A stretch of DNA of 61,579 nt, counting the filler. It is 9 parts of 9 records of this genome, joined end to end, with 100 filler letters (N's around TTAATTAATTAA, not from the genome) between each part and the next. Parts side by side here need not be neighbours in the genome. Positions count along the whole stretch, not along the records: positions 33,295 to 40,034 come from SRR7504441_380; 8 more parts are not named here. One strand, given 5' to 3'. The position numbers and the translations under genes were made by a program. The notes below the pieces were generated by a model. It searched no databases, had not been told where the DNA came from, and worked only from the letters and a program-made list of their open reading frames with translations. Within the stretch, counting starts at the first letter, position 1. The number at the start of each line of letters is the position of its first letter. Positions 1 through 61,579 of the stretch are shown here, piece by piece.

Positions 1-312
1 GGACAGTTCTAATTAAAAAATTAATTTTGACAAACGATTAAATATTAATGAATTCGTCGCCGACTTCAAATCCTTTATTGTTTGCTTGTTGAAGATACAC
101 GATATGTCGCGTTGGTCACTCTCCCAGCACGCTCCACGAGGCTCATCATGGCTTAGCATAGAGCTATAATTGAGGCCACTTCACTATCAGAACTCAATAA
201 TTGGTTAACCAACCGATTGGCATGACTGTCCACAACCCAATAACTGCGTACCAACTTCCCACCATCATGCAATCTCGGTTTGAAGGCAAAAGACCAAGTG
301 CTCAAAGTATAG

Positions 313-3300
313 CTATAAAAACAGATCTAGTTCGGGCCTCTGGTAAGTGTTGGTGTCGTCATCTTCAATCCTTGGATAGCATGAAGTCAACGCATCCTGG
401 CTTCCGATGTAGAGATTATTATAGATCTTCCAGTAAACTTCCCGCACTTTGCGAGCAGGGTGAAACAGGCCTTGCAGCGTGTATTGGAGCACTCGCGCTG
501 GACCGATAGAGACACGGAACCCCTCAATCGCCTCCATCACAGCATTAATCACATGCGGAGATGTTTCAAATATGTTGGGCCATACAAAGTTCATCAAATG
601 CTGCAAAGCATCCTCACAGCTTAGTCCGGCAACACCAAGTGCCAAGTGCTTCACGGCAGAAGCTGCAGTCTGCCTGTGTACTAGATCACGATCCATCAAA
701 GCGTCCTCCAATAGAGGAGTGATGGCATAAATGTAGTCCTTGCCCATCTCACCAATATACTCAAACAAGAAGGACAGCGCCTTGAGCACGCCATTCTGCA
801 CATTCAGCTCTGGCACTCGATACTCGTTCATTAGCCCTGGCAGGACTGTGAATGGTGAGCAGGTCTCTGCAACAATTGCAATCGCGACTGTCGTACACAC
901 ACGGTTCTGCCGCTCCTGGACCTTGAGATTGTTAAGCAGAGTGGCCAGCACATCTTGAGGGCCGATTGCCTTGGCAATGTAACCAAACGTGTTGACTGTT
1001 GCCCGGCGAATGGCCTTCTTGTGAGCCTTGAGCATCTCAAGCAGCTCGAAACAGATTCGCATCCACTCTCGAGCCGATACAAACTCGGCCCCACGATCAG
1101 CAATCCGACCAACAAGATCAATACAGTTCTCTTGGACCTTCTCATGCCTATTCTTAAGAATCGGGGTCAGGCGAGGCAGAAGGTCTTTGATGGGTGGAGT
1201 CATCTTGGTCATACCAATACAGTTGACAATGCCCTTCAGGCCACCAAGGATTGAGCCAAGCACCTCTGGATACTCTTCACCCAGATACTCATAGAGCACA
1301 ACACCCAAGTGCGCCATCAGCTGTTCTTCGTTGCATGCCTTCATAACAATCGCAATACGAGCAATCAGATCAGCAGCCTGCTGCCGAACTTTAGCCGATT
1401 TGTTGTTCAGGCGCCACTTGATAGTACCACAGATCTGTGGCAAGTATGGCTTGGCACGTTCTCCAAGTGAGTTCACAACTACTCCAAAGCCATTCAAAAT
1501 CACCATGCTGTCATCTCCGCTTTGCTCTTGGAAGCAATACAGGATTCCATCAATCAGTCTCTCCTCCATCCTTGAGTCGATATCAGACGCTCCAAGATTG
1601 GTGATCACCTTCTCAAGTGTCTCCATAACCATCTTGCGATACGGCTCACTCTCGTCTTTTAGATCCTCGATGATGCGGTTGGCTATTTCGGACACCCCCA
1701 CCTTGTTGGCTAGTTCAACGGTGGTCTGGACCAGCTGTTGATAATTGCGCCTATCTAGTGCCATCCTGCGCACCCAGAAACAACGGAAAAACTCTGGCAG
1801 AATCTCATTCCGTACGTAATCAGCAGTGACGCCCTCAGTAGCTACACACTGCTTGACCACTTTCAGCACAATCTTCTTCATCTCCTCGTCCGCAGTTTGA
1901 AACTCACGGATTAAGACAAGCATCACCTCCCTTGTATAATAGTTTGCATACTCGGCGTCCATGAGAGGGATGATGTAGCCAATGGCCTTGAGGAAAGCAG
2001 CAAGCCCCTTACCACGGTGCTGACAAATACCCTTCCAAAGTGGCTTGAGCACAGTGTCAAAAGACTCAATGCCATATGGAGTGGCTGCCTCAGCCATTGC
2101 TGCAATGCCCAGCGCAGTGATTGTGCGTACTTTCTGGTTCTCGTCGACCAGACCAGCAGCAGTAATGTCGACTAGTTGCTTGAGGTGTGGCAAAATAGCA
2201 CAACCCATCAAAATAGAAATCTGCTGCACAATTTTGATGCCTGTGTGACGGGCTTGCCAAGATTTCTTACTCTGACAGACAGCCTTGAGGAAAGGAAGCA
2301 ATGCGGGGATCCCAAGAGCAGATGCCACAACTGAGAAAGCTCTTGCTGTGGTGTTTCGCACATACTCGTCAATGTTATCAATATCTGGTCTCATGGTTGC
2401 AATCATAGTCGCTAACCCTGCAGCTTTCGCCAGATTTGATATGATTTCACGCCCCTCAACACGAGCATAGTAGTCCTCGTCGATGAGCAACGGTTCAATC
2501 ACGACAAGGATCTTGTGCACATATGGCCTCACAAGGTCGTCCAGCTTGTAAAGCACTCGGTCAATCACCTTGACCAAAAGATGACGCTCCTGATCCTCCA
2601 GTGTGGGAGACATCAACAGTGGAAGAATCTGATTGAATAGAGGACCCGCCCCAAACTCGCGGGCCTTATCGGTGAGCTGGCGTAGAGCCTGCTTCCGCTG
2701 GGGCGGCGTGCCATTCTTGACTTTGAGCAGCAGCTTCATAATCTTCCGGTCTCGCATCTCCTCGTTGCTCAGATCGTCCTCGTTCACTTCTGTGAGCAGA
2801 GCACCGAAGTACTGAGTATCTTCTGGTTTGACGAAGGGCAGGTTGCCCTCTGGCGTTTGTGGCACCCCAAACTCCTCACGGTTAGTTTCTGACGAGGGTA
2901 TTTGGTAGCCGGACTGTCCCATGGGAGTCGGTGTGGCCATCAGCTTGCGAGCGGGAGTTCGAATGGGCATGTATCCACCGGGTGGCTCCATAATCTTGTA
3001 GCCCGACGACGGAAACATCGCATCCAGCTCTTCATCTGATAGAGGTCGATTCCTCTCCTCAATCTCACGCTCCCAGCGCAGTGACTGTTGTTGCTCAGGA
3101 GTCAGGTTTACATTCGCCTGCTGCTGTGCCATCATGCTTGCTGCTGACGGTGTGCCCATCTGAAAATCGACAGTTGGCGTTGCCCCGGCAAGGGCAGATG
3201 GTGTGGCTGCAGCCTGTGCGGGGGTTTCGTCCCATTTCGACCGGCCCATTCTGCTTCGCGGCCTTGCCGCTGGCGTGTCGCCTCCCATGGCCTTCGGTGT

Positions 3301-4215
3301 CTGGTCCCATGATGACCTACCGGGAGTGGCATCACCCATCCCTGACCGACCTGGTGTCGGTGTCTCGTCCCAACGATTCCGGCCACGTCCAGGAGTCACG
3401 CCGCCTGGCGTTTCACCTCCCGGTGTCGCTCCTCCTGGGGTCACACCACCCGGCGTGATCCCCCCCGGTGTGATCCCCCCCGGCGTGATTCCCCCTGGCG
3501 TGATTCCCCCCGGTGTAATCCCCCCTGGCGTGATCCCCCCTGGTGTAATCCCCCCCGGAGTTGCCCCTCCTGGGGTCACTCCCCCTGGTGTGAAGCCTCC
3601 GGGAGTGAAGTCTCCCCGCCCTGGGGTCGGCGTGTCCCATCGGCTGCCTGCACCAGGCGCAGGGGTTTCGACATCCCACTCACTCTTCCGCTTCTTCGGA
3701 GCGTCCCCACCAACGTCCCACCTGCGACGCTTCTTCTCTGGCTTCAAGTCGAGTGGAACTCCGGACTTCTCCGCCTCCTCGACCTTTTTCGCGATTTTGT
3801 CCATCACCTCTTTCTCCTCGCGACGCAGGTTCTGCTCCTCCATGATCTCCTTGTAGCTTCGGGCGCCCTGCCCCCCGCGAATCATCCCCTTGATCCAGCG
3901 CGTGGGGAGCCGGCACCTGGGGCCCCTTGCCTCCAAACGCATCCCCGCGTTCGGGCGAGAGCTGCAGATTCTGCTGCTGCTTTTGATAATCGCTCTGCCG
4001 GTCTGCGATCGTCTCGCGCCTGTGCTCTGCCAGCGGCTGCCACCGAGCACGGTCAGAGAGCAGCGCGAGGGCCGTGGGAGGCAGCATGCACGTCATTGTC
4101 GTCGTTGCCTTCCGGAATGTCCTCGAGCAGGTGCTTCGGGGCTGTGTAGCTTGCCAGTTTCTTCTGCTGACCCCCTTCCGCTGGGTCTTCGCCAGCGGCG
4201 ATCGACACGTCGTAT
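313..4215 (-). CDS. SF3B1: Splicing factor 3B subunit 1 (U2 snRNP SF3b155), 5' end cut by contig edge
   Basis: RWDETP ULM motifs, [11 protein letters not shown], highly conserved HEAT region ([48 protein letters not shown]), ending ELDLFL-stop. GT-AG introns at 3868-3916 (49 nt) and 4037-4091 (55 nt) restore the N-terminal [23 protein letters not shown] segment. Confidence 0.98.
3391..3615 (-). repeat. Coding 15-nt tandem repeat, 15 units encoding G-G/D-x-T-P in the SF3B1 N-terminus
   Basis: [20 protein letters not shown] (GGITP)x7 [20 protein letters not shown] read directly. Confidence 0.95.
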
Positions 4216-4254
4216 CTGCAGCAAGCCAGCAGCTCAGCTCGGGTTCGCCGCGAC

Positions 4255-4354
4255 NNNNNNNNNNNNNNNNNNNNNNNNNNNNNNNNNNNNNNNNNNNNTT
4301 AATTAATTAANNNNNNNNNNNNNNNNNNNNNNNNNNNNNNNNNNNNNNNNNNNN
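4255..4354. other. Artificial contig linker N44-TTAATTAATTAA-N44
   Basis: Identical 100-nt spacer with stops in all six frames, present eight times. Confidence 0.99.
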
Positions 4355-5452
4355 AGGTGTGGAGGCACAGGGCCAGGCAGTGGCAGAATCGTCAGGAGGG
4401 GCTGGCGCTCGGCCAGCGGGTGGGCTCGCGGCTGGAGGAGCTGCGGGGAGTCAGGGCCGAACACAGAGCCCAGCAGGAGGAGTGGCTAGGGGCAAAGGCA
4501 GAGATGCAAGACAAGCTGCGCTCGATGGACCAAATGCTGGCCGAGTGGCAGCTAGACCGGCCGAGCCAGGAGCAGCAGGAGCAGAACAGCTGCCGGCTGC
4601 TCGAGCTGGAGGCGCTCAGGATGCTGATCTGTGTGAGAGATAGCAAAGCGAGGCAGTCTGAGCCGGAGATGCTAGAGGCTCTGGAGGACCTGATACAGCT
4701 GGCCGATCCACCCAAGGCAGTCAAGAGCATGATCCAGCTGCTCAGGAGATGGAATGCCGAGTATGCGGATGCGCCAACACCGGAGCACAACTCGGCTGAG
4801 CTTACAAAGGCCAATGCTGCGGAGCTGGAGGCTGCTGTGAGTGAACGGGAAGCCAGGCTTGCGGATCTGGACCACCAGATGGAGCTTCAGCAGCAGGCCG
4901 CCCAGCAAGAGCTGCGGGACGCACACTCTGAAAAGCAGGCAGCCCAGCAAGAGCTGTTGGCCGCACACTCTGAAAAGCAGGCAGCCCAGGCGCAGCAACA
5001 GGCAGCCCAAGCGGAGCTGCGAGCAGCCCAGGCAGCCGAACAGAGGCGCGCGCAAGAGAATGCCAAGCTGGAGCAGCGGCTGAGCCAGCTTGCAGCGGGG
5101 GTCGATCTACAGGCCAACGCGGATGTGGAATCGATGGTTGCACGGCTGTCCCAGGCTCACCAGGCGACTCCTGAGAGCCAGTCACTGTTACTTACTCAGT
5201 GTGCCAGGGACTCAATCTCAAGCTGGAGAGCTGTCAAGCGGAACGAGACCAGCTTCGGTGCCAGGTGTGCCGCCTGGCCGTCAGCGGCGGCTGAACGGCC
5301 CGGTGCAGCTCGAGGAGCTAAGACGGCGTTACGAGTCGCACTTGCTTTGCAGAACAACCAAGATCGGGTTTCCTCGGCCAGGCCTGATCGTGACGCCCGA
5401 GATCTTGCCACTCGGTCCTAGCCACGCATCCGCGCGCACTCATACTCATTAA
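4355..5452 (+). CDS. Hypothetical coiled-coil protein, 5' truncated
   Basis: Q/E/A/L-rich heptads with a 42-nt duplication (QAAQQELxxAHSEK). Introns 5164-5207 (GC-AG) and 5265-5308 (GT-AG) give HQ-GLNLKLESCQAERDQLRCQ-LEELRRRYE. Confidence 0.65.
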
Positions 5453-5770
5453 AACGACTACGTAGCTTGATCCCTACTAGAGTACCGGTAACTGCGTACT
5501 CGTACGTAGACGGACACGACATGATACGTACTGGTACTCGTACGAGTACGTACGCACTCGACTACGTACGTAGCTTGTTCCTTAAGCTTACTATTGCGTA
5601 TCTGTAACCGTAACCGTAGCTTAATTATTAGATTTCTGCTTAATCAGGTTGGCTGAGGTTGGCCGCCAATTCCCGATACTCTTTCCTTACTGGTGTAATA
5701 AACCTAAGAACGGCGTTAATCTAACTATGAGTGGCTCTGAAAGTTGGGTGGAGGGCAGCCTGCTGCTCGC

Positions 5771-6349
5771 TCATTGGTCGGTCATCCACGCGAAGCTCGG
5801 ATGCAGCGGCCGGGTTAGCGCCTGATCGATCTTCCAGCGGCCGTACTGCTCAACGATCTTGGCCTCGTAGTCTCCCATCATCTGCACTCGCTGCCCGTCG
5901 GCTGCCCGCACCCACACCGCCTGGCTGCACCACCACATCCGTCCTTTACGGGGTGGCCCTGGACGGGAGGGTGTGAGAGGTGGTGCACTAACCTCGATCA
6001 CCCGGTTGGTGTAGTGGTGCACCCCCGCACTAAACTGGCTGTGGAACCCGTTGAAACCGGCGGCGATCTGCTCGAGCCCCTCGGACCGGGCTGGGTGCTC
6101 GCCCTCGAAGCTCCAGCAGCAGCCGGCGGTCAGGTACGGCTCGAGCTGCTCCGGGCTCAGTCCGTTATCCGGCTGGTTGATCGACCGGTCCACCATCCGC
6201 GCGAACGAGGACAGCATGTTGTTCAGCTCGGCGTAATCTGCCGCTGTCCCGGACGGCAGCATGTTGTTCAGCGGTCTGTCTGTCCCGGAGCTCAGCGGTC
6301 GCCGGCAGCTCGCCAGGGCCGGCCGAGCAGCCCGGACGGCTCTCATCAT
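5771..6349 (-). CDS. SnoaL/NTF2-like fold protein with possible mitochondrial presequence
   Basis: Arg/Ala/Ser-rich N-terminus (MMRAVRAARPALASCRRPLSS); SnoaL_4-like pattern ..GLEQI..HHYTNRVIEV..GDYEAKIVEQYGRWKI. Confidence 0.65.
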   Translation of the reverse strand: MMRAVRAARPALASCRRPLSSGTDRPLNNMLPSGTAADYAELNNMLSSFARMVDRSINQPDNGLSPEQLEPYLTAGCCWSFEGEHPARSEGLEQIAAGFNGFHSQFSAGVHHYTNRVIEVSAPPLTPSRPGPPRKGRMWWCSQAVWVRAADGQRVQMMGDYEAKIVEQYGRWKIDQALTRPLHPSFAWMTDQ

Positions 6350-6439
6350 CAGACGGTAGGGTGCAGATCAGACGGACGGATGCCGTTGAAGCGGCCGGTT
6401 GGGTGCCGTTTGGTGGTGGGCTGGAGGTGCGTGCCATCG

Positions 6440-7294
6440 ATGGCGTCTCCGAGGGTGCGAGAGGTGTTCAACGAGCACTGCGACAAGTTCTCGAGGCTCA
6501 ACCTGGCCCAGTTCGCCGCGGCCGCCGCCCATCTCGCCCCGCCCCCAGCCAGCCCGGCCAGCCCGGCGCCCCGATCGAGCTCGCCGACCCGTGAGCCCGG
6601 CATGCCGCACTCGCCGGTGTGGCCGGAGCTCAAGACCAACGGCAAGACCGCGATGGAGAAGCGCGAGCTGCAGCACATGGTCCGGAGCCTCAAAGCCAAG
6701 CTCGAGCCGCTCGAGAGGCGGCTCCCGCTGCTGGAGGCCGAGCTGGAGCAGCTGCAGGCCGACCGCGAGCGCGAGATAGACTGGTTCCACAAGATGCTAA
6801 AGCGGGACCGGCCGCGGGACCCGGCCTGCCTGCGGGAGGGCATGGAGCGGCAGCAGCAGGCGCTCGAGGCCGACAATCGGGCGCTGCGGCACGAGTGGCA
6901 GCACGAGCTAGAGTGGCTCGAGGCTCAGCTGGGCGCGGCCGGCGGGCAGGCGCACGGGCAGCTGCGGCGGCAGCTGGAGCAGAAGCTGGAGGGGCTAGTG
7001 GGCGAGATACAGCAGCTGCGGGCGGCCCAGGCGCAGGAGCGGAGCTGGCTGCAGAGCCAGGTGAGTGACCCAGCTGAGCAGAGCGTGAACAGGCTGCGCG
7101 ACCAGCTGGTGGAGGAGACGGCCGAGGAGCGCAGAAAGGCCAGCTGCGAGATCGAGCGGCTCCGGTGGGAACTGGCGCAGAAGGTGAACAAGCTAGAGGA
7201 GCAGCTCAGCGAGAAGAGCTTTGAGCTCGAGCTCGCCCTGCACAAGGCAGCCATGCCGAGCGGTTACGAGAACCGGTACTTTGCCTCAGACTGA
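6440..7294 (+). CDS. Hypothetical coiled-coil protein
   Basis: ATG at 6440; long E/Q/L/R heptad stretches; AT-rich sequence after the stop. Confidence 0.65.
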   Translation: MASPRVREVFNEHCDKFSRLNLAQFAAAAAHLAPPPASPASPAPRSSSPTREPGMPHSPVWPELKTNGKTAMEKRELQHMVRSLKAKLEPLERRLPLLEAELEQLQADREREIDWFHKMLKRDRPRDPACLREGMERQQQALEADNRALRHEWQHELEWLEAQLGAAGGQAHGQLRRQLEQKLEGLVGEIQQLRAAQAQERSWLQSQVSDPAEQSVNRLRDQLVEETAEERRKASCEIERLRWELAQKVNKLEEQLSEKSFELELALHKAAMPSGYENRYFASD

Positions 7295-7402
7295 CACCAT
7301 CGTACAAGTCTCATCATAATCTTATCATACTATATACTTAAAATCAATAGAACTTTGTATCAACGCCCAATTCAATCTCGAGATCGGTGCATGTTGTTGT
7401 TG

Positions 7403-8310
7403 TTAGGTATCCGGCCGGTCGCCGGCTACGAGTGGATCATCGAGCAGGAATTTCCCCAGCTTGCCCTGCCGGAATAGCCCTACAAAGTGCTTGGCCGCGG
7501 CCGGCTCGCTTGCTATGCCGTACCGCTTGCTCACCGCCGCCAGCACCAACTGTATGTCGTCCGAGGCCCGGCCTAGCCCGAGCTCGGCTGTGTACTGGGC
7601 GCCCGGCTGCTTGTTGAGCTGGAACAGAAGGTAGTCCGCCAGCAGCTCGGGCGGCACCGCAGCCTCGCGCACCGCACCCACCAGCGCCAGCCGCAGCCCG
7701 ACTAGCGAATCCTCTATCTTGGGCGCCAGCACGCCCGGCGTGTCGATCAGCACAGCCCCCTGCCCGCGCTTTGCGGCCAGCCTGAACCCGACCGCCGCCC
7801 TGGTGGTCCCCGGCCGGCCGGACACCACGGCCTTCCCCCCGGCCGGGCTCCCAGCCCGCAGCGCATTGATCAGCGAGGACTTGCCCGAGTTGGGCAGCCC
7901 GACCACCCGGACCTCCGGCAGCTCGGCCTTGAACCTGGGCCGGGCCTGGATCAGCCGATGGGCCGCCTGGAGCAGCTGTCTGAGCCCCGCCCGCCGCTTG
8001 ACCGAGGCGCAGACAGCCGGGCAGCCGAGCTGTCGGCTGAGCGCGGCCAGCTGGCCAGGCGGGGCCAGGTCAGCTTTGTTGAGCACCACCAGCCGCGGGG
8101 TGCCCAGCTGGTCGAACAGCCGGTTGGCGGCCGATACGGGCACTCGGGCGTCGCGCACCTCGAGCAGCAGTTGGGTCCGGGCCAACCGCTCGCGCATCAG
8201 CCGGGCGGCCTTGGCCATGTGTCCCGGGAACCTGCCCGCCCTCCCCCGGCCGCCCGCCCGCGGCCGCACCAGTTGACATGCCCCGCAAACTCGAACCGGG
8301 CACGACCCAT
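7403..8310 (-). CDS. MTG1: Circularly permuted ribosome-biogenesis GTPase, RbgA/YlqF/MTG1 family
   Basis: A 38-nt GT-AG intron (8232-8269) restores VNWFPGHMAKA; G4 NKAD precedes G1 GLPNSGKSS, G2 GTT and G3 DTPG; C-terminal FRQGKLGKFLLD. Confidence 0.9.
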
Positions 8311-8420
8311 CGCGGCTGCAGTTTTGCCGTTATAAGTACAGCTGACTATTTGGGCTTCCTTGCAGGAGTGGCGCTTGGTGGCGCTTGGTGCGCTTGGGGT
8401 GCCCGCGGCCGGCTGTCGGG

Positions 8421-9633
8421 ATGCCGGGCCCGATCATCGTGCTCTCGGCCCAGCAGGCGCAGGGGGCCGGCCGATCGCTCCACGCCGGGGATCACGCCTC
8501 TGAGAGCGTCCGGCTGGCTCAGGTCAAGCTGCGCAAGATGGAGCGCTGGCGGCGCAACCCGCGGCACCGGGCCGAGCGCTGGGCCCCGCTGCTGCCGGAG
8601 GAGGAGCACAGCGAGCCGAGCGAGTCGCTCACGCCTGTGCTCGAGCCCACAGGCCACTCGGACCTGACCACCGGACAGACCGGACAGACCTCCCGTCCGC
8701 CACTGGCCGCCCCGAAGTCAGACCCAGCGCCCCTGGGGCTGGTGCCCGAGGACAAGCCGCCGGTGGTCAAACCCGACGGCCCGGACGAAGAACCGGAGGC
8801 GGCGACCGGATGCGCCTACCTGTGCACGCAGGAAGGCCGGGATCATATAACCATCTTCTTTGAGGACCCCACCTCGTCGGAGGCAGCCTATTGGGTGTCA
8901 ATCGTGGTGCTAATCACAATCGTGGTGTCTGTGATAGCAATGTGCGTGGAGACGCTTCCGCAGCTGGAGCACTACCCCTGTTGCAAAGACACAGCATACA
9001 CGGTGTTTGGGGTGGTCGAAGTCATCTGCATTGCAATGGTCACCATTGTGGTTGGCATCATGGTCATGGCTCTGCCGATCAGTGTGATTGGCACCAACTT
9101 CTCTCAGGCTTGGGATGAGCGCAAGGAGGAAGAGCGGCGCGAGGCGCCACCACTCACCGCTGAGGAGGAGCAAGAGTCGATCTGCCAGTCGCTGCGGACG
9201 GTGAACAGTTCGCTGCAGGTCTTCAACGATGTCTGTCATCGTGAAATCACAAACTGCAGTGCGGTCTATGACGAACAGCTGCTGCCTTTGCTCAATAGGA
9301 TCTGGAAATCGTTCAAACGCCGAGCTTCTGTGCTTGCGACCGACCCCGATGAATTCCATAACGAGAAGCTGGTGCAGAGACACTTTCTCAAGTTGCTACG
9401 GCAGCGGTTGGTGTACAAAGAGGGGACAGATGCTATTGGCGGGGTGAGCGAGCTCGCCTGTGGCTCACTCAGCTTTATCTTGTCAGGTGTACAGTGATGA
9501 TCTCATGGAAGACTTTGAGCGAGCGGCTACTAATTTGAAATGGTCTCGAGATTGTATTGAGAAATCAGAGATGTTAAATAAGGATATAGAAGCAATGTGT
9601 GCCCTCTTGCAGGCATCTAAGCACACAAAATAA
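8421..9633 (+). CDS. Voltage-gated K+ channel-like protein lacking S3-S5 and the pore (internally deleted)
   Basis: Pre-S1 FEDPTSSEAAYW, S1 ending CVETLPQL, start of S2 (VEVICIA) joined directly to S6 (GIMVMALPISVIGTNF); no Arg-rich S4 and no GYG filter. Intron 9444-9486. Confidence 0.7.
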
Positions 9634-9823
9634 AGCACAATCAGATAGTAATCGCAGCAGTTCTTGACTTTACGAGGGTGACAATATGTCATTATTACCT
9701 AGATTCTCATGCCTGGCTAATGATTAATTAAAGCGCCCAGCTACTCGGTTGCTCCATTTAGTCGGCGGATCGCAAGGTCAATCGAGACTTTGGCGCGCTC
9801 GCCTGCTCAATACGACCTGCTGC

Positions 9824-10353
9824 TCAGTTGTGCGTGTCCTCGGAACGCATCTTGTTGGACATGACGATGTTGATCGTCTCCAGATTCTTCTGCTTCTCCG
9901 AGACCAGCCGTTGCAGCCCCTCGACGTTTCTGTGCACCATCTCCAGCTTGCGGTCGAAGAACTCGCCGGCCTCGCCCCGGGTCTTCCGCACGTAGTACCC
10001 GGTCCCGATGTCCACAAGCACCTTCTCGCAAGCCCCCAGTTTGCCCGGGCAGTAGAGCGACCCGGTCAGCGGCACCAGCATCGCCTTGCCTGCCGCCGGA
10101 TGGCGGGCCCCGGAGGGGGGGGAGGGGTACCGGCGTTGTCCGGGGTGATGGCCTCGAGCGACTCCTTGGACTCCTCGCACTTGCCGATCACTGACTTGAA
10201 GGTGGCCAAATTCATCTTAAACTGCTGCACCTCCTGCGGCCGGGTTGAGCGGCGGCGGCGGCCGGCACCAAGCACCTGCTCGAGCTGCTTCTTGACCTGC
10301 GCCAGCTGCTCCAGCGTCAGGTTCTGCGGCGCCACGCCCTCGGCCTCCGACAT
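9824..10353 (-). CDS. PFDN5: Prefoldin subunit 5 (alpha type)
   Basis: LTLEQLAQVKKQLEQ-EV, MLVPLTGSLYCPGKL, KVLVDIGTGYYV; GT-AG introns 10234-10275 and 10090-10130. The 3' end may extend by one further small exon. Confidence 0.93.
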
Positions 10354-10476
10354 TGCGCTCCTCTCCCCCCGTGCTGGCTCGGACAACCCTCTCGGATTCG
10401 TTCCGTTGCTGTGGAGCTCCGCCAATTTTGGTCCAGCACCAGCGGCCCTGCCGGGGTGCGGAGGTGGAGGGTTAGG

Positions 10477-13119
10477 ATGGGCAAACCCAAGTTCACCTCG
10501 AGCCCGACCCGGCACACCCAGATCCTGGTCGGCGGCCGGCTGCCCCTCCCGCAGCCGGCCAGCCCGCCCCCGACCCGCAGCCAGCGCCCGCCGAACAGTG
10601 AGCCGCCCGCCGCCCGCCGCCGCTCAGCCGTGCGGACAGCTGCCAAGGTGGCCAGCCCGGATCAGGTGGAGCTGCCGGACGGCTCGCTGCTGCCCAGGCT
10701 GTCCGCCATCCGGGACCCAGCTGGGTACGTCCGACAGCCGGCCTCGGCCGCCCACCAGGCCTCAGAGGCAGTCAAGCTGCAGCAGGCCCGTGCCGACGTG
10801 CTGTTCCGGAAGACCGGCTCGGAGCAGCTGGTGTGCAACCGGACCAATGTGCCGCCGCACCGGGCGCGCACCAGCCCTGGGCTCAAGCCGGGCGATCCGC
10901 GGGTGGAGCAGCTGGTGGCTGGGATGCAGCGATACCGACTGGTCCCTCCGCTCCCGGAAGAACAGTCCGAGGCTTCGGAGGTGGCCCAGCCGAGCTCTTA
11001 GGGTTAGGGTTAGGGCCCAGCCGAGTGAGCGCGGGGGCAGGAGTCGCTCGAGTCGCGGTTCAGGGGGCTGCATGATTCGTACTCAACCAGCATGACGCTA
11101 GTGCCGGACCTGGATAGGGATGGGCTGAGTGTAGTGGACACAGAATTCCACCAAGTACAGAGGGTAAAGATGGTCCAAATGCGAGAGCCACCTCAGGGCA
11201 AACGGAGCGATGCTCACCGGCTAGCTTGTGCACTGGATGACACGCTGCGCTGGGTGTGGGGTGGAGGGGTGGAGGGAAGTAGCAATCAGTTCTCCAAAGC
11301 CAAGGAAGTGATCGAGCTGGCCATGGTGGAGCTCGCGGGCCAGATCAGCGTCTCATGCGTGGATCATGGGCTGCTCTTGAACGAGATGTTTGCACAGCAC
11401 TCAGGCCTGCAGCAGCTGTCATTGGAGAGGATGAATGAGCTTGAGACACTGCGCGACCAGCTCAAAGCCAAAATAAAGAAGCTCAACGAGCAGATAGAAG
11501 CAATGCATTCTGATGCCAAATTGTTCAAGCGGGAAATAAGGCTGTTTGATGATACCGTGCATCAAATGATTGCCGAGGTGATAGCCCTCCAAAAGGAGAT
11601 CAGTGCGCTGGAACGTCGCAAGGACGAACAGGAACAAGAGTATGCTGTCCTCCGCCAATCGCACATACAGACAATCGAAGAAATTGGGTCTTACAAGGTC
11701 AAACTAGAGCTCAAAGAGAAGTCAAGGCAACAGTACATCATAGAGAATAAGAACCTGCATGGACTGATTGAAAAGCAGCAGCAGGAAATTGATAGACTGA
11801 ATGCAACCATTCATGACGCCCGTGAGATTCAAAGCGATGCTCAAGCCAGGATGAATCTTCAAAATGAGGAGAGTGGACTTGTCCAAGCAGAAATGGAAGC
11901 CCAGATCTCAGACTTGCAAGCTGAAATCAGTGGTTGGAAAGCAAAGGAGCTTGAATACCAAAGCACAATAAGTGCCCTACGCAAGAGGGCTGCAAAGGCC
12001 GAAAAGCAACTACAGATTGAGAAATCAAAGAAGCCTACTACTACCTTTGTCCAGCAGCTTGATGCCCCAAAGGAAGAAGAAAATGAGGGTGACGCTGAGC
12101 CTGAGAAGCTGGTGCTCACATCTAGTGACGATGAATATGATGACCTGAATGACTCCCGTCAGATGGTTGATGTTGCTCTGTTAAAAGAGTCTCAGCAAGA
12201 AGTAGCTCAACTGCAGGTCAGTCTAGTGCAAACACAGGAACAAGTTGAGAGATGTGTGATGGAGCTCGAGCGGGCAATCACTGCATTTGAGCATTCCGAA
12301 TTCAAATCCATGAAAAACCAACGTGAGTTGGGTGATTATGAAAAGGTTATCGCCCTCTTGCAAGTTCAAATCACAAAGATGGAGGAGACTGGCCAGGAGA
12401 TGTTTATGAACAGTGGCATGGCAGAATCTGTCAACGATGAAATGCACACAAAAGTGGCTGATGCACAGAAGGTAGCCGAGGAAATGATGGAGCAAGCAAA
12501 GATTCTTGCAGCTCAGCTGAAGGAGGAAAAGAAACTGGCTGAAGAGTCGCTGAAGCATGCAAAAACAGAGGCAGACAAGATTGCTGCTGCGCAACATTTA
12601 AATAATTTAGCAGGCAAAGAAGCAAATCTGAACAGAGCAAAGGCTAAAGCTGCGGAGAAGCAGGCATTTGCTCAGAACATGGCAGAAAATGAAGCCATTA
12701 TGGCTCGTGAGCGAGCCATGCAAGCTGCAGCTTTACAGCGTGCTATTCATGCCGAGACAGCAGCTGCAGAAGCAATACGAAATGCGGAGCAAAGGATTTC
12801 TGCAGCAAAGAGCGAAGAGGAGCGTAAGGCGGCAGCCGACGCCATGGACAGCGCCAGAGCACTCCAAGCCAATGTAGCAACCGAGCAGAGAAAGATGAAA
12901 GAGGTTCACGATGGGCTTGCTCTGGAAGCGAAATCGAGGGCAAGGCGATCTGAATCTGAGGCTGAGAAGCTGCGCGCATCAGCCCAGGTAGCACTGGAAC
13001 AAGCCAACTCTGAAGAGGAGAAGCAAGCTGCCAGCCGTTTGTTTTCTCAAGCGGAACAGGCCCAGAAAACAGCTGAGCTTGCAACCAAACGCATACAAGA
13101 GCTTATAGGGACATATTAG
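10477..13119 (+). CDS. Large coiled-coil protein with an axonemal dynein light chain (p28/AXDND1-like) domain
   Basis: A 60-nt GT-AG intron (10981-11040) joins the two ORFs in frame; VELAGQISVSCVDHGLLL resembles the p28 signature ELIRQVTIxCxERGLLL; about 550 aa of coiled coil follow. Confidence 0.6.
10998..11015 (+). repeat. Interstitial telomeric tract (TTAGGG)3 inside an intron
   Basis: TTAGGGTTAGGGTTAGGG, with GGCCCAGCCGAG at 10983-10994 and again at 11014-11025. Confidence 0.85.
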
Positions 13120-13350
13120 ACAGCAAGCCACCAGAAAGCAACATTCCCATCGAGGCTGCTCCCATTCTCACAGAGGAGTCGGCATCAAAGGTCGAGCCTA
13201 CAAGCGGAAGGGTCATAGAACCACGAGAGTATAGGACCATGGCAGCATTCGTCAGAACTATGACATTAGCTCCGACTCGCTCGGTGTAAATGAGAGGATT
13301 AAAAATAACATCATATATGTTCAAACAAAGCTTTATATATTGCTGCGTTA

Positions 13351-14268
13351 TCACGCTTCTTTGGACGCGACGTTTCTTAATTTGCGAACAAGCCAGCTGA
13401 TCGGTCCATCTAGCGTCTCTATATCTGTATCGTCGCAAGCGAGCGCCCCGAGATCGGAGACTTTGTCCTCGATCAGTGAGAGCGCCAGCTTGACTTCGGT
13501 GCACACCACCCGGCACAGTTTCCTGAATTCTTCGTCGGTTTGGCCAGGCTTCCTCAGGCTGTGCGCGCCGTTGAGCAGCACCACCGCTGGCACCAGTCCG
13601 ATCGCTTTGTGCCTGGCCAGCTCCTCGAGCAGCTTGGTGTACAGCTGCTCGTCCTCCAGCATCAGCCTGCCGCACCAGCTCGCTCGGCCCGCCCGGCCCA
13701 GCTCCACCGGTATTCTTCCCCCGCCCGCTCCAGCCTGTCTGCCCCAATCACTAGCACCACCTGCCCCGGCCGCTGGCTTTGCCCGCACCGCACCGCACCG
13801 CCTGAAACGCACCGCCAGCGAAGCTGGTCAGCTGCTCGCAGCTGCCCGGCTGGAGCAGCGCGCTCAGCTCCACCTCGTAGCTATTTATGGGCAGCTGCCC
13901 CCCGATCGGCTCGGCTGTCCCCCCGATCGGGTCGCACCGGCTCGGTCGGGTTCTTAGGCTCCGGCTCGACTCGCGGGAGCGCGTCCACCGCCACGGTGCC
14001 GCATGGCCCGAACGGAATCGGCTCCGACTTCTGGCCGTTGCCGCAGCTGCCCCGAGCTCAGCCCGATCCAGGGGGGCAGTCGCCGCTCGACCAGCTTTAA
14101 CATCAGCTCGGGACGGCGGTCGATCGGGCGGCCGACCACCAGCAGCTTGCGGGTCTTAATTACCTTGGTGAAGCCCGAGGCTCCGGCCACCTCCGTCTCG
14201 TGCACGATCTCCTGTTTGGGCGCTGCCGGCGGGTCACCCAGCTCCTCCTCCGAGATCGCGCAGCCCAT
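13351..14268 (-). CDS. Putatively N-acylated, degenerate Arf/Arl-like protein
   Basis: MGCAIS start; spliced model gives KLLVVG..., AFQA-VVLVIGADRLERAGEEYR-LMLEDEQL..VPAVVLLN..GPISWLVRKL, following the Arf secondary-structure order without intact G boxes. Confidence 0.45.
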
Positions 14269-14347
14269 CGTGGGTTACGGCGGTTTGTCCGTTGTAAAAC
14301 TGGGGTGAGGTGCGGAGAACCGAGAAGTGATGTCAGCGCGGCGGGGA

Positions 14348-16909
14348 ATGCCAATGGCCGCAGTAGGCCGGGAGTGGCTGCTGCTGTGCCTGTGTGCCCT
14401 GTCGGCGCTGGGGTGCGGTCCAGAGCCGGAGGCCGGGCCGGCACTGGCGGCGCTCCACTCGGGTCTAGAGCGGCTGGTGGCCGATCACTCCCCGGCTGCC
14501 CGCCCGCCGATTGACCGGCTCCTCCGGGCGGTGCGCGGCCGGCTGCCCGACACGTGCCTGGCGCTCAACCTGGCCGCCCCGCCGGGACAGGCCGGACTGG
14601 CCAGCGCCGCGGCCGAGCTGGTGGCGGGTGAGCTGTGGGCCGGCGAGCTGGTGAGGCTGGACGGGCGGAGGCTGGGCGAGCCCGAGCTCGAGCAGGCCGA
14701 GCGCCGGCTGGCCGAGTGCCCCGGGGCGGTGCTGGTGGAGCACGCCGAGCTGGCCGAGAGTCGACTGCTCGAGCGGCTGGTGGCCGGGCCGGGCCGGGCG
14801 GCGCTGCTCGTGTCGGAGTTGCCGGGGGGCAAGCCGCTGCGCGAAGCTCAGAAACTTTGGCCCACCTCGCTCACCAAGGCGATCAAGCACCACATCCGGT
14901 TCCCGGGGCCGGCCCAGCCGGCTGAGCGCTGCTGGGCGGCCGACCAGCCACTGAGCGACGGCCCGCCCCAGCTGGATAGCCTGCCGTTCGTCGGGCAGCG
15001 TGCGGCAGTCAACACGATCGTGGAGGCGGTCAAGGCGCACAGCTGGCCGATGCGGCTGGGGACCGCCCCGCTGGTGCTGCTGCTTCTCGGGCCGCCCGGC
15101 ACCGGCAAGACCGAGCTGGCCAGGTGCGCTGGCCCGCTCGAGGCGGCTGACCCGAGCGCAGGCTGCTGGCGGCCGCGGTGCACAACTGCAGCAAGAACGA
15201 GCTCTACCAGCCGCCCCGCCGTTTGGTCGAGTTCCCGATGGGCCAGGCGGCCGGCCGCTCGGCCAGGCTGACTGGCTGGGCAGTTCCAAGAGGAGCACTC
15301 GGTGGCGTCGCTGTTTGGCTCACCGCAAGGGTACGCGGGCGAGCGGGGCCAGCTGTCCGGAGCGCTGATCGACCGGCCGGAGGCTGTGGTGCTGCTGGAC
15401 GAGATGGAGAAGGCCCACCCGCTGGCGCTGCCCAAGGCGCTGCTGGCTCCGTTTGACCAGGACGGTGCTATCAAGGACACCAAGAGCGGCGTGAGCGTGC
15501 CGACCGCCAAGGCAATCTTCGTGATGACCTCCAACTTGGGCGAGCAGCTGGTCCTCCAGGCCCAGCCGGAGCTACGCCGAGCGGCCAGCCCGGCAGCCCG
15601 TGCCGCGGTCGAGCAGCGGGTGTACCGGCAGGTGCAGCAACTGCTAGAAAGCCCGAGGCTGCCGGACGGCTCTTTCAACCTGTTTGGACAGAAGGCGTTC
15701 AGAGACCGGCTCTACCACCAGCCGACCGAGCAGCCATGGCCATTCGTGCTGTTCTTCCCGTACCGGCCGGAGGAGGTGGAGCAGGTGGCCGAGCTGTGGA
15801 TGGAGCAGCGGGCGAGGAGCTACTGGCGAAGCCACAAGATCGAGCTCTGCTGGCAGAAGCGGCTGCTGGCCAAGTTTGGGGCGGTGTACGAGCGGCAAGC
15901 GGCGGCGGCTGAGGGGGCTGGGCTGCGCAAGATGCGGCAGGTGATGAACCACCAGCTGGACAGCGCCATCCGACTCGGGTGCTCGCTCGGGCAGCGAGCT
16001 AAGCTCTCGATAAGACTGGACGCCCACGGTGAGCTGGTCTGCGTGATGGCCAACAGCACCGACCACTCCTGCCCAGCACAATCGCCGGAGAGCCTGCCCG
16101 ATGGCCAGCCGGATAGCCCGGCCCAGCCTGATAGCCAGCAGCAGCCTTTGGTGCCTGCCAGCGAGCCACAGCCAGCCAGCGAGCCACAGCCAACGAGCCA
16201 GCAGCAGCCAATGACCCAGCAGCAGCCAACAAGCCAGCAGCAGCCAACGAGCCAGCAGCAGCCAATGAGCCAGCAGCAGCCAACGAGACAGCAGCAGCCT
16301 GCCGGCCAGCAGGAGCCTGCCGGCCAGCAGGAGCAAGAGGCCGAGAGTGTGGCGGCCGAGGCGGTTGAGCTGCTGCTGGGGCTCGGGCTGGTGCTGCTCC
16401 CGGCGGTGCTGCTCAGCTACTCAGTGCTCGCGCTGCTGCTCCCAGCTGTGCTGCTCAAGCTGCTCGTGGGGCTCGCCCTGGTTGGAGCGGCCGTGACCTG
16501 CTGGCTGTGGCCGCGGCTGGCCCAACTGGGCTATCAGGCGCTCCGGATGGTCGGTGGGGCGATCGTCGGACTGATCGGGTACCGCTGGAGCCTGGCTGGG
16601 CTGGCGGCGGTGCTGTATATCCTGGAGAGCGAGTGGAGGCGGCGGCCGGACAACGGCCGGCTGGCGGAGGAGAACAGGCGGCTCAGGGGGCAACTCGAGC
16701 TGCTGCAGGCCCGGCTCGAGGGCATAGAGCGCGCGCTGACCGAGGCCAAAGCCGTCGAGGCCAGCCAGAGGCAGGTCTCCGCGCTGCTAGGCCGACAAGT
16801 GCAGCGACTCGAGCTGGCGTTGGCCTCCGTCCAGCCGCCCGAGCCGGAGGCCCCAGCACCGGATCCCCCGTCAGAGACCCCCGCGGCCGAAGAAGAGGCT
16901 CAAGCTTAG
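14348..16909 (+). CDS. ClpB/Skd3/torsin-like AAA+ ATPase with signal peptide and C-terminal transmembrane segments
   Basis: Hydrophobic leader WLLLCLCALSALGC; VGQRAAV; Walker A GPPGTGKTELAR; MGQ-FQEEHSVASLFGSPQGYAG; Walker B VVLLDEMEKAHP; IFVMTSNLG. Introns 15124-15161 (GT-AG) and 15247-15283 (GC-AG). Confidence 0.85.
16155..16330 (+). repeat. Coding 18-nt tandem repeat (PASEPQ / PTSQQQ / PAGQQE hexapeptides)
   Basis: About ten degenerate units forming a linker between the AAA+ domain and the membrane region. Confidence 0.85.
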
Positions 16910-17175
16910 CTGCCACAATTGTTACCATTGAATAAATGAAGCCTTTTGATACATTACCCATGACCATTTCTGGGCCGGTCTCGAGACCCGGAGACCCGTC
17001 CGAAGCGATGGTTAAGACTAGGTTAATAAGACCCGTCCGCTCGCCCAGAATCGGGGCCTTCAACCGTTCTCCGCCGACCCGAGCTAGACCCTCGGAGCAA
17101 GTCCGAGAGCCAGTGCTAGCGAGCCAGACGACCGACGAAGTGTTCCAGAGTTGTAAATCGTTTTAATGATTAATT

Positions 17176-17275
17176 NNNNNNNNNNNNNNNNNNNNNNNNN
17201 NNNNNNNNNNNNNNNNNNNTTAATTAATTAANNNNNNNNNNNNNNNNNNNNNNNNNNNNNNNNNNNNNNNNNNNN
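17176..17275. other. Artificial contig linker
   Basis: N44-TTAATTAATTAA-N44. Confidence 0.99.
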
Positions 17276-18424
17276 CTTGGCCGCGTTCAGCTGCTCGGCC
17301 AGGCTGGAGCTCGACAGCGCAAGCCATGAGATCAAAAGCAGCAGCAGTGCGCTGCTCCCTTCGCTGTCCAGCCGGTTCGGATCGGCCCCGGCCTCGAGCA
17401 GCAGCCGCATCGGCTCGGCGGCCCGGTGCTCGGCCGCTAGCATTAGCGGGCTCTTGCCATCGCCCGGCCGCGGAAGCTCACAGCCCGCGTTCGCCTCGAG
17501 CAGCGCCCGCACAAGCTCGGTGTGCCCCGCCGCAAGGTGCAGGCAGCCCGGCTGGTCGCCCGGCTCCTGACTCAGCTCCGCGTGCCGCAGCGCCGCTCGC
17601 AGGCATCCGGCGGCGCCTGCGGTGCAAGCCGCCCTGCACGCTGCTAGCACTCTGGTTTGGTCGGGCCGCCCGTGAAGCTCTATGCAGCGGAGCAACTGCT
17701 CGGTCACCGCCTGGTCGCCCAGCCGGCACGACAGCTCGAGAGCCGACTCGCCGCCCGGGCCCTCGGCGGTCGGATCTGCCCCGGCTTGACAGAGCATTGC
17801 CAGCTCGGTGGTCCGGTCCTCGTGCACAGCCCAAAGCAGCGCCGACCGGCCATCCTTCCGGCCGTGATCCGGCTTGGCCTTGTGGTCGAGCAGCAGCTGC
17901 AGCGCCGCCTGGTGCCCCCCGGCCGCCGCCTCGACCACCGGCGAGCTGAAGTCCGGTGCGGCAGACTCGGGGGACGCCTTGGCCTCTAGCAGCAGCTGCA
18001 CCACCTCCGGCTTGCCAGTCCGAGCCGCCCGGGCCAGCGGGGTCAGCCCATCCGGCCCGAGCCTCCCCAGGGCCGGCCCGGCCTCGATGACCGCGGCCAC
18101 AACCTCCGGATGCCCGCCTATCAGCGCCGTGTCCAGAACGGTGCCGCCGTTGAGGGTCGGGCGGTCCACCGGGAGCTGGGCGAGCAGCCGCCGCACCTCG
18201 TCCGGTCGGCGCTGGCAGACGGCCTGGTCCAGGAGCGCCGAGAGCTGGCAGTGGTCGCAGACGCGCTTTGGCTCCCTGTGGAAGGGCAGAGTGGTCCGTG
18301 TTTGAGAGCAATCGTCGCAGACCGAGGCCCCGCAGGCCTTGCAGTGCTTGAGCCAGGTGAGCATCCCGAACCCAACCCCGCAGCACTGGCAGCTCGCCGC
18401 ATCCGGAAGGTACCTCACGGCCAT
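17276..18424 (-). CDS. FYVE-type zinc finger plus ankyrin-repeat protein, 3' truncated
   Basis: Eight-Cys finger (CQCC..HCKACGASVCDDCS..KRVCDHC); ankyrin repeats GLTPLARAARTGKPEVVQLLLEAKA and GKSPLMLAAEH..LLLEAGADPN. Confidence 0.88.
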
Positions 18425-18494
18425 CCCCGCGCCTTTAGGGTTAGGCTATCCCCGCCCTTTGGCCAAGCAGAGAGCCGCAGATCGTCCCAATTTA

Positions 18495-18514
18495 TAACGG
18501 CCCCATCATAACGG
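18495..18514 (+). promoter_or_regulatory. Tandem TAACGG (Myb/MSA-like) sites in a divergent promoter; representative of a motif recurring upstream of many genes
   Basis: TAACGG at 18495-18500 and 18509-18514; the same YAACGG core lies in most other short divergent gaps (see findings). Confidence 0.55.
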
Positions 18515-18641
18515 ATTACCGATTACGGAAGCGTGGTTGCTGGTTGCCCTTCAGAGGACGCTGTGTGGCGCCTGCTGCTAGGTAGCGGTCTGTGCTAGAT
18601 AGCAGCAGCAGCGCCTGGGTCTGTGCTCTAGAGACAGCGGG

Positions 18642-20287
18642 ATGGAGAAGTATGTCAAGCTTGGGCGGCTGGGGGCTGGAGGTTTCGGGGAAGTATTTGT
18701 GGTGCGGGCGGCCAGCGGGGGCAAGAAGCTGGTGTGTAAGGCGGTGGCGATCGGGGAGCTGTCGGAAGAGGAGCGGGCCAAGGCGTTCGAGGAGGCCAAG
18801 ATGCTCCGCGGACTCAACCATCCGAATATAATTAGGTTCCACGAGTTTTTCGAAGCAAAGAGCACGCTGTACATTATCATGGACTACGCAGCCGGCGGCG
18901 ATCTGGCTGGCCAGATCTCGCGGGCGGCGGCGGAGGGGGCCAGGCTGGGCGAGGGCGAGCTGTGCTGCTGGCTGGTCCAGGCACTGCTCGGGCTAAAGTA
19001 TCTGCACGACCTGCGGATCATCCACCGGGACATCAAGCCGGCCAACGTCTTTCTCTCCTCGAACGGAATCGTCAAGCTGGGCGACTTCGGGATTGTGAGC
19101 CCCCGCCCCCGGCCTGGCCGACCGGCGGACAGGCCACTGTGCTGGCCACCTCCCGGGCGTACGCGCGCACCCAGATCGGGACTCCGCTTTACCTGTCTCC
19201 CGAGGTTTGCAGCTCGAGCCGGTACGGGGAGTCTACAGATATCTGGTCGCTGGGGGTCTGCCTGCACGAGCTAATGGCGCTCCGGCCGCCGTTCAGCGGG
19301 GGGAGCATCCCGGAGCTGGTGGACAACATCCTGAGCAGCCCGCCCGGCCGAGTGGACGGGTACTCGCCTCAGCTGATGCTCTTGTGCCGGAAGATGCTTT
19401 CCAAGCGGCCGGGGGATAGGCCGACTGCAGCGCTGATCCTCAAGGGCAGCTGGGCCCAGCAGGTGATGGCGGGCTTCCTCCAGCGCCAGCACGAGCCCCT
19501 CCCGCCCACAGTACGGCTGCCAGAGCAGCACTCGCCGCAGCACTCGCCTGTTCAGCTGGAGTGGCAGCAGCGGCAGCAGGAGGCTGCGCGCAACCGGGAG
19601 CGCTGCCGGGACGAGCCGGCGCAGGAGCGGCCGATGTACGACTCGGTAGAGTTCGGGTATGACCAGCGGGCGGTGGTGCGGGCCGAGGCGGAGCGGCGGA
19701 AGCGCGAGCAGCAGGAGCAGCACAAGATTGAACTCGAACAGGCCAGGCGGGCCAACTGGCAGCACCGGCCGCAGCCCCAGCCGGCCAGGGAGCCGGCCAG
19801 GGAGCCAGCTAGGGAGCCGGCCAGGGAGCCGGCCAGGGAGCAGGCCGCTCCGCAGGCCGGGGAAAGCAGCCACGAGGCACTGCTGCGGAGGGCTAGAGAG
19901 GAGGCCTACAGAGAGCGAAAGGCGCTCGAGGCCAAGTACTGCGTGGAGCATGCCAGCCCCGCCAGCCCGGACGAGCTGACCAGCATGCTGCACACCATCC
20001 AGACCGAGCTGTTCCAGACCTGTGCCGAGCCCGTGCTCAGCATAGCCGGCGAACCAGTGCTAGACAGCAACGGGCTGCCCCCGGCCGGGCTGTGTGCAGG
20101 GCCCGGCGACTCGGACGCGGCCAAGCTGGAGGCGGTCCGGGCGGTGCTCGAGGAGGCGATGGGGATCGAGCTGCTGATCGAGGCCCACGGCTGGGCTGTG
20201 GCCGGGCAGCAGCCCGAGGGCGAGCTGGCGGATGGGTCGCTGGCCGAGCTATGGCCGCTGGTCCAGCTAGTGGCCCGGCACGACTAA
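18642..20287 (+). CDS. NIMA-related (NEK) Ser/Thr kinase
   Basis: MEKYVKLGRLGAGGFG, LVCK, HPNII, IIMDYAAGGDL, HRDIKPANVFL, DFGI-[38-nt GT-AG intron 19095-19132]-ATVL..TQIGTPLYLSPE, DIWSLG; tandem PARE repeats in the tail. Confidence 0.95.
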
Positions 20288-20342
20288 GTTCACAAGAGAG
20301 CACCCTGGTGTCTCAGTCGCACTAATAATCCGTGTTACGTGA

Positions 20343-20442
20343 NNNNNNNNNNNNNNNNNNNNNNNNNNNNNNNNNNNNNNNNNNNNTTAATTAATTAANN
20401 NNNNNNNNNNNNNNNNNNNNNNNNNNNNNNNNNNNNNNNNNN
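20343..20442. other. Artificial contig linker
   Basis: N44-TTAATTAATTAA-N44. Confidence 0.99.
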
Positions 20443-20894
20443 ATTCTCTAAAAGCAGCAGCATCCACGAGCTTTGATCACAGGGCAGTGCGATTTTTATA
20501 CTAAAATACGATGACTTCAAAGGCTTCAGATCAGTTCCAGTCATCGGCTAGTATTAGTTTTTAAATACTTACAATAAATCAGTCATTAGTTGGATTATTT
20601 GGGATGGTTGCACTGACTGTACTGACCAGCCGAGTAGTCAGTACTGTACGACCACTCGACTACATGATTAAATTTGAGTCATGTACGCAATAAAGATTTA
20701 GACTTTTACAGACTTTGTGATCAAGTGAGTAATGCAATTCATCTGCGTACATTTAGGTCCAAGCTTACGTCTCGGTAACATCTCAGGACTAACATGCATG
20801 GTTATGATCGCTTGGCAAATTTAAAACATTATTGTGAATTATTATCGATCGCCGAGGATCGAAATTACGAGGGGATACTCAGTCTAGAGCTAAA

Positions 20895-23800
20895 TCAGAG
20901 CAGATCCTTTACAGTAGCTTTGTTAGTGTCGACGACTGTGAATGCCTTGAGAAATTCATCGTAACATACCAGCCCATCACCATTTGTGTCCATCAGCATT
21001 ACCATAGCAGCGCAAGCTGGCTCATCTACACCACTGATGCCTAGCTTCTCAAGCGCGGCCTTGAACTCTTCTGTACTAACCATTCCGTCCCCTGACTTGT
21101 CAATAAGCTGAAATACATGCTTCAGTGCCATATGTTGGCTGAACACAGCATCACACACACGCTGGACAACTCTTTCGTCCCAGTCAGCCCCGAGCTTGTG
21201 CCGTAATGTGGCTGCAAACACCGGCTGAAATCGTCGGATGAACTCAAGGTACGGGATGTTCTTCTTGTTTTTGGGCGTGCACATGCGCAGTAATTCATTG
21301 ACCTGTCTCACAGCATCAACGCAATACTGACTCCGGAAGCAATCACCTCGCCGTGGGTCAGGTCGGGGCAAATGCAGTGCACTCCTTTCCTGAACTCGTC
21401 GGCAGAGACTGTGCCGTTCCCGTCTATATCCATCCGGTGCCAGTACTCTGTAAGTCCCACCCTGCATCCAGTACGGGATCAGCCGGTCCTAGATGGGGCA
21501 ACTACCTATACTCAAACATCATTGTCGTTAGTTTGGCCGCGATCTTGTCCCGCCATTGGTCCTCTTCTTGGTCCAGCAACACCTGCGTTACCACGGCAAC
21601 GAATGCATCCTGTGAGATTGTCTCCTCATCATCGTTCTCGTCACCAGCGTCAAATCTTGCGCACTTGTTATACAGCGCCACGCTAAACTGCGGATCAGAT
21701 GCATTACCAACACCCACCTGTTCATCTCCAATCAGCTAGACTCCGTGTGAGATTGCAAACCTTATCAAGCGCGTTGCGAAACTGCTCAAGGTTGTGGACC
21801 CCTGTTGCCTCGCCCCTGAGCTCTTGGTAGTTCTTATTGAGCCTGGCAACAGTGGCACTGGTTCGATTCTCCCAGCGGACGATGCACAGTTCTATGTAAT
21901 CGTCCAGATCCAGTCCAGCATGCTCAAGCCGCTTATCCTCAGAAAAGATGGCGCGGTCTACCACTTTACGAATGAAGTGCTCCAAGTCCTCAAACCTATC
22001 AAACTTGAATATTGACGGCAACACTGCCACTGCAATGTGCAGCGAAATGATGCACCTAGAAGGCGTCAGGTAGGGACTGCTGAGGCCATCACCGCCCGTC
22101 TGTCTCAATCTTGAAGTCGCCCACATAGTCTCGCAGCAAAATGAGAACATTCAGCAGGAAGTTGCATGCCGCTTCAGTAGAGGCATAGGAGCGGAACAGT
22201 CCAAGCATTCGCCCAAATATCATAATTCGCGATGATGCAGTCTCATACTTGCGCACTGAGCCTATCAATTGCACTAGGTGCTGGTTTGCCAGCTTGCGCA
22301 GCCCGTATTTGTTGATTAGTTGGTCGTAGCAGAACTCGGCCAATGTTGCCCGAGCGTTGCCCTGATCATCATCTACGGCATCGGCCTGAATCTTGTCCAG
22401 GTAGAATTGTATGATCAGCCGTGAGAGCACCTTAGGCGTGATTGTTCGCCCCTGATACGCGGCTGCATTCCGGAAGTCCACCACAAGACGCTCCTGCCAC
22501 AAAGATGAACTTAGGCAGACCAGGGCCGCACCCTCTGAACAACTTGCCCCAGGTTAGGCGCCTGGCCCATCATATCCTCATCACCCGCTCGCTCATTGAG
22601 CAACGTCAACGACTTGAATTTGTTCGCCTTGGTCGCATCCTTAATGCTTGATTTCTCTGGCTCGGGCTCGAGTGGCTCGGTCTGAGTGCCACAAGAATCC
22701 ATGGATCGCGTGACCTCTGCCTGATTGGGCTGCTCAGCAAGCAACTGCCTTAGCCGGTCGAGCTCTGCCTGCATTGCTACCATCGAGTCAAGCTTGGCCT
22801 GCAAACCTTCGTTCTCCTTCTGCAGTCGATCAAACATATCCCTCATCCCCGCCAGCTCAGCCTCAAGCCGTTGGTCATTGTTAGCATTGGAGGCGACCAT
22901 CGCCTTGATCTTGCGCTGCAGCTCCTCCAGCTCTGCTCGAAGCTGGCTCGCCTCTGAATTGGCTTCAGCCAGCTGCTTCTCCAGCTGTCCACCACCGGTC
23001 AGCTGGCATGACCTACACACACACCTCGCATATCATCATTTTGAGCCTGTCGGTCTCGCTAAGTGCGTTTGACTCCGACAGTGAGAACTGGTCAAACCGG
23101 CGCTGCATCTGTGCAATCTGGGCCTGACCTAGACTCAGCTGCAGCGACAGAGCGCTCGTGCCTTGAGTTTTGCAATCTCTGCAAGCAGCTGCTCCCTCTC
23201 CCTGGCGGCCTCGTCCAACTGGCACCCACTTAGGCCTGAACAGCCATGATCCCCCCACCTCGGCCTGTAGCCGGGCCGATGTCTGGTCTCCGCTGACCAG
23301 CAGCTCAGCCACACGTTTCTTGAGATCGTTGTTGGCCTTCTCAAGGGATGCGAGCAGAATCCGGGCCTGCCGGAGCTCCTCGTGCAGCTGCTGGTTCAGA
23401 AACTCGAGTCCTTGCAACCGGTGCTGCTGCGAGCGCAGCTGGGCTTCGAGATTGCTTGTGTCCACCACTGGAGGCGGTTCGATCTCTTTGAGCCGCTCGC
23501 ACTCACCACGCAGCGCCGTGTTCTAGGCTGACATCTTGTTCATCAGCTCCTGCAGCCTGGCAATCTCGGATTCCAGCCCGGAGTCCACTTCTACTTGCAC
23601 CCCCTTGGACTCAACCGGCACCGGTGGTGGCTCCTCGCGTTCCAAGAGTCGAGGGAGGACCTGGATCATCATCTCCATGTTGCTCTCAATGTGCTCCTGC
23701 TCGCTGATGTCCCGCTCGGCTGTCTTAAGCAGACCCTCCATCTGCGCGAACCGCTCCTTGTTGTACCGATCGTCCTCCTCCGCCGCCTTCTCCATCTGCC

Positions 23801-24362
23801 GCATCCGCTCCAATCGGCTCTGCATCTCTACATTCTGTTTCTGCGTTGCCCGCAGGCGCCCCTGCCCCTAGTCGGACTGCGCTCCGGCAACAGTGCACCT
23901 TTAATCCAGCTGCTCGGAACGCCTGCGAAGCCTGCTTGCGCAAATCCGGTCGCAGTGCCGGGGCCCGCTGCCCAGAATCAGACCTCCTGTGAGGCAGGAG
24001 CGCACCAGGTTGGCCGCAGGCTCAGTCCGAGGCTTGGAGATTTGCCTCTCGAGCATAGCCACGTGCTCCTCCAGCTGCTCCACGCGCTGCTGGCTGAGCC
24101 TGCTGGCTTGCTGCTCCTTCTTGCGGCCGGCGACCAGCTGCGAGATCACAAAGTCGAATCGGACCTGCCCGGCTCAGTTCCGGCCGGGCAGCGGGCACCA
24201 TGACTTTCTGGAGCACCCCCCCGTACACGGCCGAGTCCGGCGGGAGCGAGTGGCAGATCTTGTGGCAGGCCAGCATGCACTGCTGGGCCTCGTCCTGCAG
24301 GCTGTCGCTCCCCTTGCATCCAGGCTCGGCCGCGAACGCCTCCATCCATCCCTCGCGCACCC
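20895..24362 (-). CDS. Multi-exon coiled-coil, TSNAXIP1-like and EF-hand protein, 5' truncated; carries an in-frame TAG at 23523-23525
   Basis: Successive minus-strand ORFs joined by roughly 34-45 nt introns; LAEFCYDQLINKYGLRKLA..IMIFGRMLG region; terminal EF-hands DKSGDGMVSTEE and DTNGDGLVCYDE. Confidence 0.65.
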
Positions 24363-24462
24363 NNNNNNNNNNNNNNNNNNNNNNNNNNNNNNNNNNNNNN
24401 NNNNNNTTAATTAATTAANNNNNNNNNNNNNNNNNNNNNNNNNNNNNNNNNNNNNNNNNNNN
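24363..24462. other. Artificial contig linker
   Basis: N44-TTAATTAATTAA-N44. Confidence 0.99.
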
Positions 24463-24851
24463 AGCTCGAGAGTTGTCATAGCTATATAAGATGCTAGATG
24501 AGGCTCGACATGCCGAATGATGTTCATATATATAAGCAATTTAAATGCACGCTAATGAGATCACGAAATTAACAGCTCAGAGAGCTGATCGCCTTAACCG
24601 ATAGCATTCACGACGGTCGACGGTGCATCAAGGGATGTACCGTACAAGGGATGGGTGTGCTCTGAGCTTATGTACTGGTACTCTTATGGGGATTAGGACC
24701 CAACTAAATACCGACTAGTTACAAGCTTGCAATAGCTTGCAAGCCACACGAAGCCATAACGATTGGCAATGTACAATTACAGTTAGTATACGCACAATAC
24801 CGTGCGAGAATGACGAGATAACTGATTATATAACTTGTCAACCAGCCACCA

Positions 24852-25295
24852 TCAGAGCTCGGAGCTCAGATCTTCGGCTCTCCGCGCTAGGTTCAGCGCG
24901 TGCCGAATCTGGGCCAACTTGGCTTCCTCCAGCCGGCCGTCGGCCTGCTGCTTCTCCATGTCGGCCTTGGTGCTCACTAGACCATCCCGCATCCGCCGGA
25001 GCTGAGCCCGCACCTGCTCGGGGTCCCCGTTTTCCAAGTCGATGTCCAACATGCCCTGGAGCGCCTTCAGCTTGGATTCGAGCTGCTCCATCTGGTCGTC
25101 CTTCCCTGCGAGCATCCCCTGCATCGCCGCCACCTGCTTCCGTGTCTCCCCAGCCTGACGCGCCAAATCGGCCTGGGCCAGCTCCGCACGCGCCCCGGCC
25201 ACGTCACTGTCGGCAGCCCCCTTTGGTCCACTGAATTCGGCCCGGGAGATCCTGCCGTCGCCGTTTTTGTCGTCTGAGTGCAGCGCCTCCCTCAC
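24852..25295 (-). CDS. EF-hand plus coiled-coil protein; start not resolved
   Basis: DKNGDGRISRAEFSGPK resembles the EF-hand tail of ER-luminal FKBPs; ends SSEL-stop; no convincing ATG found. Confidence 0.5.
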   Translation of the reverse strand: MREALHSDDKNGDGRISRAEFSGPKGAADSDVAGARAELAQADLARQAGETRKQVAAMQGMLAGKDDQMEQLESKLKALQGMLDIDLENGDPEQVRAQLRRMRDGLVSTKADMEKQQADGRLEEAKLAQIRHALNLARRAEDLSSEL

Positions 25296-25576
25296 CGCCT
25301 GGGCGGTCGTGCTAGTGGTTGCGGAGCAGAACGGCCGGAGATCAAGAGCGTCGGAAGCCGAAACGCGAAAGTACGAAGCAGCGCTACATCAAAAGCAGCA
25401 GCTACGGCTGTAGCTGGGACACGGATCAGGGTAACGAGCAGTTGAGATCTGGGTAAGAGGCAGACGGGAGCACCTTGCAGCGCAGTCCGGTTCACCAACC
25501 GTGTAACGTTAACGGCAGGCTTCAGGCAGCCACAGCCGACGCCAGGTGACCGGCGGGGAGCTGCAATAAGTGTGTC

Positions 25577-28500
25577 ATGGGGTTCGACAAGGGGCTGGCG
25601 GCCGAGCTGGCGAGCCCGGAGCCGCAGCAGCGGGCGCAGGTGGCTCCCCGGGCGTGCACTGGCCCACCGGCGGCAGGCGCTGTTCCGACTCCACTCCGCG
25701 GCCCGGCGGGGGGAGGCCGGGCCCGACGAGGCCGACGTGCTGAGCTCTCACCTCCAGCGGCACCCGACCGACCACCGGGCGGTGGCCGCACTGGCTGCGC
25801 TGGCCGACACAGTCCCCGGGCTCCCGCTCCGCCTGGCTGAGCTGGCCGAGCGCCCCGCCAGCCTCCGGGCCGGCCGGGTGGCCATGGCCGGACTGGCACG
25901 CTGCGCCGCCGAGGAGACGGCTCGGCCGGTCGAGCGGCTGGCCACGCACAGTGCCGACCCCGTGGTGGCGGCGGCGGCGGCCCGGTGCCTCGGGAGGCTG
26001 GCCGGGGGGGAAGAGAGCCTCAAGGGGCTGGCGGGGGACCGGGATCCGAGGGTGCGGGCAGCGGCCTGCGACGGGCTGCTCGGGCTGCTCGAGCGGGGGG
26101 GCGGGCCGCCGGGCGAGCTGGCCCGACTGGCGCTCCGGGCAGCCGACGACGACCAGCCCGAGGTGCGGCGGGCGGGTCTGGCGCTGCTGGTCAGTGCAGC
26201 GGGTGCGGATCCTGTCGAGGTGCGGCTCCACCGGCTGGGGAGAGGCTGAATCCTGGCAGGTGGAGCGATGCGACCTGGCGTGGGAGGCGATTTGCGAGAG
26301 GGCGATTGGCGACGGGGCTGTCGACATTCGGGCAGAGGCGTGCCGGCAGATTGGCCTGCTAGAGGGCGCATCAGTGGAGATCCAGGCGAGCCCGGCTGCA
26401 GGCGCCAGGTGAGTCGAGGGCCAGGTGAAAGCTTTCTCGAAGCGGCCCGAGTTCTCGCTGGCCGACGCCGTGGGCTACACCGAGTACAGACATCCAATGG
26501 CCAAGGCACCGGCATGTCCCATGCCCAGCTGACCTCCTTGGCAGGGCCGGAAGCGCTCCAGAAGCGGCCAGCCGGCGGCCAGAGATGCCGGGACCGTTGG
26601 GGTGTCGGCCTCATCGTGCGGGGCGCTGGTTCACGCGCTGGAGGATGAGTTCTGCGAGGTGCGCCAGCAGGCTGTTCGGGCTGTCGGGCTGCTCGCGGCT
26701 CGGAACGGCTCGCTGGAACGTCTCGCGTTGGAGCTCCTCGTGGATATGCTCAACGACGACACAGACACGGTCCGGATCGGGGCGATCCAAGCGGTGGCCC
26801 GGATCAAGCCGAGTGGGGTCCGGCTGAGTCCGGCCCAGCTAGCGACTGTGCTCGCAACACTCGATGATAAGCAACGGGCCGTCAGGGACGCGGTGCGTGT
26901 CGGTGCTCGATTCGGCTGACGGCGATGCAGGTGCGGACCCTGATCGGCCAACTGGACCTGTCGGAAGGGGCCGGGCTCGTGGTGGCGGTCCAGGCGCTGC
27001 TGAACAGCTCGGGTCGGCCTGGGCTCACACTCGATGACTGGCATTTGACCCTCGAGTGTCTTACGCTGCTCGCAACGGCTCACGCACGGCACGCCGAGGT
27101 GGGCCGGTCGATGGCTGGGCTGGAGTGGCGGGCAGGTGCTGGTGGACAGGCTGCTTGGGCTGCCGCAGGGCCGACTGCTCTGCCCAGAGCCTCCGCTCGA
27201 TGGCAACTCACAGTACTGGGCGAGGCTGCTGTTCTGCCTGCACGCTGGTGGCTGCCGCTAAGCTGGGCGAAACTGACTGGGCCGCAGCCGCGCACTGCCC
27301 GCAGATCGCAAGGGTGCTCCCAGCGCACTGCGAGGCTCACTACCAGTGCGCCCGGCCGCTAGACTGGTGTGAGTGGTGGCAGGTACCTCCGCGCTGTCAT
27401 CCCTGGCAGGCTGCTCCCTCAGCTGCAGTTTGGTCTTGTCAACGGACACAGCCAGCTCCATCCAGTCTCTAGCGCAGCCGCTGGCCCAGGCAGCCGGCCC
27501 TGCACCCGCCCTCTGACTGGGCCCTGCAGGAGGCCAGTCCGAGCAACCAACCAGAATGCTCCGGGCAGCTCTGGCCAGGCTCCGACTGCTCTGGCAACAG
27601 AAAGACTTCCCGGCAGCCACCGGTGCCCCGTGCCTTGCTGGATGGCTGAGCCGCGCGCACAGCGTTGCTGCATACGGCTCGGGCGCAGCTCGAAGCCACA
27701 CTCGCAGCGAGGCCCCGCGAGCCATCCCTCTGCCAATGGCAGTTGGCCGTGCTCGGGTGCCTCGCAGCGCTGGCAGAGTTGCTCCGGCAACTGCACCGGC
27801 CGGGGGCGCTGGCCAGCCCGGCCGAGCTCAGCAAGCGGGCGCGCGAGGCCGACGCGCTGTTTTGGCTGGAGGAGGATTCGCCCAAGCTGCTCTTGCTTGA
27901 GCTTGAGCTGCTTGCGGCCGGAGTTCACGCTGCGCTGGCCGATGAAGCTGAGTGGGAAGCCCCGGCTGCACGTCTGGCGAGCTGGTGCCAAGAGGCCGGG
28001 ATGGCCACTCCGCAGATCGAACGGCCGGGTCTGGGCGAGTTGGGTGGCTGGCTGGTCCGATGGAGCTGCGAGCTGCCGATGGACGGTGCGGTCTGCTTGA
28101 GCAAGGTCGAGCGGCTCTCTGCAGAGGTGCGGCCGTGGCCTGCCTGGGCGGTGACTGGTGGGGCAGCTCTGGCTGCCGCGGAGCTCGGAGGACCAGCCGG
28201 CGGTGGCACTCAGCCAGCTGCCGCACGTAATTACCGTGAGGGCGGCGCTCCACGGGAGCCAGCGGATGTCTGGGCCTCCAGCGGTGGCTGTGTTTCTGGA
28301 ACATCCGACAGGAGGCTGGCAGCTCCGTCTGCTGGATCGAGCCCGGATGACCCGGCGAGGGGAGGCGGCCGTGTGGGATGTGGAGGACGAGCTGGAGCTG
28401 CAGGGGCAGGAGCTGCTGGCGCCTACGGGGACGGGGGCGGCCGGGCTCGAGCTGAGGCTGGTGCTGGTGCTGGAGGAGGGCGAGTGGGTCGAGCTGACCG

Positions 28501-28598
28501 GGCGGGAGACTTACTACCTGAAGGCGACCAAGAACTCGGCCGAGATTAAAAACCTGCAAAACCCGCAAGGCGCGGCCAAGCAGCAAATTGTGCTGTGA
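25577..28598 (+). CDS. INTS4: Integrator complex subunit 4 (HEAT repeats), multi-exon
   Basis: SCGALVHALEDEFCEVRQQAV and LVDMLNDDTDTVRIGAI match the INTS4 signature (ACGAFVHGLEDE..EVR, LVDMFNDE..VR); N-terminal HEATs DRDPRVRAAA and DDQPEVRRA; beta-rich C-terminal exon. Confidence 0.82.
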
Positions 28599-29040
28599 TC
28601 TGCGTGATCTGCGAGTATGTACATGGTATGTCAATTGCAATCGATGTGTACACGTGGGCAATAAATCGCTGATCATGTCATCATGATCGTGTAATGATCG
28701 TGCTGTTATCGACAGTTGTGCACTCTTGCGATCCATTTAGTAGTACATGTGCTCGTTAAAGTAGGGTAGGAACTGGATGCGCCCATAATTATGGGACGGC
28801 TGGACAGACAGGTGCCACTAGGCCTCGATGTTAGCCGTGTTAGCCGAGAACTGAGCGCAGGTGCCACACTCGCCTTGCGAAATCGGGGTCCCCGCGCCCC
28901 GCTTCACCCGGACGCGCTCGCAGTTCATATCGTCGCTAAGCCACCCGGCACAAGTTTCTTCTATTATTATTTAGTAACAAGTACCTTTCTTTTGGGAATT
29001 AAAAAATTTCGGTTTAGTGGGTATGATCGCCCCGCAGACA

Positions 29041-29140
29041 NNNNNNNNNNNNNNNNNNNNNNNNNNNNNNNNNNNNNNNNNNNNTTAATTAATTAANNNN
29101 NNNNNNNNNNNNNNNNNNNNNNNNNNNNNNNNNNNNNNNN
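29041..29140. other. Artificial contig linker
   Basis: N44-TTAATTAATTAA-N44. Confidence 0.99.
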
Positions 29141-29497
29141 AGCTCTCGAGCTCTGATATCCTGCTTTTAATTACATGTAATTCATGTAATCATGCTTCGG
29201 TGCTTCCAGTACTTCTTTACATGTAGCCTCTGCTTCATCTGCATCGTCCTTGTAGATTCAAGGTACGATCAGACTAGAGAGTATCCTTAATAAGGTTGTT
29301 CAAGTGGTGCTTGGGGGTGATCCGCCCATCTCCAGTTCAAGTGTTTGACACAAGTCTTCCCCATGGTCTTCCCATGCTCCATGGTAGTTCCATGGTCAGC
29401 CAATACGACAATAGTACAATAGATCTTTCAGATCTGCTGGACCGAACATGTACGTTTTTCTACCGTTGGCGTTGAAACGCTCGAGCGGCCAGAGCCG

Positions 29498-29692
29498 ATG
29501 GGCTGCGAATGCTCGCGCGATGAGGACGACGAGTCTTATGACTATGCCTCGGACGAGGCGGCCCGCGCCGAGGAGGAGGAGGCCCGTGCCGACGCCGCAG
29601 CACGAACCACAAGACTGGTGTCGGACCACCGACAGCCCCGCATGGCCCACAGCGGCTGGGAGAAAATCGGGCCCGTCCGCAGCTTCGAGTGA
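29498..29692 (+). CDS. 64-aa putative dually acylated microprotein
   Basis: MGCECS start (Gly2, Cys3/Cys5, Ser6); GC-rich island in AT-richer flanks; CCGTTG motif at 29463-29468. Confidence 0.5.
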   Translation: MGCECSRDEDDESYDYASDEAARAEEEEARADAAARTTRLVSDHRQPRMAHSGWEKIGPVRSFE

Positions 29693-30038
29693 GAACAGCC
29701 TGCTGGCACTCTCTTCGGGGTTCGGCCGGCGACCATAACGCGACCCCTCACTGCATGAGCGGCACGGAGCGGCATGCTTTTGTGGAGAAGCGAGCCACAC
29801 GCATTGGTCACAAGGCCCCGAGTTGAACGGAGGCTAATCGCTTGCCCAAGTACTGGTAAGCGCCAAAGACGCGTCACGGCGTTAGACTCGTTACAGCAAC
29901 GCGTTGACGCTCCCTAATGTGATCCATTGAGTTAATCTAGAGATGTGCAATCTATATTACAGCTTTAGTATGAATGATCAATTAATCCGTATGTAATGTT
30001 ACATCGAGGTCGGCGCCCTCATCCCCCGCCGGCTCACC

Positions 30039-30769
30039 TCAGGCGTGCACCTTCAAGTCCTGCACACCACCATCGGCTTTAGGGCCGTGATCGCAGCTCT
30101 TCCCGGGCGCGTCCTTTGCTATGCGACTTGCGCCGTAATCCCATAACTCTTTAGAAGTAACCAGACCATCGTCGCTCACGTCCGCCCCTCTAATCATCGC
30201 CTGAATCTCCGTTGGCGTCACGTCCATCTCCCGCATCGCATGCGCGATCTCCTGGACCGTCCGGCTCTCTCAGCACCCGGCAGCGGCCGGGGACCTCCGC
30301 ATTTATTGCTCCACTCTGATCCTTATCGATGGCATTGAAGCCCATCTGGAACGATTCCCGGTCGGTCATCATTTTCCGCTCCATCCGGGCCACTGCCCCA
30401 GGGTCAGCCGGCAGGCTGGGACCGGGCGCACCGAACATTTTGACAAACTCTTCAAACTCAATCCTTCCTGCCGTGTCCAGGTTCATCTCGCTCACCATGC
30501 CCTGTATTTCGGCCGCGGAGGTCTCCTGCCCCCGGTGGGGCTCGCGCTGCCAGCCAGCGGCGCGCACCACGCCGAACGCCTTGAGCAGCACACGGAGCTC
30601 CTCCCTGTCGATCGTGCCGCTGCCATCCTGCCCTACGCTGCCGCCTGGCCGCTCGGGGGCCCACCTTGTCGAAGGCGTGGAAGGTGTCCCAGTAGGCCGC
30701 GACCTCGTCCTCCGGGCAGAGCAACTCGGCCGCGATCTGCTTGGACGATTTCCCTTGCCCTCCGCCCAT
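30039..30769 (-). CDS. Calmodulin/centrin-like four-EF-hand protein with N-terminal MG motif
   Basis: Four GT-AG introns (37-43 nt) give FDK-DGSGTIDREEL, GRIEFEEFVKM, IDKDQSGAINAE-EI and ADVSDDGLVTSKEL. Confidence 0.88.
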
Positions 30770-30808
30770 AGATCTGCAGCTGTTTTATTCGCAACGGATC
30801 CAACGCCG

Positions 30809-32023
30809 ATGCCGCTGAGGAGACGGGGTATTGTAGCGCTGTGCGGCATGCTCGCTCTGACCGCGGGCGAGCTGCCGGTCGGGCCGCGGGCCCCCAGTGT
30901 GATTCCCGGCCGGCCGCGGCCGGCTTGGAGCTGGAGCCGGATCCCAACCTCTTTCCACGGGGCAGTCAAGCACAGGCAGTTCTCGGCGCCCGAAGTGGCC
31001 CGGCTCGCCAAGTACCAGATGGTCACCGTCGAGAAGTGGTACACCCCCTGCGCCAGCGCAGGCCCGCCGCATCAGAGCGGGCCCGAGTGTGCGGTGGAGC
31101 GTAAGATGGAGGAGCTATTTGGCCGGATCCGGACGGCGCGCAGGGCGGCAGGTCTGGGCCGGAGCACGCATATAATGTATTGGAATTCGATGTTTGATTT
31201 CTCAATGTATGCGGCGCATCAGCGCATGCTCGATCTGGAGGCCGCGGGGCTGCACGCGTTTCTGCGCGACCGGGACGGGAGGGTACTCTCCATGTGCAAC
31301 GACGGCAATGTCTACTGCAATATTACAACATACGATTGGACTCAGCCCGCTGTGCGCAAACTCTGGGTCGAGGTAGTGACCAACGCGACCGCTACGGGAC
31401 TGGTCGATGGGATCTTCGCCGACCATTCAGCCAACGAAGGAACCGCGATTGGCTTCACCGGAAACCCACGCTCGCCTCAGGGGCCCAACCAGCTTTGCAA
31501 CGGACACGGCGACCAGCGGGCTTGCTTTGAATTCACCGATGATTTCCGGGACGCGTTCAATTCGTGGCATCTCTGGGCGACCAACTTCACGCAGGACTTG
31601 CTCTCGAAGACGACGGGGGGCCCTGTGATTCAGGGGCCGCTGGCTTCAATGAACAACGCAACTGTGTGGGGGGGTAACATCACCGACCCATCCGAGTGCG
31701 ACTTTGACAGCGTCCGCTCCGCACAGCGAGACTCGGGGATGGTTGTGTTCGAGGCGAGAGGATCTTGTAAGCCCTCCCCAAGATGCATTGCTGCTTTTTT
31801 GGCTGCTGTGGAGCCTGGAACATATATGCATTGCACCTACAACGACGACCAGCTGCTTAACGCGACCTCGTTCCCCGAGATGGACCTTGAGTTAGGCGCT
31901 CCGCATGGACCTGCCAAGGAGACTGCGCGCGGGAGCAATATATGGAAGCGGCACTTTGGCAAGGGAACCGTTGTTACGTGGGATAATAAGAAGAAAGACG
32001 GGACAATCAAATGGGCGAACTAA
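30809..32023 (+). CDS. Secreted putative glycoside hydrolase (GHL15-like TIM barrel), intronless
   Basis: Signal peptide; WSWSRIP..LAKYQMVTVEK, MYWNS, DWTQPAVRKLW, DGIFAD, FPEMDLELGAP.GPA, WKRHF motifs recalled from this family. Confidence 0.7.
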   Translation: MPLRRRGIVALCGMLALTAGELPVGPRAPSVIPGRPRPAWSWSRIPTSFHGAVKHRQFSAPEVARLAKYQMVTVEKWYTPCASAGPPHQSGPECAVERKMEELFGRIRTARRAAGLGRSTHIMYWNSMFDFSMYAAHQRMLDLEAAGLHAFLRDRDGRVLSMCNDGNVYCNITTYDWTQPAVRKLWVEVVTNATATGLVDGIFADHSANEGTAIGFTGNPRSPQGPNQLCNGHGDQRACFEFTDDFRDAFNSWHLWATNFTQDLLSKTTGGPVIQGPLASMNNATVWGGNITDPSECDFDSVRSAQRDSGMVVFEARGSCKPSPRCIAAFLAAVEPGTYMHCTYNDDQLLNATSFPEMDLELGAPHGPAKETARGSNIWKRHFGKGTVVTWDNKKKDGTIKWAN

Positions 32024-32208
32024 GCATTTCCCACGTAGTTTCACGTATAGTACGAAACACTCGCACGAAGGTCTATCGATTCAGTAGTCCATCCAACTGT
32101 TTCAAGTACGTACAAGTACGTAAGTGTACTATAATGGTGTTATAATTATTTAAAGAATTGGTGTTTGATTACATGATTGTACGAGTAACTATGTACGGAT
32201 TTTGATAT

Positions 32209-33194
32209 TTACGGACGGAATTCATTCGCATGAAAATGGTCCCAATTCGTGACTACATCTAGGCTTCCAGGAAGCAGTGTGGGCTGTCTTTTTGTTCTAG
32301 GTTGGAATGAAAAATCACGGTCAAAGAAAACGGAGGTAACGGAGGTGTGAGACTCAGTCGCTTTGAAACCAGCAAAGTCAACTTGAATGAGACCCGAATC
32401 CCTCAAGTACGCAGCTGTATTCGGATACCACTCAGAATTATCCAGCACAATAATACCCCCTTTACGGAGTCTGCTCCGGGCATGCCTCGCACAGTGATGA
32501 CGGTTCGTGGCTGCGGATAGGGAAGCCTTGGTAAGTCGAAAGGGACTCACTAGACCTCTCTCTGCGACCAGCTGCTGCTTTTGTGCGGAGTAGCCCATGG
32601 GTCCGATGTTAAGCTCCGTGTAATGGTGCGCAGGAGGCATCACGATTCCATAATTGATCAATAGGGCCTCTGCTGAGAGAGATGTGCCTGACGTCTCAGG
32701 GTGGAAGTGTTGCTGTGGCGGCCAGTCGGCCTGTGATGAATATTCGACCTCTAGGCTCTGTGAACTAGGGCTGTAGCGAATCTGGAGCTGATGTCCATAC
32801 CATGGTGCTAATCCGTACACAAGTGGCGCCAGGACCCTACCAATTCCTGCAACATTCATTGTGTGCGTTGCGAGCAAGCTAGCAGCTTTGGTCAGGACCT
32901 CTGCAGGAACATCCAAGGGCAGGATCGATATCTTGCGTTGCCGCATACGGATCAGGAGCCCACGCAGGCTGTGCTCGGCATCTGTCTTCAGCGTGGCGAT
33001 CTTGCTTTGTACTGGCTCTGGCAGTAGCTGCAGTGCTGCCTCAGACCACTGTGCAGGCCGCGCTGCTAGCTGCTCAGTACGCAGCCACTGGAGCCAGGGC
33101 ACGAGCGCATGCTGGCGGAACTGGGTGGCGCCGTCGCTCCCCAGCAGTTGCCAGATCAGCCACACCGCCAGGCACTCCAGCTCGGTGCCGCCCC
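32209..33194 (-). CDS. 5'-truncated ORF: SET/Rubisco-LSMT-like region joined to the C-terminal half of a class I SAM methyltransferase-like domain
   Basis: ALLINYGIV..KQQLV..FRL pattern, then RHHCA..LRKGGIIVLDNSEWYPNTA..LIQVDFAGF. Confidence 0.45.
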
Positions 33195-33294
33195 NNNNNN
33201 NNNNNNNNNNNNNNNNNNNNNNNNNNNNNNNNNNNNNNTTAATTAATTAANNNNNNNNNNNNNNNNNNNNNNNNNNNNNNNNNNNNNNNNNNNN
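33195..33294. other. Artificial contig linker
   Basis: N44-TTAATTAATTAA-N44. Confidence 0.99.
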
Positions 33295-34257
33295 GTCGCC
33301 AGAGAAGGAGGTGGCATCTGGCTCGGCGCAGCAAGGACTGGCGGCACTGGCACGAGAGGCAAATGGTGATGCGACCGATGGTGTCATGGTAGTGGCAGAG
33401 GCTCGCTATCCGAGCCCCCCACGTGAGAGGGGCGCTGACTGGCGATCGAACTGGGCGATGCAACAGGCATCTCGGCGGAGAGCTCAGGAGGCGGCAGGGC
33501 TCGGCGCGACGGCTGATAGCGCAGAGAGGCAGCTGTGCGTCGCCACTGACGGGAGGAACCAAACAGTGGTGGTGCCCAGCAAGGCCCCGGCACAAGGCGC
33601 TGCTGGATCCATTGAGCTCGTTCTCGAGGAGCAAGACAAGTCACTCGGGCTGCAGCTGATCGCTATTTCGGCCGGGATTGGCGCCCAGGCGAGCCACGGG
33701 CGTGGGCCACTGGTGAGAGTCGAGGGCAGGTGAAGCGAGTGGCGCCAGGCTCGGTGGCCGAGGCGCGAGGCGTGCCGCCTGGGTTCGTGGTAACCAAGAT
33801 CGATGGCGAGCCGATGGGCGATCAGCCTCACTCCAAGATCATGTCTCGGCTGCGCGATTCGGTCCGACCCAAGAAGCTCGAGTTTAGGGCCAATGTGTCC
33901 ATTGTGAGCGTAACCGCGCTCAGCCAGCCCAATGCCTCCCCACCACCGGTTCAGGCAATCGAGAGCCCTCCGCTGCAAGATTCGCCGCCAGAATCGTCAG
34001 AGACCCCCAGATCGGACCTGACCGCTGGCCAATCAAGCGAACAGAAGGCGCAGGACACCGACCCGGCATTGATTGAGATATTAGATAGTGTGCCAAGGGA
34101 GCACGTGGATATGCTGCTAGATGATCCATCGCGGTTGCGGATGGTGCAATTCGACGAGGCGTATGGACCCGGATCAGCCAAATTGCTGGTGCGAGCTGAG
34201 CTTGCCCGCCATCGAAAGGCGAAAGCGGATGCAGATGCTAAGGATACCAGCAATTAA
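33295..34257 (+). CDS. PDZ-domain protein, 5' truncated
   Basis: KSLGLQL..GAQ-[41-nt GC-AG intron 33689-33729]-VKRVAPGSVAEARGVPPGFVVTKIDG..IMSRLRDSVRPKKLEFR. Confidence 0.78.
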
Positions 34258-34583
34258 TTAGGTATACGCTGATAGCAATTTGTTGGCATTTCGTAGAAGA
34301 TAAAATGGTTCTAAAATGAAATGGTTTATTGCGTATACTATGCGTATACATGCATGATTGTACCCGTACGCACACAATGTCATAGCCCACCATTGTCCGA
34401 GAGATAGCTTGACTTTAACTGAAAGCTGCTATCACCTAGCTAGTGTCAATCGAGTGAAGTAAGCTCGAGTAGTAGGTCAAGAGGTGACCTACATGTAGGG
34501 TAGCTATCAGACTCCTATTGAGCCTGGGTGGTGGGAAATTGATTACATGTCTGTACGTACACACACACTTCATGATCGATCTC

Positions 34584-37500
34584 TCAAACTGGCAAAACGG
34601 TGTCGATCGAGCCTGCACCGGCACACACCCCGCCTTCATCCGTCCCCTCGGTCTTGGTGCGGAACATCGACCCCGCGTGCGCATTCAATGCCACCTCGTG
34701 CTCTCGGACCACCATGATCGAAAAGATCCCCAGCTCGCCCACTTGCCTGCACAGCCCCGACGTCGCGACCCCACCCGTGCCCCTGATCACTGCACCCGGC
34801 AGCACGCGAGAGCAGTTGATCTTCTGCATCAGAACATACTGCGCCAGCTCCTCCGGCGAGGCCGTTGAGAGCATCTCACTAAGCTCGGGCCCATACAAGT
34901 TATTCCCACCGCCTTCTCGTTGCGGCTTGAGCACCCAATGCTCCGGGTGCAGCTTGGCATCCGCAAGCGCCGTGCTCACCAACTGACCGCCCGCTGACGG
35001 ATCCAGCTGGGTCGCGAATACAGAAAGCGCCCGCCGCGCGGCTTCCTTATCCAAGAAGCGGTCAAGTTCGGCCGGTTCGGATAAAACTTGCTGGATTCGT
35101 TTGGACCCAGCGAGCTGCATAGCCACCGACGGCACTTTGACTGCGCTGGAGAGCTCAATCAGAGCACGGTTCTGCCAGGCCTGCTCAGTCGAGTATTGCT
35201 CGGGCGAGAATCCGGTGTGGAAATAGACCACCGACACGTGATGGCTGCCCACAAACAGTCTACGCTGCTCGTCTCGGCTGAAGCTATCGAGAAGGCTGGC
35301 GCGACAGCACGGCACGCGCAGCTCGCTGAGGGCCGCCTCGATGTGCAACTGGTCCATCTCAAGGTGATCAGCTTCAAAGCACACAAAGCACACCTTGGGC
35401 TGCTCGCCCCCCGCACCGGCCTTGTAAGCCTGGTGTGCAGCGTGGATGGCGCGCGCAAAGCTCTTTGCAGGCTGGTTTGCCCGCAGGGTTGCTACAGAGC
35501 CCTTGAGCCCCGCAAGCTTTGGGTAGAATTTACTTAGAGCGTTCGCATGCAGCTGCGAGAGCTGTTCGGTCAGCCCAGCGAACGCTACCGCGATTGTATT
35601 CATTTCCACCTGCGCCCGAGTCGGTAAGCGCATTATCAATACAGGCCGCGCCTGAAGGTACTGGCCTGTCTCTGCCTCGAGGTAATCGTGTCTCATCAGG
35701 TGCAGCCGGATCGGCGGCTTGGCCTAGCACACTGGTGAGGCTAGATTGGCTAAGCCGTGCTCACAGGGTTGGATTGGTGCACTTGCTCGGCGATGTCCAT
35801 CAGCCTCGCAGTCCATGGATCGGCAGCTCGGACTTGCTGCAGCTTTTCTAATAACCACGGGACCTCACAGGACACTCGATCGAGCAGCCGGTTGAACAAA
35901 GGCGCCAGCTTCTGCACCGCTTCCAGCCGCGATCGGCACATTGGGAACGGGAGCGCTGCAATTGGGGCCAACTCTGGAGTGGCAGGGTACGATTGGCTCA
36001 TCACGACAAGCCCAAGCCTGTGGGCGTGAGTGACCAGCCAGCGGATCATCTCGTCATAGTGCGCCAGTCCATCCGGCCAAAGCAATGCACTCACTTGCAC
36101 CGGGCTGAGCGCAACTTTCAAGGCCGGGTCTGGGCCTGCTGGCTTGCTATTGCTGCTGGTAGCACTAGCCGAGCGAGTGCTGCCCATCGTCGGGCCCTTG
36201 GCGCCTTCGGGAAACAGCCAGCGGCGATTCACAGGCTTGCGCTTGCCTTGCTTGGCTTCCCAGGCGGCCAGTTGGTCAGGCGGAGGGAGCTGCCAACGGT
36301 CGACCTTTCCGCTGCTGGTACGTGGCCAGCTGTTGAGCCCAACTGTCTCGTGGGGCTGCATGAACTCAGGCAGCGAGCGGATCATCTCCAGCACGTCTTT
36401 CTGGGCGCTCTTGGGGCTTATATACAGGTGTATCTCGGGCTGATCTTGCGGGTTGGTCCTCACGAGCGCCACGGCCTCGCTGACGGACTCGACACTGCCT
36501 ATTGAGCTCTCCAGTGCACACAGGTCGAGCTTGTGGCCTCTCACCTGCAGATTGATTCACACCAGCAAGCTGGAATTGCACACCTCCACCTGATGAGAGA
36601 GCCGCCCCACGTACTCGAATTCGCCAGAGTCGAGCTGCCGGGCCTGGCACCCGCCCCAGTCAGCTGCTGCTGTGCAATATACGGACCAGATCGCCTGTAC
36701 GGTATACTCTGCACGGTTGCTCGGACCACGGCGCTATGATGAACCTGGATTCTGCCGCGGACTCAGCCCAAACCGCCAGCCGAGCCCACCGGTGAGCTCA
36801 GGGCTGTTGATGTATCCATTGCTGAGCTGGCTGCCTCCAATCAGCAGCTCACCAGCCGACCCAGGTGGTACGAGCTCCAGGCTCGTCGGATCGGCAACGT
36901 AGCACTGGACCCGCGGGAGCGGCCGGCCGATGGTCCGGAGCTCGAGCGGCGTGAAGTCGGCTGAGTTGAGCTCCTTGAATGTCGCGTCAAAGAACTCGGT
37001 CGCTCCGTAGATATTGAGCACTCGGACCTGACCCGACGCTTGATCGCGAGCCGGGCCGGGCGGCACCGATGCCGGAATATTCCGGACGGGCGACTCGGTG
37101 ACCGGCTCCCCGGTGAACCGGATGAATCCGAGAGTGGAGGGCACTTTGGCGGCTGTGCAAGCGGTTGAGCCCGGCCAGTGCGGTGGTTGCCTGCGATCTT
37201 GTTTGGCAGCGTCGAAACTACGTCTACAGGGGCGATTCTAAAAATGTCGGTGGTGAGCACGCAGGTGGCGCCCACGGAGAGCGGCATGTACAGGTCGGCC
37301 ACGTGCACGTCAAACGTGTAGTTATTAGAAAAGCACCACCTACCATCCGCTCGCATGCGGCCGACAGGTGGAGCACCGTTGGGCTTGCTCGATGCACATC
37401 CGGGCGCAGCTGGCGATGTTGCTGGCCACCCCGCCGTGCGGCATCAGCACGCCCTTGGGGGTGCCCGTGCTGCCCGAGGTGAAGATGACATACGCCAGGT

Positions 37501-38016
37501 CATCGGAGCAAGCCGCCGGGTCTCGGCATGGTGCCTCCAAATCAGCTAGCTGCCTGCAGCTATCCAGCCAAAGCACTTCGCCCGCAAATTCCATCTGTTC
37601 CACTGCCGGCCCCAGCGCCCGGTGCGAGACCAGCAGGTGGCTCCCGGCCTCGGCTAGGATGAACCGCTTCCGCTCGGTCGGCCAGCGCGGGTCCAGCGGC
37701 AAATAAGCCGCCCCGCAGGCCAACACGCCGAGCATGGCGACCGGCATCTCGAAGCACTTCTCGAAGAGCAGCGGCACGATCACCCCCCGCCCGGCCCCGC
37801 GCCTGCCCCGCCAACTGAGCCGGGCGGGCGGCCCGAGCACCGCTGTAGCCATCCCGCCACCGCCAGCCAGCTCTTCAAGGCCTGCTCGTAGCTCAGGCAG
37901 TCCTTCTTGTGCTCCAGCGCCGTTGCCAGCGGGATCCGGCCCGCCGTGAGCTCGACCAGCTGGTGCAAGCACCCAGTCTCGTCGTCCTCGGGCCCCGGCT
38001 CCTCGCACAGCGCCAT
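34584..38016 (-). CDS. NRPS-type adenylation domain fused to a eukaryotic glutathione-synthetase-like ATP-grasp ligase
   Basis: Nine 37-43 nt introns give A1 LSYEQ, A2 GAAYLPLDP, A3 LAYVIFTSGSTGTPKG, A4 FDV, A5 NIYGATE, A6 GELLIGGSQLSNGY, A7 YRTGDL, A8 GRLSHQVEVRGHKLDL, A10 PRTSSGKVDR; then, in the same exon, LAPLFNRLLDRVS, followed by RHDY, QVEMNTI, LAGSKRIQQ, VLKPQREGGGNN, ELGIF, RTK and EGGVCAG. Confidence 0.88.
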
Positions 38017-38075
38017 GTGACGTTCGAAGCGTCGGTCAGGACGGATCCCGGGCAGAGGGCGCGGACCGTCAGCTG

Positions 38076-39170
38076 ATGGCGGTCTGCCTGGTGGGCCCGC
38101 CGTTCCGCTGGCTGCTGCCAGACTGCCGGTGCTTCTTTACCGACAACTTGTACGTCAAGACAGCCGCCGGCCGCCCGATCGACGCCTACTTCCGGCTGCC
38201 CTCTCAGGACGTGTCCGACGATGCCTTCTGGGCCCTCAACCCACCTGACCCGGCCTGGCCGGCCCAGGCACGCCAGCAGATCCTGGACCAGGTCCGCGCC
38301 GAGAGCGGCCGCCGGTGGGAATTGCCGGAAACCTACCAGCGCAACGCGGACCGCATTGCACAGCGCTATGTCCCGCGGTGCCCCGAGCTGTTCAGACAGG
38401 CCGCGGGGCTGATCGGAGGGATGCCCGAGGAGTCCGTGTTCCGGGACGAGTTTTTAGAGGCCTGGCGGGCGGTCGCTGTAGGCCGGCTGTCGCTGCAGGC
38501 GCCCGAGCCGTTGAGGCTGGTCCACGCCGAGTGCTTTGAGCTGCCGTTGTTCCGGGAGGCGTTTGTGGAGCGGCTGGTGGAAGAGATCTCGGAGTTTAAA
38601 CGGCAGAAACTGGCGCACCAGTGGCCCAACAACATGAACAGAGCCGGGCTGATTCTGAACGAGATAGGGCTCGGGGGGCTGATGGATGAGCTGATTGGTA
38701 AATACATCGGGCCGGTGTGCGCGGCGCTCTACCCGAGGCTGCTGGGAGCCGGGTACGAGGCGCACCACTCGTTCGTGGTCTCGTACAGCATGGAGACCGA
38801 CCGGAGCCTGGGAGTGCACGATGACAACTCGGAGGTCACGGTCAACGTTGCGTTGACTGTTGATTACACTGGTGCGAAGCTGGCACTGTACCATCACGCC
38901 AGGGTGGCGCATCCGCAGCTGGAGGCTAAGGAGGCGTATCATTGGCGGGTGGAGCGGGCCGGGAACATGCTGCTGCACCCGGGCGAAATGCTTCACGAGG
39001 TGCTCCCGCTGCAGTCGGGAGACCGGATGGGACTGATCATCTGGCTTCGAAGTACGAGCTGGAGGCATGAGCACGGCTGCCCGCTGTGCCACAGCACCGA
39101 GGGGCTGCTGTATGAGAACGGCCCAGATGGCAAGGAGCGCCCGCGGGTCCCGATTACGGTGAACGACTAA
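38076..39170 (+). CDS. 2-oxoglutarate/Fe(II) dioxygenase, OGFOD2-like, intronless
   Basis: PNNMNRAGLILNEIG, HHSFVVSY, HxD in HDDNSEVTVNVAL, distal His in LHEV, Arg in GDRMGLIIWLRS, C-terminal CPLC. Confidence 0.88.
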   Translation: MAVCLVGPPFRWLLPDCRCFFTDNLYVKTAAGRPIDAYFRLPSQDVSDDAFWALNPPDPAWPAQARQQILDQVRAESGRRWELPETYQRNADRIAQRYVPRCPELFRQAAGLIGGMPEESVFRDEFLEAWRAVAVGRLSLQAPEPLRLVHAECFELPLFREAFVERLVEEISEFKRQKLAHQWPNNMNRAGLILNEIGLGGLMDELIGKYIGPVCAALYPRLLGAGYEAHHSFVVSYSMETDRSLGVHDDNSEVTVNVALTVDYTGAKLALYHHARVAHPQLEAKEAYHWRVERAGNMLLHPGEMLHEVLPLQSGDRMGLIIWLRSTSWRHEHGCPLCHSTEGLLYENGPDGKERPRVPITVND

Positions 39171-39587
39171 TTAATATAAATCCGATCTGCAGCTCCATGC
39201 CTTTCCAGAAATATTAAAATCAGTTCGAGTAGTATTAAATCGGCCTGTAACCTGTAACCTGTGTCTTTATTCATCCAAGGTTAGAAGCTTGCCTCCTCCA
39301 TTATTTATTGTAAGCATCCTCTAGGCCTCCTCCGCTACTCCGCACTGCACGATTGCATCCGTGCATCGAGGCGGTGGCATGTGCCCGTGGAGTCATGTAG
39401 TTCACACCTAGACCTTTGCGCGATGGTCTCGGAGACTACATACCGCCCCCAGAGAGTGCCAGTTGTCACACTAGTGCTCGCGCCATCCAAAGCTCTCCCG
39501 TCGCGTCAGGTTTTATCGGTTTTATTAGTGATCACAAAAATAGCTCATCTGCATCTGCGAGAAGGGCGGCAGTGTGCGAAGTGAGTG

Positions 39588-40034
39588 ATGACCTCCCGGT
39601 ACCGCAAGCCGTTCCAGTACCCGGCCGACTTCCCCGATGTGCTCCGCAACCTCACCCGCGAGGCACCCCGCCCCCCGCCGCCGAGCGCGAGCCGGCCAGC
39701 AGGTGCTGCGGGAGCAACCGCGGTCGATCCCCGACTTTTGCTGCCAGTACTTCGACAGCCTGGTCAAGAAGGTCGCCCGGGCCCGGCGGCAGCGGCCGGG
39801 AGCGCTGGGGCAGGCCGCGGAAGAGGCTACCCTCGAGCTCGGCGGCGCGGAGGAAGGGATCCGCCGCATGTCACCGGCGGACCTGCAGGAGTACTTGGCG
39901 TCGGTGCGGCCCAGCCCGGCTATAGCTAGCTGCGCCCGGGCTGGAGTGCGGTCCAGAGGGGTGAGGCGCGATGCAGGTGTTCCTGGAGGCCGACGTCGAT
40001 CAGACCGGCACTCTCAGCTACAGGGAATTCAAGT
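39588..40034 (+). CDS. RIIa-domain plus EF-hand protein (radial spoke RSP7-like), 3' truncated
   Basis: PADFPDVLRNLTRE-[40-nt GC-AG intron 39663-39702]-VLREQPRSIPDFCCQYF; intron 39904-39976, then FLEADVDQTGTLSYREF. Confidence 0.82.
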
Positions 40035-40134
40035 NNNNNNNNNNNNNNNNNNNNNNNNNNNNNNNNNNNNNNNNNNNNTTAATTAATTAANNNNNNNNNN
40101 NNNNNNNNNNNNNNNNNNNNNNNNNNNNNNNNNN
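40035..40134. other. Artificial contig linker
   Basis: N44-TTAATTAATTAA-N44. Confidence 0.99.
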
Positions 40135-40274
40135 GAATACTGAGGGTGAGTAGGCGAGTATTATCAAACTATGCCCGTCGTGCGCTCCGTTCATGGTATT
40201 TCGATAGGTATTTCGAGTACATTTTGAGCGCGAAAAGAACACGATTGTTTGTTTCAATTATCGATACATTACAA

Positions 40275-43200
40275 CTAGGTAGCAAGACTGAGTTGCGGTG
40301 CTTTGTCTAGAGAAGGGAAGGAAGTCAGCTCCATCCCCTCTTTCCGTATTTTGACTAGGTCACTGATGGATTTAGACACAGCCTTAGCTGCTTGTGCACG
40401 GTCTGCCTCTTTCTGCATTGCATCGAGTTGCTTGGCGGCTTTCGCTAGCACCTTGTGCGATTTCTTTGTGAAGTCCTGTGCCTTCGCAAGAGCAGGCGTC
40501 AAATCCTCTTTCAGATTGACCTCTGCTTCCCCCTTCTTCAGTTTGATTGCACTTGCTTCGTCCGCCTGCTGCCGAGCCTTTGACTCAGCCATGCTAAAGC
40601 TGTGACGTGCATGTATGGCAGAAGCGCGGGCTTCCTCAGCCCTTTGCTGCCTACTGTCGAGCACTTTGCTGGCATCGTGGACCGCGTCTTTCTGATCCGA
40701 TAATGCCTTGTTGTGCGCATCTATCTCAGTTGTTATCTGTGCCAGCTTTGCTTGCTGTGCCTGCAATTCAGCTTGGGATGACTTGACTGCGCTCCGTTGA
40801 GCACGCACCCCTCCCTCTACTGTATCGACAGATTCCTGAGATTTGCCCTTCAGCTCGGTGATCTCCTGGTGTACGACAGCCACTTCGCCCATTGAGGTGT
40901 CGAACATACTCTGAGCTCTAGTCACAGCACCTTCATCTTGCTGCAGGCTTTCTGCCTTGCCTGATAATTGTGCTCTATCTTCCTGTGCCCCCTCCACAAG
41001 CTGACTGATGCTATCTACTAGCATCTTAGATTTGTTGATTCCTTCCTCGGCTTCACTCTTCTTACTCTCAGCAACATCGACATCGCGCCTGGCATCTTTT
41101 GCGGCCTCCGTGTCTTTTCTCAACAGTGCTTTCCTGGCCTCAGCACTCGTCTTCCTAGCCACCTCCTCTTTCGTGACAGCTTTAGTCGCTGCACTCAGAG
41201 TTGCTTCTGCCCCAGCCAAGGTTTCCTTTGCTTTCTTCTCAGCCTGTTCTGCAACATGGATTCGAGTTTGTGTTTCTCCTATAGAATGCTTTGCATCTGA
41301 AAGCTGCTGCCTAAGCCTCGGGATCTCGTCAGCCAGCCGCTCAACGCGCCCCTTGGCTGATGCAGTCTTTGCCTCTGCTGGCCCGACGAGAGCACTGGCC
41401 TTCTCAAACGTCTCAGACGCACTTGTGCGCGCATTGCTTGTTGCCTGTTCCTTCTCCACAGCGGTAGCCACTGCTTTGCCTGCAATGGTTACTGTGCGCT
41501 GGAGCGGTAAGAGCCTTTTGGCCACTTCTTCTTGTTTTTGCTTCAGTGCGGCCCTGGCAGCCTCTACGGCTTGCTGCTGCCGCCAAAGCAATACCTCTGA
41601 CTTCTCAACGACCTTAGCAGCGCTGTCACTTGCTTCCTCGAGCGTCTCTAACTTCTTGGTCGCAGTAGACACAGACTGCTCTCTTTTGGCAGTCTTACTT
41701 GCTGCTTGACTAGCCTTATCTGCTGCTGCAGATTTACTATGCCGAGCTTCATCTAGCGCAGCACGTTCATCTTTCACCCGTGCTCTGGCAGCTTTCTGGG
41801 CGTGCTCACCCTTCTCGATAACCTGGAGCTGATCTGTGTGCTTTTCAGCTGCTTGCTGACTAGATTCTTTGGCCTCCTTCAGCGCCTCACGGCTTAACAC
41901 AACTTCTTGTTGAGCTTGTTTCTCTGCCCTGGTGGCGCTTCCCTGTTGTCGCAGCGCGTCCTGCCACTTTTTATCACTAGCCTTCAGGTCTTCTGTATAT
42001 TTCTGGAGCTGTTTCTCATGATTGCTGATCGCTGATTTAAGTTTCCATGTGTCCTGGTTGAGTTGCTCCTCATGTTTCTTCCTCAGATCTACATCCTGCA
42101 CGCTCTCACCCAAAAGTGTCTTTGCTTTGGCTAAAAGCTTCTGCAACTCTTGAGCCCGATCGTTTGCAATGTCAACCTCCGATTGCTCTTTTGCCACACT
42201 CTGCTTCACCCTCTGTGCAGCAAGAATGTCCAATTTGGTCTTCCGTTGTTGTTGTTCAAACTCCAACTGTGTCGCCAAAGCGAATCGCTTAGCTGACTTC
42301 AGCTCTGTGTAGGCTCCCTCTGTCCGCTGTTTTGCATTGCTCACAGCCTTGACTACGTCCGCTTCAGCAGCGTTCACCTCCTGGATTCCAGACTCCAAAT
42401 TCTTAGCTCGATCAGCCGCTTTCTTGGCCCTGAGCTGAGCTTTGCTCTCAGTTCGGGCTGCTTTCTTGAGCTCAGACGCTGCTGCTCTCTTTAACTTGAC
42501 GACCTGAGCACCCTTCGCTTCCTCAGCAGCGACACGGTTCTTTGCATCGATGAGTTCATGCTCAGGACCCCTCATCTCAGCAGCTATGTCGCTGGACTCT
42601 TCCTGCAGCTTCTTCACATCGGTCGAGGCTTTGGTGACCGCTTCCCTGGATTTTTGGACCTTTTCTTTGTCTTGATCGAGCACGTTCTCGGCTTCCTTTT
42701 GTTCAAGGACTTTTTTGTTGATCTTATCCTCGAGGTCGGCATTCTCTGCCTTATTCGCGTTAGCCCGCTTCGACGCGGCCCGAACGCTTGCAGCGAGCTG
42801 ATCAGTCCTATCTTTGAGCTTCTCAGATGCATCACTTTCCAGCTCAGTGTTGGCGCCCTCCGCTTCGGACATGTATGCTTTGCTCTGAGCCTCAAGCTCT
42901 TCATCCGTTGCTTTCTTGATTGCCTCCTGCCACAGGGCCCGCTGGCTTTTGTAGGCGTTCTCTGCATTCAGCAACTCATCTTCACTGTCCATGACCTTTT
43001 CTCGTGCTGCTTGGTACGCAGCGGCGGCAGAAACCTCGTCAGCAGTTTCCTCGGGCGGGGGATTCTCTGCTAGCTGAAGCAAGCACGGAGTATTTTCGTC
43101 GTCGCATTTGACCTGTGCTTCGGCCTCCCGCTGTGAGGCATCAGCTTCCACTCCATCGGCTCGAGAGTCTGCTGACATCTTGGCTGTTTCAAGCATCTCT

Positions 43201-46200
43201 TCTGTCTCTGCATCTGCAGCGGCTTTCATGATAGCTACTTGGTCTTTAATCGACCGAGCCTTCGCCTCAGCTTCCATTTTTGCACCACGAGAAATTTCGG
43301 CGGATGCTACGTGCGCTGAATCCCGGACCTCGTTTATAAACTCTCGAAGTGTACTCGACGCTTCCTTTGATGTAGCACCTGCTGCATGGGTCTTTGCGTG
43401 CTGACTTTGTTCAAATGCCGCCAGTGTCTTTTCAGCTTCAATAGCAGCATTTTTGCGGCTGTCTGCTGCAGCTTTTATTGCATCCTGCACCATGTCGCCA
43501 GCTCTTGTTCTGGCCTTGTCTATCCGAGCTGCTCGACCACTAGACTTTAAGGCATGGTAGGTGACAATCAGGGCCTTGTTTTGGGCTCTGACTGCCGCTC
43601 TTGCATCTTGCAGCTTGCGCCAGGTTCGGAGCAGCGCCCTTTGGTCGGCATCCAACTGCTGCTTAACTTGTGCTGCATGCTTGTTTGCCTTCTTTGCGTC
43701 TACAGAGGCTGAATCCGCCTGTGCCTTGCTTGCCACAGCATCGTTCTGTGCCTTTGCACCCTGCGCGTCCAAACCCATCATCTCCTCCTTCTGTTTAGTG
43801 ATAGTTTCAAACTGCTTGGCCAACTTGGCTGCTGCCAACTGATGTTGATACTGTGTCTTCCGAAGCTCTGTGCTAGAGCGCCTGAATTCAAGTCTTGCCT
43901 TGTTTTCGGTGTCCTCTGCCAGGCTTTTGGCCTCTAGAGCAGTACCCAGCAGCCTTTGAGCATTCTGAAGAATGGTATTTGCAGCAGCCAGCTTCTTTCG
44001 CCGCTTTGCCAGCTGATTCTTTTTGGAGGCAAGGTCAGCATTTGCTTGGGTGGCTGGAGAGTTTGGACTCTTCATAGCCGAGATTGTTTTGTCAAAATCT
44101 GCAAGCTCTGACTTGACAGACTCCTTCAACACTGCGCTTTGCTGTTCCTTGCGCTGCGCCTGGCGTTGGCCTGTTCTGGCTGCTTCCAAGTCAAGGCGCA
44201 TACCATAGAGCTTTTCAGTTTGCTCAGTCATGTGGGTGGTAGCTGCATCTTTATCTGCTACAGCTTTTTTCACAGCTGCTTTTGCCTTGTCGACTTCTTG
44301 ATTGTCTGTTTTCAGAGTCTGCCCAGTGGCCTGCTCAGATGTCTTGGACTTTTTGACTGTGGCTTCCGCCACTGCCATCTGGTTCTTCCAAGATCTCAAT
44401 TCTGCTCTGTCCTGCTCCTCACGCTTGTCTGCAGCTTCTTTAGCTTCTTCTGCATCAGCCACAGCACCTTTCCTCAGGGCTACCTTCATGTCTGCAGCTC
44501 GGAAAGCGCCGCTGGCATCAGCTAACTGCGCTTTTAAATCTTGGAGGCCTGTGGAGGAGTCTGAAATCTTAGCTTCCACCTTCGCAACCTTCTCTGAAAT
44601 CTGATCCTGCTGTGACTTGATCGTGCTGGTCTTCTCACTGGCCTCTTCCTTCTCCTCCGTGGCAGCTTCAAGCTCCTTCTCCTCTGCCTGCAGCGTTTTA
44701 GCAGCAGCATCTGCTTCTGCTTGCAGCCTTTCGAACACCATCATCAGCTTGCTGGCAATGTTTCGGGCACCAGCCACCTGCTCGTCTGCATATTGAACTT
44801 TTCCCTGCGCTGCCAGCCAAGCGGCATTCCGAACACCCACTGTCCTTGCAGCTTCATTAGCCTTGGCTTTCATATCGCTCTGATGGGCTTGGGCATCGCT
44901 CAGCAGCTCCTCCTGCTTCTGTACTTTCTCACTACCTCCATGTACCAAATGCTGTGCAGCCGCTAGTTTCTGCTTCTTATCGTCTACATTGAGCTGAGCT
45001 GCCTTTTCCTCGTCCTTGGCATCTGCGACAAGACCCTTCATTCTCCGTATCTCTTCATTACCTGCATTCTCAGCCTGAGAATGAGCCATCTTGCTCTTTT
45101 GATGCTGCTTTTTGGCTGCCTGAACTTGCGAAACTGCAGCAGCATGCACCTCCATTGCATCGTCCAGCTTTCTCTGAGCCTCAGCCATTGCTTCCTTCAA
45201 CCTGTGTTCCTCAGCGTCAGACGAGGCTAGATCATCTTGAGCAGATTTCTCCTCCTTCTCTTTTTCTTCAAGCTGTTTCTCGAATGAGGTCACTTCCGTC
45301 ATGGTCGGTGCAAGCCGCTCCTTGAGCTCCACCAGATGGTCTTGTGCCGCCTTCAGGGCCTCCGCTGCCTCCGATTTTTTGCTCTTGGCACTCAGCTTCT
45401 GGCTGCGCAAGCCTGCCAGCTGCTGGGCATGCACCTCGTCCTCGGCCTGTGCTTCTCTCTTGTTCTGAGCCGCCCTGCCTCGGACGGCTTTGAGCTCTCC
45501 TTGCTCTGTGGCCACATCAGCTGTAAGCTCCTCGAGGTTGAGCTCTTGCTGATCCCTCGCATTCTTGGCTTTCTCTAGAGAGCTTCCCAGCTGTATCACT
45601 GTCTTGGCAGAGAATGCGCCATCTCTCTTGATGGCTGCCACTTCCTTGAGCAGCTTTTTTGCGTCATCGCCTACCGCCTTGTCCTGTAGCTCATCCTTGA
45701 GTAGCTGCACGTTGGAATGATGCTTGTGCACATTGAGCACCTCGGACTGGGCGTTAGTCAGCCACTCCTGCACCTTTGCCAAGCGCTGGTTCTCATCAGC
45801 AACAGACAATTTCTGTTGTTGGATCTGGTCACTGGTTGCAGCCCTCGCAGCTTGTCGCGCTCGCTGCTTTGGGTCCTGCTCCATACTGCGCAGATCTTCT
45901 TGCGCTTGAGTAAAGGTTGCCTCAGCCGTGGTCACATTCGCATCTGCATGAGCTGCAGTATGTTTTGCTTTGCGCCAGGCTGTTTCAGCCTGTGCCTCGT
46001 CTTGCTTGCTGGCAGTGGCTTTTGAGAGAGCTTCCTTGCTCTCCTGTGAGAGGTTGATCACGTCCCTCTTCCCTTTCTCCTCTCTGGCTTCTGCAACCAC
46101 AACACTGCCTTTGGCAGTCTTGTGTTTCTGATCAGCGAAATGGTGGCTAATCCGCGCCAGCGCCAGTGCTTGCTGCTGGGCTGCGAGCTCGCCACGCACT

Positions 46201-48271
46201 TGCTTCTCTGCGTCTTTGACGTATTGTGAGAGTGCAGCATCCTCGTCGACAGACACCTGGAGCGCGCTGAAGCCCCAGCTGCCAGACTGCTTGACCGCAT
46301 CTGCAAACAGCTCAAAGCTTGAGAAGCCCCACCAGGCATCAGGACTGGCAATGTCGGATCCGAACTCGACCACGACCTCCGCGGCTGTGTGCGGCCGTGT
46401 CACACCGAAGTCCTTGTAGCAGGTGATCGCTGCGCCAGAGTCATACAGCTTGCTCGGTGCAGTGGCCGTGTCATTGGCTTTGCTCATCGAGGGAGCTTCT
46501 TTCACACCCCGGCTGCTCTGTCCTTGCACAGAGTCCGAATTGCGCAACGGGGCACCAACGAATTGCTTGAAATCCCCGCACGAGGCCACCGTGGTCTCCG
46601 ACTCAGTTGCCCACCAGGTCTCCGACTTCCCATCCTCCCCACGCACGCGGAGCCAGATCGACTGCTTGGCCCAGCTGCCAACCGCCCACACCCGGCCGTG
46701 GATCTGGAGCTTTGAATGCTCCGGGAGTGCTAGCTTCGTGTGCACTTGTCTGGGCGCGCCGCCCGGCCAGAGCCCGTGGAGCAGCCCTTTGCTGCTCTCC
46801 AGGTGGCGAGGATCGCTCCAACTGTCGGGGTCAGTGTCTCGCCCCTGCAGCAGCATCGGCGGCCCACCTGGTATCTGCTCGACTGCAACAGATATCTGCA
46901 CGATCTGCTGGTTATGCGCCCGTCGGATCTTGAGATCGTCAAAGCAGCTCGGCTGGTCGCTCAGCATCCCGCCGGTGTAGTTGGCCCAAGGGGCCTTGCA
47001 GCCCGTCTGGTCTATTCCTAGCGCACTGGACCACCACTCGGCCCCATCGACCTTGACTATGATCTTGCGCCCGGGGCAGGCCCCGACCGCCCAGGCCCGG
47101 AGCTTGAGCCCCAGGTGCACGTGCGGCGGAAGCTCAAAGCTCGAGCTCACCTGCTTCGGATCGCACGACCAGAGCCCACGGACCAGGGCTGGCCCGGCCT
47201 GGAGCGCGTTGTTGTCACTCCAGCTGTGCGCCGCGCTGTCGGACGCCCATTCGGCCATCTCCGAGGTCGGGGCCGTGGTCGGGGGCGGCGTCGGCTCCTT
47301 GGTCGGCGCCATCGTCGGGGCAGAGGTCGGCGTGATCGGCCTAGCCTCGAGCACAAGCTCGTTCAGCACGAAGCCCCCCTTGGCCGAGTCGGTCCGGTGC
47401 ACCGTCAGCTGCACCGCCGCCACCTGCGCCCGGTTAGCCCGTTGGCCGGCCGTTCGACTCACCGAGCGCACTGGCTCAAACTCTATTTGTGTCAACCCAC
47501 TCGACGAGTCGGTCTGCACCCGATCCCCGTGCACCACTCTGTACGCGAGCTTGTCGGCGCCCCGCAGCCGGAGCCCGCGCGGCGGGACCAGCGTGCCGTT
47601 GCGCAGCTTGAGCCGGATCTCGACGTCCTGGACGTGATGGTCTTGCTCGCCCACACCGCTCACCAGGGCCACTGAGATTAACTCGGCCGGGGCGGTCGGC
47701 TCGAGCTCGAACTCGGCGGTGACCGGCAGCGGCTTGGCGGAGATCCATCCGTTGTCCTTGGCATCGTCGACCTGGTCGAACGCCTGCTGGCAATGGTACT
47801 CCCGGCTGCCTCCGCCCTTCACTTCGCACTTGCTGATCTTGAGCACTTGCACCGCTGCCCCCGCATCGGCCCAGGCCGCCCAGCCGGCACACCGCTGCGC
47901 CGCGCCGCGTCCGATCGGAGCAGGTCTTCGAGGAAGCTCCTTGTCTTGGTGTCCGGTGCCGCCACGGGCCGCTTCGCTTTCGGCTTGGCTTCCGTCTCCG
48001 GCGGCGGCTTTGTTTTCGCACTCTCCGCCGCACTGGCCGGTGCCTGGCCGGCCGCCTCGCCCACCGGCCCCGAGCCAACTCGCGGCTGGCCGCCCAGCGG
48101 GGCGAGTGGCCGCCTGGGCAGGCGGGCGGGCTGGTACAAGGGCTGGACGTCGGCGGCTAGTTTGGCGAACAGCGAGTCGCCGGTCCCGACCAGCTCGACC
48201 CCCGACTCCTCCCCGCCCAGGCAGCAGCCCAAGAGCAGCACAACCGCTGCCCACCGCAGCCGGCTGCGCAT
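40275..48271 (-). CDS. Giant secreted protein (about 2650 aa): signal peptide, discoidin/galactose-binding-like domain, PT linker, two beta domains, about 1950-aa coiled coil
   Basis: MRSRLRWAAVVLLLGCCLG; a 38-nt intron near 47855-47892 joins the long ORF; AFD..DNGW..VLNELVL; PTSAPTMAPTKEPT; A/K/E/Q-rich heptads to the C-terminus; no TM anchor. Confidence 0.8.
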
Positions 48272-48470
48272 GTTTTTTTGCTTGGAAGAAGTCCAACGAC
48301 GACGTATTATTATTTCGCAGGCTCAGTCCAGGGCAGCGATGCGTCCGCGATGATGGCAATGACATGCCACGACCGGTGGGGAGCCGAGTATTGGCCGCGG
48401 TGCAAGAAGTCAAGGGAGGAGTTGAACGAGTACGAGGAGCGCGCGAAGGAGGTGGTGTAGTTTCTGACGG

Positions 48471-48570
48471 NNNNNNNNNNNNNNNNNNNNNNNNNNNNNN
48501 NNNNNNNNNNNNNNTTAATTAATTAANNNNNNNNNNNNNNNNNNNNNNNNNNNNNNNNNNNNNNNNNNNN
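48471..48570. other. Artificial contig linker
   Basis: N44-TTAATTAATTAA-N44. Confidence 0.99.
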
Positions 48571-49144
48571 CTTCTTTAGCTCGCCATCACTCTTCTCATC
48601 AAGCAGCAAATGGCCGAGGAGAAGGCCAAGAGCAGCCAAGAGCTGACCGCCGCAGAGCAGTCACTTGGAGCGCTCAAATCTGAGTTATACGGCGGTGAGA
48701 GCGACGAGGGTGGCAAGCTGAATGAGTTGAGAAAGGAGCTCGACGCGTTGCGAGATGAAGTGAAGGCGTTGATGGCTGCTGAAAAGGAAGAGAATGCCAC
48801 GCAACTGACGTCGGCGTTATCTGGCGTGCAGCAAGGGCTCGAGGCCCTTGAAGGTCAAGTGAGTGGGCTCCAAGGTGACATCGGCAGCGGTGGTGCCATA
48901 CAAGATAGGCTGGACCAGCTCAAGAGCTCAGTGCAAGGCGAGATCTCGACTGCAATTAACACTCTCGGGGTTGGAGACTCGGATGAATGATGTGAAGAAG
49001 CAATTGGATGATAACTACGAGGTTGACGAGAAAAACAAAGAGGAGACCAAGCAGTACTTTGTGCAGAATGGCGAATTCCTCGAGCAAATCCGAAAGGAGC
49101 TACAAAATTGTCAGGAGAAGGTGGCGGGGCTCGAAGGCGCTTAG
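48571..49144 (+). CDS. Coiled-coil protein fragment, 5' truncated, apparent frameshift near 48965
   Basis: The heptad pattern runs ..EISTAINTL in one frame and continues GLETRMNDVKKQL in another, with no room for an intron. Confidence 0.5.
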
Positions 49145-49254
49145 ATCGTGTCCATGCAGACGCTGAATAGACTATACATGTAGTACCCATTATTAACTCA
49201 AACGCGTTTAAAAATTTCCATTTCTTCACACACTATATCTATTATTGAATGGAC

Positions 49255-50457
49255 TCATCTCGTGTCGGCTCTGGGCCGAGTCCCCAAGGCGTTCTCTAGT
49301 AGCTCTATTTCACGATCTAAGTGGTTGATATTCTTTTGCAACACTGCACGTTGGTTGCTAGCCGGCAGTTCTTCCTGCAGCTCGCAATACTTGCTCATCT
49401 TAGCCCGCTGCTCGTCCCTCAAAATCTCCAACATCAATTCACCAGCCGACCCTTTCAGATCATCCGTTTGCGGCTCCGAGTCCTCGTCATGGTCTCTACA
49501 CGTAGGCGACTCCTGACACATGTCGAGTATCGCCTCGCGCTTGGACACGAAATAATCGAGCTGGGCCGCCTTCTCGTGCTGTCCCTCGGCTCGCAGCTTG
49601 CCGGCAAGCAATTCGGCCTCTTGGAGAACCTTGTCAGCCTGGTCGGCGGGCAGTCGGCCAATCAGAGCCTTTTCGACCTGCCTCATCACAGTATCCAGCT
49701 CCCCGCGCTTCACCTGCGGCACCGACATCTCACTCGGGTCCGGATCGTCCACCACGGCGGCCTCTGGGGACAGTGGCCCCACTCGCTGTGACAGGTCGGA
49801 GGACGTCAGTTCAGGCGCGACAGCCTCCTCTGGTGCGGCCTTAGCGCCCTCATCCTGGGGCGGATCAGGGGAAGACTCGACCGGCTCAGGCTCGCGCTGC
49901 TCCACGGCCGCACTCGGGGCCGGCTCCGGCTTCGCGCCCGGGGCCAGGATGGCCTCAAGCCTCTGAACCGCGTAAAAGTCCATGTATTCTGCCTCGGCTG
50001 CTTTCCATTCGTTCAGCCCGGCCCGGAGTGCCTCCAGCGCCGCCACCGCCTCGGCCGCATGCGCGCCCTGCTCCTGCAGCGCGGCGTTCTCCCCGGCGAG
50101 CTTCTCGCACTCGGCGCGCAGATCGGCGTTTTGACCGGCCAACCGGACCGATACCACAGAGTCCCCGCCGGCGTCGACCGCCCGGGTCTGGCTGGCGGCC
50201 GGGAGGGTCAGCGGGCTCCCGGGGGTCTGACTGCCGGTCTCGGCGAGCGGCTGCCGCGGCTCCGGGGGCGGGCTGGGCGCTATCGGCGGCCGGTCGGATT
50301 GCCGGCGGCGGGGCGGGCTGCCAGAGAGTCGTTGGACCTGCTGCCAGAAGGCGTGGGTCTGGGCCGGCGAGGGCGGCTCCGGGCTCGGGACTCCAGCCGG
50401 CCCGAACGCGTACGGGTGACTCATGGGTGTCCCCCGCCGCATTGGCGACAGCACCAT
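49255..50457 (-). CDS. Hypothetical Pro-rich and coiled-coil protein
   Basis: 400-aa ATG-initiated ORF with AT-rich sequence after the stop. Confidence 0.6.
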   Translation of the reverse strand: MVLSPMRRGTPMSHPYAFGPAGVPSPEPPSPAQTHAFWQQVQRLSGSPPRRRQSDRPPIAPSPPPEPRQPLAETGSQTPGSPLTLPAASQTRAVDAGGDSVVSVRLAGQNADLRAECEKLAGENAALQEQGAHAAEAVAALEALRAGLNEWKAAEAEYMDFYAVQRLEAILAPGAKPEPAPSAAVEQREPEPVESSPDPPQDEGAKAAPEEAVAPELTSSDLSQRVGPLSPEAAVVDDPDPSEMSVPQVKRGELDTVMRQVEKALIGRLPADQADKVLQEAELLAGKLRAEGQHEKAAQLDYFVSKREAILDMCQESPTCRDHDEDSEPQTDDLKGSAGELMLEILRDEQRAKMSKYCELQEELPASNQRAVLQKNINHLDREIELLENALGTRPRADTR

Positions 50458-50529
50458 GCCCTCCCTTGCGTTGCTGCCAGTGCGTAACGGACGAATCGCA
50501 AGATTGGGGGTATCTTGGCCATCTCGCGG

Positions 50530-51605
50530 ATGCGGCGGCTAGGTCTGGTGCTGGTGCTCGTGTGCGCGGGGTGGGCGCCGGCGGGCGGGGTGCGGACGGT
50601 CGATCCCGGGGAGGTTTCGGCCCAGGATGCCGACCAGAAGGACAAGCTGCAGGCAGCAGCCTTCACTCAGGCGGCCGGGGCGGCGGCTGACGGGGCCTAC
50701 TCTTTTTGTGTGACTCAGCCACGCTGACAGACAGCTCGGCTAGATCCATGTCTGCTTGTGTCCACTGGTGAGTGAGCTGCGACGCCTTTCCAGCCATGTT
50801 TTTAGACTGATGCCAGAGCTTGTCTGATTGAATTTTTGTTTTGGCGACGCGATCTCTGGCCTCTTTGAGGTCTTGCCTCTGCTCTGCAGACCGCTTCTTT
50901 TCAACCTCTACGTTCCGCTCGTTTATTTTGGCGATTGCTGCTGCAGCTTTTCGAATCGCCTGAGCTTGTGACTGTGCTGCCTCCATCTTCTTCAAATCCA
51001 GTTTGGACGCACCAGGGATGTCCTCCGTGGCAAGGCCACCAAGTTCGTCGTCGCCCGGGTTCACCCCAGACCACTTCTGCTGCATCTCGCTGTCAAGGCT
51101 CTTTATATTCGACGATGTGACCCCTGGGCGCTCGTAGTAATCAAAGGTCTCGCTGAACTGTACCCTTCGCTCCATCAAGTGGCAGTTGCCGCCACCCAAG
51201 GTCAGCACGGGACTGTACTGAATCCCAGTGCCAGCGTGGCTGCTTGCAACCCGAAGACTGCAGAGTGCTATTCAAAAGGCCCACGAGTACGCGCAGGCTT
51301 ACCAAGCCTACCATGTCGCTGGCAATCCTAGAGCAAAGAGTATGAGATCTGCTGCAGAGAAATGGAAACAAGCTGTTATAAGACTGAAGTCAGATGTGAT
51401 GAAGTTCCGTGAGAAGCGGCTTGCCATGCAAGGACGGCTTCAGAGCGAGAGGGACAATGTCAAGGAAATGAAGAACGAAGCAGCATGGGCGAAATCTGAT
51501 TATCAAGCGAGCCTGCACAAAGAAAAAGCGGTGAAAAAGCTGCACATAATGGCCAAAGTAACGTTGAAACGAGCCGAGAAAACTAAGCAATTGAGGCCAA
51601 GTTAG
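50530..51605 (+). CDS. Secreted coiled-coil protein gene whose segment 50716-51242 is inverted as assembled
   Basis: Signal peptide MRRLGLVLVLVCAGWA on +, helical coding block on -, then a helical block on + again; switch points coincide with the inverted repeat CAGCCACGCTG / CAGCGTGGCTG. Confidence 0.65.
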
Positions 51606-51619
51606 CGTATTAAATAAAT

Positions 51620-52132
51620 TCATGACGGCGGAGATTCATCAAGGCTGAGGCTGAAATCGAGAATACCGTCATCTACAACTCTGCTGGCGCCGGCTATGCT
51701 TTGAACAGGGAAGCACTGAAGCTGCTGCATGCTGTCCTTCCTTTTTGTCGAGCGAATGACGAGACGTCGGCAGCTGATGTTGTCTTAGCCAATTGCCTGC
51801 AGAAAGCAGCCTGTCCCGAACTGGTGATCCAAGTGCAGCAGCATCTTGGCGTGAGAGCTCCGCCGGCTGTTAATGTCTGAGTTGCACAGCCATCGCGCCT
51901 TCGTCGTCCACTCGTGCTCGCTCGCCGCCAGCGCCTTGGCCGGAACCATGCTTTTCAGCACGCTCGCATCCACCTGCGGGGGCCCCGGCGCGGCTGGGGC
52001 CTCGGCTTGTTTGACAGGGAGCAGCAGCCCGTTGCTGTGCGCGGGCGAGGAGACGCGCCAGACCACCGCCAGTGTGCCGAGCAGCAACAGCCCGCCCCCG
52101 CACAGCACGCGCTTGCCCACCTTCGGCTTCAT
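51620..52132 (-). pseudogene. Rearranged GT31 (core-1 beta-1,3-galactosyltransferase-like) gene: type II anchor on the minus strand, catalytic fragment on the plus strand
   Basis: Minus: MKPKVGKRVLCGGGLLLLGTLAVVW. Plus from 51626: RRRF..YNSAGAGYALNREALKLL..C..SAADVVLANCL (GT31 pattern GRRF..SGGAGY.LS.EAL..EDV.LG.C). The central DxD region is absent. Confidence 0.6.
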
Positions 52133-52495
52133 GCTGGCGAAGAGCTCCAGGCCTCCTTGTCAAAATTTATGATGAGTTTGGTGATTTCGATGCCTGGAGG
52201 CGGGGCAACCCTCCAGAGCCGCGAGCCGCCGAGGCGGTGCCGCTCCTTTCGGCGGCGGCTTATTCAGGTTGGCCCAGCAGCATTGGCACCATCGACGAGA
52301 TAGATAATGGTGGTCAGATGTCTCCTCCCCGACATCCACAGCTTAGATCGACCGTCGACGTCGACGCCGCGGGCTCGAAATCAATACGTTAGCGCTTTAG
52401 GACCATATGGCCATGATAATTAGATGTTGTACGGGTAAAGCCGATTCATGAACATTCAAATTCATTCGAGCATACTAACCCCTAGCCCGGGCCAG

Positions 52496-53821
52496 CTACA
52501 TGGGCGCGAGGTACGGCATTGTAAATGAACTGGGCGTGGTATGTGGGATGCTGTGTGCCATGCTTGGTGGTGTCGCCCGGATTGTCGTGCCGGCGTACGG
52601 CGTAACTAATACTGTGGGGGGTGGCTGGGTCTTCGAAGGCTGTATCCCTTGGACCACCGGCACCGGCGGGTACCCGGGCAGCGAGTATGGCACCGTGGGC
52701 ACCTGAGTAGAGTAGTTCCAGGCGCCTTGAGGAGGCTCGACCCGCCTCTGCACCGGCAGCGCCGCAAGCTGCACCATAGCCTGCGGAGGCACCACGCGCG
52801 GCGCGGCCTGAGGCGCACCGGCCTGAGCCTCGAAAGACTGCCCGCTGGGCATGCTCGGGGCAGGGCTCACTCTGCGGGGCGCCGGACGCCTGATCAGCAT
52901 ATGTGCAGGCATTGGCACTTGCTGCATCCCGGTCTGCGCCATGGTGATCTCCGGCCGTCTATCCCTGGGGTCCAGAGACCTGGGCTTGGGTCCCGGTTTC
53001 TTTAGGATAGCCCTCTGTACCGGGCATGCAGCACTCGCCATTTGCCTTTGGGCTCGGAGCCTCCTTTCCTGCCTGACCACTTCGTTCAGCTCGCGGACCA
53101 GCATCTGCCGCTTCTCCTTGATGGCCTGCTGCTGGGCCTCATAGCCGCATCGCGCCCGGTCGGCCAGGCTCTGGCTCGGGCGTTGGCCAGCTAATCCAGC
53201 TTGATCCTCAGGTGGCGGCATGTGCGAGGCCACCTCGGCCACCTGCTTCAGCGCCTTGAGGAAGTCCTGGCTCTGCGCCAGCTCTAGCCCTTGGTCCAGC
53301 TCGCCCGCCGGTTGGGAGATCGGGCTGCTGGCCCCGGGTGGTGCGACCATCTCCCGTCCACCGTCGGAGGTCAGGACCGGCACGGCCCGAGGAACAGAGT
53401 CCAGTGTCACCGGGCCCTGTTCCTCGCCGCGCATTCTGGACTTGACCACTTGCTGGAGCCGCTGGACCACTTGCTCGCCGGTCGGATCCTCCACCGCATT
53501 GTCCGGGACCACGGCCTCGTCGATCCCGATCCGCCGGCACAGTAGGGCCTTCTTCTTCATGTTCATCTTGAGCCGGCGGGCCGGCCAGCGCTTGATTCCG
53601 CATGCGCGGCATATCCGCTTGAAGATGGTCTTGCACACCCCGAACTGCTCGGAGGCCTCGATCAGGGTGAGGTGGAAGTATCGCTCAAGCACCGCCCGGT
53701 CCACCCGCAGCGGGCGCGAGCCGTCAACGTGGACCGTCCGCTCGCCGCTGAACTCGAGGTCCGTCCCGGCGTAGTCCACGTGCGGCTGGTATGCCGGGCC
53801 CTCTCGCGGGTGGCTTGGCAT
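52496..53821 (-). CDS. RWP-RK domain transcription factor
   Basis: LERYFHLTLIEASEQFGVCKTIFKRICRACGIKRWPARRL; P/Q-rich C-terminus. Confidence 0.92.
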   Translation of the reverse strand: MPSHPREGPAYQPHVDYAGTDLEFSGERTVHVDGSRPLRVDRAVLERYFHLTLIEASEQFGVCKTIFKRICRACGIKRWPARRLKMNMKKKALLCRRIGIDEAVVPDNAVEDPTGEQVVQRLQQVVKSRMRGEEQGPVTLDSVPRAVPVLTSDGGREMVAPPGASSPISQPAGELDQGLELAQSQDFLKALKQVAEVASHMPPPEDQAGLAGQRPSQSLADRARCGYEAQQQAIKEKRQMLVRELNEVVRQERRLRAQRQMASAACPVQRAILKKPGPKPRSLDPRDRRPEITMAQTGMQQVPMPAHMLIRRPAPRRVSPAPSMPSGQSFEAQAGAPQAAPRVVPPQAMVQLAALPVQRRVEPPQGAWNYSTQVPTVPYSLPGYPPVPVVQGIQPSKTQPPPTVLVTPYAGTTIRATPPSMAHSIPHTTPSSFTMPYLAPM

Positions 53822-54267
53822 CAGCGAGCGCGGGGGCCAATTGGCTCCCAAGGTTGCGAGGGGTTACGGGCAACGGCATCCTCAACGTCGGCCTTCCTCA
53901 GCCCACAAATCAGGCCGTTGTGCCCGGATTTTCTTTTAATTTCCTTTTTTGCGCCTCTGATTCTTGACCCTGCCTTTGACGCGTATGTGTATCCTGGCAC
54001 CTGCGGTCCACTGCAGCTTCGCATGCACCTCCCTTTGCACCTGGCACCTCAATGTGTGTGTGGTCGCCGGAGACACCGCGGTTGCGCGGTCTCACATGCA
54101 CCAGAGATGAATGATCTCTGTTGTGACTATGCGATCGGCGCTCAATTGGTTATCAGTTTATTGTTGATCGTTAGGTGCGCGAATCATTCTTATCGTTGAA
54201 ACGCATTAATGGTTTACAGTGTCACCGCCGCGGGATGTCAAGAGACCGACGTGGGCTAGCGGTGATC

Positions 54268-55815
54268 TCACCGGGTGTCGGCGAGCAGCTTAGTCGGGTA
54301 GAAGAAGATTCGGTTGCCTTCCCAACGGATCGTAACCACGCCCAAGTACCCGCACCGGGGCACCCCGGACTTGGAATCTTCCATCAGCCCGTGCGACGCC
54401 GCAAATTGCTCGTACTCGCGTAGCTTGCTGTAACCTATCCGATAATCCTGCCCGTCGCCAGGACCGGCCCGGCGGATCGGCGCCAGGCTGGATACTAGCT
54501 GCGCCGCGCGCAGATCCGCGAGCAGCTTCTGGTCGTACAGCTCTTTCCCGAGATAACTCAAGTCGGCTGCGGCCCAGTCCACCCTCTGGTTATTGACCTT
54601 GATGCTCCCAATGTGCTCCTTGAAGAATTCGCCTCCGGACGAGCCCCTCTCTCCAAAGTTGCCAGTGCGAGACACTTCGGGTCGGATGGTCACCCTGCCC
54701 TTGCGCTGGGCCGGCAGCCTGAGCCAATCGTCCCAGAATCCCAACGGCCACTTGTGCTCTAACTCCCTCCAGATCGCCCCGCTGGTCCCCCAGCCAAGCC
54801 CAGGGAAATAGTCGGATCGGTACAGCAGCTCGGGGTCAGATACAAACTTGGCCTGGCCATTGTCATTCCAGGAGGAGACCGCCCAGACTGTTGGGTCCTT
54901 GTCCAGCAACGGCAAACTTGCCTCGAAGAATTCGAAAAAGTCTACCGCCAGGTTCATGTCATCCTCCAGAAACACAATGTACCGGTGACCACGTCGCTCT
55001 ATCACTTGGGTAAAGGCGAACCGATAGTGGCTGGCGATGTAGTAGTAGATCGGGCTGCCGCCCTGCGGGGTGCCTATGTTGCTCGGCCGAGAGTGCACTA
55101 TCAGCTCGAACTGGGGGAAGCCCGTGCACGCCTGGGCGACCTGCCTGTTGGACCCGTCCTGCGATATGAACACCTTCACGTTCGGCCGATCACGCAGCCG
55201 ATTCTGGACCGACTCGAGCGTTCGCTTCAGGTAATCCGGCCGGTTGTAGGACATGACCACAACCGCGAATTCCGTAGCACCCCCAGCCGGCGGCGGCGGC
55301 ACCGCCACTGGTGGTGGCACCGCCACCGCCACCGGCCGCTCAGTTGGCTGAGGGGTGGGCTTGGCGGTCGGCTGGCGGGTGGGGCTCTGCGTCGGACTCG
55401 GGCTCGGCGCCCGGGTCCGTTTGGCCGCCGGCGGGTGCGGCGCGGCCGGTGGCTTGACCGGCTCCTCCCAATGCGACTCCCGCCGCTCGCTCGGCGGCAG
55501 TTCGTTGCCTCGGGCCGGGGGCGGATGCGGTGGACGGTTGGGCTTAGGAGCCGCCCGCTTGGGCGCCGGCTGCTCGGGCCGTTGGGAGAGCGGCTGTGGC
55601 GGCTGGCCGACCCATTCGGGTTTGGCCCTCTCGAGCATGTCCAAGGCCTTGCTCAGCTCGGCCTCCATGCGCTGGTATTCGCGGCCGGTGGCCTGTCGGC
55701 AGACGTGCCCCCCGATGGCCAGCAGCAGCAGCGCCGCCCCCGCCAGCACCAGCGCCAGCCGGCCTGGGTGAGAAAGCAGCAGAGTCCGCCAGCGCTTCCC
55801 GAGCACTTCGCCCAT
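54268..55815 (-). CDS. MGAT1: Alpha-1,3-mannosyl-glycoprotein 2-beta-N-acetylglucosaminyltransferase I (GT13)
   Basis: Type II TM, Pro-rich stem, YNRPDYL, ISQDG, YYYIASHY, EDD, SSWNDNG, RSDYFPGLGW, FWDDWLR, RPEVSRT. Confidence 0.95.
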   Translation of the reverse strand: MGEVLGKRWRTLLLSHPGRLALVLAGAALLLLAIGGHVCRQATGREYQRMEAELSKALDMLERAKPEWVGQPPQPLSQRPEQPAPKRAAPKPNRPPHPPPARGNELPPSERRESHWEEPVKPPAAPHPPAAKRTRAPSPSPTQSPTRQPTAKPTPQPTERPVAVAVPPPVAVPPPPAGGATEFAVVVMSYNRPDYLKRTLESVQNRLRDRPNVKVFISQDGSNRQVAQACTGFPQFELIVHSRPSNIGTPQGGSPIYYYIASHYRFAFTQVIERRGHRYIVFLEDDMNLAVDFFEFFEASLPLLDKDPTVWAVSSWNDNGQAKFVSDPELLYRSDYFPGLGWGTSGAIWRELEHKWPLGFWDDWLRLPAQRKGRVTIRPEVSRTGNFGERGSSGGEFFKEHIGSIKVNNQRVDWAAADLSYLGKELYDQKLLADLRAAQLVSSLAPIRRAGPGDGQDYRIGYSKLREYEQFAASHGLMEDSKSGVPRCGYLGVVTIRWEGNRIFFYPTKLLADTR

Positions 55816-55845
55816 TCTCCCGCAGCGCAGCTGCAGCAGCAGTTG

Positions 55846-57659
55846 ATGGCGGCCCGATTCCTGGGGGGCACGCCGGCCTGGTTCACGGGTCCAGCCCCGG
55901 AGGAGGCCCAGGGGTTCTCCGGTCCGAGCCAGGCTGGGCCACCCGGTCGGAGCTGGTTTTCTCAGGAGGAACTGGCCGCGGTGCCGCTCCCGCTGCACGA
56001 GCCGGCCAGCGAAGCCACCATCCGCGTAGTGCGCGGCCTCCGGACCGCCGCCAACGCGGTGATCGCCTGCAACCGGGTCCAGCCTGTCCGTTGGCTCTCG
56101 CCGGTGGCCGCGCACGAGCCGGTGCACCGGGTTGTGCGCACCGGGGATCGTGTAGATCGGATAGCCCCGCTGCCGCTCGCCGACACGACCGAACCCGAGG
56201 CGACTGTCCGAGTGGTGCGGACACCGCCCGAGCGGCGGGACACGTTGGGGCTGATCGAGCTCGCACCAGCCAAGCCGCTCGCAGACAGTCCGCACAGGGT
56301 GGTGCGCCCGGCGCAGGTTCCGCTCCAGCTGGAGCCGACATCCCAGCCCGTGCGCGAGGCCAAGCTGCGAGTGGTCCGGGACGCACCGGCTTACGGGCCT
56401 CCTGTGTCCACCGCCGGGAGTAGTCAGCAAGCTGTCCATACGGCAGCCGGCAGTGGCAGCGAGCCTGGGGCCGAGGCTACAGGGTGGGCCTCAGAGGCAC
56501 GCCAAGCCTCGGCAGGGCCAAGCACTCCACCCTCCCGCCAGCCGGAGGTTGTGCGGTGCGCAGTGTCGCCGCAGCAGCTCTGGTCGCCCCGGCGGGGAAC
56601 ATTGCTCCAAGATGCTGACGAAGCGGCCGACTTCGCAGCTGCGCACGGTGCGGTTGGGGTGGTGTGAGTTGCGGACCGCGGGCAGGGGTGCTGCTAGCGT
56701 GCGAGGGGACCGGGCAGCAAGCGAGCGGGTGGTATGAGGACGAGAGTGGGGCCCAGCTGCTGCTCTGTTTGGAAGACGATCCCAACACGGGAGATCGCCG
56801 ATGGAGAATCGGTGAGCCCCGGATGCCTCCACTCTGAGCCGGCCGGCAGTGGAGGAGTGGCGGCAGCTAGAGTCAGGCTGGGGCGCGGTACCGCCGCGCG
56901 ACGCGCGGTCAATAGGGCGGGTTGTCGGGTTCAGTCCGTGGGCGGCAGAAACGCTTCAGGTGCGGCCAAGCTGGCCGGCGAGCTCACACTGGGGTCCAGC
57001 GCGCGATGGCTGAGGGCGTGCTGCGGAGCGAAGGCGAGTCGGGCGGCAAGGCAGCCCCAGGAATCGCCTGGGCGAATAACAGGGCGCGGGTGCTGGCGTG
57101 TGCTAAGATGGCGCTCTCAGGCCGACACACGGTGAACCGGCGGCCCGGCTGCGTGCTGATGTGCGAACAGCTGCAGGTGCGTCCGACCGCAGGTCAATTG
57201 GATTCGGGCCGGCGGCTGCTCGAGGAGCGAAGCGGACTGAGTCCGGAGGAGGCGGTTGCGGAGGCGGAGAAAAGGGCTGCGCGGGGGGCACGGGGCAAGG
57301 CTCGTGCAGTGGAGACGGAGCACCCAGATGGCTCGGCTGAGGCGTTTGAACGAATGTTTAAAACGCGCGACAAGCACCTGGCACACAGGTTGTTCACGTG
57401 GGGCGACAAGCGGCAGCTGCTAGATCACGAGAGAGAGCAGATAGGGAGGATTGACGACCGACTTCATGAACTGTCGCAGAGGGAGTGGGGCACGCCTCCA
57501 GGATCCCGTCAGCTATCCAGTGCGGCGTGCGGCCGGATAGCGCATGCGCTCGAGAGTTTGAGCCCTCCGGAGCGGAGCGGCTCGACTCCTCGCGAGCAGA
57601 GCAAGCCGCACAAGATATTACGCCATGGGGTGTTTGATGTTGATTTCGACATGTTATGA
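55846..57659 (+). CDS. Hypothetical protein with repeated RVVR motifs; internal exons not fully resolved
   Basis: ATG at 55846; five spaced RVVR motifs; last exon ends HGVFDVDFDML-stop before AT-rich DNA. Confidence 0.5.
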
Positions 57660-57772
57660 TATTAATTTTATAAATCGTCTAAGTTGTCTCCTTCACTCTA
57701 AGCTTACATATTAGTTACTATACATGTTGCAATGTAACATTGCAGATCTTTCGAACTATTTAAGTTTCCACC

Positions 57773-58839
57773 TCACCATAGATGGCTGTTCGCAGCTGGA
57801 AGTACTCCACGAGAAAAGGCATCAACTACTTCAGCCGCAGTGGGCCTGCGCTGCGCCTCCACGTTGAGCATTGAATGGACAATTTCCCTGCCATTTCACT
57901 CTCAGACTTGGCTAGTGTTTGTGGCACGTAATATCACTGCCGAAGGCCTTTGCATGATAGTCTGGGATTGGCTCGTATTTGCCAGTCACCGAGGCCATCA
58001 TTATAGCTGCCATGTTTTCTCCGGAGAAGGCTGGCCTGAGCGTGATGGCTTGATAGACCACGCAGCCTGCGTGCTGGGTCAGTCACGCCTGGCATGTAAC
58101 ATGGTAACCCAAGGCCCACACGTCTGACGCATACTCGTAACCCGCCTCGGTCCAAACCTCTGGCGCCATCTGCCCCACAAGCAGTTGAGCCAGTGCCATC
58201 TGGGTTGTACATTCTGTGGGGTGCCGATCTGAGTGTAGTGCAGCTCCTGGGTCTGGAGCTCGGTCGCAATCCCAAAGTCGCCCAATCTCGCTGCTCCACT
58301 GCTTGAGAGGAACACCTGCGACCGGCGGCTGGTGGCAGCTTGGGCTTGGGCTGGGCGCATTGGCTGGCTTGATGTCGCGATGCAGGATGCCCAGCTTGTG
58401 CAAATGATCCACCGCCAAGCTCAGCTGGAGCAGCCAATCCTTGAGCTGCGCAGGAGCAAACAGCTTGCCGCGCTGTCTGTTGATGCAGCTCTTCAGGTCG
58501 CCGCCTTGGCACCACTCCATCACCTGCTCCGAGTGCGAAACCTGCCGCAGCCAGCCACGCACCACGCAAATTGCCGTGCTGTCGCACCAGGCTTCGCAAT
58601 ATTCAACGATATACGGATGCTTCTTCACCTTGTTCAGCACCAGGGTCACTTCTTGCAGCGCTTTGTCCCGGTCGGCGCTCCCTGCCCGGCCTCGCGCCGA
58701 TGCGGCTGCACCGGGCACCGGCGACTCGGATTAGCTTCAGTACGTACAGATGGCCGTCTTGGCGGCGCCGGACCAACTGGCAGTCGCCATAAGAGCCGGA
58801 ACCGACCGATTCGAGCTGCTCGTAGTCCTGCTGGCCCAT
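57773..58839 (-). CDS. Second NEK-family kinase, catalytic domain only, six introns
   Basis: GSGSYG, YVLK, HPYIV, VMEWCQGGDL, HRDIKPAN-[43-nt GC-AG intron 58316-58358]-VFLS..DFGIA, GTPQN-MAPE, SDVWALG-C, RRPTA. Confidence 0.92.
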
Positions 58840-58953
58840 GGCTCTTCCAGCGTCTGTACCGCCGCGCTGTGTTTGGGACCCCGTCCATCACTCTGGCCCA
58901 TCTGAAACAGTGGCCGACTGCAAATGTCCGTTATTTTTCAGATCTGACGGCCC

Positions 58954-60954
58954 ATGCGGAAGGCTTTGCTGAGCGCGTTGCTAGCAGTGGCCGCCGTGAC
59001 TGCGTACGGGGTCAGCGAGGTGTTTTTTGTCGACCCCACGGGCGGATCAGACACGAGCGATGGCCTGACGCCGCTCTCCGGTCTGCGAACGCTATCTGAA
59101 GCTCAGCTGCGGCTCCGGCGTATGCTCTCCTCCACCCCGTGCACCAACGTGACGATCAACCTCCTGCCGGGGTCGCACGCGGTCCCGCAGGGGGGCGTCC
59201 GCCTCACCCAGGCCGACTCGCCAGCCGCAGGTGCGCAAGTCCGCTGGAGAGGCCCCCAAGCCTCCGTGTCGGGCGGGGTGCCGGTCACTGGCTGGCGGCC
59301 CCTGAGCAGTTCCACTGGAGATCCGGCGGCAGTGTACGCCGCGCCGATCTCTCCCGCCGGGCTCCCTGCGGGCTTTGTGGGACGGCACCTCTTCGTGAAC
59401 GGACGGCGCGCTCCGCGGACCCGCAAGCTGGTGGGCGATGCGCTGCCCGGCCTGGCTGTAAACCTAAGCGCGCAAGGGTATGCGGTGCCGTTCGCACTCG
59501 ACTGGAGCAACGGTGCGACCGACGCCGAGATGGTCTATTCGGCTGGCGGCGGGATGACCTGGACAGAGTCTCGTTGCGCTGTCAACTCGAGCGTGGTGCG
59601 CGGGCAGGCCAGCCTGCTGATCATGAAGCAGCCGTGCTTCGCGACGCTGATGCATCTCGGGTTTGGCTCGGCGGGCAACTGTAAGGCGTACGGCCACTTG
59701 GTCCCAGATTGCAACCTGCCGCGGTATGTTGAGAATGTGAGAGCGCACGTTGAGGACCAGCCTGGCAGCTTCTTTTTTGACGCCGCAGCAGGTCTGGTGC
59801 TTTATCACCGATTGCCAGGCGAAGACATGCAGCACGCCACGGCGGTGCTCGCGGTGGAGGAGAAGCTGATCAGCCTAGCCGGGGCTGAGTATCACACGTT
59901 TCAAGGGATCTCGTTCGAGCATGCGACTTGGCTGAGGCCCGGTCTGGGCTCCGGCTACGTCGAGGATCAAGCTTCGGTATGCTCGGGTACTCCGAACGAC
60001 GGTGGTGCGCTGACCTCCGGCAACGTCGTCGTGACGGGCCAATCGCGCCACATCGAGTTTGTCGACTGCACGTTTCAGCATCTCGGTGCAGCTGCAGCGA
60101 GCACTCGCGGAGGCTCTCAGTTTATTGCGTGGCGGCGGTGCAGCTTTCGAGATGTGAGCGCCGGCGCGGTCGTGTTGGGTGACGTGAACAGCTCTGGACT
60201 GAATAGCAGCCTCCCGGACGCATTGTTAGACAAAGGGTTGACAGTGGAAGATTGCACGATCGAGGATCTCCCTGTTGAGTACTCGGGCGCGACCGCTGTC
60301 TTTGCAGGCTACATCTCGAATTCAACCATCCAGCACAATCGCATAGTCAATAGCAGCAGCAATGCCATTGCACTCGGATGGGGCTGGGGAAGGGAGGCGA
60401 ACCGGCACGGCGGTAACAACGTGCAAGGCAATTACATCGCGAGTCCTCTCAGAGCCCGCTGTTGCGACGGGGGAGGTATTTATGCCCTCGGTCCGCAGCT
60501 CGGCAGTAGCATTGCGAGGAATTACATCAAGCAAACCCAAACAGATGCCTACTGCCCCGGATGTTTCGACCGGAACCGCACGGAGGGGTTCGCAGTCTAT
60601 CTTGATAACGGCTCTGGTGGCTGGAATGCGACTGAAAATGTGATTGAGGGCGATTGGGATACTGTGCTACTGGTGCACACGTCGCTCGGTCAGTTTGGTC
60701 CGTCACAAGGCAAGTGCCCTGGTTGCAACAGCACCGCAAACTCCTCGTGTTGCGCCATCTCCTTTGAGGGGAACTTCGTGAGAGTTCCAGCGTCGCCGGG
60801 AGTGTTTCCTCCGGTGAATGGCCGTGCAGGCGGTGTCGCCGCGGATGCAGCTCACCCGTGGTTCAGACTCGAGGGCAACGTCGACTTGCCTGTGGCAGGG
60901 CCTATGCCTGCACAAGCCGCTGCGATTGTCGCCGCATCCGGGCCCCGGCCATAA
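58954..60954 (+). CDS. Secreted right-handed beta-helix glycoside hydrolase, GH141-like, intronless
   Basis: Signal peptide; FVDPTGGSD, SGGVPVTGW, RHLFVNGRRA, YVEN..DQPG, IQHNRI, GWGWG, DGGGIYALG, YLDNGS. Confidence 0.8.
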   Translation: MRKALLSALLAVAAVTAYGVSEVFFVDPTGGSDTSDGLTPLSGLRTLSEAQLRLRRMLSSTPCTNVTINLLPGSHAVPQGGVRLTQADSPAAGAQVRWRGPQASVSGGVPVTGWRPLSSSTGDPAAVYAAPISPAGLPAGFVGRHLFVNGRRAPRTRKLVGDALPGLAVNLSAQGYAVPFALDWSNGATDAEMVYSAGGGMTWTESRCAVNSSVVRGQASLLIMKQPCFATLMHLGFGSAGNCKAYGHLVPDCNLPRYVENVRAHVEDQPGSFFFDAAAGLVLYHRLPGEDMQHATAVLAVEEKLISLAGAEYHTFQGISFEHATWLRPGLGSGYVEDQASVCSGTPNDGGALTSGNVVVTGQSRHIEFVDCTFQHLGAAAASTRGGSQFIAWRRCSFRDVSAGAVVLGDVNSSGLNSSLPDALLDKGLTVEDCTIEDLPVEYSGATAVFAGYISNSTIQHNRIVNSSSNAIALGWGWGREANRHGGNNVQGNYIASPLRARCCDGGGIYALGPQLGSSIARNYIKQTQTDAYCPGCFDRNRTEGFAVYLDNGSGGWNATENVIEGDWDTVLLVHTSLGQFGPSQGKCPGCNSTANSSCCAISFEGNFVRVPASPGVFPPVNGRAGGVAADAAHPWFRLEGNVDLPVAGPMPAQAAAIVAASGPRP

Positions 60955-61226
60955 TCATGCGCAATAGAATTTGAAGTACAGATCTACTTAAGATCTACTG
61001 CGCATGCTGTAGAACAGGCATATGCATGCAAAGAATATATTTTAACCCGGGTGCTGGTCAACTTTTAATTTTAGTAACGTCAAGGTCAACGAACACGACC
61101 AGAACCAGAGTCCGGTGATCTCCGGCGACTCGGGTCTCGAACGTCGCGCACACATTGCTCGACGAGCTCAAGCCGCCCACACCACGGAGTCCAGCCGCAC
61201 CCCCGCGTTCCTTCACACCTCAGTCC

Positions 61227-61579
61227 ATGGCGGCACAAGAGTCTGACACCAGCCCCCCGCACACCTCGCGACAACAACAAGCCGACGACACCTCGTACGA
61301 CTCATCGGACGCAGTCTCGCCGACCCAGCCGTGCGGACTCCGGCTCATGCAGTGGAACGTCCATGGCTGGCGCGACACCTACCACAACGACAACCTGGTC
61401 GGGGTGATTTCTTCAGTCAAAGCTCGGGCCCCGGACGTGCTCGTCCTCAACGAAGTGCTCCACCCATACCGGCTCCCAGAAGATCCCGACTACCTGGCCA
61501 CCGTCCGGGCCGGCAACGGCAACGGCTTCAGCCCGACCGAGCCGGTGACTGATCGGGAGTCCTACCTGCACGCGCTGGC
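61227..61579 (+). CDS. Endonuclease/exonuclease/phosphatase (EEP) family protein, runs off the window
   Basis: LRLMQWNVHGW..RAPDVLVLNEV, in frame with the ATG at 61227. Confidence 0.8.
   Translation, partial: MAAQESDTSPPHTSRQQQADDTSYDSSDAVSPTQPCGLRLMQWNVHGWRDTYHNDNLVGVISSVKARAPDVLVLNEVLHPYRLPEDPDYLATVRAGNGNGFSPTEPVTDRESYLHAL

Follow-up and report, generated by a model that had tools for sequence, protein, structure and literature searches.

A conserved fusion of an adenylation domain with a glutathione synthetase-like ATP-grasp ligase, a candidate carrier-independent peptide ligase of marine eukaryotes

Introduction

Can a single eukaryotic polypeptide join amino acids by passing an adenylate directly to an ATP-grasp ligase, with no carrier domain between the two catalysts? 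The question is raised by a gene in a stretch of 61,579 nucleotides, filler included (hereafter ‘the window’), which consists of nine parts of nine records joined end to end; the gene lies in the part taken from record SRR7504441_380. The original prediction, made from the letters of the sequence, was of a full nonribosomal peptide synthetase (NRPS) adenylation (A) domain running into a complete eukaryotic glutathione synthetase (GSS) fold, with two successive ligation steps leading to a glutathione-like tripeptide or acyl-peptide. Here, we describe the gene, its homologs, and its neighbour, and propose a chemistry in which the product is probably a tripeptide other than glutathione.

Gene structure

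Homologs were placed by tblastn on positions 37983-34587, and a homology-guided gene model yields a spliced coding sequence of 3117 nt encoding 1038 amino acids (Table 1). Its ends fall exactly on the stop codon and the ATG that bound the interval predicted from sequence (34584-38016), and the model protein is 42.5-49.5% identical to seven homologs across 594-999 aligned columns. Eight introns were found where nine micro-introns had been counted; they are 37-43 nt long with a GC content of 49-82%, six having GT-AG and two GC-AG ends. A Mamiellales outlier-chromosome (BOC1) intron type was rejected on these same lengths, GC contents, and GT/GC-AG ends, BOC1 introns being described in the portion of the source available to us as 40-65 bp long, AT-rich, and devoid of splice motifs (PMC3491373).

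Alignment to the seven homologs is gap-free within ±5 residues at seven of the eight splice junctions. The donor of intron 3 was set at GC because no GT donor would keep the conserved LPNKIA/AKVP residues, and once intron 8 is removed, YLQVE(M/I)N reads without a break, as it does in 7/7 homologs; the borders of intron 7 are the least certain of all because that region varies in length. The claim that motif A10 and the GSS N-terminus share one stop-free exon holds for exon 7 (36544-35765), which by itself encodes the second half of A8, A9, A10 (SSGKVDR), the linker, and then, in frame, the GSS N-terminus.

A search of sequencing runs for the gene found it in marine metagenomes and in a single oligo-dT RNA run, at small shares (≤0.10). 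Reads of four runs assembled on the locus into short contigs without joints, none spanning an intron or the A/GSS junction, which counts neither for nor against splicing or the fusion, and metagenome contigs are identical (0 differences) to the gene at 35197-35442, 35451-35601, and 35492-35642. No RNA families were found in the window (Rfam).

Table 1. Features of the fusion gene and its neighbour, in window coordinates.
Feature	Position	Strand	Details
A-domain/GSS-like fusion gene, whole CDS	34584..38016	-	ATG at 38016, stop codon 34586-34584; 9 exons, ~1038 aa
NRPS-type A domain	36296..38016	-	model aa 1-496; motifs A1-A10, A4 Asp and A10 Lys present
A/GSS linker	36029..36304	-	A10 Lys to GSS-like fold, model aa ~494-585, ~90 residues
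GSS-fold ATP-grasp domain (eukaryotic type, GSS-like)	34584..36049	-	PF03917, PF03199; 2hgs 8e-52
Stop-free junction ORF	35750..36556	-	contains exon 7 (36544-35765)
Intron 1	37803..37840	-	38 nt, GT-AG
Intron 2	37340..37376	-	37 nt, GT-AG
Intron 3	37153..37190	-	38 nt, GC-AG
Intron 4	36752..36789	-	38 nt, GT-AG
Intron 5	36644..36686	-	43 nt, GT-AG
Intron 6	36545..36583	-	39 nt, GT-AG
Intron 7	35724..35764	-	41 nt, GT-AG
Intron 8	35610..35651	-	42 nt, GC-AG; in frame, stop-free
Spacer separating the start codons of the divergent genes	38017..38075	.	59 nt
OGFOD2-like 2OG/Fe(II) oxygenase gene	38076..39170	+	364 aa, single ORF; divergent from fusion gene

The adenylation domain

Pfam domains and A motifs together confirm that a full A domain runs into a complete GSS fold. 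The AMP-binding family PF00501 matches exon ORFs with 100.5 bits (37340-38035) and 46.9 bits (36734-37237), against a gathering score of 29.9; the fusion homologs score 192-204 bits. By the usual definitions of the core motifs, the spliced model contains A3 (SGSTGxPKG), A4 (FDV, with the Asp noted in the original prediction), A5, A6, A7 (YRTGD), A8 (GR), and A10; A5 reads YGATE in place of the usual YGPTE, and A8 is devoid of the customary Asp and Lys. The closest PDB relatives of homolog P0009 are NRPS A domains (LgrA, 7e-119; 1amu, 3.8e-67), with DltA-type proteins also among the PDB and NCBIfam relatives of the family's A domain, and the best NCBIfam match of the homologs is TIGR01733, at scores (301.9 and 289.7) slightly below its cut-off of 317.4.

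The specificity code of the window's domain is DVATRTIDAK and that conserved in the family DVAT-x-TID-A/V-K, at positions assigned by motif anchoring rather than by alignment to 1AMU; we know of no substrate for the code DVATRTIDAK. A domains with the A4 Asp activate an α-carboxylate and not the γ-carboxylate of Glu. Judged by its A4 Asp, A10 Lys, and conserved code, this domain would adenylate an α-amino acid, X.

The linker and the search for carrier, condensation, and thioesterase domains

The linker is conserved in part: it contains a conserved basic motif, K..R.RW[LMI]F.[DE], present in 7/7 linkers compared and in P0283, after which comes a Ser/Thr/Ala/Pro-rich stretch. In a predicted structure of P0009, built from a 13-row alignment and of low confidence overall (mean pLDDT 64, pTM 0.47), the matching segment (623-667) has a pLDDT below 50, and residues 613-651 form no secondary structure.

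The claims that the linker has no phosphopantetheine site and the gene no condensation or thioesterase domain are both borne out. The carrier domain PF00550 is absent from all eight minus-strand ORF pieces (Pfam, E≤0.01), from the fused homologs, and from all eight PF03917 rows among the 120 proteins listed, and a GGxS-type core follows A10 in 0/8 family proteins, as opposed to LGGHSL in 5/5 NRPS controls. Neither the condensation domain PF00668 nor the thioesterase domain PF00975 occurs in the pieces from the window or in any fused homolog, and Pfam recognised no carrier gene in the 37 window ORFs and ORF pieces that were scanned. With neither a PP-binding domain nor a C/TE domain, the gene does not qualify as an NRPS module.

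The glutathione synthetase-like domain

PF03917 (GSH_synth_ATP; 206.4 bits) and PF03199 (69.1 bits) match 34584-35723 (Pfam), and a further PF03917 match (42.1 bits) falls on the junction ORF (35750-36556), at its residues 170-263. In the family, the domain keeps the residues for ATP, Mg, the G-loop, and the glycine carboxylate, and the residue table shows that the window's copy retains all ATP/Mg/G-loop residues together with R125 and R450. The pocket for the γ-glutamyl moiety is altered. In the window it carries R267H, N216L, E214D, and S151A, with A462C in the A-loop; in the family, H267, L/F216, D214, and C462 are each found in 13/13 members, and S151 is replaced in 11/11 members covering that position. 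R267 and N216 are present in 17/17 canonical GSS sequences. The available text of one source assigns R267, S151, E214, and N216 to binding of the γ-glutamyl moiety and terms them ‘strictly conserved’ (PMC2845819), and the part seen of a second source likewise gives GSS residue roles (bioRxiv 10.64898/2026.06.09.730884). Position 151 is Ser in only 13/17 of the canonical sequences, and P0369, a canonical-type bacterial sequence, has Ala at both S149 and S151, so that these two positions discriminate less well than the other pocket residues.

Against the glutathione synthase equivalog TIGR01986 (cut-off 329.8 bits), homologs P0127, P0167, and P0170 score 242.3, 285.3, and 185.1 bits; only homologs were scored, the window's domain being split over exons. 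In a FastTree phylogeny of 29 rows (P0286 was omitted as too short), 12 family members are monophyletic with local support of 1.0 and a stem length of 0.49, separate from 17 canonical GSS. The GSS-like domain is ~33-38% identical to canonical GSS rows. The replacement of the residues assigned to γ-glutamyl binding in the source text at hand, together with the clade of its own, marks this domain as a distinct paralogue, one whose product is very probably not glutathione.

A family in dinoflagellates and other marine eukaryotes

A fusion shared with other taxa had been set beforehand as a test, and it was found in dinoflagellates, including Effrenium voratum. The same architecture occurs in six other proteins, among them dinoflagellate transcripts and E. 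voratum gene models; among the 120 proteins listed, 6 combine PF00501 with PF03917 and have no PP-binding domain. A word-based search with the junction exon gave only two NRPS matches; the fused relatives surfaced in an exhaustive HMMER search, in which P0009, P0120, and P0127 (3 of the best 150 representatives) match residues 3-260 of the junction exon in one stretch, the other 147 being multi-module proteins of 4186-7864 aa that match its A-domain part only. The junction is also crossed by P0283, a Trinity transcript ORF that belongs to the same subclade as the window's gene (46% identity over 245 aa). The window carries the family signature, namely A10 and the GSS N-terminus on one polypeptide with H267/L216/D214/C462. 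These proteins constitute a conserved, uncharacterised family, its members to date coming from dinoflagellates and from a small number of marine eukaryote records.

Of two metagenome scans, one detected no relative and the second detected 80 loci, all canonical-type GSS at 30-44% identity; as a negative control, matches to the A domain, the OGFOD2-like oxygenase, or the PSTK-like kinase were sought in the flanks of these loci and occur in 0/80. The suggestion that the architecture was undescribed stands as regards papers, none having been found in the literature searched, but not as regards public databases, where it is already present, for example in E. voratum, one homolog of which UniRef auto-names ‘glutathione synthase’.

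Oxygenase and kinase partners

The family is tied to an OGFOD2-like oxygenase by fusion elsewhere and by gene order here. Head-to-head with the fusion gene in the window lies an OGFOD2-like gene whose product matches PF25238 (61.5 bits; gathering score 31) and displays an HxD...H...R pattern. Over 360 aa it shares 48% identity with the domain at the C-terminus of the Effrenium fusion P0127, and tblastn gives E-values of 2e-77 (P0120), 2e-94 (P0127), and 3e-86 (P0169), the three proteins in which an OGFOD2-like domain is fused to the same chain. In the Atlas it resembles OGFOD2 clusters from Streptophyta and Chordata, with scores of 0.97-0.98; an Atlas search with P0169 gave sub-threshold leads of 0.77-0.78 (mark 0.9). 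A predicted complex of the GSS-like part (as two exon chains) with the OGFOD2-like protein scored 0.00, which speaks neither for nor against contact between them.

Some homologs also contain a PSTK-like P-loop kinase domain (PF08433, PF13671); P0170 matches the L-seryl-tRNA(Sec) kinase model TIGR03575 at E 2.4e-22, with 79.7 bits against a cut-off of 382. In the window itself, tblastn with the homologs detected no PSTK-like gene. The extension of homologs into an OGFOD2-like oxygenase and/or a PSTK-like kinase is new here, and the divergent neighbour that is fused elsewhere, which the original prediction did not mention, is the strongest clue from context.

Mycosporine-like amino-acid biosynthesis, a pathway that combines an ATP-grasp enzyme, an NRPS-like enzyme, and a 2OG oxygenase, was also considered and rejected: Pfam found no DHQS-like or O-methyltransferase gene among 29 window ORFs, and the ATP-grasp domain is of GSS type. 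For OGFOD2 itself, the accessible part of one account calls it an orphan oxygenase of unknown function and states that OGFOD1 hydroxylates the ribosomal protein RPS23 (PMC10083964); among the OGFOD2 papers listed, none connects it with an A-domain or GSS-like enzyme.

Proposed chemistry

Since nucleotide-binding and catalytic residues are kept in both domains, a two-step ligase is the most economical reading, and that part of the original prediction stands; its ‘glutathione-like’ product is doubtful, the γ-glutamyl contacts (as given in the GSS text available) being replaced. We propose, at somewhat less than even odds (roughly 0.45), that a carrier-independent ligase makes an α-linked, non-glutathione tripeptide, which the OGFOD2-like oxygenase then modifies. 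The A domain would adenylate X and, because no carrier is present, hand it directly to the amine of an amino acid Y, or to a Cys thiol, from which it would move by an S-to-N shift, to give the α-linked dipeptide X-Y; amide formation would thus proceed straight from the adenylate. The GSS-like domain would then phosphorylate the C-terminal carboxylate of X-Y and add a glycine-like amino acid Z, the carboxylate of which conserved R450 may hold. Loss of R267, which in the excerpted GSS descriptions forms a salt bridge to the γ-glutamyl moiety, fits an α-linked X without a free α-carboxylate, and the product is probably a non-glutathione tripeptide. The OGFOD2-like enzyme would oxidise this product or its precursor. 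An engineered tandem offers a parallel: according to the part of the report available, an ANL enzyme works together with an ATP-grasp ligase on a Cys dipeptide, and the pair builds an N-acyl dipeptide (PMC13338154). More tentatively, the A domain, the GSS-fold ligase, and OGFOD2, with the PSTK-like kinase in some lineages, might all act on one substrate, yielding a new hydroxylated and perhaps phosphorylated peptide, or a peptide-modified tRNA or protein.

Alternative explanations

Several other readings deserve consideration. Some A domains stand alone and load carriers on other proteins, and the PDB and NCBIfam relatives include DltA-type proteins, so the A domain might load a phosphopantetheinyl carrier protein (or CoA) encoded elsewhere and leave the released product to the GSS-like domain; we think this quite unlikely, given that the eight family proteins examined contain no carrier domain, that no fusion variant ever includes one even though oxygenase and kinase domains were added, and that Pfam found no carrier gene in the 37 ORFs and ORF pieces scanned. 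It is very unlikely that the enzyme is a genuine synthetase of glutathione or a close analogue, with the A domain standing in for glutamate-cysteine ligase. The complete GSS fold, the ATP/Mg/G-loop residues with R125 and R450, and the UniRef name of the Effrenium homolog would suit such an enzyme, but A domains that have the A4 Asp activate the wrong carboxylate of Glu, the homologs fall under the TIGR01986 cut-off, and in the tree a long stem sets the family apart as its own clade. In addition, R267, E214, and N216 are replaced in 13/13 members and S151 in 11/11 covering it, all of them γ-glutamyl contacts in the source passages available.

Modification of a macromolecule, in which amino acids are added or ligated on a tRNA- or protein-bound substrate and the oxygenase and kinase act on that same substrate, is unlikely in our judgement. 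ATP-grasp ligases that extend protein C-termini are known, as are enzymes acting on aminoacyl-tRNA, but NRPS-type A domains are associated with small-molecule chemistry. The PSTK-like domain of P0170 agrees with a macromolecular substrate, but its score is far under the cut-off and no such gene was found in the window; the conserved basic linker motif and a weak Atlas lead (0.78, below 0.9) to bacterial 2OG oxygenases fused with RimK/TTL-type ATP-grasp domains agree with it as well. So does, in the text available, RPS23 hydroxylation by the sister enzyme OGFOD1 (PMC10083964), but the residues kept by the family, R125 and R450, bind small-peptide groups in GSS as far as the descriptions at hand extend. 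Hardly credible is an artefact, be it an assembly chimera, a frameshifted pseudogene, or two adjacent genes merged in reading: the window is a draft with a run of N near 33251-33295 and no RNA read crosses the junction, but for each of seven frame changes, removing a GT/GC-AG segment of 37-43 nt brings the sequence back to homolog length, a single stop-free exon contains the junction, parts of the gene are matched by metagenome contigs with 0 differences, and independent transcriptomes and genomes have the same fusion.

Implications

If the two-step ligase reading is true, the fusion is a natural eukaryotic case of nonribosomal peptide assembly by an A domain and an ATP-grasp ligase, without carrier, condensation, or release domain, and its minimal ‘two-ligase’ logic is of interest for biocatalysis. 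The automatic name ‘glutathione synthase’ in dinoflagellates covers a distinct paralogue that very probably makes something other than glutathione, which is relevant to redox-metabolism reconstructions in Symbiodiniaceae and other protists. Fusion and gene order provide a testable functional lead for OGFOD2; should the proteins share a pathway, this would be the first functional context for an enzyme conserved in plants and animals, including humans.

Comparison with known systems

The ligase half resembles eukaryotic GSS/GSH2 (PDB 2HGS) in its circularly arranged ATP-grasp fold (2hgs, 8e-52) and in E144, N146, K305, K364, E368, the GGG loop, E425, R450, K452, and R125; it differs in sitting behind an A domain and in R267H, N216L, E214D, S151A, and A462C. 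The first half has motifs A1-A10 in common with NRPS A domains (GrsA-PheA 1AMU, LgrA, TycA), including the Asp of A4 and the Lys of A10, whereas the fusion protein has no PCP, C, or TE in cis. Carrier-independent ANL amide-bond synthetases are known, as are A domains that acylate free cysteine with a subsequent S-to-N shift; the proposed likeness is that a free nucleophile would capture the adenylate, but the known cases are bacterial enzymes on separate chains or cascades built by engineering, and here both catalysts are one natural eukaryotic polypeptide. GshF/GshAB, a GCL domain joined to a D-Ala-D-Ala-ligase-type ATP-grasp, is alike in having two ATP-dependent ligase modules per chain and making a tripeptide (here predicted), and unlike in that the fusion gene has no GCL domain (only PF00501, PF03917, and PF03199 were found) and its first module is an ANL enzyme. 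The OGFOD2 of animals and plants is matched by the window's neighbour, in both PF25238 and the OGFOD2 clusters. Lastly, nematode GS-like effectors (PDB 5OEU and 5OET; 1.7e-23 and 7.9e-12 among the PDB relatives, weaker than canonical GSS) are, in the part of the source available, eukaryotic GSS paralogues with diversified biochemistry (PMC5919673), but they come from an unrelated lineage and are secreted, single-domain proteins without an A domain, whereas the present family couples its GSS paralogue to an A domain within one chain.

Gene model and homologs of the fusion

The fusion gene is coding on the minus strand (all three minus frames were translated) as a series of open reading frame (ORF) pieces, and its stop codon lies at the end of a complete eukaryotic glutathione synthetase (GSS) fold. 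Introns were picked from the listed GT/GC..AG segments between pieces, the criterion being that homolog-length sequence was restored at each junction. The resulting model has 9 exons and 8 introns—one fewer than the nine micro-introns of the original prediction—with a coding sequence of 3117 nt and a product of 1038 aa. The introns are, in order, 38, 37, 38, 38, 43, 39, 41 and 42 nt long; six have GT-AG and two GC-AG ends. Seven of the eight are required for frame restoration, and excising the one that is in frame and without a stop (see table) restores the YLQVE(M/I)N stretch found unbroken in 7/7 homologs. When the model was aligned with seven homologs (MAFFT; 42.5-49.5% identity over 594-999 aligned columns), seven of the eight junctions had no gap within ±5 residues, and the seventh junction sits in a length-variable stretch. 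A branch-like motif, CT[CGT]A[ACGT], was seen by eye 10-20 nt before the AG in 7/8 introns.

These introns are uniform in length (37-43 nt) and 49-82% GC; in contrast, the OGFOD2-like gene and the SF3b1 ORF are uninterrupted. The BOC1 introns of Mamiellales are described as 40-65 bp, AT-rich and motif-less (PMC3491373); given the lengths, GC content and GT/GC-AG ends of the introns found here, assignment to that type was rejected.

Features of the window
Feature	Position	Strand	Evidence or remark
Fusion gene	34584-38016	-	homology-guided model
Stop codon of fusion gene	34586-34584	-	translation
ORF holding the junction exon (A8b-A10, linker, GSS N-terminus)	35750-36556	-	stop-free ORF
In-frame intron	35651-35610	-	homology-guided model
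Identical or near-identical contigs	35197-35442, 35451-35601, 35492-35642, 37600-37750, 37871-38006		marine and estuary metagenomes, one oligo-dT RNA library
OGFOD2-like gene	38076-39170	+	single 364-aa ORF, PF25238 61.5 bits
SF3b1 ORF	313-4092	-	Pfam, 1259 aa
RWP-RK domain ORF	52496-53863	-	Pfam
GNT-I family glycosyltransferase ORF	54268-56490	-	Pfam
Two long same-frame ORFs	14309-16909	+	lone TGA between them at 15269-15271; second ORF matches AAA_2 (Cdc48-subfamily AAA)
N run (assembly gap)	33251-33295 (approx.)		~1.3 kb downstream of fusion gene stop
Stop-free ORF	40275-48518	-	2747 aa, no Pfam match

In the ORF that holds the junction exon, PF03917 positions 7-102 match residues 170-263, downstream of A8-A10 and in the same frame; Pfam and translation thus agree with the original prediction, which had placed A10 and the GSS N-terminus in one stop-free exon. 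An exhaustive HMMER search with this exon was run against 1.84 billion representatives, and the best 150 matches were examined. Among those listed, 147 are multi-module proteins of 4186-7864 aa in which the A-domain part alone aligned (query 2-4 to 91-157), and three align unbroken over query 3-260: P0009 (1149 aa), P0120 (1415 aa) and P0127 (1610 aa), each with PF00501, PF13193, PF03917 and PF03199 and without PF00550. The 120 matches listed from a second search added the fused proteins P0166, P0167 and P0168; two forms without an A domain, P0169 (GSS-like plus OGFOD2-like) and P0170 (GSS-like plus PSTK/KTI12-like); and, as the remaining 112, NRPS proteins of the usual kind (PF00668, PF00550 and PF00501). 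Related proteins that join PF00501 to PF03917 in the absence of PF00550 do therefore exist, with P0009, P0120, P0127 and P0166-P0168 fused alike.

Polykrikos kofoidii is the source of P0009, a Trinity transcript; P0127 and its ten cluster mates come from Effrenium voratum, as gene models bearing the UniRef name ‘glutathione synthase’; P0120 and P0283 are Trinity ORFs from EukProt; P0170 is a transcript from MMETSP; and the other family members are metagenome or Logan records. The ORF of P0283, the closest known relative of the window gene (46% identity in a 245-aa alignment with the junction exon that takes in the start of the linker), comes from a 5'-truncated transcript, begins within the A domain and continues via A9, A10 and the linker to the end of the GSS-like domain. 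The junction is therefore carried on one message in this relative, and it is very unlikely that the window locus is an assembly chimera or two genes. Short contigs identical or near-identical to parts of the gene, found in marine and estuary runs, place the organism or a close strain in sea-water samples at low coverage; none of them bridges an intron or the junction.

Adenylation domain and linker

All A-domain core motifs were found in the minus-strand translation of the ORF pieces: A1 LSYEQAL, A2 AAYLPLDP, A3 TSGSTGTPKG, A4 FDVHV, A5 NIYGATE, A6 GELLIGG, A7 YRTGDL, A8 GR..HQV / RGHKLDL, A9 LPEFMQP and A10 SSGKVDR. PF00501 matches the pieces with 100.5 and 46.9 bits (Pfam), P0009 finds NRPS A domains in the PDB (LgrA 7e-119, McyA, ApnA, TycA, 1amu 3.8e-67), and the best NCBIfam model of the homologs is the amino-acid adenylation domain TIGR01733 (301.9 and 289.7 bits, just under the 317.4 cut-off). 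The ten specificity positions, defined by GrsA numbering, were anchored on motifs rather than on an alignment to 1AMU. So read, the code is DVATRTIDAK in the window and DVAT[A/I/V]TID[A/V]K in P0009, P0120, P0127, P0166 and P0167; P0168 has Y at 278, M at 299 and the same last five positions (TIDAK), with its two A4 positions unreadable. That the code is so well kept at an overall identity of 42-50% speaks for a single defined alpha-amino-acid substrate. We know of no substrate that a DVATRTIDAK-type code matches.

From the A10 Lys (model aa 493) to the first GSS-aligned residues, the linker spans ~90 residues; a basic motif shared by the whole family (K..R.RW[LMI]F.[DE]) comes first, and a Ser/Thr/Ala/Pro-rich stretch follows. 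In the AlphaFold model of P0009, which is weak and so counts for little here (mean pLDDT 64), linker residues 623-667 have pLDDT <50 and 613-651 are without secondary structure. PP-binding, condensation and thioesterase families gave no match on the 8 ORF pieces (Pfam, E<=0.01), and a regex for the GGxS-type carrier core found none in the linker of 8/8 family proteins, while retrieving LGGHSL from 5/5 NRPS proteins. These results bear out the original prediction of no carrier site in the linker and no condensation or thioesterase domain: a carrier is missing in cis. One encoded elsewhere in the genome may act in trans.

GSS-like domain

Matches to PF03917 (206.4 bits) and PF03199 (69.1 bits) uphold the completeness of the eukaryotic GSS fold claimed earlier, and among solved structures the best match is human GSS (2hgs, 8e-52). 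We aligned the window model and 12 family members with 17 canonical GSS from animals, fungi, oomycetes, plants, red algae, amoebozoa and bacteria, using human residue numbering read via the 474-aa hamster sequence. E144, N146, K305, K364, E368, G369-371, E425, R450, K452 and R125 are kept in the window and throughout the alignment; other residues are replaced (see table), and Y270 is F in 4/13 family members.

Replaced residues in canonical GSS and in the family (alignment)
Residue	Canonical	Family
R267	R 17/17	H 13/13
N216	N 17/17	L 12/13, F 1/13
E214	E 15/17	D 13/13
S151	S 13/17	A 11/11 with residue there
S149	S 7/17	A 11/11 with residue there
A462	A 12/17, C 0/17	C 13/13

According to the T. 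brucei GSS structure paper, R267 (by a salt bridge), S151, E214 and N216 contact the gamma-glutamyl moiety, R125 and S149 the Cys carbonyl and amide, and R450 the glycine carboxylate (PMC2845819); a 2026 preprint concurs on R267, Y270, E214, N216 and Q220 (bioRxiv 10.64898/2026.06.09.730884). Read against these residue roles, the ATP-grasp chemistry and the amino-acid-carboxylate site look intact and the gamma-glutamyl site is rebuilt.

On the TIGR01986 equivalog model, homologs reach 242, 285 and 185 bits, all short of the 329.8 cut-off. In a FastTree tree of 29 sequences, from which P0286 was dropped for its shortness, the family comes out as monophyletic (support 1.0, stem 0.49), with the window sister to P0283, P0284 and P0285 and dinoflagellate-type proteins on the other branch. 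A near-length search with the window GSS exon recovered P0283-P0285 with E-values from 3e-89 to 9e-81 and 46-47% identity, after which the matches drop to E 2e-52 or worse; full-length canonical GSS rows were mostly at 33-38%. Judged by sequence, this domain is no canonical glutathione synthetase.

The OGFOD2-like partner and the rest of the window

The start codons of the OGFOD2-like and fusion genes lie 59 nt apart, head to head. The Atlas look-alikes of the former are plant and chordate OGFOD2 clusters (0.97-0.98), and its product shares 48% identity with the C-terminal domain of P0127, the Effrenium fusion, across 360 aa; tblastn matched the C-termini of P0120 (2e-77), P0127 (2e-94) and P0169 (3e-86). 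The three predicted activities thus reside on one polypeptide in some species and in a divergent gene pair in the window, which adds gene order to a Rosetta-stone link. As a control, A-domain, OGFOD2-like and PSTK-like matches were found near canonical GSS in 0/80 metagenome loci (flanks up to 8 kb). OGFOD2 function is stated as unknown in a review (PMC10083964) and is not addressed in the OGFOD2 papers examined.

In some dinoflagellate members of the family a P-loop kinase domain is inserted (P0127, residues about 1005-1130; P0167; P0170, residues 440-647). The top-scoring model for it is that of eukaryotic L-seryl-tRNA(Sec) kinase (TIGR03575, 2.4e-22, 79.7 bits, far under the 382 cut-off), and PF08433 (KTI12) and PF13671 match it as well. 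No PSTK-like kinase gene was detected in the window by tblastn with homologs. Separately, bacterial Atlas clusters pair a 2OG-Fe(II) oxygenase with ATP-grasp domains (RimK-type PF08443 in 100% of members with PF13640 in 62%, or TTL-type in 30%); at only 0.78 to P0169, they are a lead on analogous pairing and no evidence of kinship.

Apart from the OGFOD2-like gene, no biosynthetic family was found by Pfam in 29 neighbouring ORFs, the matches being SF3b1, PDZ-like, GHL15, RWP-RK, GNT-I, ankyrin/FYVE, kinase, GTPase, AAA_2, HEAT and EF-hand. The RWP-RK, GNT-I and SF3b1 ORFs mark the window as eukaryote nuclear genome. The TGA between the two same-frame ORFs might belong to a short intron that keeps the frame, or mark the real end of a gene. 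The region of the 2747-aa ORF has strong AT skew (-0.31 to -0.36), lower GC (0.49-0.53) and a single short 12-nt tandem array.

Proposed pathway and alternatives

Both ligase domains look fit for catalysis, and the partner oxygenase is conserved. We propose that the A domain would make X-AMP from an alpha-amino acid, and that a second amino acid would attack the adenylate, either directly or by way of a Cys thiol followed by an S-to-N shift; such adenylate capture has been put to use in an engineered route that combines ANL and ATP-grasp enzymes (PMC13338154). In the next step, the GSS-like domain would activate the resulting alpha-linked dipeptide at its C-terminal carboxylate and add a Gly-like residue bound by R450. 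Replacement of R267 would be expected if the N-terminal residue were alpha-linked, without a free alpha-carboxylate; R267 partners the gamma-glutamyl moiety in the published structure. Finally, the OGFOD2-like enzyme would oxidise the product or a precursor. To the whole chain—carrier-independent A domain, GSS-like ligase, OGFOD2-like oxidation—we assign a probability of roughly 0.45.

The main competing explanation, that the substrate is macromolecular (tRNA or protein), draws on the PSTK-like fusions of some homologs, on OGFOD1 being a ribosomal-protein hydroxylase (PMC10083964) and, weakly, on the bacterial fusions of 2OG oxygenases with RimK- or TTL-type ATP-grasp domains, which are sub-threshold Atlas leads. 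We consider it rather unlikely.

The original prediction knew of no description of this architecture, and that holds for the literature searched, in which no description of an A-domain/GSS-like protein was found (domain tables in the supplements of dinoflagellate genome studies may list it); it does not hold for public protein sets, where the combination is present, mis-named. The domain families themselves are already known, and there is a substantial chance that their fusion marks an undescribed pathway.
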